NCBI GenBank assembly: GCA_010015585.1
Contig: ML975152.1
Origin: Eremomyces bilateralis CBS 781.70
Lineage: Eukaryota
Reading direction: 5' to 3' (one strand)
DNA: 64,000 nucleotides
Positions 1 through 64,000 of the stretch are shown piece by piece (within the stretch, counting starts at the first letter, position 1; the number at the start of each line of letters is the position of its first letter). The position numbers and the translations under genes are program-made. Below the pieces are notes generated by a model. It saw only the letters and a list, made by a program, of their open reading frames with translations, was not told the origin of the DNA and did not search any database.

Positions 1-406
1 CTTCCATACTATTCGACGTTGTCTATCACAAAATACGCAAATCCAGCTTCCTATGATCGACTCCTATTGGTTTTACAAGTTACCTACACTCCCACTACCC
101 GGATCCTTCGCGACAGTACGCGATCCAGCTATGGCACGACTTCCTCCTGGACTAAGAGACCGGCCAAACGACCCTTCTTCGCGTCGACTCCCGTCTGCCT
201 TCGAACAGGTACGTGCAACACCATTACAACACCAAATATCGGGAGGAGGAGCACAGCCCCAGCCAGCCCCTCCGCCGCAGATGGACGGGCAGGAAATTAC
301 GGAAGAAGCACGAAGGTTACTTGCGAACTATCGACCAGGGGAGACGTCATTCAGCGATCTCATCCAAGAGCGCATCAGCGGCCTTACGCCAGCTTCTTTT
401 GAGTGA
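1..406 (+). CDS. 3' end of a protein-coding gene of unknown function, truncated by the window edge
   Basis: Frame is open from base 2 (FHTIRRCLSQNTQIQLPMIDSYWFYKLPTLPLPG...) to TGA at 406, with protein-like composition. Family not recognised. Confidence 0.6.
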   Translation, partial: FHTIRRCLSQNTQIQLPMIDSYWFYKLPTLPLPGSFATVRDPAMARLPPGLRDRPNDPSSRRLPSAFEQVRATPLQHQISGGGAQPQPAPPPQMDGQEITEEARRLLANYRPGETSFSDLIQERISGLTPASFE

Positions 407-826
407 AACGAGGACCTAAGTTAGCGTTTTTGATCATCCGTGATCCTCTGTACGATTAGATACATTGAATTACATAGTTTGAACGCAGAATGGTCGGCTT
501 GACTCGTATAAAGCATCATATACTAGACCATCCCAATCTGCGTCAGAGATTCGAAGGGATTGGTATGTCATGTGACCAGGTAGGGTGTGAATGGAGCCGG
601 GTGGCGGGTGTGAATGGAGCACAGCGGGGTGTGAAAGGAGCTTCACCCGACTTTGAATCCCAGATTTAAGTCACATGACTCCAAAACTCAAAAGCAGGGA
701 GAATTGTGATTGGCCACAAGTCCTGAGCCCTCATTCCCGGTCGACATGCAAAAATTCCACCTCCATCGCCTTGTCTGAAGCAGTTGAATGTCGAAGAATG
801 GTGTTGTGCTGGACCGTTTCTGAAAG

Positions 827-1897
827 ATGGGTCTGAGTGCGCCTCGCAAGTAAGTACCTCCGGACCCTAAGTAAAGGATACCTTTTCTGATTCCTATATC
901 CTCAGCCGAGTGAAACTCTCGAGTGATCCTAACAACACAAATTGGAGCCGGTCAACCGAGCGCTTCGGACACAAGATCTTGACCACATATGGCTGGGAAC
1001 CGGGCGCGGCTCTTGGTGCGGAGAATGCAGCACAAGCAGCACACTACACCTCCGCCAACTTCTCGCACGTCCGTGCCGTGCTGAAAGATGATACTCGCGG
1101 GTTGGGCTGCAATAAGAAGTCTGCGGCGGAAAATGATACCTTTGGACTGAATCTTTTCCAGAACGTCTTGGGAAGGCTCAACGGAAAGGACGATGGTCAA
1201 CTAGAAAAAGATGCGAAGCAGTTGAGGGATGTTAATCTACGTCTCTACCAAGAGAAGGCCTTCGGTACCATGATCTTTGTACATGGGGGCTTTCTGGTCG
1301 GGGATCGGGTTGAGCGTAGCCTTCCAACAACCACCGACCGAAAACGCTCATCGACCGAGGAGAAGGAGGCTCCGGACGGTAAATCGGGTGCAATCGAATC
1401 TACTTCCCGTAGAAAGAGAAAAAGGGGAGCCGAATCCGCGGATGCTTCTTCATCTGAGCGCAACAATGAAGAACCACGTGGTTCAAAATCGAATGGCGAT
1501 GGCGTGAGTGAGATGACAGGCCGTCAAGCACGGGATGAGAGGAAAAGGCAGAGGAAGGCTAGAAGAGAATTGAGGGAGAAAAAGCGAGAAGAGAAAAGGA
1601 ACAAGAAACGACGGAAGGACGGAACTGAGTCGACAGAGAAAGGTGTTGAACCGGTGGTATCCGGAACTTCTACACCACTTGTCCTATCGTCCCATAGTTC
1701 TGGGACTTCAACTCCGATTTCAAATCCAAATATTTTGGCTGGTGGTCGCCAAGAACTACGACGCAGATCGATTCTCCAGAAGCGAATGGCCATGTCGAGT
1801 CAGACAGCACTCAATGAGGTAGGGTTGAAATGGTTTCGATATGCCTTGACGATGCTTACATTATTTGCAGATATTCATGCTCAAGGCCGGAATCTGA
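827..1897 (+). CDS. PXR1: G-patch ribosome-biogenesis/telomerase-inhibitor protein PinX1/Pxr1(Gno1)
   Basis: Spliced model 827-849, 906-1818, 1871-1897 with GT..AG introns gives MGLSAPRNRVKLSSDPNNTNWS...FGHKILTTYGWEPGAALG...KDDTRGLG (G-patch), a K/R-rich tail and C-terminal LNEIFMLK. Confidence 0.92.
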
Positions 1898-1984
1898 GCG
1901 TGTAAACGGATCTACAGAAGCCTCTAACGTTGAATTATCGGTCACGCCACCCGATGCATGGACAAAGTACGCTATGCAGCTCAA

Positions 1985-4810
1985 TCAAATACCCAAAGCC
2001 CGAACCAAAAGCCACAGTACGACCGGAACCACAACGTTATCATTCCCGCCTGTGAGGACAGCTTCCGTGAAGCTGGCACCCGAAGCCGCCGTAGCAGCCT
2101 TCGGAATCCAAGACGCCCAGTCAACGCCCCCTGTCTTCCACTGGCCAACATCCAGCCAGAATTGACTAAGAGCAAGGCCAATAAGAACCGCTACGGCGAA
2201 CGCAACGCTCCCCTCAATGCTTTTCCCGCCAGTCCACGGCCATTTAGTTCTTCCGAAACGCCGACCGACCAGGCTTGCCGCCGCATCCCCAAGCCCGACG
2301 CATATCACCCCTGTAACCATACTTAAATCACTCCCTTTGACCTCCCAGCCTTTCCACGGATCCACGCCGCCCGTTTGCATCCCCGACAAGCTCAGCCACA
2401 ACGGAGTCGCGCAGCCGATCAGGAGAAATAAGTGGCTGACCACGACCGGCCCTCGCAAGTCTCGACCGTCCACAAAAGGAGTGAGGAACGAGGCGATGGG
2501 TTTCGACAGCGGTGGGAGTTGGCTGGCGCGGAGCACGTCCAGGAGGAGGAAGATGCAGAGGACAAGGCCTAGCGCAAGCGCGCAGAAGGACGGGTCGATG
2601 TAGATCGCGGGGAGGAACATGGCGACCATGGTGCCGTGGAACACTTTCCGTCGCGTGTCTACTTCCACGGAACTGGAAAGCCGCAAAACGACCAAGAGCC
2701 CTGCACCTAGTATCGATAGCAAGTAGACACTGAGAACAAGCCGCACGTTTGCCAATCCATATCCAGCTCGAATTTTTTCTGCAAATCCAAACGACTCTTC
2801 GGTGGGGGTCGAAGATTCAAGTGGTGAAAGTGGAATCCAGCGCTCCAAATTCCAGTCAATGACTGAGAACCGAACGGCACGGATATTGCCGAAGAGGTAA
2901 CCAATCGCCCAGCCGAACGGCTCGTGGCCATCAAGTGCCTCGTGCTGGACCCATAATCGAATCGGCCCAAGAATCGTAAGGACAATAACTGCGTAGACAT
3001 AGCACGCGTACATCCACTTGCGATGAACCGCTTGCTGGGGTGTAAGTGACAGAAAGGACTTATAAAGACTGCGTGACCTCTGATGTTTTTTGGTTCGAAC
3101 AGGAATGGCAGGCGATTGGTTGCCTTTCATATTCGGCGCGGTATTCCGCCGTTGCCTCTTAATATCCGCAAGGTCAGCTTTGGGGAAAAAATCGTTCCCC
3201 CGGGTTGATTCCACTGCGGATTTGGTTTCGGCGTCGCCCTCGAAGGCTCCGAGTTTGGTTTGAACTCGATTGGCTATCTCAAGCTCGAGGGCTGCAATTG
3301 TGTTGCCCATATATTTCTGGGGAGTGTGTGCTTCTTCGCTGTCGCTGTCATCCAGTGAGGGCTTCATCGCCAGAGGAGTCCGGTCCTTGGAGGCTGCTCG
3401 TAAGGATCCCAGCAGCCTATTTAGGAAGTATTGACGCGCCTGTATAACTCTTCCTGCACGACGGAATCGCCAACGGGGTATGCGAGCCAGTGCAATGGCC
3501 CATACGATAACCGGTTTGCAAAGAACGAATAAAATTAAACCTCCGCCCCATAGCAATATTCGCAAAATTGTGGCATGCGGGGATTTTGAGAACAGGAGGA
3601 GGTTGATCAATGCTGTTGAAAGTAGTTGCAGCTCGGAAGAGAGAAGGCTTGTAGCCGTCAGATACGCCAGCGGTTTGAGAAGTGTATAGTGGAGGGGAAA
3701 CAGCATCGAGAGCAATTCGTCCCGTTGAGTGTCCACAATATGCAATGGTCCTCCATCCGCTCCGGAGGCGACCGAGTAGTATAAACCACGGTTCCTTGCT
3801 ACAAGTGGTAACACAGCCAGGATCCAATGAAAATAAGGGATAGTCTCCGAAGCACTGATCGCTGGGACTATTTGAGGAGGGAGAGAAGAGAGTCCAAGGA
3901 CGATATTGGGAATAAGGACACCCGGATGCTGAACATGTAGCGACATAGCTACTAGTACCGGAAGTATGACAGGATACAGTAATGGAGCCGGATCGAATGC
4001 TGAAGGCACCCGGATGCTATCTTTGAGTTTTGGCAAGACTGGCCACCAAGGCTTGCTGGAATGATGAATGAGACGACTGGGGTAGAGTGTGTACACGGCA
4101 TAGATAAGCAGAACGTATGTAAATAGTTCTGACGGATGTTTAGCTGATGACGGCAAACCGATGGCAATTGACTGACCAGTGCGGCTTAGCTGTAAAGAAA
4201 TCGTGTCCTTCTCCCTCCAATATACTGCTAAGGCCATGAGAAAAACCCAGGAAACTTCGGTGGCTCTTCGAAGCAACTCAATACGACGCCGCCTCAGGAA
4301 CTTCTCCCTCGCCGCCGCAGCGGCACTCTCTTCAGCGATCCGTTTCTGGTTGGCGGTTCGGGTGAAATAGTCAAGGACTTTGACATCGTGGTTCTCAACT
4401 TCCATGGGTGTCCTCGGCGGAGTAAGACTCTCGTCCCCCGAGTTCCCAGGGTCTCCAGGGCCATGACGGAGACCTTTTCTAGGTCGCGCCGGAGGAGGTG
4501 GCAGAGCTTTTATGTAGCTGGAGCTTTCATCGTCCGCTTCCGTGCCGCTGTCGCTTGATGATCGGGCGGCCCGGCGCGAGTCCCAGTCATGTTGGGATTG
4601 TCCAACTTCCGGATTTCCTCCTCTCTTCTCGTTCGGGTCGGTTTGTCCCTCGTGATCGTGGGTGGACGGAGGGTCGTGCGGAATCTCTAACCGATGGAGA
4701 TGGTAGGGTTGAGGTGTCCGAGAGAAGCTTCTTATCGAGGCAGGACTGCTATGCTCGTCCTCTGGAAACGAGCGCTGAGCGCTGAGCTCTGACATCATGA
4801 AATGCGGCAC
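1985..4810 (-). CDS. SEC59: Dolichol kinase (CTP-dependent, polytopic ER membrane protein)
   Basis: C-terminal motifs RRKVFH, D-R-GP-VVSHLFLL-GC, GLGDAAASLVGRRFGRTKW--GKSIEGS and NDN. Probable short in-frame intron near 4130-4176. Start codon uncertain. Confidence 0.9.
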   Translation of the reverse strand: MPHFMMSELSAQRSFPEDEHSSPASIRSFSRTPQPYHLHRLEIPHDPPSTHDHEGQTDPNEKRGGNPEVGQSQHDWDSRRAARSSSDSGTEADDESSSYIKALPPPPARPRKGLRHGPGDPGNSGDESLTPPRTPMEVENHDVKVLDYFTRTANQKRIAEESAAAAAREKFLRRRRIELLRRATEVSWVFLMALAVYWREKDTISLQLSRTGQSIAIGLPSSAKHPSELFTYVLLIYAVYTLYPSRLIHHSSKPWWPVLPKLKDSIRVPSAFDPAPLLYPVILPVLVAMSLHVQHPGVLIPNIVLGLSSLPPQIVPAISASETIPYFHWILAVLPLVARNRGLYYSVASGADGGPLHIVDTQRDELLSMLFPLHYTLLKPLAYLTATSLLSSELQLLSTALINLLLFSKSPHATILRILLWGGGLILFVLCKPVIVWAIALARIPRWRFRRAGRVIQARQYFLNRLLGSLRAASKDRTPLAMKPSLDDSDSEEAHTPQKYMGNTIAALELEIANRVQTKLGAFEGDAETKSAVESTRGNDFFPKADLADIKRQRRNTAPNMKGNQSPAIPVRTKKHQRSRSLYKSFLSLTPQQAVHRKWMYACYVYAVIVLTILGPIRLWVQHEALDGHEPFGWAIGYLFGNIRAVRFSVIDWNLERWIPLSPLESSTPTEESFGFAEKIRAGYGLANVRLVLSVYLLSILGAGLLVVLRLSSSVEVDTRRKVFHGTMVAMFLPAIYIDPSFCALALGLVLCIFLLLDVLRASQLPPLSKPIASFLTPFVDGRDLRGPVVVSHLFLLIGCATPLWLSLSGMQTGGVDPWKGWEVKGSDLSMVTGVICVGLGDAAASLVGRRFGRTKWPWTGGKSIEGSVAFAVAVLIGLALSQFWLDVGQWKTGGVDWASWIPKAATAASGASFTEAVLTGGNDNVVVPVVLWLLVRALGI

Positions 4811-5283
4811 ATCGCAGGTACATCACGTCGGAGATATGAGTGGTACGTTACGGTAAACAGCGTTGGAATGGGAGACACCGAAAGGACTGGCAGGAGCGGT
4901 ATGGGACTTGTTGCCCACAGATTGCAACGGCGGTGAGGGGATTGTCCTTGGATTAGTTCACCACCTAAGACACTTGAACAGCCGATTTGGACCTCAAGCT
5001 TCACATGTTTCATTGAAGACGAAGCTCCGGAGGGATGAGTGCATGGACATGAATCGCATTGTTCACGGCAATTGTACGGATTTATCTGAGAAATGAGTCA
5101 TGTTTTAATGCCCTGTGGGCTGTGGCCTAAGGCTTAAACATATCCAAAGTCTTGCGTCTCAATCGCATTTCAATTCCGTCATGGAACGAATTGATTGACG
5201 GTCAGGAAAGCGTCAACAGAAGTGGACATTCAGGCCTCTCGTTTTCATTTTTAATTTTCGCTTCGTTCCTATATTGCATTTAA

Positions 5284-8200
5284 ATGTGTCTTAGCCCGGC
5301 ACTAATCCGATTTGCAGGAGCCCGAAGCTCAACTGCCTTCCGGAAACCACAGCTGCGACACCCTCCACGATCATCACCAATTCTCACGTCACAATCTCGA
5401 CGACCGCTAGTGACACAAAATACCTGTAGCGCTACACGAGTCCTTAGAAACCCATTATCGGCGATTACTACATCTCTCAAAGCTGTACGATACTGCTCCT
5501 TTCAGCGCAGCATGTGTCGATCCATGGGCAGAGAAGCTCCAAGCATGAGTCTGGACATTAGCAACGGGAGAGAGCTTCTCCCCAAGAATGTCAAGCCTCT
5601 CCATTACCATTTGACCTTGGAACCTGACCTGGAGACCTTCCGTTACAATGGCAAAGTGTCAATAGAGTGAGTGGTTTTGTGCCGTGGCTGTCAACAATAG
5701 ACTAATAAAGTTGCAAAGCCTGGATGTCCTCGAAGACTCCAACTCCATTTCGCTGAATACGCTTGAACTCGACATCCAATCTACCGAAATCAAAAGTGGC
5801 TCGACCGTCATCGCGGCCTCTCCGGACTTATCGTACAATGAAGACACGCAAACGACAACGATTTCGCTCAGTAAAAGCCTACAAGCTGGCCAGAAGGCTA
5901 CCCTAACCCACACCTTTTCGGGCACATTGAACGACAACATGGCAGGTTTCTATCGCTCTTCATACAAAGATGCGGATGGGAACGTCAAGTACATGGCCAC
6001 TACGCAAATGGAGCCCACCGATGCACGCCGGGCATTTCCGTGCTTCGACGAGCCGGCGATTAAGGCTGAGTATACCGTGACTCTCATCGCGGACAAGCAT
6101 CTCACCTGCCTGAGCAACATGGACGTTGCTTCGGAAACGGAAATCGATTCTACCATGACTGGGTCCAAGAAAAAGGCTGTAACCTTCAACAAAACCCCAT
6201 CGATGTCCACGTATCTGGTCGCGTTCATCGTTGGCGAACTCAAATGTATCGAGACCAATGCCTTCCGTGTCCCCGTCCGGGTATTCGCTACCCCTGATCA
6301 AGACATTGAGCATGGCCGCTTTTCTCTGGACCTTGCGGCACGAGGCCTGGCCTTCTATGAGAGCCAACAGGTCTTCGACTTGAAGTATCCTTTCCCTAAA
6401 ATGGACCTCGTCGCGATTCCCGATTTTTCGGCGGGTGCCATGGAGAACTGGGCTCTGGTAGGACATCCATGACCAATGAAATGGTCCTTGCTAACGCGTG
6501 GGTGTAGGTAACGTTCAGGACCGTCGATCTGCTCTTCGATGAAACAACGCACGGTGTCAATCGAAAGCAAAGGATAGCTGAGACAGTTCTTCACGAACTG
6601 GCCCACCAGTGGTTTGGTAACCTCGTCACGATGGAGTTTTGGGACGGTCTCTGGCTCAATGAAGGCTTCGCAACGTGGATGAGTTGGTTTGCCCTGAATG
6701 ACCAGAAATTCTTCCCGGACTGGAAAGTTTGGGAGACTTATGTCGTCGACACTCTCCAGCAGGCCCTTTCCTTGGACTCGCTCAGGAGCAGCCACCCTAT
6801 CCAGGTTCCGGTCAAGCGCGCCGATGAGATCAACCAAATCTTCGATGCCATTTCCTATTCGAAGGGGTCTTGCGTCTTGCGAATGGTCTCCAAATACCTG
6901 GGCGAGGAAACGTTCATCGAGGGCGTTCGACAGTATTTGAGAAAGCACGCCTATGGCAACACCGAGACTTCGGATCTTTGGGCTGCCCTCAGCAGCGCTT
7001 CTGGCAAACCAGTCGAAGAGATCATGAACATCTGGACCACCAAGATCGGCTTCCCGGTAGTCAGCGTCAGCGAGGACCCTGCAACCAGTTCCATTCACGT
7101 CAAGCAAAATCGGTTCCTCAGAACTGCCGACGTCAAACCAGAAGAAGACCAGACACTGTTCCCAGTGTTCTTGGGGCTGAAATCGAAGGCTGGTGTCAGC
7201 GAGGAATTGACGCTCAGCGAACGGGAAAGTTCGTTCAAGGTCGATGATCTCCAGTTTTTCAAGCTGAATACGGATCACTCTGGATTCTACCGTACGTCGT
7301 ACACTCCGGAGAGGTTGGAGAAACTTGGAGAGGCAGCAAAGAACGGTCTCTTGTCCGTCGAAGATCGAGCAGGCATGATTTCCGATGCGGGAGCATTAGC
7401 TGCTTCGGGTTATCAGAAGACTTCCGGGGTTCTTTCTCTATTGGAGGGCTTCAAATCCGAGTCTGCCTTTGTCGTATGGAACGAGATCGCAAGTCGCATT
7501 GCGTCGTTGCGGGCTGCATGGCTATTTGAAGATGATGACCTCAAATCTGCGCTGAAGAAGGTGCAACTAGATCTCGTCAAAGACAAAGCCCACGAACTTG
7601 GCTGGGCGTTCAAGGGCAGTGATAGTCCTGTGGAGCAGCAGTTCAAGTCACTGCTTTTCGGATCGGCGGGATTGGCTGGCGATGACAAAATCCAGAAAGC
7701 GGCGTTCGAAATGTTTTCCGCTTTCAAAAAGGGCGATAGAACTGCCATCCATCCAAACATCCGCAGCTCAGTGTATGCCATTGTTTTGAGCGAGGGCGGG
7801 GAAGAAGAGGTAAGTGTTTGAATTCCTTTTGAATATCCCATGCTAACACCTTGTTTAGTACCAGGCTATTCTTCAAGAAGCTCGTACTGCGAAGACCAGC
7901 GACGAGCGGAACACGGCTTTGATGAGCCTTGGACGGGCGAAGGACCCGGAGCTGATCAAGCGAACCCTGTCTCTGCCATTGGGCGGTGATGTCAAAGAAC
8001 AGGACATCTACCTGCCGCTTTCCGGACTCCGAACCCACCGCGCCGGTGTCGAAGCCATGTGGGCGTGGATGCAGGAGAACTGGGACGAGCTTAAGAAGCG
8101 CCTTCCACCCGGACTGACGATGTTGAGCTCGGTCGTCACCATCTGTACGTCGGGGTTCACGCACTCGGAGCACATGGATAGTCTCCGTGCGTTCTTCGAG

Positions 8201-8326
8201 GCGAGGAGTACCAAAGGATTTGACCAGAGCCTCGCCCAGAGCCTGGATGCCATTCGAGCGAAGCAAAACTGGATTGAGAGGGATAGTGAGGACGTGAAAG
8301 CGTGGCTCACCAAACGGGGATATTAA
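5284..8326 (+). CDS. APE2: M1-family (puromycin-sensitive-like) aminopeptidase 2
   Basis: Motifs [29 protein letters not shown] and zinc site [10 protein letters not shown]...LWLNEGFA. Introns near 5667-5718, 6458-6507 and 7810-7858. Confidence 0.95.
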
Positions 8327-9109
8327 GTATGGTGTCTGTGATGGAAGAAGTTACTTGGCGACACATCTTTGCAGGATTATCTTCGCAAGGAGTAACTTCG
8401 CATGGAAGTATTCTCTATCCATACAATTTGAATATACTGCAGTGAATAGAGGTCATGCAACTTCCATCAGATAGTTATTGTGCTGGTGATATAAGACCGA
8501 CCAAGGTCACATGACCCTTGGAGCAAGCCTGCACGTGACCGTATATATTCATGGAAAGGGCGAGCGAGTGAAGACGCTCCAGACAATTTGTTATTGTAAT
8601 AGAAAGTAAACCTAGTAGGGCGATGCATACCTGGGCATACCACGACCGCCATCAATGCAGCATGCCAACCAATATCCTTTCATGTCTGTGATGGTGGATA
8701 TTGTGGGTGATGAAAACAACCACACAATATCGTATTGAACCCGTGATAACTGCTTTCGTCGCATGGAATTGAACAACCCACTGCATCTAGACGCCCATGC
8801 CATCTCTTGATCATGGGCGTAACCAACGACTCTCGCTTCGTACTAGGCACCTGCATTCCTCTCTTGGCTCGTCATGTAATTGCTTCAATTTCCCCATCTT
8901 CTCTTCAAAGGTATTCACCCTTGCTGTTGGCCATCCCTATTGCTGCTCAAACTGACGTCCACGATTCTCCATAGTTGAACGATCATACGACATCCGAACT
9001 TGTGACGATCGAGGGTCCGGAATGCCGTAATAATACCCAACGAATCCTGACGGGATCGTTTACACTCATTTAAGCAATTGAATACCACTCGGAATACCGG
9101 ATAGGGACT

Positions 9110-10646
9110 ATGGCGACATCCATATCTTCGCAGCAGGTGGTAGATGCGGAGCAAAGTCACGCAGGCGCTTCGCCATCGCCAAAACGAAAACCTAAGCTCA
9201 GTCGTGTGCAAACTTTCAATAACTCGGTGTCTCAAGGCATCGATGTGTTTTCCCCTGTCAATGAGAATGGTAGCTTTGAGTTTGACAGGATCATCAAGGC
9301 TGGCGACGTACAAAAGAGGACCCGGACGACCAAGGTACGCTACCACCACTCGGGGAGCATCACCGGTCAACTCCAAAATGGCTAACTTGAAGAGGCAGAC
9401 CTGGAAGCCGATGTACCTTATCCTTCGACCTCACACCATGTCGCTGTATAAGGACGCGGAAGGAACGAAGCTTCGATTTCAACTCAAACTATCCGATATA
9501 ACCGCGATTGCTCGACAGAAGGATCCCAAGGGAAAGGCCGAACATGTGTTCGGGGTGTTTTCATCCGCCAGAACCGTCCACCTTGCCGCCAAAACAGACA
9601 AAGAGGTAACAGACTGGGTCAACCTCATCCGCCAGGGAGCACGAATCGACGAGGCAGATGATGAACTTGACATATTACAGTCCCCCAGCGAGGATACGGG
9701 ACCCAATCCTACCTTTGGCAATTGGACCATGGATAGCGCCATGGACCGCGGGCGTACACCTTTGGGCGTGCAACAACCCGCTGCGATGGCGAGCAGCTCT
9801 TCCGAGCCGGAAGGAATGCCCGTTCCGAGTAGAAAGCCCGGCGAGCTCCACAGTGCGGCTGCTGCATCGCGGAAGAGTTCGCTTGCTCAGAGCAGACAAA
9901 ATACGCAGCTTGGAGCCGGCTATTCGGGAAATGACATGAGCGTTTCGGACCTATCGGATATTGGTGGATCGATTCGGCCTGACGGCGTGCCCTTGTCCTT
10001 GTCGAAATCACGGGAGGGCTCACATCCTGAAGCACAGCGGGCCCTCAGCTCAACGAGCATCACAGGGCAAGGTGCCTCCGTTCCTGAAGGATCGGAGGAT
10101 CGGATAATCTACCAAGGTTGGCTGCACCTTTTGAAAACGAAAGGCGGAGTCCGACAATGGAAGAGGCTGTGGTCCGTCTTACGACCGAGGAACTGTGCCT
10201 TCTATAAAAGCGAAGAAGAGTATTCCGCCGTCCTAATCCTACCCCTCTCCTCGCTGGTCTCGGCCGTGGAAATCGACCCCGTTTCCAAGAGCCGGCCGTA
10301 TTGCATGCAGCTCATCGCCGACGATCGAAACTACCGGTTCGCCGCGCCCAGCGAAGAAAAATTGGCCGCGTGGCTAGGCGCGTTCCTGAGCCTGTTCGCA
10401 AAGCGGAAGCAGGGATGGAAGCGAGAAAGCCAGCTGGAGTCTGGCCAACTCGAGGATGTTGTGGACGGCAATCGATCACGGAGGACAACGGCGGAGGTAA
10501 AAGAAAACACTCCGGGGGGGGGTGAAGGGAGGGGCGACGGGCAGGCAATGAACAGGCAGACGAAGGCCCATAACAGCATGAGCACGATTGCAAGCAGCCG
10601 AGTGGGACTGGACGATTCAGCGCCTGTTGCCGTTTCAGGGAAGTAG
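9110..10646 (+). CDS. Tandem PH-domain protein (Opy1-like)
   Basis: Intron 9335-9398 (GTACGC...GCTAAC...CAG) joins IIKAGDVQKRTRTTK to TWKPMYLILRP (PH1, ending VTDWVNLI). A second PH runs IIYQGWLHLLK...WKRLWSVLRP...LAAWLGAF. Confidence 0.85.
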
Positions 10647-11303
10647 GTCGAACATTTGAAACTTCCTGTCAGACCATCGTATTGCGCTTGTATATGAATA
10701 ATGATTTGATGACAAGATATTTGATGCTGCTGTCGCTATGACTACGGTACATGAAGGGTTCTCTCCGCATTGGAGCTCTAGCTTCCTGGGTTCTGTTTGA
10801 TGTCGTCCGTGTTGAAGCCCTGCTCCAGCGACCAGCACCCTGGCAAATGCCCTTTGGCAGAAGCGTACCAGAACAAGACGAAGGTAAATTTAGCAAATAT
10901 CATTTGAGAATAGGTTGAATAGCTTCTCTTACAAATGCGAAATTTCGAATAGCTATTCCGCTTGCTGCCCTTTGCTTCGTATTGGACGAGTGACGAGGCA
11001 TTTAAGTTGAGACCAAAATTTCGTGCGCCGCCTAATTGAGGCCGAAATCTTGGCATTTGCTCTCCACTTTACGCGATTCCAGAAACAGAACATCTCCAAA
11101 CTCTTAACCCCCCCATTCAGTTGATGTTGCGTTCAAAGATTGTGGGACGGACAACATCTAGATATCCCCTTCACTGCCTGTCTTGCCCAAAAGACTGCAA
11201 CCGTCCTCGAAAATCTAGATAACGGCTTTCCGCAAAATCTCCCAACCGCTGTAGCTTCACACCAAACTGGTCTATCCCGCCAACCCATCGCTACAAGATC
11301 ATA

Positions 11304-11931
11304 ATGGGGAAGACGCCTAAGCCTAAGAATCGAGGTACGGAGCCTCTCGAGCGCAAAATTCAACTTCGGTTTTGCTAACATCGAAGCAGAATTTTCGGTT
11401 CATTCCCGAACGGCACGACGACATGTCTCGCCACCCCTCAATCCCGACCAGACCGTGAAGAGCGTTGAAACTGGTACCTCCGCAGTAGGACGTCCCGACG
11501 TCCTCTCCCCGCACAGTGCGGGCGTCCACAAGCGAACCAAGCAGAAGAGCCTAACGCGTCAACAACGCTTGCGACACGAGAAGGGGATGGAGCGCGCCGA
11601 CGCCAACGTTGCGAAGCTGGAGGCGAAGGTGCAGAAGAGCACCGGCCGACATAGCACGGTCAAGAGTCGGAAAACCGACTGGCTGGACGTCAATGGCAAG
11701 CTTAAGACGGGCAGCATGTTCGCAGCGCTCGAGATTGACGATATGGAGATGAAGGGGAGCTTTTATAAAGATCAGGCGCGGCGGGAGGCTAAGGGGAGTC
11801 CCGAGCGGACTGCCAAACCCCGAGCACGAGACGTTAAGCAGACGGATGCAGACGAATCGGGCAGAAAACTGGACTTGCCAATCATGGTCAAAGGGCCGGA
11901 AGGTGTTCCCTCAATTGGTGCTGCCGGGTGA
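11304..11931 (+). CDS. ALB1: Pre-60S shuttling factor Alb1/Ecm1 family
   Basis: MGKTPKPKNR, intron, then SVHSRTARR; later LTRQQRLRHEKGMERADANVAKLEAKVQKS...VKSRKTDWLDVN, typical of the Alb1 domain. Confidence 0.8.
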
Positions 11932-12290
11932 TGTTCGTGGCACTGAGTCCACTATCTTATCTCCTGAACGCTCCATGAACAAGATGTGTATGGATACCAC
12001 ATCTACGTGTCCAGCCTCGGACGACGCTCCTATTGAAACTGAATACGGTTGGTTCTATCTGCTTGTGGGCAAGCAGATCATCGCCAACTAACGATTCTGG
12101 AGCAGAGTTTCGCAAATGTCGTCGACGATGGAACGAGAGCATCACAAGGCACGCATCATGACTATACAATAGACGAACGCAGTTTTGAATAGGATCTAGC
12201 TGCTCTCTGATTCATCATTCATCCCAGATCCCATTCTAAATGTCGTGATTAACTCCATGGCTTCTCCCCCCGCCCTACGATGCATCCCCC

Positions 12291-15200
12291 TTATTCCTGG
12301 GACTGAGCAACCTGGGGACTTTCGTTCGAGCCATCATCATCTCTGCTGGAAGTGCTTGCGTCAACCGGTACCTCTGGCACCTTACCTCCCAAACCAGCCC
12401 AGTCGGAACCGGCCGAGTCCATGGCCAGCTCCAAGTTCACGTCGCTGGCGAACCAGCGCTCCCTTCTCGTCGTTTCTCGCCGGCCCCCTTCAAGCGCGCT
12501 CCTGCTCGCTCGCGTCATTCGCAATCGCGGGGGACGCTGGCCGCCGCCGGAAAGCAAGTTGCTAAGCCTTAATCTCTGCCCTTCCAAGGCTTGATCGAAC
12601 CTAGCAATGCTTCGTACGTAAGGTGCAATATCCGTTGTGCTGATTGATATCCCCCGATGGGCCAACGTGGCTGCAACCATGGGTCCGGCGGGTGGAAACT
12701 CTGTTCCAGACAGGGTTGCTTCCGATAAAGCTTCGATCATGCGTTCGTCCAGGTCTTTGGCTCGGATTGTATGACGGTCGTAGGACATGCTTCTCGCCGA
12801 GTAGGCCTTGATGGCCTCTATGGTTGGTTGCTCGAGACTGTCGGGAGCAGAAGTGGCGTCCTTACCAGGCATAGAATAGGCATCGTAAATCTGCCTATGG
12901 CTCTGACAGGATTTTAGAGAGATATATGTTGCAATCTCTGCGGGTGTATCGACGTAGCGCGTTTGCGGATCTGCGTATAAGATCTGACGACCGTCCAGAG
13001 AGTCGGCCTTCAATCCAGGTGGAGGGTTTGGCAGGGTAGCGTCGATTGGTTCTTTGATCGGAGGTGGCGTCGCCCAGTTTCGAAAGAGGTCGGCAATGCT
13101 CTCCAGGTCTGCATCAGCATCCAAGGTGTGGATCGATGGCGGGGCTCCGTCTCCATTCGACACCCGGGGAGCAGAGACGACGCAGGGACTGATACTCTCG
13201 GAAATCTCGTCAATATCGACACCCCAGGATCGCCACGCTTCCATGACTACCAGTTCTGTCTCGTTGCCGGTCACACATTGGTTTGGCTGGAATAGATCCC
13301 GACTGACAATGCCCATTCCGGTGGTATATGTGTGTCGGCTTGCGACTCGTAGCAGTTGGCCTTGGTCATCGACATCAGAACCAGGAGGCCACCGCTGCAG
13401 GAACCATTCGAGACCCCCTTTCCGATCGCCCACGGCCATCTGGCACCAGAAATTCAAATCCATCATGGCGGCCCGGAGATCATGGCCGCGAATCTCGTAT
13501 AGTTCTTTGACTGCTTCCCTCTCCAGAATATGGCCCTCTCGGGCGGCCGTGAGTAGTAGATAGTCGACGGTTGGATCCACGGGAGGCGGTTCAAATCGAA
13601 GAATGGCGAAGAAAGGGAGGGCTTCCGTGGATATCGATCGCTCGTCGTTGCAAGTGAGGACGATTGGCCTTTTAGAATGAGAAGCCAAAGTCGTGATGGT
13701 TGACCAAAACTGCTTGTCTGACTCGTAGAGAATATCAGCTTCTTCAAGCAAGATGAGTGATTGCTTTGGCTGCCTCCGTGGGGTTTTAAGTTCAACCTTG
13801 TCAAAGCTTCCGCTTGCTGGTTCGGATTTGACCGCTGATGTGGGGATTGACGCAGTTTTCGATGGCTGGACTTTTATTTTCGGTTGAAAGAAAGACTTCA
13901 TGTGTCCTTGTCTCGGGGCAAGGGCTTCCTCAGTTGGGTTCACTGTTCCTTTTCCTTCATCAGTGACGCTTGATCCATTGGGCCCATTGGAACTGCGATG
14001 GACGAGGTGATTGCCAGTCATATACTCGACTCTATCCAGAACATCTCGACCACTTCTCCGGGACCCAGGATTGATTTCGAAAACCTCGAAACCGAGCTCC
14101 CTAGCGACTGCGTACACTGCAGCCGTTTTCCCGGAGCCACGCGGACCGCTGATTAGGACGCAATTGTGAAGCTGCCGCCCGGATTCGTCTTTGTCTCGAC
14201 TCGCGCCGCCCTCCAGAATCAGGGACTTGATCGAACGGGTGGTGCTGGATGACGGTAGATGGCTCTCATCGTCGGAAATCTCGGTGAAGGACTTCGTTTC
14301 TCCTTCATCGCTGGACACAATGAAGTTGTCTAGGTCGTCACCTTGTCTTTTCCGCTTTTTCTGTTTTCTGGGCTTAGGAAAACTTTTAGAGGGGGTGCCC
14401 GCGCTTTTTGTGGAAGCCTCGTTGCCAGTTAATGCTGAACAGGACAACCAGTCTTTCAGAATAGCCACATTCTTAGCATTCCCAAGAACTTCACTAGATC
14501 GACTGGGAGAGTACTTCGTGGTCCAGAGGTCCCTTTCATATCCCCCTGTATCGAAAGCAGTGAGATGGCTACGGTCGTTCGCAAAGGCCTCGCTCAGGGT
14601 TTGATGTATTCGTGTAGTATCGGCAGTCGAGGCGGACAGTTCTTGCTCAAGCTCATTTCTGATCCCAGCTCCTGTAGTGAGGACTCGTTGCGGGAGGTGA
14701 ATAGACGGATGACGGCCACCATCTTTGTCATGCGGCAATAGGTTATTTGCCATCAGCAAAGAGCATTGTTGGTTTATAATGTTTTCTGAATCTCCAACTC
14801 CCAGTACCGCCCTCTTCTCCCTGCTGCTTCCTTTCCGGCCATGACCGATGGGACTGGAGAGATCGAGATATTGCTTCTCCAGAGTTCCACGGACATGCGC
14901 CATGTATTTCCGAGGCCATGGTGCATCCGTGTTTTCGATCGTTTTGGGCTTGTTGAGATGGAATGACTGATAGATCACTTCGGGCTCCCTAGAACTTGTT
15001 TGGCCCTTTCTTGCCGATGTCTCCGCACGGAGCTTTCCTGGACTGCTAAAAGCCATTTTGCGTGCCGGCCCATCTTGTTGAACTCTGGCGATGACAGTAG
15101 AGCCTTTGTCCGCCACCACCTGTTGTTCTCTTGCAGCTCTGGACTTGAAGTAAGGGTGAATGGGACGACCCTTTACTGAAGCATTAGCTAACGGTGCAGA

Positions 15201-16002
15201 TGCCTTTTTCAACCCAGTTGAAAGGACTAGGTCTCCAGACAGAATAGCATTGATGCGGGCACCGAGCTCTTCAGTATCACTCTTTGCTGCCTTTCCGTAT
15301 GAAATAATGACACCGAGTTCTTGCTTCCTAGCTTTCTTTGCAGTTGGAGATTTCCGGGTAGGCGGTTTTCTTCTCTTCGGTCGCCCATTTGTTTGTTCTT
15401 CAATGACAACGCCATCCCCTGGATTTCGGGGACGTAATTCGCGCAACGAACCTCCATTTTTAACTGTTTTCGCTGCAGGCTCCGCAGAATCGGGTTTGGC
15501 TTCGTCTAACAACTGTTCACGCCACGATGTAGGATCATCAGGTAAAGACCCATTGTCCTCTACCTTGGAGGGATCGGAAGCCACTAGGATCTCGTTGGTT
15601 TCGTTCGAAAGCTTTCTCCGTTTCCTCGGCTGACTGATATCCGTATGCGCCTCCGGAGACTTTGTCGCTGCTTGTGCAATTTCGCTTTGTTCGTCCTTCC
15701 GATTGGAATTCTTAATGAACTCGCTAAGGAGCACTTGTCTCGGTTTCGTTCGGCTGGTTCCGGCGTCCGAGGGGGCTTCGCTGCTTGCGGTAGTGCCATG
15801 AGTTTGGCTCGTAATTGTTCCGTGATTTTTTGGGGTTGGGTCAATCCTGAGTGCATCTGTGGTCTCTGGCTGTTGGTGAAAATCTTTAGATCCTACCGAG
15901 GGCATGATTCGTGAGTAATGGCTATATGGATCAGGGAGGAGTGGACGTACCCGCTGGTGCGAAGAAGGGATGCAGCTGTGGTTTTGCGTCCACAGGCATC
16001 AT
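12291..16002 (-). CDS. ELG1: Elg1/ATAD5 RFC-like AAA+ PCNA unloader
   Basis: LWTTKYSP, Walker A GPRGSGKT, ELGFEVFEIN, SLILLEEAD, KRPIVLTCND and DLR motifs. Probable short first exon MMPVDAKPQLHPFF (16002 to ~15951) upstream of the 1204-aa ORF. Confidence 0.85.
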
Positions 16003-16247
16003 GTGTGGAAGTATTGTGTAGCCCATTCGATCCAGTATCCTTCAACTACACTTATGTTGACCATTATTCCATGACTTTTGGGAGTGTCGACGGTGATGGT
16101 CAGGAGACACGATGAATTTTCTAAGGACCTGGGGAGCACAATAGATCGGAGAGTGTTCTTGAAAGGCGGATTGATATCTGAGGGAATATATAATCATGAA
16201 GAGGAGTGAAATATCAAAAGTGAATTGGAATCAAGGGGATTGTCAAT

Positions 16248-16283
16248 TTGATATTCAGGTTGATATTCAGGTTGATATTCAGG
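16248..16283. repeat. Three tandem copies of a 12-mer (TTGATATTCAGG)
   Basis: Directly visible in the ELG1/UTP8 intergenic region. Confidence 0.9.
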
Positions 16284-16697
16284 TAATGGATGGACTTGGG
16301 AAGTCCAAATGAATTGAACACTCAACACTGAACGCCTGATAGACACGGACACGCGTTGAGAGACTTGAGACGCGACGCAGCGTGCCAGGTGTGGCTGAAT
16401 TGCAGACTGCACGTGACTGTTGCCTGCGTAGTGCACGTGAGTGTGGGGTCAATTCCTCAAGCCTCAATGTGAGTTATTGTGAGCCAATACTCCGTACTCA
16501 ATGCCCAATGGTGGCTGGTAGTGCACGGGCCTCTCCTGTCAACTCAAAGCCAACCAACCCGAAGATCCTGGTTTCGGTTATACTCCGGGACTGCTTCCAT
16601 CAACATTTTTCTCTTCACGAAGAATACTGTACTTGATGTACTCCCATATTATTCACGATATGCCCGCTCAGTGTCTTGCAATCTCAGTTACACCGAG

Positions 16698-19674
16698 ATG
16701 ACAGACCTAGAGATAGGGAACCCTTCTGTTCTGGCCAGGTTTGCGAGTCCTGTAGCCCAGGATCAACAGCCCGACCATGCTTCACCTGTATACCATCTCA
16801 AAGGTACTCGAAAGCGACAAAGGGACGAGATTCTCGTGCCCGTGGACGGCTCCGGATTGCATATATACGATGTATGGGCACCTGACCCTATGTGTTGAAC
16901 TTTCGACTGACAGCGGACTCTAGATCAAGCAGCCACGCCTCGTAACCACTTATCCTGTCGCACCTCAGACAAGGTTTCTCACCAAGCCATCCTCAATATG
17001 CAAGAAAACGTCGGACGCGACCCAGCCTCTGAGGTTTACATATGCCTTCATCGAAACCAAAATTGGAGTACCTAGCTATGAGGTCGTATGCTACACCGAA
17101 GCCACATCGCCGGCCGGCGAAACCAAGCGCTACTCCTATCCTCATCATGCTACTCGACCAGAAGAGATGGTGGTTGCTATTGAGGTCGCAATGGGCTCCG
17201 AATACTACTCTCCGGGGATGTTGGATCATTTTGTCCTGTTGATCCAAAGTGACGGTACCGTTGTTTGTCTGTCCGCGGATCTGTCCTCTCTGCAATGGAA
17301 GTTCAAGCCCAAGGGGGAGACGAGTGCTACGCGAGCGCAAGATGTCGACGGGTTCAAGGCCGAGTTCGCTTGTCTTTGCAACTTCCAAAACGTGGAGGCC
17401 GGCCTTCTGAATGGTCGTCAGGATCTGGTCGCTCAAATTCGCGACCATTCGACGAAAAGAAGAGGGGAGCCGCAAATCCTGTGCACGCTACTCAGCGACG
17501 CCGATCAGTCGAATTCCTCACAAGTCCGTCATCGTCTTTCCATCTGCGCTATCTGGCTCGAGGAACATGGATCCGCCATCGTCGAGATTGACTGCTGGGA
17601 TTTACCGTTCTCAAGCAATCCTGAGGATTGTCGACAGTGGTTCCTTGACGATGCGCGAGGCAAAATTGTTTGCGGCGATGGGCGGAGGGTGAGTGTTATT
17701 GATATTTCGGGTACGGTACCTCGCATATCGGCCACGTTTGAGAACTACTCTCTTCCAATCCGATCTTTCATCTGCCTCGGCCACTCGCACCTCATTTTCC
17801 TTTCTTCACATTCCGTCGGGGTTCTCGATATGACCTACCAGTCGGTGTTATCCTCGACTCCTATTGCGGCCGGTTCAGAGTCTTCATTCAGCGGCTTGAA
17901 AAAACGAAAGAGGGGGGCTATGAACAATACCTGGGGTTCGTTTCGGCTTATATTGTACAGCGCGAAATCCAACTTGGCCGTGGGTGTTGCAGATGGCGAG
18001 CTGATATCGTTCTCCATCTCAAAAGGCGAGAGCTCTGCTGCCAGAAGTCTCCGGGATTCCACTCTTCTCGATTCGTTAGCAAAAGGGCCACAGCGCACTG
18101 GAGTCTCTGTGCAGGCTCCCCTATCTCAGAGGATATCATCCTTGGACGCTGAATTACCCCGTAGCAGTTCGAAAGTTACCGCCAGTTGGGAAAAAGAACG
18201 GCAAGCTTTGGAGCGAGCATCAGACGCTGGAAATGTGGAGGAGTTCGAGAACATCCTTGCGCGTGGCCTGAATATTCCGGTACGGGAGTTGGATGTCGAA
18301 TCCCATCCATCGAAACCTTCGAAACGCTCAAAAACCACCTCGACCTCCGATAGTGCGTCGCGCAGCGGATCTCAATGGGACTTTGAGGCCATTGGGAGAG
18401 ATCAGATGCTTCGTGCACACCCTGAGAAAGCAGAATACGCGCTTGCAAAGATATTTGCATGGAATGGAGCTATGGATCAAGCAACATCAAGCAAGTCCGC
18501 GGACTCAGAGGAAAAAGGCCAATTGACCATTCTATTTCTTCCGAAGAATGTTCTGCAGTGGCTTGTCCTCAGCGCTCACTTTTCCCTGAGCATGCTGAAC
18601 CGAGCCCTGGCTGCCAGTTCCTCGGAGAATGCGAGGCCTGCAACCTCACGGGATCTGGTTTCTTCTTTCATTCGATACGACCCGGAAATGCGTCTGTTGC
18701 GTGAATTGCTATTTCTTCATCGGTACCTCGATGCTCCCACGGTTGTTGAAGCTGTGAGGGCTGTTATCAGAAGCCTCCGAACCGAAGATCACGGCTTCCA
18801 CACCACCACTGAGTCTAACGATGACACGGCAGACGGCAAAAAGGATCACGACGAAGCGCTACTGGATCTAGAAGTGGAAGAAGCGTCGAGAGACCTCGAT
18901 CTTGCGCTCGCAACTCTCGAGCACGGAGAGGCCATTCGCGGCCAGACTCTGTGGCAAGCATTGACGATACTCCACTCATTCCCTTCAACTACCATCGTCG
19001 CCACGCTGCGGGATTCCTTGACCACGCAAGAAATTATCTTCCTTATCCAATTGCTCCGTATCGAATTGGCCCACGGCGGATGGACATCGCGATTTATGTA
19101 TGACTCGGCTTCCACATCATTGCAAAGTGATCTCTCGGACCGGGCCATTCTGCTCATTGTCAATTTGATATCGTGCGCAGTGGATGCAGTCAACATTGCC
19201 GGATGGCAGAGCGAGGCCGCCGTGCGAGCTGCTGCTGAGGATGAAGAAGGTGGTCTGCCGCTGTCCCTGCGCACCGATGTCTCAGCCGCTCTCGAAGGCA
19301 TCCACGAAGCCGTCTTCCTGAAAAGTCTCCTCGGCGACTTCAGGCGGTACAGCCTTGGCGTGAAGAAGAGCTACGACGACGGTTACGCGCAATATCTCCC
19401 TGGAGACACGTCCCTGCTTGCGCTGGAAGGCCTGGATCGCTATGGCTTCGGGCGAAATGAGAGCAAAGCGCCCGGGACGAACGCCGCGAAACCGATCGGG
19501 ACCCTGGATCAGTCCATGGAGGCGAAGATGCTCCCCCTGGGCTGCAAGTTTGACCATATTGCGCGACTACGGAAGGTCGCGGACGGTGTTACGAAGGGTA
19601 AGAGTCGGCGGCAATTGGGCCAGGAGATCAGTCGGAGAGTTGGCCCGTACAGCTTTGAAAAAGTTAGATTTTAG
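16698..19674 (+). CDS. UTP8: Utp8-like U3 snoRNP (t-UTP) beta-propeller protein
   Basis: Exon 1 (16698-16871: EILVPVDGSGLHIYD), intron 16872-16923, then a long exon (IKQPRLVTTYPVAPQTRF...) ending VGPYSFEKVRF, matching the pattern of filamentous-fungal Utp8. Confidence 0.75.
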
Positions 19675-19835
19675 GCATTTTTAGGGTTCCTATTGACGGG
19701 GATGCCTTTTGCTCATGAACAATGCTACACATTCGACGTTGCCAATACAAGTTTGGGTCCCATTTAATACTGAAATATGCTGTCGTATCCATCATCGCCC
19801 AACGGCTCCCTGCCCCAAATCCAAACATTAACCCC

Positions 19836-22143
19836 TTACTCCAAGATCTCATCCTCGTCATCCACAGTTTCAGGCACGTCGGCCCACCCGCTCGCCCACC
19901 GCTCCGGCCCATGCTCCGCAGCCCCCCGTAAGTACGCCGCCTTTGCCCCCCGGCGCCAACAACGAACGGAGAAATCATCGCTGGCGGTAACCAAGTTGCC
20001 TTGGGCGGTCCAGGCCACGTCGGAAACCTCCTTCTCGTGTCCACCCGTTAAGGCGACCCCGGTCTCGAAAATCGGGATCGTTTCGCCACCGATTGCGATG
20101 TCCGTGCCGGTCGAGGCGCGCTGAAGGGTGGGTCGGAGCGATCGGTTATTTCTCCGGGACGTATTAGAAAGGCAAGGGGACGAGGTGGTCGTATATGTGC
20201 TTCCATCCCGTGTAGGAATTAAAGATGGGTCAGTCGGGAATAAGATGGGTTTGCCACTAGAGTTGCCAACAGCCACTAGCTCCGCATGCGACGCTGTAGC
20301 ACGCCTCAGCGCAGCTTTGACATAGAAGGAGCCGACAAGGAGATCCGGATGTCGAAATCCGTAGAGAGGGCCAAGTCCCAGTCTGTCGCATTTTCGTGGG
20401 AGGCCGCCACGGTCTAGCTCCGGCGCGGTTCCGAGGATAAGATGTTCCGTGGAGTATGCGTAGAGGGTGCTGTCTTTGCCCAGGGCATAGACGCGGCCGG
20501 TATCCTCGCTCACAACGATACTCGTCATTGCGTATTGGCGGCGATTTCGGTGCCAGGAAGGCTCGGCGGTCATAGCCACAGGTCTTGAGGACCAGCTGGA
20601 CATCCGGATGTCCCATAATGCCATGCTCATCGATGATTCGGAGCCGGAGAGGATCAAGTCTGGGCGTCTCTCGCCAAGAAACGACAATGCTGTGACCGAT
20701 ACCGACTTTAGACGTTGCGACATTCGTCTATATTTTCATCAGTGCCTGGGTTCTTGCAGTTTTCCGCAAGACGACAACTCTCTTACCTAGTTTCGGGAGC
20801 CGAGTCCATCAAACTTCGTCTTGCAGCAGCGCCGTGGCCTATCCCTGCTTCGAACAGTCGCCAATAACTCTGAGCGGCGCCACCCAGCACGCCTCTTTGC
20901 CCGCTGGTGCAAGCTGTTACACCCAGGCTAGCTGTGTCGAAGTTATCGGACATGCCTTTCTGACTCTCCAGCACCGGCTGTTGCGATTGAACTCGTACAT
21001 CGTAAAGACATATACTTCCATCCCTTCTTGACGCGGCAATGACTTCACCGCTGGATGGTTGGAAGCAAATCTTCTTGATGGCAGAACCGGGACCACGCAA
21101 ATGGTATATCGGTGTCATCTTGTATGCATCATAGATTTTCGCGGTCTGATCGCCCGAAGCCGTGGCAATCAGTCGGTCATCGGGGGAAAACTCCACATCG
21201 ACGATGGCATTGCGGTGAGCTTCAGCGGATCTCTGAACCTGAGGAAATGTGCCGCCGTCCGCGGCGTTTAGAACCAGCACCCGCCCCTCTTCGTCTCCTG
21301 TGGCAACCAGCGACAGCGCTACTTTGGGTCAGCGAATAGATCCTGATTCCGAGTCGCATGAAACATACATGTACTGTGGCTACCTGCAATGCAGAAAGGC
21401 ATTTCTGCTCCCGAGAAATGGAGGCGATCATCCGGCGACGAAAAATAGTCTCCCATCTCAGAGACGGCTGCTGTAGGGTAATATTGTTAGCGGATACTCC
21501 AGATTGCAAGATTATATTTGCTTTAAGCCCACATACCCAGACGGTGATCAACCGACCTGTTCCTGCTACTTGGGCCGCCAAACGACCGTTCAAGAATTCG
21601 GCCACTGTTGTTGGAGACAACGAGGCGTCGGACGTTTGGCTTTAAGTTCGGTCGATCCTTCGATTCAACATCACTGAAAGATATTCGCCTGCTGACCTCG
21701 TCGTCCTCATGGACGTCGGTCGGAGAGGGACTCGAGTAGCAGACTCTCTTTGAGGGAGACGAGAGAGGGGAACTGTCCGGAGGAGTGATCGGAAGCTTTC
21801 GTTTCCGTGGTGATGCACCGAGAGAAGCAAAATCTCCATCTTGAGCAGCCGCTTTATCGAACTGCCGGTGGGATTCGGAAGGATGTGGAGGCTGGAGGTT
21901 GAGGGCTCTCGTTGTTATGTCGGACAGCTTCTGCCTCGACCTTGAAGGGCGTGACGAAGGCCCATTCTGGCTCCGGAGGGACTTGGGCGTAAAGAATCTC
22001 GTAAAGCGTCGTGGAGTGATTGAAGGCGGCTTCCTCGGCTTTGGGACACTGTGAATCTCGGGAGGAGAGGATGGAATGTTGGTGGACACGCCATTCGAAT
22101 CATGGTAGATATCGAACTGTGATGATGACTGGGGTAAATCCAT
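19836..22143 (-). CDS. CDT2: WD40 substrate receptor of CRL4 ubiquitin ligase, Cdt2/DTL
   Basis: AHRNAIVDVEFSPDDRLIATASGDQT, SRRDGSICLYDVR, LWDIR, SFYVK and GHEKEVSDVAW...TASDDFSVRCWR, plus an SP/TP-rich N-terminus. Multi-exon; internal boundaries approximate. Confidence 0.85.
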
Positions 22144-22485
22144 TATGACTTTTGTTCCATTGAAGGATGGTAAACCCGATAAATAAAAGAAATCGGACGA
22201 CTGGACGGTTGTTAAGAGGATGGGGAGGCAAAGGGGGATGGTTGAAGATGAAGTGGAGAGTGGTTAATGGTGTAATAAAGTGGTTGATAGCTTGGATGGA
22301 CCTTTATTGGTTGGAAACGCGAACACGAAGGAGAGAGAGGTTGGAGCGTTGAGGGGACGTGACGCGCCGCGTTGGAGTGGAGATGTCGGCCTCAGGCTGT
22401 AAGGCTGTGAAGGTTAATATGCACAGCCACAATATCAAGTGTTGAGCCACTGAGCATGGGTGCCCCTGCTCTGCCCTCCCTCTAC

Positions 22486-22802
22486 TAGGGTGGGTGAAAG
22501 ATTTCAATGAAATCTATTGCTCTTGTAATTTTCATGAAAGATTTCCGGAGGTCTGGAAATATTTCATGCCAAGCTTTCGTTTACTAATTTGGATGGCGGA
22601 GATAGAGTTAAGATGGTGAGATTTTGAGGAATTTCACGGAGTTCGGTTTTGATGCCTAAGGCTGCAAGGCACCAATATTTAATCTAACCAAGCCAAAATA
22701 GGACTAGCGTAAATTTCGGAAAGAAGCAATTTATATGCGTAATTTAAATTCTATCAGTCATCCGAAGAAATATATATAAATTACTGAAATTCAACCACCC
22801 TA
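22486..22802 (+). mobile_element. hAT-type MITE, copy 1 (317 bp)
   Basis: Termini TAGGGTGGGTGAA...TTCAACCACCCTA form a TIR. Perfect 8-bp TSD CCCTCTAC (22478-22485 and 22803-22810). No ORF. Near-identical reverse-complement copy at 37454-37770. Confidence 0.93.
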
Positions 22803-22950
22803 CCCTCTACCATGAAACTCTTGCACCGCCACTGCAGCTTCTGCCACTCTGCTCCGCTACAGAAAAATTTCGAGTTCACGTTTGTTTCCAGCCCTTAAAC
22901 CAATATTACGACAGAGATATCTCGGGTCTACCAATTGGTTCTAGTACGCC

Positions 22951-25900
22951 ATGAAGACGAAAAAGCGCCCAGCTGAGGCGACGTCTGAGTCGCTTCAATC
23001 AAAGGCCACGGATTCAACAACCACCAGAGAACGGAAGAGGCACCGAAAAAGTTCGGCCGCCGAGTCAATCCCACCCGCTTCGACAGAGAAAACCTCGACA
23101 GAGAAACCCGAGCCTGCAAAAGCAGTATCGCTCCTCCGGACCGAAGAGAAAGCTTTCCCTCGTGGTGGTGCAAGTGCTCTCACGCCACTTGAACATAAGC
23201 AGATCCAAATCCAGGCCACCCAAGATGTTCTGTTTGAGCAGGGTGGAGCCAAACGCACCGCTCCGGAGTCGAGTGATGACGAAGGCAGCACTTCGGGCCG
23301 TGTGAAGGAACCGCAGACCAAGAGGGCTAGGAGGCCGAAAGGGAAAGCCAATGCTGCGGATGAAGCACCGAAGGATGATATGGGCATTAAACCTGAAGGA
23401 CTGAGTTACAAAGTAAGGGGAAATTCCATGTACGCAGTTCATTTAACTTACAGTCAATTTAGCGCCTCGTCATAGGTTCACTTGTCCTGGGCCAGGTCAC
23501 CCGAATCACCTCTCGAGACGTTTGCCTCGCTCTCCCGAACAATCTGGTTGGATATGTACCGCTGACTAGCATCTCACCGACTATCAACCAAAAGGTCGAG
23601 AGCCTATTGGAGGATTCGGAGCCAGACGAAGCCAATTCAGAAGATGAAGATGACATTGATCTGGAGAGCATGTTCTACGTCGGCCAATATCTCCGCGCCT
23701 ATGTGACCTCCACTGAAGGACATGCGGTGGAAACCAAATCGAAGGCCAAGAGGCGGATTGAACTTTCACTTGAATCGAACCTTGTCAACAGTGGAATATC
23801 AAAGGACGATATTGTGGCAGGATCGATGCTTCAAGCCACCGTTTCAAGCGTGGAAGATCATGGACTTGTCCTCGACTTGGGACTCTCGGAGTCTTCAACG
23901 AAAGGGTTCATGCCTGCGGCTGAGCTTAGCCCGGAATTTCCCCTTTCCAAGATCCAGACTGGAACGGTTCTCTTTTGTCTTGTCACGGGTTTCGAGTCGA
24001 ACAAACGCGTTGTGAAGCTATCCTGCGACAGCAAAAAACTGCGCGCTCTCGAAAAGTACTGCGTCCTCGACGCGCCATCCATTCGGATCCTTCTCCCTGG
24101 AACCGCAGTGGAGGTCCTGGTCACCGAATCCTCTGAGACTGGCGTGGTCGGAAAAGTAATGGGCATGCTGGATGTCACTGCGGATTTTGTGCACTGTGGA
24201 CTGAATTTACCAAATCAGCGTTCAGCCGAAGCGATGAAAGAAGGTTCCAAGGTCCGCGGCCGCATTATTTGTACATTCCCGAATGCCGAACCTCCCAAGA
24301 TGGGCGTGTCGTTCCTCGATCACGTCCGAACCTTGCAGAATTCTGCCACAATCTCTGAGGGCCATCCAGTCATGGAAACGCGACCATTATCGTCTTTTGT
24401 CGACGCTGCTAAGGTCTACAAGGTCGATCGGCTCAGAGGATTATTCGTCGATGTCGGCATGGAACATACCCCTGGATTTGTCCACATTTCAAGGGTCAGC
24501 GATAAGAATATTGCGTCGTTGTCGGCTTCGGAAGGGTCTTTCAAGATTGGTTCCTCCCACCGAGCTCGAATTATCGGATTCAACCAGATGGATGGCGTCT
24601 TCTCGCTCGCCATGGACGAGAAAACCCTTAACGAGCCTTTCTTGCGCATTGAAGACCTTCCCATCGGCGATGTGCTGTCCGGAACGGTCGAGAAGATTGT
24701 GATCAATGACCGTGGGATTGGAGGAGTTTTGGTCAAGTTGTCGGACGGCATCATTGGTCTGGTTCCCGAAATGCACATGTCTGATGTACGGCTCGAGCAC
24801 CCCGAAAAGCGCTTCCGGGAGGGCATGTCAGTGCGAGTCAGAGTGCTCTCGACGAATCCCGAGAGACGCCTCATTCGTCTTACGATGAAAAAGAGCCTGG
24901 TCAATTCGGATGCCACTCTTTTCAAAGATATCCGGAACATTGCGCCGGGTGACTCCTCTCCGGGTACCATCGTCAGCTTGTTGCCAACTGGGGCTGTGGT
25001 TCAATTCTACGGATCCGTACGTGCCTTCCTTCCAGTATCTGAGATGAGTGAGGCGTACATCAAAGATCCTGCTCAACACTTCCGGACGGGTCAAGTGGTC
25101 AACGTCCATGTTCTGAGCGTTGACCCCGACTCGAACAAAATGGTGGTTTCCTGCCGAGATCCCGCTGCATTTGGTGAAGCCCAGAAGGAAGCTTTCGCTT
25201 CCATCCATGTGGGCGACCTGGTCAAGGGCGCCGTCACCGACAAGTCATCCGACGTCGTGACGTTCCGGATAGGGGATGCTGGTATCAAGGCAACCCTCCA
25301 CCTCATTCAACTCACCGATGGTTCCGAAAAGAAATGCGCAGCGGATTTGAAACGACTCCGACCTGGACAGACCCTCGATAACCTGGTTGTGCTCGAGAAG
25401 GTCGAGAAACGAAATTTGCTCTATGTATCAGCGAAACCTTCATTGGTCGCGGAAACACGCGCAGGTAGTCTCATCAAAGCATTCGAAGATGTAAAGGAGG
25501 GGAAGACCGTGCGTGGCTTCGTACGAGGCGTCAGTGCTGACGGGGTCTTCGTTCAGTTTGCTGGAGCGATAGTTGGGTTCCTGCATAAATCCCAGCTTGA
25601 CGAGAAGGCATTGAAACTTCCAGACTTTGGGATGACCAAGGGCCAGTCGGTGTCTGCAAAAGTCCTCACAGTCGATCCTGCCACCAACAGGTTCTTTTTG
25701 TCGAAGAAGAGTGGCCCTCAGCCGGAGCGCTCCACAGAAAGCAATGGTACTGACCAGAAATCAATTGGACAACCCGTCACCAATGCTGTCGACGGGGTAT
25801 CCAAGCTGTCCACTGATTATGCCGTTGGAGTCACGACGAAGGCTCGAATCACGGCTGCGAAGGATACGCAGCTGAACGTTCTTCTAGCAGACAACGTTCA

Positions 25901-28436
25901 AGGTCGAATTGATGTCTCCGAAGTGTTTGACAACTGGGAAGACATCAAAGACCGGAAGTATCCTTTGAAAAGCTTCCATAAAGGCCAGATACTATCTGTC
26001 CAAATCATCGGCATTCACGATGCGAGAAGCCACAAGTTCTTGCCCATCTCTCATCGGGGGGGTAAAGTTCCAGTGTTCGAACTCACTGCAAAGCCGAAGA
26101 CCCTCCAAGGCGGTCAGATTCTATCCATGGACCAACTTTCGACTGGCAAAACGTACACAGCATTCGTCAACAACATCGATGCTAGATGCGTTTGGGTCAA
26201 CCTCTCGCCTTCAGTCCGAGGACGCGTCGATCTCATGGATCTCTCGGATGACCTATCACTACTCTCGGATGTGCAACACAATTTCCCGATCGGCTCCGCG
26301 GTGCGTGTTCGCGTCAAATCCATCGATGTCGAATCGAACAGACTTGATCTTTCGGCGACATCGACCGACTCCAGTGAACCCCTCACCCTCCGCGATCTCT
26401 CCCACAACATGGTCATCCCAGGTCGTGTTACGAAGGTTACCGAGCGCTACCTCATGATCCAACTTTCTAGCACCATCTCCGGCCAGGTGCCCTTGACGGA
26501 GCTTTCGGACGATTTCTCCCTCGCGAAGACCTCGGCGTATAACAACAATGATATCGTCCGAGCATGCGTGCTGAATGTCGACCTTCCCAATAAACAAGTC
26601 ATGCTCTCCCTACGACCATCTCACGTCCTTAGCTCGGGCCTTCCTGTGCGAGACCCGCCGATCGCGGACATTTCGCAAATCAAAATGAACGACGTTCGTC
26701 GGGGTTTTGTCAAGAACGTGTCGGCCCAAGGCGTCTTTGTCTCGCTCAGCCCCAAGGTCACGGCGTTCGTGAGAGTCTCGGAGCTCTCAGATGCTTATCT
26801 AAAGGACTGGAAGTCAAAGTTCGAAGTCGATCAATTGGTGGAAGGAAAGGTTATCCACGTCGACACCGACACGAACCAGTTGCAACTGAGCCTCAAAGAA
26901 TCTGTTCTGAACCCCGACTATGTCCGTCCTCTGGGTCTCGATGACATTAAACGGGGCCAAGTCGTGACCGGAAAGGTCAGGAAAGTGGAAGATTACGGTG
27001 TTTTCATCTTGGTGGACAATTCGAAGAACGTTAGTGGTCTCTGTCACCGCAGCGAGATCGCGGACGATCCCGTCAAAGACGTGAAGAGTCTCTACCAAGA
27101 AGGTGATATTGTGAAGGCAAAGGTTGTCAAGGTCGACTTGGAAAAGCGTAGGGTCAACTTCAGCCTCAAGGCTTCACATTTCGCCTCTGAGGATGAGGAT
27201 GTTCTATCCGAGGCAGAAGATGACATGGACGACGAAGAAACAGGTGGGGTCGAAATTGTCCAGGAAGGACATCCAGTGGCCGGCCAAGACCGGGAAGATG
27301 CTACCAGAACCGATTCGGTTGACGTTCACATGGGCAATACCGAGTCGAATGGTGCTAGTGAGCAAACCTCCACGGTTTTGGATCGCCTGAAGGTGGCTTC
27401 GTTCGATTGGACGGGGCTCTCTCTTGCGGAAAAGATCAATGGCACCAATGATGACAGCGATGGGGAGCTTTCGACCAAGAAGAAGAAGCGAAGGAAGCCG
27501 GAGATCAAAGTCGACATGACCGGAGACTTGGACAAGTACGGGCCACGTTCAGTCGCAGACTACGAACGACAGCTTTTGGGTCAGCCCAACTCCTCGAGCC
27601 TGTGGATTCAGTACATGGCGTTCCAACTCCAGTTGGGCGAGGTGGACAAGGCGAGGAACATTGCGGAACGAGCCCTGCGCACGATCAACATCCGAGAAGA
27701 CGACGAGAAGTTGAATGTCTGGGTCGCCATGCTGAACCTCGAAAATGCCTTTGGAAGCGACGAATCCATGCAGGAAACGTTCCAGCGAGCCTGCCAGTAT
27801 AACGACACGAAAGAGATGCACGAAAGACTAGCAAGTATCTACATTGAGTCCGGCAAGCACGATGTAAGTCGACCGATCTGTGAGTTTTCCGAGTGCGTTT
27901 GCTAACACTGGTTACAGAGAGCCGAAGATCTCTTTGCTTCCATGGTGAAGAACAAGTCCATCTCCCCCGACCCAACCTTCTGGATCAACTACGCCACGTT
28001 CGTCATGTCCACGCTGAACCAGCCCGATCGAGCCCGAGCGCTCCTTCAACGGGCCACCCAGTCGGTTCCGAGCGACTTGCACCGGCAACTTACCATGAAG
28101 TTCGCTGCTCTCGAGTTCCAGTCGCGCAATGGCAACGCGGAGCGAGGACGTACTGTGTTCGAGGGGCTGGTCGACACGTGGCCTAAGAAATGGGATATTT
28201 GGGATGTCTGGATGTCGTTGGAGAAGAGCAAGAAAGAGTCCGAGCATGTGCGAGCATTGTATGGGCGCATGAGCGAGAGGAAGATGAAGAAGAAGAGGGC
28301 AAAGTCTTTCTTTAAGCAATGGTTTGATTGGGAAGAATCGTTTGGAAGCGAACAAGGGCTTGAGGATGTCAAGAAGCGGGCTGCTGCATATGTTGAAAAA
28401 ATGCAGGAAGACAAGGACAAGATGGAGGAGGATTAG
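22951..28436 (+). CDS. RRP5: rRNA biogenesis protein Rrp5 (S1 repeats plus C-terminal HAT/TPR repeats)
   Basis: N-terminal [13 protein letters not shown], many S1 domains, then [33 protein letters not shown]...[13 protein letters not shown]. Introns near 23413-23462 and 27864-27918. Confidence 0.97.
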
Positions 28437-28676
28437 GCTGCGACAACCATGCATTCCGGTTGCTTTGGATGTGTCTTCCAATGAATCAGCCAGCACTGTC
28501 GTAATCTTCAAGTTTGATATATTCATTGGCGTATACCGCGTAAATTACATCACAATTGCTCCCACCTGCTTGACCTAAAACGCCGCCTGGGAATTTACCC
28601 CGTATAATTTTCCGTATTGACGCCGTGATTCAAGAAACCGACAAAGCAGGCTCAGCAATCCTCCTCAGTCCTCGCT

Positions 28677-29537
28677 CTACGCGTCCATGTCGGTGTCCTC
28701 ATCTCCCTTCTCCGCACTGTCATCCAATACCGTCGTTGTCTGTGCCTCTGCACTCCAATACCTGGTTCGTGTTAGAGCTGGCAATAAAGTTGAGCGATCA
28801 GAAACTTACGCCTTCACTCTCACCTGGAACTCCGCCACTTCGACACCGAAGAATTTCAATATCGCGCTTTGGTGCCCTGTGAGAACCTCACCCTTTTTGC
28901 ACACTGTGTAGTCCTCATCGAGGAGGACATCTCCCTTCTCTAACCGTGTGGGTAGTCCCTGCGCCCGCAAATGCACCTCTTGCATAGCCGTGACCTTTAC
29001 ATCATCCTTCGCCGGGATCTCTCCCCCTCGTGTATACACGATGCCCGCAGGGACGACGTATTTCCGGGACGCGACGGTGCCCGCACGACCGTATGCCCCG
29101 CTGGTCATGGACTTCAGGTCTTCGAGGAGGTCGTCGGGCTTCCGGGACGAGAAGATCAGACCGGTCGGTCCATCTAGATGCTCGGACAGGGTGTGCAATC
29201 CGGGCTGCGGCTCGGTCGCTGGCGTCGTGCCCATCGCTCTCGCCATGATTCGGTTCCGTCCAAAGAATATCCTAGGAGCGAGCAATTAGCTTGATTCTTC
29301 GGGTCGGAGGTCCCTGGGCAATGCCGAGGAGACAGCGGCGTACCTGCTATCCGCTGCTAAGCTCGTCCGCACGCCTTTGAGATGGTTGTTCCGCATGTTG
29401 TCCACAAACACCACATATCCGTACGGGTACTTCTCGGCGGCCTCTTCCACATTGGTCTGGAGGAGTTGGAGATCCTCCTTCGTCTTCTTTTCCACCTTGG
29501 ACAGGTGGACAACCCTTGCTCTCTTTGACTTCGGCAT
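28677..29537 (-). CDS. MRT4: Pre-60S factor Mrt4 (uL10/P0 paralog)
   Basis: MPKSKRARVVHLSKVEKK...VDNMRNNHLK...RIFFGRNRIMARAMG...YTVCKKGEVLT. Two introns; the last exon ends DEDTDMDA*. Confidence 0.95.
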
Positions 29538-30041
29538 TTTGCGATCAATGCGACAGCGGAACAAGAGAAATTATGTGGAGGGAACGGGGTGAAATTGGCA
29601 GGTATCGGTGGTGGGCGTGGAAACTTGAAATGCGTACAGCGGGCATGATTCGAAATTTCATATCGCGGAACGGAAATTTTACGCGCGACCAGGGTCTGCG
29701 GTATAGGTGTCTGTCGTCCACCGTATCAACCCAACCCTCCAATCACAAATTGATCTCCGTTTGACTGGCAAGAAATCGCGAGGCATAGTCACGTGGTCTA
29801 TGTGACTTCAATTGGAGCCTCAAAGCCTCAGGCACTCATAATTATCACCAACGTCTCGCGCAAGCTTCACGACATTGACGACTGTTTGAGATATCCTGTT
29901 CGCAATTCAGAATACACCACATCAATCCTGCATATTACAGAGTATTTAGTCAAAAATTGATATGGCATCTCAGGGTCAAGGTTTATTCTAGGCCGCACCA
30001 CACCATCATGTGCAGAATAGCCTCGCGACCAGCATCTAAGA

Positions 30042-31317
30042 ATGCTGGGCTTCATGGACTACATTCAACATGCCTTCCATCTGGCCTCACAATGGAACAG
30101 TGACAACTCATACAGTTCGCTGACGGCCTCAGCACGAGGTTTGGTTTCTCGGGACGTCTATTCAAAAGTACACGTGCTGACGGATCCTGGGAAGACATCT
30201 TAGATTTTGACATCCCGCGAGGGTTGCGGTTCAGCGTCTCGTCTCTTTCGTCCCCCAACTTCGCGAACTCCTACACCTTCGGCACGAGCGGCGTCGTCGA
30301 TGGCTCACTTTCGTACCTCTACTCGTCCTTGCCCTTGCAGGTCGCGTCGAGAAGCAAACACATCGATCTCACGGAGCTGATCCGTGGCTATCGTCATGTG
30401 TTAGAGCTGCGCCGTCCCGATAACCCTTGGTGGTGGGAGACCTGGCATCGAGGAAAACGGGTCGACCGACTAGGTGCGTATTTCGCTATGGACAACACTT
30501 ATACGCGCTTCTGATGGTGAAGGAAGCGACCCTATTGTATGGCCGACTCTACGTTCCCGCGTCGAGACTCGAAGCGCTATATCTCCGCCGGATTTCACCG
30601 ACGCGTCAAGTGCATCTTTCCTGCGTCAGCGACGAGCGACTGCAGAACGGAGGAACCATATTGGCCCTCCTGCAAGACGATCGGGCCAAGTCCTCGACCG
30701 AATACCTCTTCAGCACCGATAGCGCCCTGCTCGGGGTCCGGGGCCTGTACAATTTCGGCCCCGATCCACGATCCTCGACATTCCCTCCCAATCTTCTCAG
30801 TCGATTCTCGGTAGGCGGAGAGCTCTATTATGGACTTCTGAACGCTTCCGGAGGCTGCTCCACTGGGCTCCGCTTCACCACTCTGCCCGCACATGCGGGG
30901 TTTCCTTACACCATGACGCTGACTTTGAACCCTCTCATGGGGAACCTCAGCTCTACCTATTCAGTTAAAGCCGGGAGAAATCTGTCCATGTGCAGTCGGT
31001 TTGATTTCAATTTCTACAGCTACGAGAGCGATTTTGTGGTTGGCTGGGAGGTCTGGAGAAGGCGTGCGCGCCCGATGGAGTCAGCATCTGACCGGTTGGC
31101 AGAAGACGTCCTCAGCAAACCAGTCCCAACCCTGCGGGATAAGGAGGACGATGTGGAGGGGGTCCTCAAAGCTCGCATTGACCAGAACTGGAGGATTGGT
31201 CTCCTCTGGGAGGGGCGGATCAAGGAACTCCTAGTGACACTAGGTGCGAGCATCGACCTACGGAATCGCGACCAAATTGCGAGGTCCGTTGGCCTGGAAA
31301 TCCAATATTCTTCTTAA
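30042..31317 (+). CDS. MDM10: ERMES/SAM beta-barrel subunit Mdm10
   Basis: [28 protein letters not shown]..., [48 protein letters not shown] and C-terminal GLEIQYSS. Two introns. Confidence 0.96.
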
Positions 31318-31430
31318 TGAAGATGAAGAGAACCCGAACCGAGAAGGGGCGGCTTTTCTACAGCCCTGGGAGAACAGCTAACAGATCCTTCCGCTGAATC
31401 ATCATAGTGTGCGCTCCTTTTCAAAGGGGC

Positions 31431-32000
31431 TAACCTCCCCCCCTGCGTGATGGAACGCCCGCTGTGCTGGAACGAATTCGAGGTACTTTGCCTTCAACCC
31501 CACTCAGAGGCTCTATGGATATTGTACTTCTTATAAATCCTTATAAAATCTGTTTCCCGGCCCATCTTAAACATATGAGACGGCGTAAACCATAAAAATT
31601 ACGATTGCGTGGTCACCGGTCGGCCAATTTCGGGGCAGCACTCGGAATGCATCTTCGACGCTGAGATACTATGCCTATGCTACAACGCCACCATCATCGT
31701 AGTTTCTTTTCAAAAAGCCATAAACGAATGATCCTAAATCATATAATCCCGTTGTAATGCTAGAAGTCCTTTATCCAGAGCATGCGTTGTGTTGGAAGCG
31801 ATCTTAGATATTTCGACCATGCAGGTCGGTACTAGCAGGCGATCGCACTTCCTCTTTCGGCGACCCATACAGTCATGGGGCTATTATATAATAACTAGTA
31901 CATTGTAAATTACAATGACCTAACATGTCTCCCTAATGATGGCCTTGGCAGACTAACGCTCTTGGGTGTCACTAAGTGTCCCTGTGTGAAGGAAACCAGC
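31431..32000 (+). repeat. Left arm of a long inverted repeat flanking the NLR gene
   Basis: Reverse-complement similarity to ~35490-36105 along its length, e.g. TAACCTCCCCCCCTGCGTGATGGAAC vs GTTCCATCACGCAGGGGGGGAAGGTTA, and AGAAGTCCTTTATCCAGAGCATGCGTTGTGTT vs AACACAACGCATGCTCTGGATAAAGGACTTCT. Confidence 0.92.
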
Positions 32001-32407
32001 GTGAACTGTGAAGGCAAGCACCAGACCCAAAACTTGAGAGTCAGCGTAATGTATGAATTTGAACGACCAGCCACATGTCCGAGTTTCTCGATGACTCTCC
32101 GTCTGAGACGATCTTAAACAGATGTTAGCCGTGTGCATCCTCGACTTATCGACATAATGTGCCAACTATGGTTGACGAAGACATGCACCAGAGAGGATGG
32201 AAGAGAGGCGTTGCAGACCGTCAGGCTCGATAAGCCACAACTCGGTGTCGCTCAGCCTTGTATAATCGAAACCTCCGCAGCCTTGTGCCTGATCACATTG
32301 TTCATCGTCGTCTGTCTTGATGTGCCAGCTACTATGTGGTTCGAATTTCCCAGACCAGGCGTCACGATTTCTCGATAACGGCGATCTGTCGATTCCTGCG
32401 ACCAACG

Positions 32408-35360
32408 ATGCGCCTCTTAAAGCTCGACGGCAACGGCGAGTTCAGCCTGGAAACATTCCAAACCACGATCCCTCCTTATGCCATACTTTCTCATACGTGG
32501 GGAAGCGACAGCGATGAAGTCACATTCAAGGACGTCACGGATAGTGCCGGAAAGCAGAAGGTTGGATACCAGAAGCTGGTATTCTGCGGAGGTCAAGCGA
32601 AAGCTGACGGTCTATCCTATTTCTGGGTGGACACCTGCTGTATTGACAAATCGAATAGTACCGAGCTGGCAGAGACGATCAACTCTATGTTTCTCTGGTA
32701 CCAGAATGCCGCACGATGTTACGTCTATCTATCCGATGTTTCGGTACGCACGCCGGACGGTCTAGTGTCTCATATCGAATGGGAATCATCCTTTCGTAAT
32801 AGTCGATGGTTCACACGAGGATGGACGCTCCAAGAGCTTGTCGCGCCGAAAACCGTCGAATTCTATTCCCGAGACCACGTCCGACTAGGTGATAAGAAGT
32901 CACTCGAACGAAGCATCTACGATAGAACTGAAGTCGCTATCGAGGCACTCCAAGGCCGTTCGCTTTGTGATTTTAGCATCGAGGAGAGGTTTCAATGGGT
33001 TAAGAAGCGACAAACGACTAAAGAGGAGGATATGGCATACTGCCTTCTTGGGATTTTTCAAGTCTTCTTACCGCCTATTTATGGCGAAGGGCGAGAGCAT
33101 GCAATAAGAAGGCTGCGACGAGAGATCGAGGACTCCGAGCACAACAGCTCGCGTCCATGTAGGACCTTTGATTTCGAATGTGCGTATCTCTTTGCTAATG
33201 TGCTCCATTTTATAGCGCGAAAGTTGGCACGTACTATCTCTTTCGACCGCAATCCTCGCTTCACCGGTCGCGAATCCGAGCTTTCTCGAATTGAGAAGCT
33301 ACTCTTCCGACATGGCCAAACCACGAAGGTCGCAATCACTGGACTTGGGGGGGTGGGGAAGACGCAGTTAGCGATTGAGATAGCCTATCGGATCACGGAG
33401 AAACAGAGGGACCGCTCAGTATTTTGGATTCCTGCGACCGATCCTGAAACCCTTCTTCAGGCGTACTCGGCAGTAGCCGAAGAGTTAGATATACCCGGAA
33501 GAGATGAGCAAGGAGTAGATGTGAGGCGACTGGTTCAGAAATACCTCAGTAGCGAAGGCGCGGGCCAATGGCTCATGGTGTTTGACAACGCCGACGACAT
33601 GGATATGTGGATGGGAAAATCAACCGCTAGGCAATCTATCCGTCTCCTCGACTGCCTTCCAAGGAGCAATAAGGGAAGTATCCTCTTTACGACGCGAGAT
33701 AGGAAGCTCGCTACTAAGCTAGCGCCTCAGAACTTGGTAGAAGTGCAGGAGATGAACCTAGAGGCGGCTTCGGAGCTCCTGCAGAAATGCCTGAACGGAC
33801 TCGATATAGCGCCCTACCAAACCGCAACCGAAAACTTGCTTACGCAGCTGACTTACCTTCCGCTCGCCATCGTTCAGGCGGCAGCGTATATTAATGCGAA
33901 CGGCATCTCGATCGCGGACTATCTTTCCTTACTCGATGAGCAGGACGAGTCTATAATTGAACTTCTAAGCGAAGACTTTGAGGATAACGGCAGATACGAT
34001 AATATCAAGAACCCAGTGGCCATAACATGGCTAATATCGTTCGAGCGAATTCGGCAGCACGACTCCCTGGCGGCAGACTACTTATCGCTAACAGCATGTG
34101 TTGAACCAAAAGAGATCCCACAGTGTCTTTTTCCACCTGGTCCATCTCGCAAGAAGGAGACAGACGCTATCGGGACGCTTCATGCGTATTCATTTCTTAG
34201 CAAACATCCGGCCAGACTTACGGTCGATCTTCATCGTTTAGTACATGTAGCTGCTCGTAATTGGCTCCAAGAGAACGATCAACTGGCCCAGTGGACCGAA
34301 AAGGCAATTGTGCGACTAGAGGAGATTTTTCCGGATAATACCTACACGAACCGTAGCATATGGAGGGCGTACCTGCCGCACGTGCGCGTTGTGCTGCAGT
34401 CTGACTTCGTCCGGAAGGATTCGAAGAGGAGGATAGATCTCCAATGGAGATATGGAACGTGTCTTGACGCCGACGGACGATGGAGTGAGGCAGAGATTGC
34501 GTATTCCCAGGTGCTCGAAATAGAAACGGGGTTGCTCGGCACAGAGCATCCAGACACGCTGACCAGCATGGCCAACCTGGCGTCGACGTACCGGAATCAA
34601 GGCCGATGGAAGGAGGCCGAAGAGCTGGANNNNNNNNNNNNNNNNNNNNNNNNNNNNNNNNNNNNNNNNNNNNNNNNNNNNNNNNNNNNNNNNNNNNNNN
34701 NNNNNNNNNNNNNNNNNNNNNNNNNNNNNNNNNNNNNNNNNNNNNNNNNNNNNNNNNNNNNNNNNNNNNNNNNNNNNNNNNNNNNNNNNNNNNNNNNNNN
34801 NNNNNNNNNNNNNNNNNNNNNNNNNNNNNNNNNNNNNNNNNNNNNNNNNNNNNNNNNNNNNNNNNNNNNNNNNNNNNNNNNNNNNNNNNNNNNNNNNNNN
34901 NNNNNNNNNNNNNNNNNNNNNNNNNNNNNNNNNNNNNNNNNNNNNNNNNNNNNNNNNNNNNNNNNNNNNNNNNNNNNNNNNNNNNNNNNNNNNNNNNNNN
35001 NNNNNNNNNNNNNNNNNNNNNNNNNNNNNNNNNNNNNNNACGCTGACCAGCATGGCCAACCTGGCGTCGACGTGGAAAGCGCAGGGTCGAGATACAGAGG
35101 CTGTAGGTCTAATGACGGAGTGTGCATGGCTTCGAGAACGGGTGCTAGGGGTTAGCCATACGCTGACCAGCATGGCCAACCTGGCGTCGACGTGGAAAGC
35201 GCAGGGTCGAGATACAGAGGCTGTAGGTCTAATGACGGAGTGTGCATGGCTTCGAGAACGGGTGCTAGGGGTTAGCCATCCGTATTTCATTTCTTCCTCG
35301 AATATGTTGGCGGACTGGGAGGCAGAACAACGAGGTGCTCGCACTGACACAAGCCACTAG
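32408..35360 (+). CDS. Fungal NLR-like protein: HET (PF06985-type) - NB-ARC - TPR repeats
   Basis: HET motifs YAILSHTWG, YFWVDTCCIDK, INSMFLWYQNAARCYVYLSDV and SRWFTRGWTLQEL. NB-ARC motifs FTGRE, GLGGVGKT, WLMVFDNADD, ILFTTRD, YLPLAI and LHRLVH. TPR unit HPDTLTSMANLASTY. In-frame 57-nt intron 33159-33215. Assembly gap within the TPR region. Confidence 0.93.
34630..35039. other. Assembly gap (N-run) inside the TPR-repeat coding region
   Basis: Run of N flanked by near-identical TPR-coding units. Confidence 0.99.
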
Positions 35361-35489
35361 GATTGTTGTGGCTGGAGGGCACAATTTTAAAAGACAGAAT
35401 ACCTCTCAAATGTATGGTGAGATGATCGCCAAGCCCTTCTGAGACTGTTAGAAAGTCGAAAGTCTTAAAAATTTGGCCAGCGAATCTCA

Positions 35490-36105
35490 GTAGCTGTGTT
35501 TCTCCACACAGGGACATTGTTGATGTTCCTGGGTTGGCACCCTCAGCCCATTCTCAGGGACACCTTGCGACACCCAAAAGGGTTAGTCTGGCAAGGCCAG
35601 GATTAGAGAGTCCGGCGAGATCATTGTTATTTACGATGTATTCTTAATTATGTAATAGCCCTGTGACCGTATAGGTCGCCGAAAGAGGAAGTGTGATCGG
35701 CTGCAAGTACCGACCTATAGTGGAAATGTTTGAAATCGCTTCGAACACAACGCATGCTCTGGATAAAGGACTTCTAACATTAGAACGGGATTTTATGGCT
35801 TAAAGTGATTTATCTTATGACCTTTTGAATAGGAAATATGATGGTGGCGCTGTAGCATGGAAATACTGTCGCGGCGTCGACGATGTATTCCGAGTGCTGC
35901 GCTGAAATATGCTGATCGGCGACCATGCAATTGTAATTTTTACGTTTGACAAAGTCCTAGATGTTTAAGAATGGCTAGAAAATCTATTCTATATGAAATC
36001 ATAAGAATTACAACATGAACAGAGCCTCTGAGCGGGTTTGAAGTCAAAGTACCTCGATTTTGTTCCAGCACGGCGGTTGTTCCATCACGCAGGGGGGGAA
36101 GGTTA
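35490..36105 (-). repeat. Right arm of the long inverted repeat flanking the NLR gene
   Basis: Reverse complement of 31431-32000 with substitutions and indels. Begins ~130 bp after the NLR stop codon. Confidence 0.92.
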
Positions 36106-37453
36106 CAGCTTCCTTCACCATTCGAAAAACCAGGAACTGAATTCAGCGTCGCTCATCTCCACGATTGTTCCTGCAGGAGCTCATATGAATTTCTGATCGT
36201 TTAAGACGCACATGTCACATTTGCACAGACAGACAGACAATGTTCCATTCCCCATGCCGCGATCTTAAATTAGAATAATAGAAGACATGAAGGCATGGGA
36301 TGGCCAATCAAGTCGTTTCAATATATTGCGTTTCCCGATCCCGTTCGCTCAACCTGGCACAGATCCAAGTGCAAGTCAATATAGACAAGGCCTACGTCGA
36401 CATTGACAGAAATTACAGCCCTAATAGTTGACATTTAATGATCGACGTCACCGAACCGATGCTTGACTTTCCCGAGGATAGGGCAACGCATGCAGGAAGT
36501 GCCTCATCAATACAGCCGTGCGTCCGCGAATCAATTTTCCCCCTCCAGGAATTTTTGGTCTCACTTTCTGGTCGTTGCTTTGCATTGAATAGGCTGTAGA
36601 TCCATTGGACCAGGCTTTTCCGTTCAACCGTCGTACAGCAGTGAGATTATTGCTGCTGGCAAATGTGAAATGGTGCCACAACAGGACTGGGATATATACG
36701 GTTGAACCCTTAACTCCAACCGGTTTTCTGTCAAGTGTCAACAACACTCGCTCGTGGTTCCCTGCGAATCACCGCGGCTTTCATTCATCCTCAGAGCCTC
36801 AAGACCGGAGGCGTGTCCCCATTTGCATTCCAGGGTTCAGCCATGGCTTCTCATGACACCAGGCATTCTCCGTCTTTCGGTGTCCATACGTGCCCAGGTT
36901 TCATACAGCAAGGGCCAACGCACTGAAAACCGGTGCATGAAGGAATTTGATACCGGAGGGCAAAGGTGCCAAGTACTCGAAGAGACCGGCAAGGACAATA
37001 TATGGGCTTGGGATTCAATGACACGTATCTAAGCTTGGCCATCTGACTTAGCAGGTCCTCACATTCGATGTTCAGCTCAGTGAGCTCACAATCTCAGAGA
37101 CCCTCCATGGCAGGTCAGACTCAAGAATTTATCCCGTCGGAAAGGTAGTGTAGGTATGCCAGCTACAGTTTAGATTCAGTAATACGGTAATCAGGAGGCG
37201 TATTCAATTGTCAGGCTGCTGAACCAGAGCTACTGTCCTCGTCTATCACGAAAGCAAGGCGGCGATTAGTCACATCCCTAGCTAACCAGCTATCCCCGCG
37301 TAGGGGTCATTGCAGCGGCTTGGAAGTTGGAGCCCATTTATGATGGAGCGTTGGGCGATTCGCCTTATCCTGGAATGTGTTGTCGTTGGGCCAGGCCGAA
37401 AGCAAGGCAGCAAGAATCCAATAGCATTCAACCAAAACTAGGTCCCCTACATG

Positions 37454-37770
37454 TAGGGTGGTTGAATTTCAGTAATTTATATATATTTCTTCGGATGACT
37501 GATAGAATTTAAATTACGCATATAAATTGCTTCTTTCCGAAATTTACGCTAGTCCTATTTTGGCTTGGTTAGATTAAATATGGGTGCCTTGCAGCCTTAG
37601 GCATCAAAACCGAACTCCGTGAAATTCCTCAAAATCTCACCATCTTAACTCTATCTCCGCCATCCAAATTAGTAAACGAAAGCTTGGCATGAAAGATTTC
37701 CGGAGGTCTGGAAATCTTTCATGAAAATTACAAGAGCAATAGATTTCATTGAAATCTTTCACCCACCCTA
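37454..37770 (-). mobile_element. hAT-type MITE, copy 2 (317 bp, inverted relative to copy 1)
   Basis: Termini TAGGGTGGTTGAA...TTCACCCACCCTA. TSD CCTACATG (37446-37453) vs CGTACATG (37771-37778), 7/8 match. Confidence 0.93.
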
Positions 37771-40700
37771 CGTACATGGGAGAGAGCAGTCCCTTTTGAC
37801 CGGTACGGCCCGGAAGATGTCGATTGACTTAACGCGTGTCGTGCATGCGCCATGGCGTCCCTTCTCCCTAGGGGAGGATTGTGAATGTTTTGATACTTGA
37901 GCTCTAGAATCTGGATGTTCAGGAACAGTCGATCAACCCTCGACGGACTGGTTCACTGGTTCACTGGTTCGGTGGCGGACGAGCCTTAACGCAAGCTCCG
38001 ACCAGGAGTCGATTCATATCCGCCCCAGCCACCGGATGGCGCGTTGGCGACACGACTTGATTTCTTGATCATGGCATATACCACGGGAGCGCTAGTGATC
38101 GAGCATGCCTCGTTCCACAAAGCGTATCGATGTCTCAACTCTCAAGGATGAAGGTCAGAGAATGGAGTGATCGATTCGTCATATGGCGGACCCGGGACCA
38201 CTGACCAGCCACCGTGTCTTTTCTTCCACCATCCTGAGTAGCCACGGAGTCATGACGATCTCAATGGGAAAGGCATCCGGTTAATAGCGGCGTGCCAGCT
38301 TCAAAGTGGATTATCGCTTGTCAACGGCGGAATGGCGGCGATACAAGCCGCTGATGACTTTGTGTATATGTGCCACCCTCTCAGGTCGGCGTCCCTCAAA
38401 AGTCAAACCCAATGAAAACAACATCCCGGAATATATTTCGCGCAAATTTGAGACGTCTTGTTCCCGATAGAGTGGGGGTTTTCAGCTTTAAGCGCTATCT
38501 TCGAAAATCCATCCCTCACCTAACACCTTTCATGAGATTCCCGCAGGAGGGATGATGCTGCGGTATACCGGGTCAAGGTCTAGTAGAGTTGATACCATCT
38601 CAGAATGGAAGTCCGATGCCACAATTTATGACATGCCCGGACTTCTCTGCTTCAAGGCTTCCAGCACCCCGCAATATCGTCATCCGTAGTCCGTCGCACC
38701 CACGTTTCTTCCGTGCTCAAGACCTGCCAGGCTACCATGCAGCGTAAAACTGTAAATGGTAAGGATATGGATCACCTAGACTATCAGACGTGGACCTGAT
38801 GGCTGACTGCCAATATCCTTGCTTTCCTCGTGGACTGGAGGCATTATTTAAAGGGATTGCCCCTTATCAATCTGTGCACTGGTTGAGGCGACAGTCGGGC
38901 TTCTGCAGGCCGTAAACTTGGACAATACCCAGTCGCACAGGAAAACAATGGGATGGTGTCTTCGGACATGATGTTTTTCTTCTGCCAGGAGAACCCACTG
39001 CTCGTATGAACAGCTAGGGCTCGTCGGATCGGTAGGAGTCTCCAGGCGTGCTCGCACTCTCGCCGTGCACGGCATATAATAATAACCACGAGGCGGTAGG
39101 TCGTCTGAATGTGGACTCTCGACTATGGTCGTACAAGCGGCAGGAGATGATCGGTCGGCAAGATGGTGGTGGCTGGACTCCTGGTCGGTTGTCATGCTCA
39201 GAACAAAGGGGCTGTCATCCACCATCAGAAGTCCGTACGGAGCCGTGTCGTAGAGTCAGCAAGGTCAGCAACCGACCAGCGAACACCTCAACATCCCACC
39301 AGATGTTCTTTGTTGGCCTTTTGGTTAGCGGGGGCATTTTTCCCTGGTCCGCATGTTCAAGCAACTGACACAGGGGCTTACCCTACAGCCCTTATCCCCG
39401 TGCTACCATCGACGCGTCTTAGACTCCAGGTTGAGCGGGGCATGATTAGTTTCTTACGGCATCAAGCAACACAAGTCGTGATCAAGTAATAACAGGCTGA
39501 CCTGACAACGGGCTGATAGTCCGTCAATCCGTCCGACATTTTGGCCGGGATTTTCGAGCCTTGGGAACGTTCAGCCTGCACAGTGCACACATTCCTTCAC
39601 TGGCGCAGGAAAGGTCCCAGAGGGCGGAGATGCAGGGCATGGCTGGCGGCTCCCGATGTACGCAACCGGCAGTTCCGGGACCATGCCTAGGCCAAAAAGC
39701 TGGTCCTGCAACGGTCCGGATCTGGGTTCGGAGGAGTTCTAAATTCAGACAAGTCAGCTCCTCAGGAGGACGGGAGAGAGCGTTACGCTGCATGGTGCAG
39801 GGACCAGGACGGCCGATGGATTGATATGGGAGGATTGGATTTTAGAGATGCTCGATCCGATGTCGGTACTGAGGCTTAATTATTTCGTTGTTGGTACTGT
39901 GAACGGGTGTAGAATGATTGCCTGTAGATTTTGGTACCTGATTATTACCATAATCGCTGGCTGAATTATGAATTGATGATGGTAAGAAAGATCAGCGGCC
40001 TGGATGGTTCCCTGCAATAGCTAGGTGGTTTGGTTGTTGGATGACTGCATCAATCCGGATTCGTCCCTGGTCCTCCCCAGCTTCGTGTCGATTATTATTG
40101 GTTACGGTCATCGACTCTCAGACTCATCGTGCTGTCCGCTCGTCAGCTGCCTGTCACGGTTGGAGAATTTTATTCGGAGTTTGCTGATCGATCAGATGTT
40201 GTTGGGGCAGTGGCAGCTGGCGGTCCACCCTGTTGTCCATCTCCCGCGCAGTCTCGTTTGGTTCTGACTTCTGAGGGCGTGTGCTTGAGCTCGTTCGCGC
40301 TTCGCGTCCGCGGCGTCGCACAGGAGGAGCGGCAACTAACAGCTCTCATGTTTTAGTTTTCCCTTACCAACAAGTGCAATGCGTGTGCCAGGGGCTTCCC
40401 TGCACGATCCGTTCGTTACACCAAAATCGTTCCACTAACACTGGGCCGAACTTGAACTGGCGAGACCAGCAGAGACTCGGTGAAGTGTGGACCCGAAGTT
40501 AGACTGGTTGGAGTTTAGTGAGGGCTCAGTTTGAGAGTTTAGGCTGTTTAACAGAGGGAGCCCACTCCGGCGCTCCAACGGCCCTCGCACCACCAAAGTC
40601 CACGGAGCGTCCTGGATGTCTGCACTGGAGCAGACCGCCTAGACCGACCGCCCAAACGTACCGCCTTAACATACCGTCTACCGCCTAGACAGTGAGTAGA

Positions 40701-41751
40701 CACACATCCCTGCACGGCTGCACCCACACATACCCACCGACCAGACAATACTACTCACCGTCTAAACCCCCTGTAGTACAGCCAGTAGCCCCCAGTCGCA
40801 TACCGTAGCTTGCACCAGATCTGCCTCGTTCCCTACCGATCCCCCTACTGGCCCCAGGCCACACTGCTCAAAGTTGGAGAGCAGTTCCCTCTTCCCGAGA
40901 CACTAAGACTCCAGCTCCACCCCCTTGTCCCTTTAAAGGCCCTTAGTTACTGAGTACCCCTGATAGGCTGCTGTCTGATACCCTCAGTCCAGTCCCTGGC
41001 AGTCGGCTCCCTCCTCTGCCGCTCTTCTGCGTGATCCTCTCCCCGTCTCCCGTTCCCCGTGCCTCCTCTGATCCTCTCCCACACTCCCACCACCTCCACT
41101 AACCTCTCTCCCTTCGTCTCCTCCTAATCCTCCTCACTTCACCTTTTTCCCGTTATTCCTGTACCTCCACCCCCTCAACTTGCGTCTCGACGCCTTGTCG
41201 TTCCTTATTCCCTTTTTTTCTTAACCCAGTGCTACATCACTGTCACTCCTTTTCCCATCTTTTTTCCAATCCCCTTCGAGAGACTTGCGGGCGTCATCGA
41301 CCTCCCCGTTCCCTTTGAAGGCCCATTTTCGCGGTCGTCGTCACTCCTTTCGACGCCGCCTTTTCCTCTCCTTGTTTGGCGTACGCCAGTCCGTTCCTTT
41401 GTTCTCATCTATCCAAAGAATCCCCTCTTCGACTCATCGGCTATGGCCTGATCCCATCATCTTTCTTCCCGCGGCTACTAGTGAGCCTCGACGATCCTTT
41501 CCGACTTTTTGTTCTGCAATCGCCTGGGCGGTGCTGCTTCGCTTCCCTCTCCCGTACCTCACCCTCCTTTAAGCCTTCGGTCATCGAGGCGCAACAAAAA
41601 CAGTTCAACTCTTCCATTCTTTTTCATCATACTACCGTTTACACTCCGTCGAACGAACGTACCACAAACGAAGGTCGGCGATCCCTCGACCGCGACTCCT
41701 CCACGACTCACCCCTCCGTACACCGCACCAGGTCTTGGCACCTCCTTCGCA

Positions 41752-43894
41752 ATGCAAGAAAGCTCCATCGCCATGGTGCAACCAAGCGATGGGGCAAAGG
41801 CTCTCTCTGCTTCCCCAGCGTCCACGGCGGTTTCAACCCATACCCCAGGCTCGGCACCGCGTCGACCTCCGCGTAAAAGCACCTTAACGCAGCAGCAGAA
41901 GAATCAGAAACGACAACGCGCAACTCAGGATCAACTCATCACCCTCGAAGTCGAGTTCAACAAAAACCCGACTCCCACCGCCATGGTGCGGGAACGCATT
42001 GCACAGGAAATCAATATGACCGAACGCTCCGTCCAGATTTGGTTTCAAAATCGGTAAGTTGGGCTGACTCGTGGACCTGCAGAGCCCTGGCTGACATCGG
42101 AATAGACGAGCGAAGATCAAGAATATTGCGAAGAAGAGCATCGAAAACGGGGAGGATTGCAACGATATCCCGGAATCCATGAGGCGATATCTCGCTCTCC
42201 AGGCAATGGAATCCGGTAAGTCTCTTGTGGGTCGGGACCTCCTTGGCCGCGGTCTTTCGTACGGGAATGGGCTCCTGCTCAACACCGAAACAAGCTCGAG
42301 CAAAGTCGGTATGTACTTGATCAGGGTTCTCTTCATTTATCAAATATTAACTGAGCTAGTCATCCACCATCTACATTGTCGCTCCCTTACCATCGGTTCA
42401 TGGCGTCGAGTTGGCCAGACCGCGATGGACCTCGTCATATTCTACTCGCCGGAAAAACGATGCGTTACATATTATATCAACAACGATTCGGCCGGCTACA
42501 AGATCGAATATCCTTTCAACGCGATCAAGAACATCTCGCTGGAAAGCGGAGATGCACTGAGCGCGGAGGGTGCGTCACAGCGCCCTGGAGGTCTCATCGT
42601 GGAGTTGAATCGTCCTCCCAACTTCTTCATGGACTCCTCAGGCTCCGGAGGCTTCTATCAATGTGGTGATTTCACAGAAGAGCAGCAAGCCTCCCAATGT
42701 CTCGCCCATCATCTTGGTGGCCATCCCAAGGTTCTCAGCGGGCAGTTGGCCAAACTGGTGTCGCTCGAGTCTTTCCAAAGCCGCTTCCAGACTTTCGACC
42801 CGAACGGCTTGACCGTATCCGCTCCCGTATCCCCCATCGAACATCGTCCCGCTAGCCAACCGAACCATTTCGCGCATCCGCATATGAACGGGTTCCAGGA
42901 ATCGCAGTTCGCACCGAACCTCCTCCACCCAGGACGTGGCCACAAACGACAGCGAAGCCGGTCCGTACCAGCCGCCATCGACTTTTCCATGATTCGGCAT
43001 CCCATGCCCAGCTTCCTGGTCCACCAACAGCAGCATGTTCCGTCGCCTCTGCATCAAGTCCATCCAATCGCGCCGAACCAGGGGAGTCCATTCGTCCCTC
43101 CCCAGAACCTGTTCGCGCCGGTTCCTCAGCACGCCTCACCTTCCCCGTTCCCGAACGCCGGATTCGGTCCTCCTTTGCAGAATCATCACCCTCAAGGGCC
43201 ACCGAATGGTCTATCCATCGACACGACGGCAGCATCCCCGATGGGCCAGTACTCGATGGACATGCGCGCATACCCCATGACAGCCACCACTGCTCCTTCG
43301 CCGTCCGAATTCGGCACGCCCGGGTTTTTCCCGGTGTCGGGACCGCCGGGACCGGATGCAATGCAGACCGCTCCCTTCAATCAACCATTCTCCGGCCCGC
43401 CTCAGAACCCGCAACCTATCCCCGCCCAAGTCATGACACCCATGAACGAACCCACGATGCACCACACTCCGCTCCCCGACTCCACGCCTCAAACTACGTC
43501 CATCAGCCCCATGGCCGGCGTCAGCCAACCAGTCCAGCCCCCACAGGAACAACAAAGCCAACCGTACGGCGTTTCGAACCCCGTCATCGCGACCCACTCG
43601 CCCCCGCTCGGCGCACTCGGTCGCTCCGCATCAGCGGATTTCCTCGTGGGGGCTCTACCGGAGGACGGCTCGGGGTTGCAAGAGGAAAATTTTCTTTCCA
43701 ACGATTTCTTCGGGTCCAAAGGCCAGGGCGTCACGTTGCCCATTCGCTCGCCCTTCATCGGGCATAACAGCCCGTTCAGTGCGAACGATGGAAACTATAG
43801 CTCTGGGATGGGAGACGATGATGGCTTGATGATGGGACTTGGGGAGCCGCTGGACGACGGCGTGCCTGGATTCTGGGGGGACGGGGATAACTAG
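41752..43894 (+). CDS. Homeobox transcription factor of the Pho2/Grf10/RfeB type
   Basis: Homeodomain [23 protein letters not shown]...[18 protein letters not shown] spans intron ~42054-42105. Conserved SLTIGSWRR...[16 protein letters not shown]...DFTEEQQAS block and [10 protein letters not shown]. Long pyrimidine-rich leader. Confidence 0.9.
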
Positions 43895-44895
43895 TTTCGC
43901 GATTTCGAAAACTATCTCTGCACATCCCACTCATATCATGTTGCCCTTTTCTCTTTCCCCTTTGGAAACTTTTCCTTTTTTTTGTACTTCCTTTTTTCTC
44001 AGCTCAACGACCAGGGACGGGTTCGGACGAATTTGGATTCACCAATGCGGCGTTTCACGGTCCTTGTTCATCTTTTCCGTTAACGCCCTTTCTCTTCCAT
44101 ATAACCCTCTTCGATTCTTTCCCCATCTTTTGTCTTCGGCCGTCCGCAGTGGGGCCCCCCTCTCTCCTCGGAACTTTCTTTTCTTCGTTGCTGGTGCAGC
44201 GGAACTTAATTTCGCATTTATTGGCGGACGGATCGGGCGAAGCCGGTGGGAGGATTACTTTTTGTTTGTCTTTCCATCGTGTGCCCTTTTTTTTCATGGA
44301 TAAAATGAGACCCCCGGGCGTCGCTGGCTTCTTTTCGAAATTGAAACCATCCACGCGACTTCAGGGAGCGGCGGCGGTCAAGGATGGATGGACATAAGCG
44401 AACGCCTCTGGAAGGCTTCCTTGATATGGGGGATGGGTAGCAGATGTGGAGGAATCTACAGATGGATGTAGGTCTAGCTATGTGGAATATAGATCGACAT
44501 CTAAACCTCTCCGTTGTGCCGATTTTCTTGAACTGTACCGCTATGCTTTGCTTCGTCAAATGCCACTCATTCAGTAAGATGGGTGTTTCGGTGTCCATAT
44601 CGCATTCCTCAGAGTCCCTCCATCACTAGGAGGATGGGTCAACATTCGAGATGTTACGTCTTTCATCTCCACTATGCGCTGCGCCTCTAGCATTGACGTA
44701 GTCGCTTCGTCCACTCTCTTAGCAAAAGAGCGTGCACCAATAGAACGGAAATTATCCTTCAGGGACTCAATTGAGGAACGGACAGTCGAAATGAGCGTGA
44801 TCACTTACTCGCCCCCTTTACAGGGTCTCGAATTACGGTTTGAGATATATCTAAGCTTGGGACATTGAGTTTATTAAACTAACTATGATTCTATT

Positions 44896-45552
44896 CTATT
44901 CTACCCACCTACATGACAGGATTTCAAGCGGTACCACACCGCACTGGACCAGCAGAGTACCAATCGTCGAGCCTTGCTCGACCTCCAAGCCATATTTCCG
45001 TTGTTGGCCGGTTCTCTGGCACATCTTCAGCATAGTATGGAGCTTCTTGCGTAGTCCCCCTTCCTCTCTGTATACCACCGCATAATCTGTCTTTTCAAGG
45101 AGAGCTCTCTGCTCTCGCATCCCCAATTGGTATAGGGGCAAATCTTGCTACACTGTTGTCGTAATCCAATCTTCGAACTTTCCAAGCTTTTTAGACGTGC
45201 TCGATGGCGCATGGAGAGGGAACCTTTCAAACCTCAACTCAGGTGTGACACGCGCGTCGATAATGCCACCCGAGCCTTTGAAGTTACCCGCCGGGTGGTG
45301 TAGGTCGACGGTATTGGCCGATGCCGGGACGAAAAGCGCATAGCTTGGACGCCAATCGAGATCGTCGGACTGACCTTCTTCGTTTCAGAGTCTGTCACAG
45401 ATCTTGATCCACTCCTCGCGATTCTCGAGAGGTCGGATATCCTTGTATTCCTCTTTGTCCATGGACGGGATGAAGCACGCGATCTCGAAATTCGAGAAGG
45501 TCCCTTTCTTCACCATCTCGAGTCGAGTCGTGGTCGCGAGTCCCTTTTCCAT
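44896..45552 (-). pseudogene. Probable pseudogene of unknown family
   Basis: One frame from ATG 45552 runs ~219 codons with protein-like composition, interrupted only by TGA (45385-45387) and TAG (45148-45150). A possible further exon lies at ~44571-44770. Confidence 0.5.
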
Positions 45553-46000
45553 CTGTCTACAGTGTGTAGTAAGGCGGCTAGGTCCTGGAAAACGCTAGCA
45601 ATAGGAACGTTGACTTAGTTCAGTGTCCTTAGCACACAAGAGAGAAGGACTTGTGTAACTAGGAGATATGGTTTTGTAGGGAACAATAACAAGAACAATA
45701 GGATTATAGGAAGTGGTATATACAAGTTGAAGAATCCTCAGTTTGGCTATGCGCCAATACTGTGCCTTTATATTGCCCCAACTAGGTTTAGGGTGTTCAA
45801 GCCGGGGTGCCGTTCAGAAAGTTTTGCCAGGAAGTTACGTGATGTGCGGTCTACCTTTCCCCTGCGACATCACCAAAGTTTGCTCTTTTCCCACGTTTTT
45901 CATTTTTCATTCCTCCAAACCATGCTAAAAATTAATAAATAAAAATCTATTTCGAATCGTCTCATCATTCTGATGCTAATAAAAATATCAAAAAGATGAG

Positions 46001-46104
46001 GGGCCTGGCCGGGAATTGAACCCGGGACCTGTCACATTCATAGTTAAGTGAACTTAACCGGGAAAGAACCCGAAGCGACAATCATACGACTAGACCACCA
46101 GGCC
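46001..46104 (-). tRNA. tRNA-Pro(CGG) with a 32-nt intron
   Basis: Acceptor stem GGCCTGG/CCAGGCC, D-arm TGGTCTAGTCGTATGATT, anticodon stem GTCGC/GTGAC with loop TT-CGG-G[intron 46068-46037]T, T-arm CCGGG-TTCAATT-CCCGG, and a downstream T-run terminator. Confidence 0.93.
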
Positions 46105-46681
46105 ACCGTTTGATAATAAATTTTCCGCTTTTTGGAATTTATAAAAATGCTCAAAGTGGAGATTTGACCCATTTTCTATTGTGTGGTGGAGTCATTCAAA
46201 ATTTGAGAGGGGCTGCATGTCTGGTATTACTAGCCCGCCCTAACACCCATCATTAAACATTAGGTATTTATCATGGGATCTTCCAATGTAAGTTGTCACT
46301 AAATTTATTCCTCATGCCCCTGATTTCATTTCCCCTTTCAACCATTTTATTCAATTGTTAATACAGAGCACAAGTAATAGACATAACTTTGTGTCATTGA
46401 TTTCAAAAGAATCTGGATTTTCCTGTCCCCTTATCAAATTTCGGTTCTAGTTCACTCCGGTGCCTTGGGTTGGAGTTCCGCTTCAGCAGAGGCAGCCCAA
46501 CTGGAGGCAACAATTTCTTCCATTCCTTAGTCATATTTGACAATCTGCGCTGCAGTAAATGAAGGCCTTAGTTGCATCTCTTAGCTGGCAGACATTTCTC
46601 AATCCGAATCGGACAGAAACCTTCTGGATGATCCTAGTTAAAGTCAGATCATAGTTCACTGATCAGCAGTCGAGTTCAGCG

Positions 46682-47794
46682 ATGCCGCAGAAAAACGGCA
46701 ACTTGGGAAGATCCCGAGGTGCTCCTCAAAACAAGAGCAAGGACAACCGCAGGACATCTGCTGAAACAATCGGACAGTATTCAGTGCCTCAAGCAACTCA
46801 GCAGTGGATACTCAATACCTTTTCGAAGTGTTTTCATATCGGAGACCCCATCCAGTTCAAAGAGACACTTCAAGAAGTCAAGCACCATTTATACAACAGA
46901 GACTTTGCGTCTGCATTTGGTAAACCGGAGTATCTGGCGGCATATGCAGCACGTTGGTCTCCAAGTCGGGCATTGGGCTATCTATGCGTCCTAAATGAGC
47001 TCCACAGAGATGGGCAGCTCCCACTATCAACAGTTCAACGCAGAAATACGACCGATAAAGATACGGAGATGCCGGAGTTATTCCAAACGCTTAACATTGG
47101 AGGAGGGGCTGGTGCAGAACTGATGACCTTTGCTGCGCTCGACCGGGACCGTATCAAAATGAAAGACGAAACATTTCCCACAGATGGTATCGAGATGCAA
47201 CCTCCGGTGTGGTGCCCGCGAATCTTGGATCTTGCACCCTGGGATCATATATTGGAAGCCTTGGCTGCCCAAATTAGTTCAGTGCAAAGTGGTGCCTCTG
47301 ATGATCCTGGCGGCTCATTCAACTACACGTTCCATCAGCGCAATGTGCTTGAATTCGGAAAGAAAGAGCTATCGCCCTTCCTCGAAGGCGTCAGCCTGAT
47401 TACCATTTTATTTACTTTGAACGAGTTGTTTACTGCATCATTAAGCCAAACGACCAAGTTCCTTCTCGACTTGACCATGCTCACGGCACCCGGTACGAGG
47501 CTTCTCGTGATTGATAGCCCTGGCAGTTACTCGACCGTCTCTCTACAGGGCAAAGGATCAGCTGTCGAAGACAAGGGCGGGAAAGAATACAAGATGGCAT
47601 GGTTGATGGACCACATACTACTGAAGGTTGCCCCAAGTTCTTTATCTGACAGTGGGCGTGGTGATCAAAAGCAATGTTGGGTTAAATCCGTCGACGAGGA
47701 ATCAAGGTGGTTTAGGCTTCCACCAGACCTAAAATACCCAATTCAGCTTGAAAATATGAGGATGCAGATCCATTTGTATAAACGATGTAGCTAA
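46682..47794 (+). CDS. BMT6: 25S rRNA m3U methyltransferase, Bmt6/DUF3115 family
   Basis: QEVKHHLYNRDFASAFG...YAARWSPSRALGY, SAM motif IGGGAGAE, FTLNELF, LLVIDSPGSYS and LKYPIQLENMR. Confidence 0.85.
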   Translation: MPQKNGNLGRSRGAPQNKSKDNRRTSAETIGQYSVPQATQQWILNTFSKCFHIGDPIQFKETLQEVKHHLYNRDFASAFGKPEYLAAYAARWSPSRALGYLCVLNELHRDGQLPLSTVQRRNTTDKDTEMPELFQTLNIGGGAGAELMTFAALDRDRIKMKDETFPTDGIEMQPPVWCPRILDLAPWDHILEALAAQISSVQSGASDDPGGSFNYTFHQRNVLEFGKKELSPFLEGVSLITILFTLNELFTASLSQTTKFLLDLTMLTAPGTRLLVIDSPGSYSTVSLQGKGSAVEDKGGKEYKMAWLMDHILLKVAPSSLSDSGRGDQKQCWVKSVDEESRWFRLPPDLKYPIQLENMRMQIHLYKRCS

Positions 47795-47917
47795 GTTGCT
47801 ATGGAGCTTGAAAAGGTAAGAAAGAAATTCATGCATCAAACTCGACACCTCTAATGCAAATCAGACAACTAAGCCTTCGAACGAAACCGACACATTCCAT
47901 ATTAGCCATCGTCTCGT

Positions 47918-49874
47918 TCAGAATGCCACCTCCCAGATACAAATCCTCCCGAATCCGGTCTCGCTGTCCTCCGATGCCCACCCGAATAGCATGGTAAGTC
48001 TTTGAAATAACAGGCGCTGTTCTATGATTTCCAGGTCGCTGACTGAAAGAATTGAAAGCTCCGGGGCAGAAACCCCCAGTACCTGCTCCCAGGCTTGGGG
48101 GGAGAGAGTAACCTTTCCCGATGTCGTGCTCCCGGTCTCGTCGCTCAGCTGGGTGATCTAACGCCGGCATCAGTCGCCACGAAAAATGAGAGTGAACTGC
48201 AGCCACTTAGAACGTACAATCCGAGGGTTTATGTTCATGCAAACTTCCTTTGCACACTGTTTGCAGTGTTCGTTCGGATTGTTCGAGTAAAGGGGAAGGC
48301 CGCAGCTGGGCGGGCCCATCAGCTTAAAATGATCGAATCGAACAGCATGTACTGAAGCTTACCAACTCCCACCAAAAAGCATGGCCCTTTTCATCAAGGA
48401 GGTCAAGTTGACCCGCATGATGACCATACTAAGGAATCCCATGTACTTTTCTATGCTGGTGGTCAGATCGAATCAAACGCGGAACAATCGGACTTGGATC
48501 AACTCGCCTTGGGGGGCTGCCCGAGCACTGATATCTGGTTAGCACCGACAGACACACAGTGTTTGGCAATTGCAATCGCACTCACAACTCGTCTAAGTCG
48601 GCCAAGGTGTACAGTGCCCTCAACTGGGCATCTCGCGCAGTCTCAAAATCGAACACTTCCTTTGTTAGCACGAATACCTTTAATAGCTCCAAGGACTATG
48701 CTATCGAGAAGCATGTTTATACGCGCACGATACTTACCCCCATCAGGAAAGGCCGGGCAAGCACATTCTCTCCTTGTCAATTTTGCAGCATAATTGCGAA
48801 GCCAGGCAGCATCCGTCAGTTCGGGATCTACATCAATCCAGGTCTCTGACGAAAGGCAAACCTCCAAGGAGTTCCCATTCGGTTTGTGCCCGGCATTGGT
48901 AATGAGAAGGATTGTTTGAGACGCTTTCCAATGAGACACGCTGTTGGACGTGAAGCCCCATAGACTGATGGTAGTCTCGGCAGTATCGTCGAACACTCGA
49001 ACATGCGCAACGGTAGCTAGGGTGCCACGCTTGGTGGTAACTACTCATATCAATGTCAACAGGAAAATAGCAAGTTTTTCAATTCCAGAACGCGTACCGG
49101 TTCTCTTTGGTCCCATGCTCTTCACACAAACTAGCATCTTGCCATCAGAGACGTCGGCGCCACCCTCGACGAAGTTTTTGAGAGTCATTAGACCAGATAA
49201 TGCCTGACTTCCCTGTCTGAGGCCGAGAGGGCGCTTGCATAGTACACCTTGATCACTATCCTCGTGGAGCAAGATGTTACAGCTTCGGTCCCTTTCCGGG
49301 AAGATGCTCGTGAACAATGGTGCACCAGTCACAGAGACAGAACCGCGCTCACCATACGATATGTGAGGCGTCCATATCGTAACCAAAAGGCCAAGGTAGA
49401 TGTCGTATGGTTTGTGAGCGTACCAAAGCTTTACCTGTATCTGCCAGTCAATATCTGTGAGTCCTAGGCCATCGTAGCACGTAATAGGCATGAACAAATC
49501 AATGTTGACTCGTCAACAATGATTACTACACATAGAAATATATGCCGTACCGATATAGCACCAGTGTCGTCCCGAACGATCATCTTGACACATCCTTTGG
49601 CAGCATTTTGGCCTTTGCTGGACTTGTTCTGATCAAAGTAATTCACTATTCGGCCCATGAATGCTACGCATTGTGGGCCACTATTCAGATTCCCAATGCC
49701 ATATTCCTCATATTCTCGCTGCGGGTTCCATGCTGTGTTGGCCGGAGGATCATTTGCGCAGTTAATCTCGTCATCAGTAAATCCACCGCTCATGGATGAA
49801 GCTTGTTCAGATCTGGAGGAACTGCCCTTTGAGGACGGGAAGAATGATTGAATGGAAGGAATTTGATGCGCCAT
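47918..49874 (-). CDS. Multi-OB-fold ssDNA-binding protein with C-terminal zinc ribbon, MEIOB/RPA1-like
   Basis: Manually spliced exons give FMGRIVN...VRDDTGAI...KLWY; LVCVKSMGPKR...FDDTAETTISLWG...W..SQTILLI...IDVDPELTDAAWLR; CGLPLYSN...CKQC; LSDETGS...AWEQVLG...RICIWEVAF* (stop at 47918). Confidence 0.72.
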
Positions 49875-50504
49875 GGTTATGCTTCTATCGATACTTGATC
49901 GATTGGTGTGGTCGATGATAGTGCCACATGCCGATGAAGAATTTCAGGCGAAGCCAACCGCGGCCATTGTAGTAGTAGAATGAGTAGCTACAGTAATCTC
50001 TACTATCACACGGGATAAGATAAGAAGCTTGAGATGAAAGACGAGATCTAATGGACTGCAGCACATCATGTGATTTCTTGAGTTGCTACCTCCAATTGCA
50101 CTAAGGGGGAAGTCGCAACTATGGCACGGCGATAAAACTGGAAAGAGCGTCAGTTATAGACCTGGAACACCTCACCTTCGCTAGGTGGCATCAGACCTAG
50201 TACATGTACAGAGGGTGCAAATAACTGTCCAAGCAATGAATACTAGCATGCACGAGCAGGACAGGCTTGATAATTCACGTTTGAGAGTCGGTTGTCAACA
50301 AGAGGACCATTCGAATGGCAAGTGACAGTCTGGATTGTTTGCCTTATTTAGAAGCTATGAGACCTAGGAATCTGAGCGAGCGACAATAGTTGGAAGAGAA
50401 AAGCAGTGACAAAGCACATATGAAATCATGATAACGAATGTCAGTCGATCTCCAGGGAAGTCAGGATTGCAGGAACTGATGCGCCGGTCTCGGCGACTAG
50501 AACC

Positions 50505-52222
50505 CTAGAACAGTTTGTGCTCGAGGGTCATGTCGGACTCGGGGGCTAGCCCTACGCATGCCCGGAAAATGTTGATCAAAGCTGACCTCTGCTTTCCTAG
50601 AGCATTGACAACGGGAGTTCCAGGAGGAGTCATGGGGGCCTGTAAAACTAGGTTAGCAACGACTGCGAGTTCCGGGATGGGATGCTATGAATTGGCACTG
50701 ACCTTCAGCATGTAGCTGAGCACACTCAAAACACTGTGGAATCCAGTGTACTTGTCCGCTCCATCAACCTTCCATTCGATTCGAGTCATCATCTCCGCAA
50801 TCAGGACAAGGTCGATGATGAGCGGCGATGCCAACAGAGAATCTTCGCAGACGTTGAACATGCTGATGGTCTGGTGACCTCCCATGAAGATCTCCGCGTA
50901 ATATTCGTCCAAAGCGCGCTTGTTGTCACCAACAGCAGGCATGTATTTGATGACCACTGTGTGATCAGGGTGCTCACCCTCCTTGTAGAGAACGGAGTTG
51001 GCCTCGACCATGTCATCGACGACGTTCGACTTGGAAATCTCCTTGGAGCGGAACTGCTTCTGGGAGCTGAGGTTCTTGCCGTCATTGTTGCCCAGATGAT
51101 TATAACTGGCAATGGAGGTGAGCTTGATGCCTGCGTTGATCAAGAAATCCACCAAGGCGGACTTCATCTTGGTCTGGCCAGATTTGAAGTCATCCCCTCC
51201 GATGAACGCTCCGTGCTTTTCAGCGAACTCAATCGCGCCAGGAACGAAGGTGTTCTGTGGAGAGCCATTGATGAAAGGGGCTTTCTCGAGCACGCATGCA
51301 ACGGAGAAAATGGTGGACGGCGAGATTTCTTCATGACCGGCTTCGATCGCCTTCAAAAGATTCTCCGCCGTATCGTTGACACCCTCGACCAAATCGGCGT
51401 AGCGCTCAGTGTTGGCAGTCCACATGACGATCACGCTGTCCAAAGAGTTTTGCTCCTTGAATTGACTGGTTCTCGTCAGCAGGTTAGTCCGAAAGAATGG
51501 GTCGTTGTGCCTTACCGAATGTCGGTCCTAATCTGCTCTACATGGGCCATGGATGCCTTGGAACCCGGCAAGACATTGTCCGCTCGATCTTCCTGGTTGG
51601 CAGCGATGAAGTCTGGATAATAGATACTCGGAAGTGGCTTCATCTGCGCCATTTCCTTGGCAACTTGGGCTTTGAGGGTCGGTTCAAGGACAGCAGCACG
51701 ATCCATAGCCTCTGAAAGGTTCATGCCGCTGATGTCCCAGCCACCGAGGACCAGATCATTGGGATGAACCATGGGAAGCATGTTATGGAAAGGAATATTG
51801 ACTTCCTTGCCCGTTTTGGCATCGGTTCCAAGTTTGACAGTCGAGGCCATCACCAACGAACCATAGTAGTTGGATGCACGTTGACCTTCACGGGTATCCC
51901 AGACAAGTCCACGCTTGTTGGCCAGGATTCCAGCCGTGACGGTGGTGCCATTGTTGCCACCCCAGCCAACAAGCATGACACCAGTCTTGGGGACGCGTCT
52001 CTCGACCTTGAAGTCATAGAGGGTCTCCTTTGGTTTGACAGAGAACTTGCCATCTGCCCCAGCCGTGACATCCGTGGTACGATACACGTACTTGGACTTG
52101 ATCTCATTGTCCGTATAGACCACGCTTGGGGATGCCACGGTAAAGGTCTCTTTACTGGCATGATTGTCGAGCGTCCCAACCCCGTTCGCCGAGCCGGCGA
52201 TACCCTCAGCGTGAGGAGCCAT
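50505..52222 (-). CDS. INO1: Myo-inositol-1-phosphate synthase
   Basis: [42 protein letters not shown] and CEDSLLA motifs. Two introns; ends MTLEHKLF*. Confidence 0.98.
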
Positions 52223-52333
52223 GACTGGAATGTGATTTTATTGCGAGTTCCAAGTTTGGCTTACTTGGCTTTGGGGGAATCCGATGCACCTCCAGAAGGA
52301 GAAGTGCGTCGGCCGGCGAACGGGTGGTGACAC

Positions 52334-52435
52334 CTAGAGGCATCAATTGTTAGCCACTGCGGGGAAATTGCAACAACATTTGCGTTCATCATAAGAAGAG
52401 GGCACTCTTCTTGATGGGAATATATGGGAGCTTAC
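52334..52435 (-). other. Probable 5'-UTR intron of INO1
   Basis: On the minus strand: GTAAGC donor (52435), GCTAAC branch site and TAG acceptor (52334), lying between a TATATAAA box (~52551-52558) and the ATG. Confidence 0.6.
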
Positions 52436-55400
52436 GAGTTTAGGAGGTTGGAAAACGTCTTGGCGACAGGGCGTGGTATAGCCCTAGTTATGATCTAAAT
52501 GTGATTGAAATTGTAGTTGTTGATGTTTGGAGGATACGCTGAACAGCTCCTTTATATAGACTACCTGCCTACCAAGTGGGGATGTGCGACAGCGGAACGG
52601 ATGATGGTCGAATACCAGTCGGGAGGTGAAGGGATACATGGGAGACTTGATGTTTAGTGTGTCTGGACCAGCCGAACTCATCCGACCTGCCACACTATCG
52701 ATAAGCACTGCAGACATCCCACCACGATGCCAGGGGTGTCCCTGTGACTGTGTGATACTGACATTTGACTGGCTTCAGAGTTCAGAGTTCAGTGCAGCCG
52801 GATAAAATGTCCATGTAAATTTAAAGACACCGTGATACCTACCTACACATACTTGCTAGGTATACCGTTACCAGTACTCCGTCGCTGTAGGCACCCGTTT
52901 ATAATATCGCTTCTTGATCTGGATGGCGACCCTCTCAAGGCAATTTACGGGATGAAGACATGTACCGTTCATTGTTCAACCCTTCCACTGTGCTTCTCCG
53001 GAGACCCGGGGTGCCTGAATGTCCTCTCAAGCTCACTACTACTCGTCTCGATCAACAACGGCGCGTTAAGCGAGTCACCCGACCAATTTGCAGGTGTTAG
53101 ATGCATTTTGATATGTCACTAATTGACGTGGCACTCCCAACCGTTTCATATTCTTAAGCATGCCTTCATAACTCCAACCCCTCCCTGGTACTATTATGGA
53201 CATCGATGGATAATTCCTCTACATGAACTTCTGTGGAGCACCATGTATCTAGGACTCTGGCTGGTCTGGACTTTCCAATTGCGGAAATTGTTCAAACGGA
53301 GATGAGGAATGAGGGAGGTTTGATTCGAGCGAAGAATTTGGTATCCGCAGACCCCGTGGGACAACCATCTGCCCCACCATTGGGCATCTGCGGATCGCTT
53401 TCTTTATTAAGCCTGAACTGATCACGCTATGAATTCAACTGATTGCTTCCCTAGCGCTCCGGGGCTTTACCTGGTACATGTAGCCAACACGAGTACTGCA
53501 CCGGTATCGCTGCTATGATGATGGCGATGTGGTACTCGTTGCTACCGTATAGTGCATGGTCATCCCAGAGCATATATGCTGCTGAGGTAGGTAAGTATCT
53601 GATATTTCGCTGCAGTGTGTTTCCACGCTCCCACCTCGCAGCATTCCCATTAGGCATCACGATGCGCCATATCACATATGAGGAAAGAGATCTGTTCCCA
53701 TGTGAATTAGCAACCGGGACATGAAGTTCACTTCTCGCTCGGAGACTTTTGTTCCAGTTACCGTGTCCATCCCTTTGATATTTGTCACAAGCTGGTAGAC
53801 CATATCCAGCCTGAACCATCCTTGTCCACGAAAGGCATGTTTATCTGAAACGATTTATCCAATCAAGACAAATGTACAGGTTCTATGGCAGAGCTTGACT
53901 GCTGCCGACACACCAAGTAAAGTATAGGATGATGCTGTTGTTGAGCTGCATCCCAATTTGCGAACGGAGAAGGAGTTGGGACTGGATTGAAATCTGGTAA
54001 AGACGAACAATTGCGAGCGCTGTCGAGCCATGTCTGGATAGTGCGAACGACTTCGACGGATGGGTATTACTCTATAACTATGAGGAATTGCACGGGGAGA
54101 TGTATAAAATGAACATAGTATAGCACTATAAATGATGGACGACATTAAAAGACGAAGGCATCTACAACCATGAATGATTTAATCCGGGAGGAGAATATGC
54201 AGCTCGCAGTGCAAAGAGAAGAGAATCAATGCGACAGTGAGAGAAATGGACTTCGATTGATGAGAATGGTCACCGGCCACCGCAGAATCTACCAATCTAC
54301 AAACGACATCTATGGACTCCTATCCCCAGCTCTTCGACTCGCAAATCACCCGACTGGGATTTTACCGGTCGTACCAAACCAGAATTGGTCGGGGGTTGCA
54401 TGGCGTACCACAGTATTCCACCAGTTCCAACTTCCACACGAGGTGGGCGTTGAAATCAGGCGGTGGAATAGGGAGTACCACAGCGGACGAACCGACGTCC
54501 TCATACGCATCTACTTACCTAATAATGATTTCGGGCCTTTTCAGACATGTAAATATACGTACATCCGTGGGATGCCGGCGAGTTGCGTTTCTGATTCCAT
54601 TTCAGAAATCCTGAGGCCGATCAAAGTCGACATTGCCAGGAATCTATGCTCATTGGATATCCGTCGAGCGACAACGGGCCGTCGCAGATGTAGATGCAGA
54701 TAGTTAGATAGAGGATAACGCTAAAGACTTTGAAAAGAAATAAAGTTGAAATGTCGTCTGATAATTCTAGTGGTCTGAGTGATTGAACGCTCAAGACGAT
54801 CAAGACATAAGGTAGCGAGATATCGGGATATAAAGCCGTTCATAGGAAAGTAGGTATGAGATAGGGAGAAAATCGAAACCTCTTCTGAGAACCAAACGCG
54901 CCAATTGGGAGTGGGGCAGAAAAATTGAGACCGCTGCATAAGACCGCTTAATCACGGTCCCTGTCGTCTTGGATACTTGATTGCTGAGCATCTGTGGTAC
55001 GATACTCAGGATTTAGGAGTCCGGCGTCCTTGGGAGTTGAGGGGGAGTCTGAGGCCGCTACACAATATTAGTATTACCGTTCCTTGGAATTGTGATCATC
55101 CTTCCCAGTCATCCGGACGACCTGTGTTATGCGCTAATTTAAAGGGCAACAAAAGGCAACAGATGCGAGGCCGAGTAGCATTCACGAGCCCAAAGTGCGA
55201 CCCTGAGGTAGGAGGGATCTGCACACGACTGGGATTTCTTTGGACATGCGATGGGCATTCAGAACTTCGGAGATAGGATTCCATAGTGGGGGAAGTAGAA
55301 AGTCGGCATATAAAACTGACGATAGTTGTGTAGAATAGGGCTGTAATACTAATGGGCCGATAGATACTGACCTTCTCTTTCTGTTGTTCCCCTTACGCTG

Positions 55401-57392
55401 TCGCCAACTCGTCCGCTCTGTCGACAGTTTCACCCTGCGACATAAGATGCTGCACCGAGACTCCGCGCTCCCATCGCATGAACATTGGTGCTTCAAAATC
55501 GTTTGAACTTACTAAGCTCCTTCTGTGTGACCCTAGAAGGACTGTACGACCGGAGGGCGGATTGTGTGGTTACTGTTTACATAGTATCAGCTCAGCATAC
55601 CTAAACTAATGATTAGTCCCATTGTCGAAATGAGAATACCTTGTGTGTTGACTGGGCCCTAGAGGCTAGCAATAATAACAATATCAACATCTGACAACTT
55701 GACATGAGTCTAATTTGTCCCGAATGGAACAATAACAAATGACGATCAGGGACAATACTACCGGGGGGTGCTCGGCATTTGCTGGAGGGTCCAATGAACG
55801 ATCCGATTGCGATGATGATTGGCGTCTTCGTTGCCAGATGCCCAGGAAGCGGAAAGGGGATTTAGGGAGAGGTTCAAGGGTGAGACGGTGAGCCGTGAGA
55901 CTTTGGGAGGAGCTCGATTGGCTAACTTGAATTGACCGTGATCAACATCCTAATCCACTCCACTCCGACACCTACATCCACCGACACCTACATCCACCAC
56001 AGTCTACATACTGTCCAGTCTCGAATAGGCGAACTCTCCGACGCATCGAAATTCGAAAGCGCTGCAAAATGCATGTTGTGTTGAGCTGCTCCAACTTGAG
56101 TTGAGAGGAACCGTTCCTGCAACCGTCAGCAATAGGACTTAGTACTCCTAGACGCGCCAGAGTGAGCGTCCCATGACCACCCTCCCATACTTCTTGGGTT
56201 TCGACGTCGGACGTTGGAGATAGGGACATCGACCGCGATTCTGAGTCTCAGACATCTGAATAGAAGGGAGGCGAGCATTGGGCAATGAGAATCCCCCTTG
56301 ATCCTCCCTCGAGCCTCGAAATGATCTTAGCCCTTACCTTAATGCATGAAACTTGCCGCTTGACAAATCGATGCGTGGAGAGCCGTAGTGCTAGTGCCTT
56401 GGTGGCGTCCATGGCTTCAGTGTAGTTCGGACGGTCTGAGGTCAGTGTGTCTCTCGCTCACTTAAACTGTTAAACATATCGAACCTTTATCCTGCCACCT
56501 CGTCGCGCTTGATGCGGTTTGCGGTTTCGCATCGTCTTTCAGACTCTTAATTGATTAATTCATGTTGAATGTCGTTGTCATTCGATCCAGTCTCTGCGTT
56601 ATTTCCTCTTAGTATCTTTATGCCCTCGGAGTATTCTTCCGAAACCTGCAGGTTCATATATTTTAATTGAAACCCGTCCACCAATCTATCTACTGGCCCC
56701 TCCTTGGCGACTTCATTTCAGGTGTCAACCAATCCTCCTCAGACATTTTAAAGTCAACCATTGGCGGCGGCTAGTGATGGTCTTTCTTCCACTTGATATG
56801 CTGAGCAGCTGCTGGTTCACTGGAGCTACTTCATCTCCTTGATGATTTCGTGCGTACTCATTTACCTATCAGATCGTTCTTGGGTGCGTGTTGGGTATTA
56901 GGAAATACATAGAACGTCAACCATTGCCGAACTGTGCCCATTCGGTACCGCTGTGGGCATATCGGATCGATGCGCCATTATCATCCAAATACTGAAGACC
57001 GCCGCTGAATACCTCTCAATATGCCCGGTACCATGCGCTCCGAGACTCTTCTTCCGTCGATAAAATGCTCCAACTGCGGAGACCAGATCGATATTGCCAA
57101 TATGGCAAACCACATCTGCACATCAACTACATCCGGTGAGCATTTTCCGCAAATCTTCGCCACGCTGGAATAAACACTGACCCGCGCGGGCAATCAAGCA
57201 GAGCCAGCAGATCACAAAGCGTTTGCTAGCACTGGACGACAAATAGCTGGTAGTTCGTCTCCCTTCAAACGGGAAGGGCCCCTGAAACCGGGACGACTGC
57301 TACCAAGGATAGATCCCGCAGCCGCAAGTATGTGCCTTTACGCAAGGCCTGGAGCTCGGCGCTGACTTTTCATAGATCGGTCGTTTATACAA

Positions 57393-59357
57393 ATGGACCA
57401 ATCTACGCCTCAAAGTAGTTATAGCGAATCCCCAGGAGGTCTTAGGAGCTTCTCCCCCATCACCCCCGGCAGCCAACGAAAGTTTCCACGTCCTATGTAT
57501 GGAGACTCGGCTCGATACAAACCATCTAGACCGCCTTCTCCGGAATTGACGTCGAATCTCGATTGTGCATTTCCGCCTTTCCCCAACAACCGCAATCCCC
57601 AGCAACGTTCACCAGAACGGAATGCGAAGCCGACTCCATTGACTCTGCGGCAGCCTTCAGTTAATCCGGACCATCTTGCTCCGTTAAGTCCACGGCTGAA
57701 CGGTGGAATGTCTGTCATGAAGCGGATGGATACCATTGCACCCGGCCCATTCGGTAGCAAGACTGGGAAGGAGGAGGAGAAACCACAGGCGCCTAGTGAA
57801 CCCAACTCTGGTCACCGGCGAAATGCGACTCTTGGAAGCACGAAGCATGCCCATCGCACTTCAACCAGCAGCGTGCAATCTTTCCTGACCAGGTCTTCTA
57901 CAACAAAGTCGGAAAAGTCTGGCACTTCCGTATTATCCAACCACCTCGACGATGCTCCACAGCCGCTCGTATGGAGGAGTTCATCTTTCCCTACGAAGCC
58001 GTTCGACGGCAACTCAGATTCCAACAATGTGTCGAATCCGAACAACCTCCACCGACCCCAGCCGCCCCCTAGATCACAAACATTTCCTTTACAACAATCC
58101 GGCGAATCTGAAAAAGCCTCTTCAATTCCTCCCCGCCCTCGTCGGCCATCTGAACTGTCTAACAACCCCTATCGCCCATTTCAAGCAATTATGCCTGAGG
58201 GTAACGATGACCCAGCCTTGCAAGGGATGCAACCCCAGACAGCCCCCAATGGCTCATATAGACAACCTAGTGGTTCAAATGGGCCACAGGCACCCAGGGC
58301 TGCCAGCCGTAACGGTATACGGATGGATCCTCGATTAGAGAATGCCCCACCTGTCCCCCCGGCACCAGCATCACATGATCGTTTGAAATACGGTCACTCC
58401 ACCTCCGATTCTTCATCATCGGACGGACTGAGCTCTACCTCCGACAGCAGAAGCCAAAGTTCAAGGTCAAGCCCGCCTGGGTCCGAGCCGGATGGCTGGT
58501 CTCGACGCCCCTCGAAAGATGACAGTTACAATCCATACTCCGGCAGCAATGTGGGTAGCCAAGACCCGCCTCTTCGATTCGGAAAGCAGACCGGTATGGA
58601 TCGACCGAATGTTCCACGACCGCTGAATACTACGCCACCTGCAGAGGACCTCCCTTCTCCGTGCCTTGAGTCACCAATGGATCCTGCCATCCAGCCAGGG
58701 CTAGGGACCAGAAATTTTGGGTATCAGTCGCGAAATGCATCCCCTTCCGCAACTGGGCGAAACCCCAGTGTGTCCCGCAATTCGTCAACAATATCAAATG
58801 GCAGAACCCTAAAGAGACGCCCTACGAACAAAGGCGATTGCCGCGGCTGTGGGGCTCCAATCTTCGGCAAATGCGTCAAGGCTGCGGACGGGCGGCTGAC
58901 GGGACGCTATCACCGCGAGTGTGAGTTATTACGGACTTATCTGCCGTATATTCCGCGTCATACTGATTTGTTGAAAATAGGCTTCACATGCAGGACTTGC
59001 ACCCAACCGTTTACGGATGGTTCGTTTTACGTCCTCGAGGATCATCCCTATTGCGGATTCCACTACCACAAACTCAACAACTCCCTCTGCGTGGCTTGCA
59101 ATTCCGGAATCGAAGGGCTATACCTCTCGACGGATGAACGCACAAAGTTCCACCCCGGCTGTTTTACCTGCACGAGATGCCACGTCGCTCTCAAGGACGA
59201 CTATTTCGAAGTCGCCGGAAGCGCGTACTGCGAGCCTCATGCTTTTGCGGCCGTGAACCGTGGAGGCCGACCCGGTGGTGGCTTCACAGCCGGCCCGTCG
59301 GTTCTAGGTCCGGGAGTGAAGGCCCAACGGAGGACGACGAAGCTGATGATGATATGA
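57393..59357 (+). CDS. Paxillin-like protein with two C-terminal LIM domains (Pxl1-like)
   Basis: CRGC...YHREC|FTCRTC...YCGFHY and CVAC...FHPGCFTCTRC...YCEPH. In-frame intron 58921-58980. C-terminal RRTTKLMM; P/S-rich N-terminus. Confidence 0.88.
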   Translation: MDQSTPQSSYSESPGGLRSFSPITPGSQRKFPRPMYGDSARYKPSRPPSPELTSNLDCAFPPFPNNRNPQQRSPERNAKPTPLTLRQPSVNPDHLAPLSPRLNGGMSVMKRMDTIAPGPFGSKTGKEEEKPQAPSEPNSGHRRNATLGSTKHAHRTSTSSVQSFLTRSSTTKSEKSGTSVLSNHLDDAPQPLVWRSSSFPTKPFDGNSDSNNVSNPNNLHRPQPPPRSQTFPLQQSGESEKASSIPPRPRRPSELSNNPYRPFQAIMPEGNDDPALQGMQPQTAPNGSYRQPSGSNGPQAPRAASRNGIRMDPRLENAPPVPPAPASHDRLKYGHSTSDSSSSDGLSSTSDSRSQSSRSSPPGSEPDGWSRRPSKDDSYNPYSGSNVGSQDPPLRFGKQTGMDRPNVPRPLNTTPPAEDLPSPCLESPMDPAIQPGLGTRNFGYQSRNASPSATGRNPSVSRNSSTISNGRTLKRRPTNKGDCRGCGAPIFGKCVKAADGRLTGRYHRECELLRTYLPYIPRHTDLLKIGFTCRTCTQPFTDGSFYVLEDHPYCGFHYHKLNNSLCVACNSGIEGLYLSTDERTKFHPGCFTCTRCHVALKDDYFEVAGSAYCEPHAFAAVNRGGRPGGGFTAGPSVLGPGVKAQRRTTKLMMI

Positions 59358-60080
59358 TTCATTCACGGTCGTCCGTTGATGTTCAACATCATCTCGCCAC
59401 CTTGATATGATGGTCATTGGGTGATCATGGCTTACGCATAACCTTTTCGATTCATTTGAATCATTCAGACGGCGCGGGTCACTCCTACGCTGCCCTTTCC
59501 ACATCCCAGCCTTCGATTGAGGCTTCGGCTGACGGACACATGATTGCTTAATCCATGGCCATGGATATTTCTTAATATGTGATACCCCGGGGGCGGCGTA
59601 CTTTGCATTCGGAATTTAGCCCCATTCAGCTTCCGGCTGGATTCGGGACATTGCCAGATATAGTTGGGACACTGGCCATTTAACAATGTGTAGTAATCTG
59701 GCTGGAAAGGGGTTTGACATGAGTGAATTAGGGTCAGCAGGCTAAGGCGGCAAGATCCAGCCCTATCAACACCCGAGATTAATGTATATAATGTGTAGTA
59801 CAGCAGCTACGAAATATCCAAAGGCTGTTTGCGAAGACCTGATGTCATTTGTAGAGTCGCAAGTGTTAATCCCAACGGTCGGTGAAGGACACAAATCGCA
59901 ATTGTCGGAAAGTCTCGAAAGGTCGACCGAAAGGTCCTGCGACCGACCACCAAGCTCCGGATGGGCTGGTTCTTCATTTTGCGCTATCACTATCGTACAA
60001 GGGGAGATGCCGAACGTCCGTCCAAATATCCAGAGTCCTTGATTAAAACGCCGCAGCTCACCCGATTCCCCTGAGCGTGC

Positions 60081-60482
60081 CTATTGTCCCGGAGCTCCGC
60101 CCTTGTCCGCCATCTGCTGGTTAAGCTCCTGGAATCGCGCGGTCAGGCGTTCCGAGGCCTTTTGGCGTTTGTCGAGACATCGCATGAGGCAGCCTTCCTC
60201 GCGGGATTGGATCGATTTAGTGGAGAAGTCGTTGATACATTCGTCGAAGCAGCCTTGGAGGAGGTTTTGGTATGTCTAGGAGCAAGTCGGTTAGCATCGA
60301 GGTCTTCTGGATACAACTGCAATTTGGGAATTATGATGTCCACATACGGTCAGCATCTCGCGCATCTGCTTCCTCTCCAGCCTCGAGTTCAACTCCCTCT
60401 GCTCCGTATCATTGAAGCTACAGAAGGAGGTAAGTCGAAGAATGAGTGACGCGTTGCAATTGAGATCTTACTTCATGTTCAT
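60081..60482 (-). CDS. TIM9: Mitochondrial intermembrane-space small Tim chaperone Tim9
   Basis: Three exons splice to [63 protein letters not shown]...RLTARFQE (twin CX3C). Not present in the ORF track. Confidence 0.92.
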
Positions 60483-61001
60483 CTTGGGTTAGAGGGGCTC
60501 TATGCTGAACCGCTAGCGTAGAAGATATTTAATGTGGGAGTTTAGGTGGTATCGTGGTTGGATTGTATGTGCAATGATGGATGATTCAATGGAGTTGCAG
60601 ACAGATGTTTTTCTGAACGGAGACACATCCTGAACCCCCGACGACGTCAAGTTCCGCCAAACCGGATTGGCTACCAGAAGCCAGAATGGCACGTGCTTCA
60701 GAGCTTCGTGTCACGACAGTCACGTGATCTGTACTGATCAGGATGCTCTATTAACATAGGAGTGATAGGACTGATATTAGCCAAGTCAAATTCTGAATGG
60801 TCATCAGCCCTGGTATGGTGATAAAAATGTTCTCGATATACTTCATCGAAGGATGAATATCTGAAATGAGATGAAATCAAACACCCCTGTTTTCGGTGCG
60901 CATTTGTCAAGCTTGCACTGGACGACCAACAATGTTTTTGCTTGAAAATATATATCTAGATCCCGTCTATATGTATGGTTTCGGTTTTAGAAACCTCATA
61001 T

Positions 61002-62215
61002 TCAAAGACGTGGCCGATCATCTTCGTTCACGAGCGCGTAGCGATATCGCGCCTTGCCATCTTCCATATCAACCACCACCTGATTGGCATCTGCCATCTT
61101 TCTCTCCTCCACCCAAGCCTTCACATTCTTGTCCGCCGCAAGCTGAAGCATTTCCCGAATCTCTCCTGGCGATCCGATGGAGGAGCCGCCGAGGTAAATT
61201 CCCGCGCCGAGCAAATCGAAAGCACCGATCGCTGGCATGTTCCCTTCGGGGGCTCCCACCTGGACGAACTTGCCCCCCGTTCGGAGCAGTCGCAGATACT
61301 TTTTCAAAGGCATATTATTGCTCGAGACCGTGCAGATGATGAGATCCAGCGTTCGGAAATTGGCGCGGACCCAGCTCGGATCGTCATCCGTGGCGATGTA
61401 GGCGTCAGCACCGAGGGCCAGAGAGTCCTGCTCTTTCGCTTTCTTGCGGGATATTCCGACGATTTTGCTGGCGCCCAGTGCTTTGGCCCAAAGGATCGCG
61501 AAATGTCCCAGACCGCCTACGCCAACGACCCCCACCGCCTTTCCCGGCCCGCAGCCATTCCGCTTCAGCGGAGCATATGTGGTGATGCCTCCACACAGCA
61601 TCGGAGCCACATCCGCGCTCCGGAGACCATCGGGGATCTTGAACACGAAGTGTCCTGGCACTCGCGAATAGGTTGCGTAACCTCCGTACGATTTGTCGCC
61701 ATTCTGATGCTTGCTGTTGTAGGTGTCCGTCGTCCCATTACGACAATGGTTCTCCAGGCCGGCTGAACATTCCTCGCAAGGGCCTTTACGGTTCCGGCAG
61801 CTGTCAGATTGGGCGCCGACCCCGACGCGGTCGCCGACAGCGACATGCTTGACCTGGGAGCCGACTCGGACGGCACGGCCGACGATTTCGTGGCCGACGA
61901 CGCAAGGGTAGTCGGTGGGGCCCTGGGTTCGGTCTGGTTAGCAAACGCTCATTTGCTGTGGGTGTTGAGGGGTATGGAAACACACCCAGCCTGATGAGAG
62001 ATAGTTAGTAAGACTGTATCGGATACGCTAGGGGAACAGGATGACATACCGCTGCGCAGAGTATGTATATCTGACCCACAGACTCCGCAGTGAGTGACCT
62101 TAATGTCCACGTCCGTCTCCTCCCAGGCTTTTGGCTGGAACTCCTTCCAGACCATCTTGCCATCAGCGGCGGACTTGTCGACACCAACCCATCCTTCGAA
62201 TTTGTAGTCCGACAT
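61002..62215 (-). CDS. NADP-dependent zinc alcohol dehydrogenase (Adh6/cinnamyl-ADH family)
   Basis: CGVCGSDIH, GW|GPTDYPCVVGHEIVG, structural Zn cysteines, APMLCGGITTYAPL, GVGGLGH and ARYRY. Two introns surround a 5-nt exon. Confidence 0.93.
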
Positions 62216-63051
62216 GTTTGATGGTTCCAATGGCTGGGCGTGTGACAATTGGGGTGTATGATTGAGCAGCGAAGGTTTTTAAATCCCAATGAATGAAAAG
62301 AAAAGATGCTACCAAAGTACTAATATCAAATATTCGTCATATCATCCGATACAAGTTCTCTTCCGAATGCTAGGGTCCGTAAGGATTCAGAATAGGGCGT
62401 CCTCGGCGGATGTGGGGACCCCAGGTAGGTATCCAAATTCCAATATCCTCGGATGAGCAATATGAGCGACGTGACCGATTGAGCGTGTCCCTCATCCTAA
62501 CCGTCTCGTCCTGCTGTCGGGCCGAAGTTTGTTCAGGGATGCGGGAACAGGCACAGCTTCTTGCCTTGCCATGCTGTACACACTTGATACAGGACCACCG
62601 GGCTGTACCTGTTATCAGTTATGTACCGGTAAGTATGCCATTTGTGCAGTCAACTTCGGATTGATGCAACAGGATGTTTGTGACTTTGTGGTCTGTGCCG
62701 GTGCGACGTTGTGTTGGTCTGTTGGACGTTGCAGATCCAATGCAGCTCTGGTGGGGAATATCACCAAACAGCCTCACAGTCAACGCAGAACCTAAACTTC
62801 CACTATCCACATGAACCTCACGCTGAACATGAACATGAAGTGAAATGCCCACAGTATAGGAACATCCAGAGACCAGAAAGGAACCCCGACCTCAACTCAC
62901 ACTAATAGCTACGGCCCAACTACAACCTTTGGCTAGAGGTATGACTTGAGACTTTTATACCCACGCCGCACCACTCTAGAACCGTTGATCAGCTCCCCTG
63001 AGAGCTTCATCGGAGCTGCTTCATGACAATATCCCTTCGTAACCTTTCAGG

Positions 63052-64000
63052 ATGGCTACTCTCGATAGCTCTATGGCCTCACAAGGTCATCCAATTCACA
63101 AAATAAACGACATAATATCTACCTTCCGACCAACCAAAGTCCGTTAGCCGCTCACTTTCCTCTCCTCCATCTCATTGTGCGCCTCGAAGACTGACATCAT
63201 ATAGCGATTCCGACCCGACGACCAGAAAACCTCAGTAACTTCCCTCGATTTCGACGACACGGGCGAACTCGCCATCATTGCCCGGAACGATGACACCCTC
63301 CAAATATACAACTGCAAGGAAGGGAAACATGCCAAAGAACTCAAGTCCCAGAAGTATGGAGTCCACCTTGCACGCTTTACACACCACGCCCAGAGTATCT
63401 TGTACGCCTCAACGAAGGTTGACGATACCATCCGATACCTATCGACCCACGACAACAGCTATATCCGTTACTACAGAGGGCATACTGCGCCGGTTACATG
63501 TATAACGCTGTGTCCGTCGAGCGACACGTTCATGTCATGTTCGCTCGATGACACGGTGCGCCTGTGGTCTTTAAACAGCCAAAACGCCCAAGGGATTCTG
63601 AAGCTCCGCGCCCCCAGTCTCGCTGCCTATGATCCTTCGGCCTCTGTCATTGCCGTCGCGTCGCCCTCATCGCAAACCGTGCTCCTGTACGACCTGAGAA
63701 ACTACGACAAACCACCGTTCGCCAGTTTCGATCTGGGGGGCCTAGAGAGACGGTTATTATCACCGCAGAGCTCTCACCAGAAGTCATTGAGCGACTGGAC
63801 CAAAATCGAGTTCACGAACGACGGTAAGAGTATCCTCGTCGGAACCGCCGGCGCCGGGCATTTCTTAATCGACGCCTTCGACGGCTCCCTCCGCCATTTC
63901 CTCGCCAAAGCCGGCTCGGGCTCCCTCCGCACCCCTCCATCCGCGACCCCTTCCTCATCGGCCAATTCTACCAGCGACGCCCAAGCCCGCCCTGCGCTAG
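63052..64000 (+). CDS. SWD2: COMPASS/CPF WD40 subunit Swd2 (WDR82), truncated by the window edge
   Basis: TFRPTK, intron ~63139-63204, then VTSLDFDDTGE...SQKYGVHLARFTH...DDTIRYLSTHDNSYIRYYRGH...SCSLDDTVRLW. Confidence 0.93.

Follow-up and report, generated by a model that had tools for sequence, protein, structure and literature searches.

The region 31431–36105 of the Eremomyces bilateralis CBS 781.70 DNA analyzed here (a stretch of 64 kb, hereafter the window) contains a gene for an NLR enclosed by two long inverted repeats, and thus raises the question whether an immune receptor gene in this fungus is the cargo of a mobile element. On balance, we consider it probable that the region is a copy of a non-autonomous class II (terminal inverted repeat, TIR) element that carries nothing but a complete and apparently functional HET-NB-ARC-TPR NLR, accompanied by its own upstream and downstream regions. 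The first-pass annotation of this DNA had proposed a non-autonomous cargo element that disperses NLR genes, and this proposal is supported by the lack of any transposase remnant inside the unit, the multi-copy terminus, the presence of an arm beside another NLR in a second organism, and seven dispersed paralogues that form one clade. The coordinates of all features are given in Table 1.

Table 1. Features of the inverted-repeat unit and its flanks, with positions in the window
Feature	Position	Strand	Description
Left flank, MDM10 last exon	30514–31317	+	single-copy core gene; Pfam MDM10, E = 5e-98
Left-edge TA	31431–31432		either one copy of a TA duplicated at the target site or the initial 2 nt of the repeat
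Left arm (TIR-L)	31431–32000	+	core homology 31431–31984; 31977–32000 pairs with 35493–35516 over a 46-nt indel
Terminal ~80 nt	31431–31513	+	best-conserved part of the arm; two GTG[A/C]TGGAAC 10-mers at 31447–31456 and 31464–31473
Block 1	31436–31697/35838–36099	inverted	262 nt, 79%
Block 2	31735–31820/35717–35802	inverted	86 nt, 86%
Block 3	31823–31984/35555–35716	inverted	162 nt, 82%
Block 4	31977–32000/35493–35516	inverted	24 nt, 83%
5' spacer	32001–32407	+	arm to ATG; presumably serves the cargo as promoter and 5' UTR; multi-copy in the genome as well; ORFs without Pfam match
Cargo gene, HET-NB-ARC-TPR NLR	32408–35360	+	P0121; 57-nt in-frame intron 33159–33215; 410-N gap 34630–35039 in the TPR array
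3' spacer	35361–35492	+	stop codon to right arm; no Pfam match
Right arm (TIR-R)	35493–36105	-	reverse complement of TIR-L; motif pair 36062–36071 and 36079–36088; TA at 36104–36105
Right flank	36106–41484		~5.4 kb without recognizable ORF, followed by a homeodomain gene

The two arms are genuine reverse complements, as had been noted for repeats of ~0.6 kb, and TIRs, the hallmark of class II elements, are accordingly found at both ends of the unit. BLASTN of the arm against the window yields a single alignment, 31431–31984 versus 36105–35555 (79.7% identity over 556 columns, E = 2e-138), an inverted-repeat search recovers four collinear blocks, and a global alignment of the two arms contains 443 identical residues among 549 aligned positions, with 7 gap columns. 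The finer details of the earlier description hold as well: the ~9 differences reported for the outer 85 nt are indeed 9 (8 substitutions and 1 indel), and near the inner end the right arm contains 46 extra nt between two copies of the direct repeat TGTCCCTG. BLASTN of each arm detects no further arm copies in the 64-kb window at E<=1e-3. RIP was ruled out as the source of the divergence of the arms, with 59 transitions versus 47 transversions and only 12 of the 59 transitions in the CpA/TpG context. An Rfam search of positions 31300–36300 at E<=1 gave no match, and the arms thus do not correspond to any known RNA gene. The arm contains GGTACTT near the outer end and ACTAAC near the inner end; interpretation of these motifs as those of a 5'-UTR intron would leave the inverted 3' copy unexplained.

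The interior of the unit holds the NLR alone, in agreement with the initial description: the Pfam scan finds a single HET-NB-ARC-TPR gene between the arms, with HET at residues 24–114 of the product (E = 2e-12), NB-ARC at residues 289–468 (E = 7e-12), and TPR_10 (E = 3e-18)/TPR_12, an arrangement that conforms to a fungal NLR (STAND) with a HET effector domain, in which an N-terminal HET is combined with a central NTPase of the NB-ARC/NACHT type and C-terminal TPR/WD/ANK repeats. The previously assigned start and stop are correct (the stop codon is 35358–35360), and the product is 99% identical to the annotated protein P0121, the spliced intron being the sole difference. The first-pass annotation overlooked the 410-N assembly gap inside the TPR array, after which come two 120-nt units without a single difference between them; because of this gap, both the length of the unit (~4.7 kb as assembled) and the reading frame across the gap are provisional. 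No transposase was detected inside the unit, where the 40 ORFs of the arms and spacers gave only two sub-threshold chance Pfam matches; the 27 large ORFs of the window that were scanned, which are housekeeping genes, likewise yielded no transposase or recombinase domain. The unit thus consists of a host gene between TIRs with no transposase remnant, so that the designation of a non-autonomous cargo element fits. It begins 113 nt after the MDM10 stop codon (31315–31317), essentially at the ~115 bp estimated originally, and on the other side no Pfam families were found in 51 ORFs from 36019–41623, the next domain being a Pfam Homeodomain at 41485–42054.

Metagenomes were scanned with the exact terminus pattern, which does not reach diverged copies, and one locus (L001) was found; the pattern is absent from the prokaryote genome contigs and the viral contigs (0 in each). 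L001 is a metagenome contig of another Dothideomycete in which the arm extends from 9988 to ~10525, in an unrelated flank, with the same sharp outer end, TA followed by ACCTCCCCCCCTGCG, and the same inner end. The next gene, with the ATG at 10924 and the same orientation as in the window, encodes a SesA (E = 6e-22)-NB-ARC-TPR protein, and in both organisms the identically oriented arm lies 400–420 nt upstream of the NLR start codon. The contig ends within the TPR array, and only one arm is visible. The L001 arm, which is non-coding, is 66–68% identical overall to the window arms and 86% identical over 78 nt of the terminus; given that the left and right arms are 80% identical to each other versus 66–68% to L001, no old left/right specialization underlies their divergence. 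The YjeF_N protein encoded in L001 is 85–87% identical to homologs from various Dothideomycete orders and 79% identical to that of E. bilateralis, which indicates that the source of L001 is not a close relative of the latter.

The three available termini (window left, window right and L001) define the boundaries of the repeat. Homology in the three-way alignment starts abruptly at TAACC, in line with the originally proposed ends TA/ACC...GGT/TA, and runs to TCCCTG, the three outer flanks being unrelated. The suggestion that weak similarity might extend ~80 bp further out (CGCTGAAT) did not hold: equally high scores were reached by 174 of 2000 shuffles and by 279 of 2000 80-mers drawn at random from the window, and the similarity is attributable to chance. 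Taken together with the lack of homology outside TAACC in L001, this places the ends of the repeat at 31431 and 36105. A 19-nt inverted match between 30509–30527, within MDM10, and 36108–36126, just outside the right arm, was also dismissed as a chance match (~0.2 expected in 6.5 kb, by estimate). The sequence TA/ACC is present at 3 of 3 termini examined, where the TA is indistinguishable from two further repeat bases and could equally well be an extension of palindromic ends; the third base of TAA, read outward-in, is the same at all three termini and therefore is part of the repeat.

Target-site duplications are 8 bp long in hAT, 9–11 bp in Mutator, 3 bp in CACTA and 3 bp (TWA) in PIF/Harbinger elements. 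Symmetric direct repeats at the ends of the unit do not exceed 2 nt, with 2 of 8 flank bases matching at the symmetric boundaries, and all four of these assignments were rejected for lack of a symmetric direct repeat of at least 3 nt. The Tc1/mariner/pogo elements are defined by the TA duplication together with a DD(E/D) transposase. The TA at the termini is compatible with this group; no transposase of any kind was found in the window ORFs scanned.

The abundance of the arms and the NLR in the source genome was assessed using contigs of two data sets with this genome (X1 and X2) and of a third data set (X3), with the summed contig depth serving as a proxy, not a copy number. The MDM10 flank is a single contig in X1 (depth 224.7) and in X2 (168.3), ending at 31459. 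From the bin 31322–31458 inward, the summed depth is 1206–2580 in the arm, 900–1612 in the 5' spacer (compared to 224.7 for the MDM10 flank in X1) and 1357–4557 in the NLR; the repeated zone extends without a break from 31431 through the spacer and into the NLR, and the spacer and NLR are repeated to roughly the same depth as the arm middle. The terminus is deeper than the arm middle (4817–5122 at 31463–31477), at least 11 distinct diverged contigs pile up there in the source-genome run, and position 31463 is C instead of T in 11 X1 contigs and 9 X2 contigs. Among the 465 X1 pieces aligned to the region, 159 are at least 99% identical to it, 100 are at 95–99%, 108 at 90–95% and 98 below 90%. 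A diverged paralogous contig spans 32245–32524, and an X3 contig match, with 11 differences, spans exactly 31431–31513. X3 does not cover the MDM10 flank, an absence that says nothing on an empty site or the species. The contig joints that connect the inner end of the arm (31970–31994) with 32277–32385 are weak, the shorter side being just 20–26 nt. Exact NLR pieces show approximately twice the flank depth (475 and 405 versus 224.7 in X1; 337–342 versus 168.3 in X2), which could reflect a second identical copy; we do not rely on this reading because P0001 differs within one such piece and depth is not a copy number.

By this contig proxy, there are several copies, with homology that stops at the termini within unrelated flanks, as seen for three termini. 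The concern, voiced at the outset, that the arms might be unique to this locus is accordingly removed by the occurrence of the terminus in at least 11 distinct contigs, and the parallel concern that they might occur elsewhere only as solo repeats found no support, given that the repetition does not stop at the arm but takes in the spacer and the NLR.

The same data bear on an alternative that we regard as unlikely but deserving of attention, namely, that the arm is a self-contained ~570-nt repeat, which was gained separately on each side and marks NLRs without moving them; such a repeat could be a short element of the non-autonomous kind or a module with a regulatory role that NB-ARC-TPR genes have co-opted. 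The excess depth of the terminus over the arm middle and the single arm of L001 are compatible with such a repeat, as is the fact that the arm has sharp boundaries on the inner as well as the outer side, common to the window and L001 despite the unrelated spacers and NLR N-termini. However, direct reading of the arm reveals neither terminal inverted repeats belonging to the arm itself nor TG..CA ends or an A-rich tail, the Rfam search was negative, and independent insertions fail to explain the same orientation and distance from the NLR start codon in two organisms. Furthermore, a repeat confined to the arm is at odds with the comparable depth of the spacer, the NLR and the arm middle in a repeated zone that is unbroken from 31431 inward.

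In E. bilateralis CBS 781.70, the NLR belongs to a set of 7 paralogues (P0121, which is the window gene, P0001, P0002, P0004, P0006, P0122 and P0007) that are encoded on at least 6 scaffolds, are 80–98% identical (80–96% in the multiple alignment) and form a monophyletic group (SH-aLRT 100). The six paralogues other than the window gene have the accessions KAF1814208, KAF1814281, KAF1810813, KAF1811768, KAF1809378 and KAF1809665. Their closest outside relatives are two proteins of Zopfia rhizophila, KAF2189111 and KAF2188822 (75–79% identity), with the other matches listed at 61% or below, whereas the RRP5 proteins of these two fungi are 51.8% identical and the best non-self RRP5 match is at 56%. 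In a comparison of the kind that the first-pass annotation had envisaged, the nearest outside relatives of the NLR are thus discordant with the species tree. An old paralogue that was lost differentially, and not transfer, could also account for the similarity of the Zopfia NLRs.

Alternatively, ordinary duplication, dispersed or segmental, together with ectopic recombination might have spread a family of this kind; the inverted repeat would then be an old local duplication copied along with the gene, and neither transposition nor a transposase would be involved. We find this scenario unlikely as well: its breakpoints would not be expected to coincide with the ends of an inverted repeat, whereas the switch from single-copy to multi-copy sequence is located at the arm terminus, L001, from another organism, and the X3 contig begin at the same base, and the unit sits alone amid housekeeping genes. 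What speaks for duplication is that no target-site duplication is seen beyond the TA, no partner element was found, and the arms of the E. bilateralis copy differ by 20%, which is large for an element that is supposed to have moved recently. Finally, that the entire structure arose artefactually during assembly because of the gap in the TPR array, as the identical 120-nt units next to that gap might hint, is extremely improbable, considering that the identity of the arms is 80%, short of a perfect match, that they are located 500–3000 nt from the gap, that L001, an independent contig, has the same arm beside an NLR, and that P0121 spans the gene.

Under the preferred reading, that of a non-autonomous cargo element, a DDE transposase encoded elsewhere would bind the conserved terminal ~80 nt, with the two GTG[A/C]TGGAAC sites located 17 nt apart; the window contains four exact matches to this 10-mer, all within the two arm termini, and the pairs are candidate transposase-binding sites. 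The transposase would cut at the ends, reinsertion would probably take place at TA dinucleotides as it does for Tc1/mariner/pogo elements, and repeated mobilization would amplify the NLR within the genome. The cargo would then diversify through substitutions in the HET domain and turnover of TPR repeats, and by the appearance of HET versus SesA N-termini among the family members, and the cassette, or its NLR, may have passed between distant Dothideomycete lineages. Only one complete element, the window copy, has been seen. It is with some reservation that we put forward the broader proposal of a Dothideomycete family of small cassettes that lack a transposase, have long TIRs and carry one whole NLR and nothing else, and that might be mobilized in trans, amplify NLRs to many intact dispersed copies, swap death domains (HET versus SesA) and move horizontally between orders.

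The origin and renewal of the large, patchy NLR repertoires of fungi is an open question, and the work on Podospora asks how new NLRs arise (PMC13449251). A defined cassette with a whole NLR would offer a directly testable mechanism for the expansion of NLRs, for their presence/absence variation and for the conflict of their phylogenies with the species tree. The same termini border NLRs that differ in their death domain in two organisms, so that any fungal genome can be screened for the family by means of its ends. If the broader proposal is correct, a part of the fungal innate immune repertoire would be mobile DNA, as is the case with bacterial defence genes, and a receptor that governs cell death and allorecognition could lend the cassette a selfish advantage. 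These observations suggest that small transposon-like cassettes can serve fungi as vehicles for the spread of immune receptors inside a genome and perhaps also from one genome to another.

The statement of the first-pass annotation that no fungal family with such a layout had been described is in line with the literature searched, and the closest analogies come from several distinct systems, the cassette potentially paralleling Starships on a small scale and, in a fungus and with complete genes, the Pack elements of plants. Pack elements usually carry gene fragments and show the duplication length of their own superfamily (9–11 bp for Mutator). Like the E. bilateralis unit, the Pack-TYPE, or transduplicating, elements, such as the plant Pack-MULEs and Pack-CACTA, are described as transposase-less, with host coding DNA between DNA-transposon TIRs, and are copied around the genome (PMC8903248); the unit differs in its whole intact gene with flanks, ~570-nt arms that are 80% alike, the lack of a duplication of 3 bp or more, and the fungal host. 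In Dothideomycetes, the same fungal class, a hAT element with a captured histone H3 carries and amplifies a host gene, reaching many copies, with little RIP reported in Pyrenophora and mostly RIP-inactivated copies in Pseudocercospora (PMC6710886). However, that element, as described, is complete, has kept its transposase and carries housekeeping cargo, whereas the E. bilateralis unit has no transposase, no 8-bp duplication, immune-receptor cargo and at least 7 intact-looking NLR copies.

ToxhAT, another TIR-bounded cargo element of Dothideomycetes that is reported to be horizontally transferred and to include a Patatin-TPR gene in its cargo, is 14.3 kb long, with 74-bp TIRs that are ~92% identical and several genes including those for a hAT-like transposase and the effector ToxA (PMC6737239); in contrast, the unit described here is ~4.7 kb, with ~570-nt arms and one NLR alone. 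Starships, giant elements of tens to hundreds of kb (the four founding ones span 76,706–195,340 bp) that are defined by a DUF3435 tyrosine-recombinase captain at one end, are likewise fungal mobile elements that often carry NLRs, including those with HET- and SesA-type N-termini, with cargo-element codiversification described (PMC9156397). The E. bilateralis unit does not conform to this group: no DUF3435 captain was found in the window ORFs scanned, and the unit is ~4.7 kb in size and has long inverted repeats. Comparable in cargo are the fungal HET-NB-ARC-TPR NLRs with highly conserved internal repeats, which share with the E. bilateralis NLR the domain architecture and, as reported for Podospora, identical TPR units and an association with transposable elements; the flanks of these genes are statistically enriched in such elements, and mobilization has been speculated upon (PMC13449251). 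Unlike in the flank enrichment reported there, the E. bilateralis NLR is enclosed by inverted repeats in a well-delimited unit, and the unit as such is repeated. Gene-carrying TIR elements thus are already known in Dothideomycetes (ToxhAT and the hAT with histone H3), and a whole NLR as cargo of a long-TIR unit is probably a new variant of gene-carrying DNA transposons.

We lean towards reading the unit as a non-autonomous long-TIR cassette with a whole NLR gene as cargo and mobilisation in trans. When each arm was compared with the window by BLASTN, the first-pass claim that the arms are reverse complements was borne out (31431-31984 versus 36105-35555, 79.7% over 556 columns, E 2e-138), and no third arm copy was detected within these 64 kb. 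The repeat search of the window recovered four collinear inverted blocks (31436-32000 versus 35493-36099), and 443 of 549 positions are identical in the global alignment of the arms; this difference of 20% counts against the cassette. As previously counted, the outer 85 nt contain 9 differences (by hand on the alignment), and the indel described near the inner end is a 46-nt extra piece in the right arm, between two copies of TGTCCCTG. The left arm begins 113 nt downstream of the MDM10 stop, essentially where it had been placed. The similarity suspected over ~80 bp outside the arms proved to be chance, a score as high being reached by 174 of 2000 shuffled sequences and by 279 of 2000 random 80-mers. 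Of the substitutions between the arms, 59 are transitions, 12 of them in CpA/TpG context, and 47 are transversions; RIP-like divergence was rejected on these counts. The Rfam search of the unit gave no match. A 19-nt inverted match between the MDM10 exon start and the first bases beyond the right arm (17/19) is, by our estimate, at chance level.

Coordinates of the unit and of features in and around it
Feature	Coordinates	Remark
Left arm	31431-32000	
Right arm	35493-36105	
NLR gene	32408-35360	ATG at 32408, stop 35358-35360
Intron	33159-33215	57 nt, in frame, GT..AG ends
First TPR unit	34473-34600	
Assembly gap	34630-35039	410 N, in TPR array
Identical TPR units	35040-35159, 35160-35279	120 nt each
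Inverted match	30509-30527, 36108-36126	19 nt
Right arm to homeodomain gene	36106-41484	~5.4 kb, GC 0.45-0.58

Each terminus has a pair of exact GTG[A/C]TGGAAC 10-mers, 17 nt apart. The window contains no exact match beyond these four; allowing one mismatch raises the number to 13, versus 8.5 expected. TA precedes ACC at 3/3 termini, where it may be a target-site duplication or a 2-nt extension of the repeat. When every boundary offset was scanned, symmetric direct repeats did not exceed 2 nt; that no duplication is proven counts against the cassette. Given the duplication lengths that we take to be characteristic of hAT, Mutator, CACTA and PIF elements, the scan argues against all four and leaves as candidates a family that inserts at TA (Tc1/mariner/pogo-like) or one that makes no duplications.

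A single metagenome contig, L001, matches the 30-nt terminus pattern. In a three-way alignment, its homology to both window arms begins abruptly at TAACCTCCCCCCCTGCG and stops at ..TCCCTG, with unrelated flanking sequence on both sides; the terminal 78 nt are 86% identical, and 349/532 positions agree with the left arm and 361/528 with the right, compared with 440/549 between the window arms. The order is that of the window, namely arm, ~400-nt spacer and NLR in the same orientation: the ORF that starts ~400 nt past the arm encodes a SesA domain (E 6e-22) and continues, through two probable introns, with a P-loop NTPase and TPR_10 repeats up to the contig end, such that the death domain differs from the HET of the window NLR. 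Over 11548-11930, one intron appears to interrupt the P-loop codons (GLGGVG / ~55 nt / KSQLAIEY) and a second to follow the SesA domain; the L001 gene looks intact. The 10 kb upstream contain ordinary genes, YjeF_N and SH3; the YjeF_N fragment shares 85-87% identity with proteins from several Dothideomycete orders and 79% with the E. bilateralis protein (rank 17), and the organism is therefore another Dothideomycete and no close relative. That a non-coding arm can still be aligned between organisms this distant would suggest constraint or transfer rather than neutral vertical descent. The inner arm boundary common to the window and L001 counts against the cassette; a self-contained repeat would likewise produce it, and the leading alternative, although unlikely, is that the arm is a ~570-nt repeat of its own, or a regulatory module, that flanks NLR genes.

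As a stand-in for the genome assembly, contigs of X1 and X2, two runs of one sample with the source genome (85-87% of the words of 29500-34600), were aligned to 30500-34600 at ≥80% likeness. One contig with 0 differences covers the MDM10 flank (depth 224.7 in X1, 168.3 in X2) and stops at 31459 in both runs; if the contigs come from a 31-mer graph, as we presume, the first word common to another copy starts at ~31430. From about this position inward, many contigs stack up. Summed depth in X1, which does not equal copy number, is 1206-2580 for the arm, 900-1612 for the spacer and 1357-4557 for the NLR; the distinct-contig count and the break position are independent of depth. At 31463, where the window has T, C is found in 11 distinct contigs of X1 and 9 of X2. 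The 465 aligned X1 pieces comprise 159 at ≥99%, 100 at 95-99%, 108 at 90-95% and 98 below 90%. A contig of X3, a run from another study, matches exactly the stretch 31431-31513, with 11 differences. Several of the 15 contig joints tie the inner end of the arm to sequence immediately before the ATG, weakly, the shorter side being 20-26 nt long. With the run contigs as proxy, and with the L001 copy, the arm is not unique to this locus; uniqueness was an outcome that the first-pass annotation had listed as refuting its reading. Only one complete copy was observed, which counts against the cassette; ranking behind the independent repeat, duplication without transposition is improbable, and an assembly artefact highly so.

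The interior indeed holds one gene only, with the start and stop originally assigned, encoding HET (residues 24-114), NB-ARC (289-468) and TPR_10/TPR_12 (Pfam). Apart from the intron, it corresponds to the annotated protein P0121. The intron is stop-free, has a GCTAAT branch site, and is spliced out in the P0121 model and read through in that of P0001, a 98% paralogue. The assembly gap, overlooked earlier, is followed by the two perfectly identical units. At the first TPR unit, summed contig depth in X1 is 31754 versus 224.7 for the flank; near-identical TPR units are therefore common to very many genes in this genome, and those of the window NLR are of the 'high internal conservation' type. 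Among 40 of the 43 arm and spacer ORFs (stop-to-stop, ≥30 aa; the other three overlap the NLR's own ends), none matches a Pfam family above threshold.

Around the unit lie housekeeping genes (RRP5, MDM10, a homeodomain gene, peptidase M1, inositol-1-phosphate synthase and others), and scanning of window ORFs revealed no transposase or recombinase domain (56 proteins, including 54 of 59 ORFs from 36000-42200, and then 27 of 39 ORFs of ≥170 aa, the other 12 being antisense overlaps or already scanned). The unit therefore stands alone between core genes. The stretch between the right arm and the homeodomain gene contains no ORF with a Pfam match, has normal GC and may be a long regulatory region.

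In the NLR protein search, 7964 of 8000 scored candidates had E≤1e-20. Seven E. bilateralis paralogues (P0121, P0001, P0002, P0004, P0006, P0122 and P0007), on at least six scaffolds, align with the window protein at 80-96% identity. A quick maximum-likelihood tree (31 sequences, 1026 columns, SH-aLRT support only) unites them in a single clade (support 100), whose sister group is a pair of Zopfia rhizophila proteins; all nine have a common stem of 0.32 (support 100). NLR identity between E. bilateralis and Zopfia is 74.9-78.5%, and the same pair of species has 51.8% in RRP5 and 81.0% in YjeF_N; for Hymenoscyphus, the NLR and RRP5 values are 56.2% and 50.2%, and the remaining NLR matches among the best 120 reach at most 61%. 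The RRP5 ORF of the window is 100% identical to the E. bilateralis protein. The best non-self RRP5 match is 56%, and by RRP5 Zopfia is no nearer to Eremomyces, which is placed in its own order (PMC7082219), than dozens of other fungi. On the comparison with the species tree proposed at first pass, the 75-79% identity of the Zopfia NLRs therefore does not fit how the species are related by RRP5. Horizontal transfer of the NLR between Eremomyces and Zopfia is the simplest reading, the alternative being differential loss of an old paralogue. The contigs of the two closest Zopfia NLRs and Zopfia RRP5 (P0005, P0112, P0229) all have the listed length 2,456,366, which may be the coincidence of one large scaffold.

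A full-text literature search found no description of a small long-inverted-repeat cassette with a single NLR as cargo, although supplementary tables could list such repeats. Gene-carrying TIR elements are known in Dothideomycetes, where hAT elements with captured histone H3 are described (PMC6710886), and the 14.3-kb ToxhAT has 74-bp TIRs, a hAT-like transposase and a Patatin-TPR gene (PMC6737239). In Podospora, NLRs with highly conserved repeats are reported to be enriched near transposable elements, their mobilisation being raised only as speculation (PMC13449251). Starships, which often carry NLRs, are giant elements defined by a DUF3435 captain (PMC9156397).
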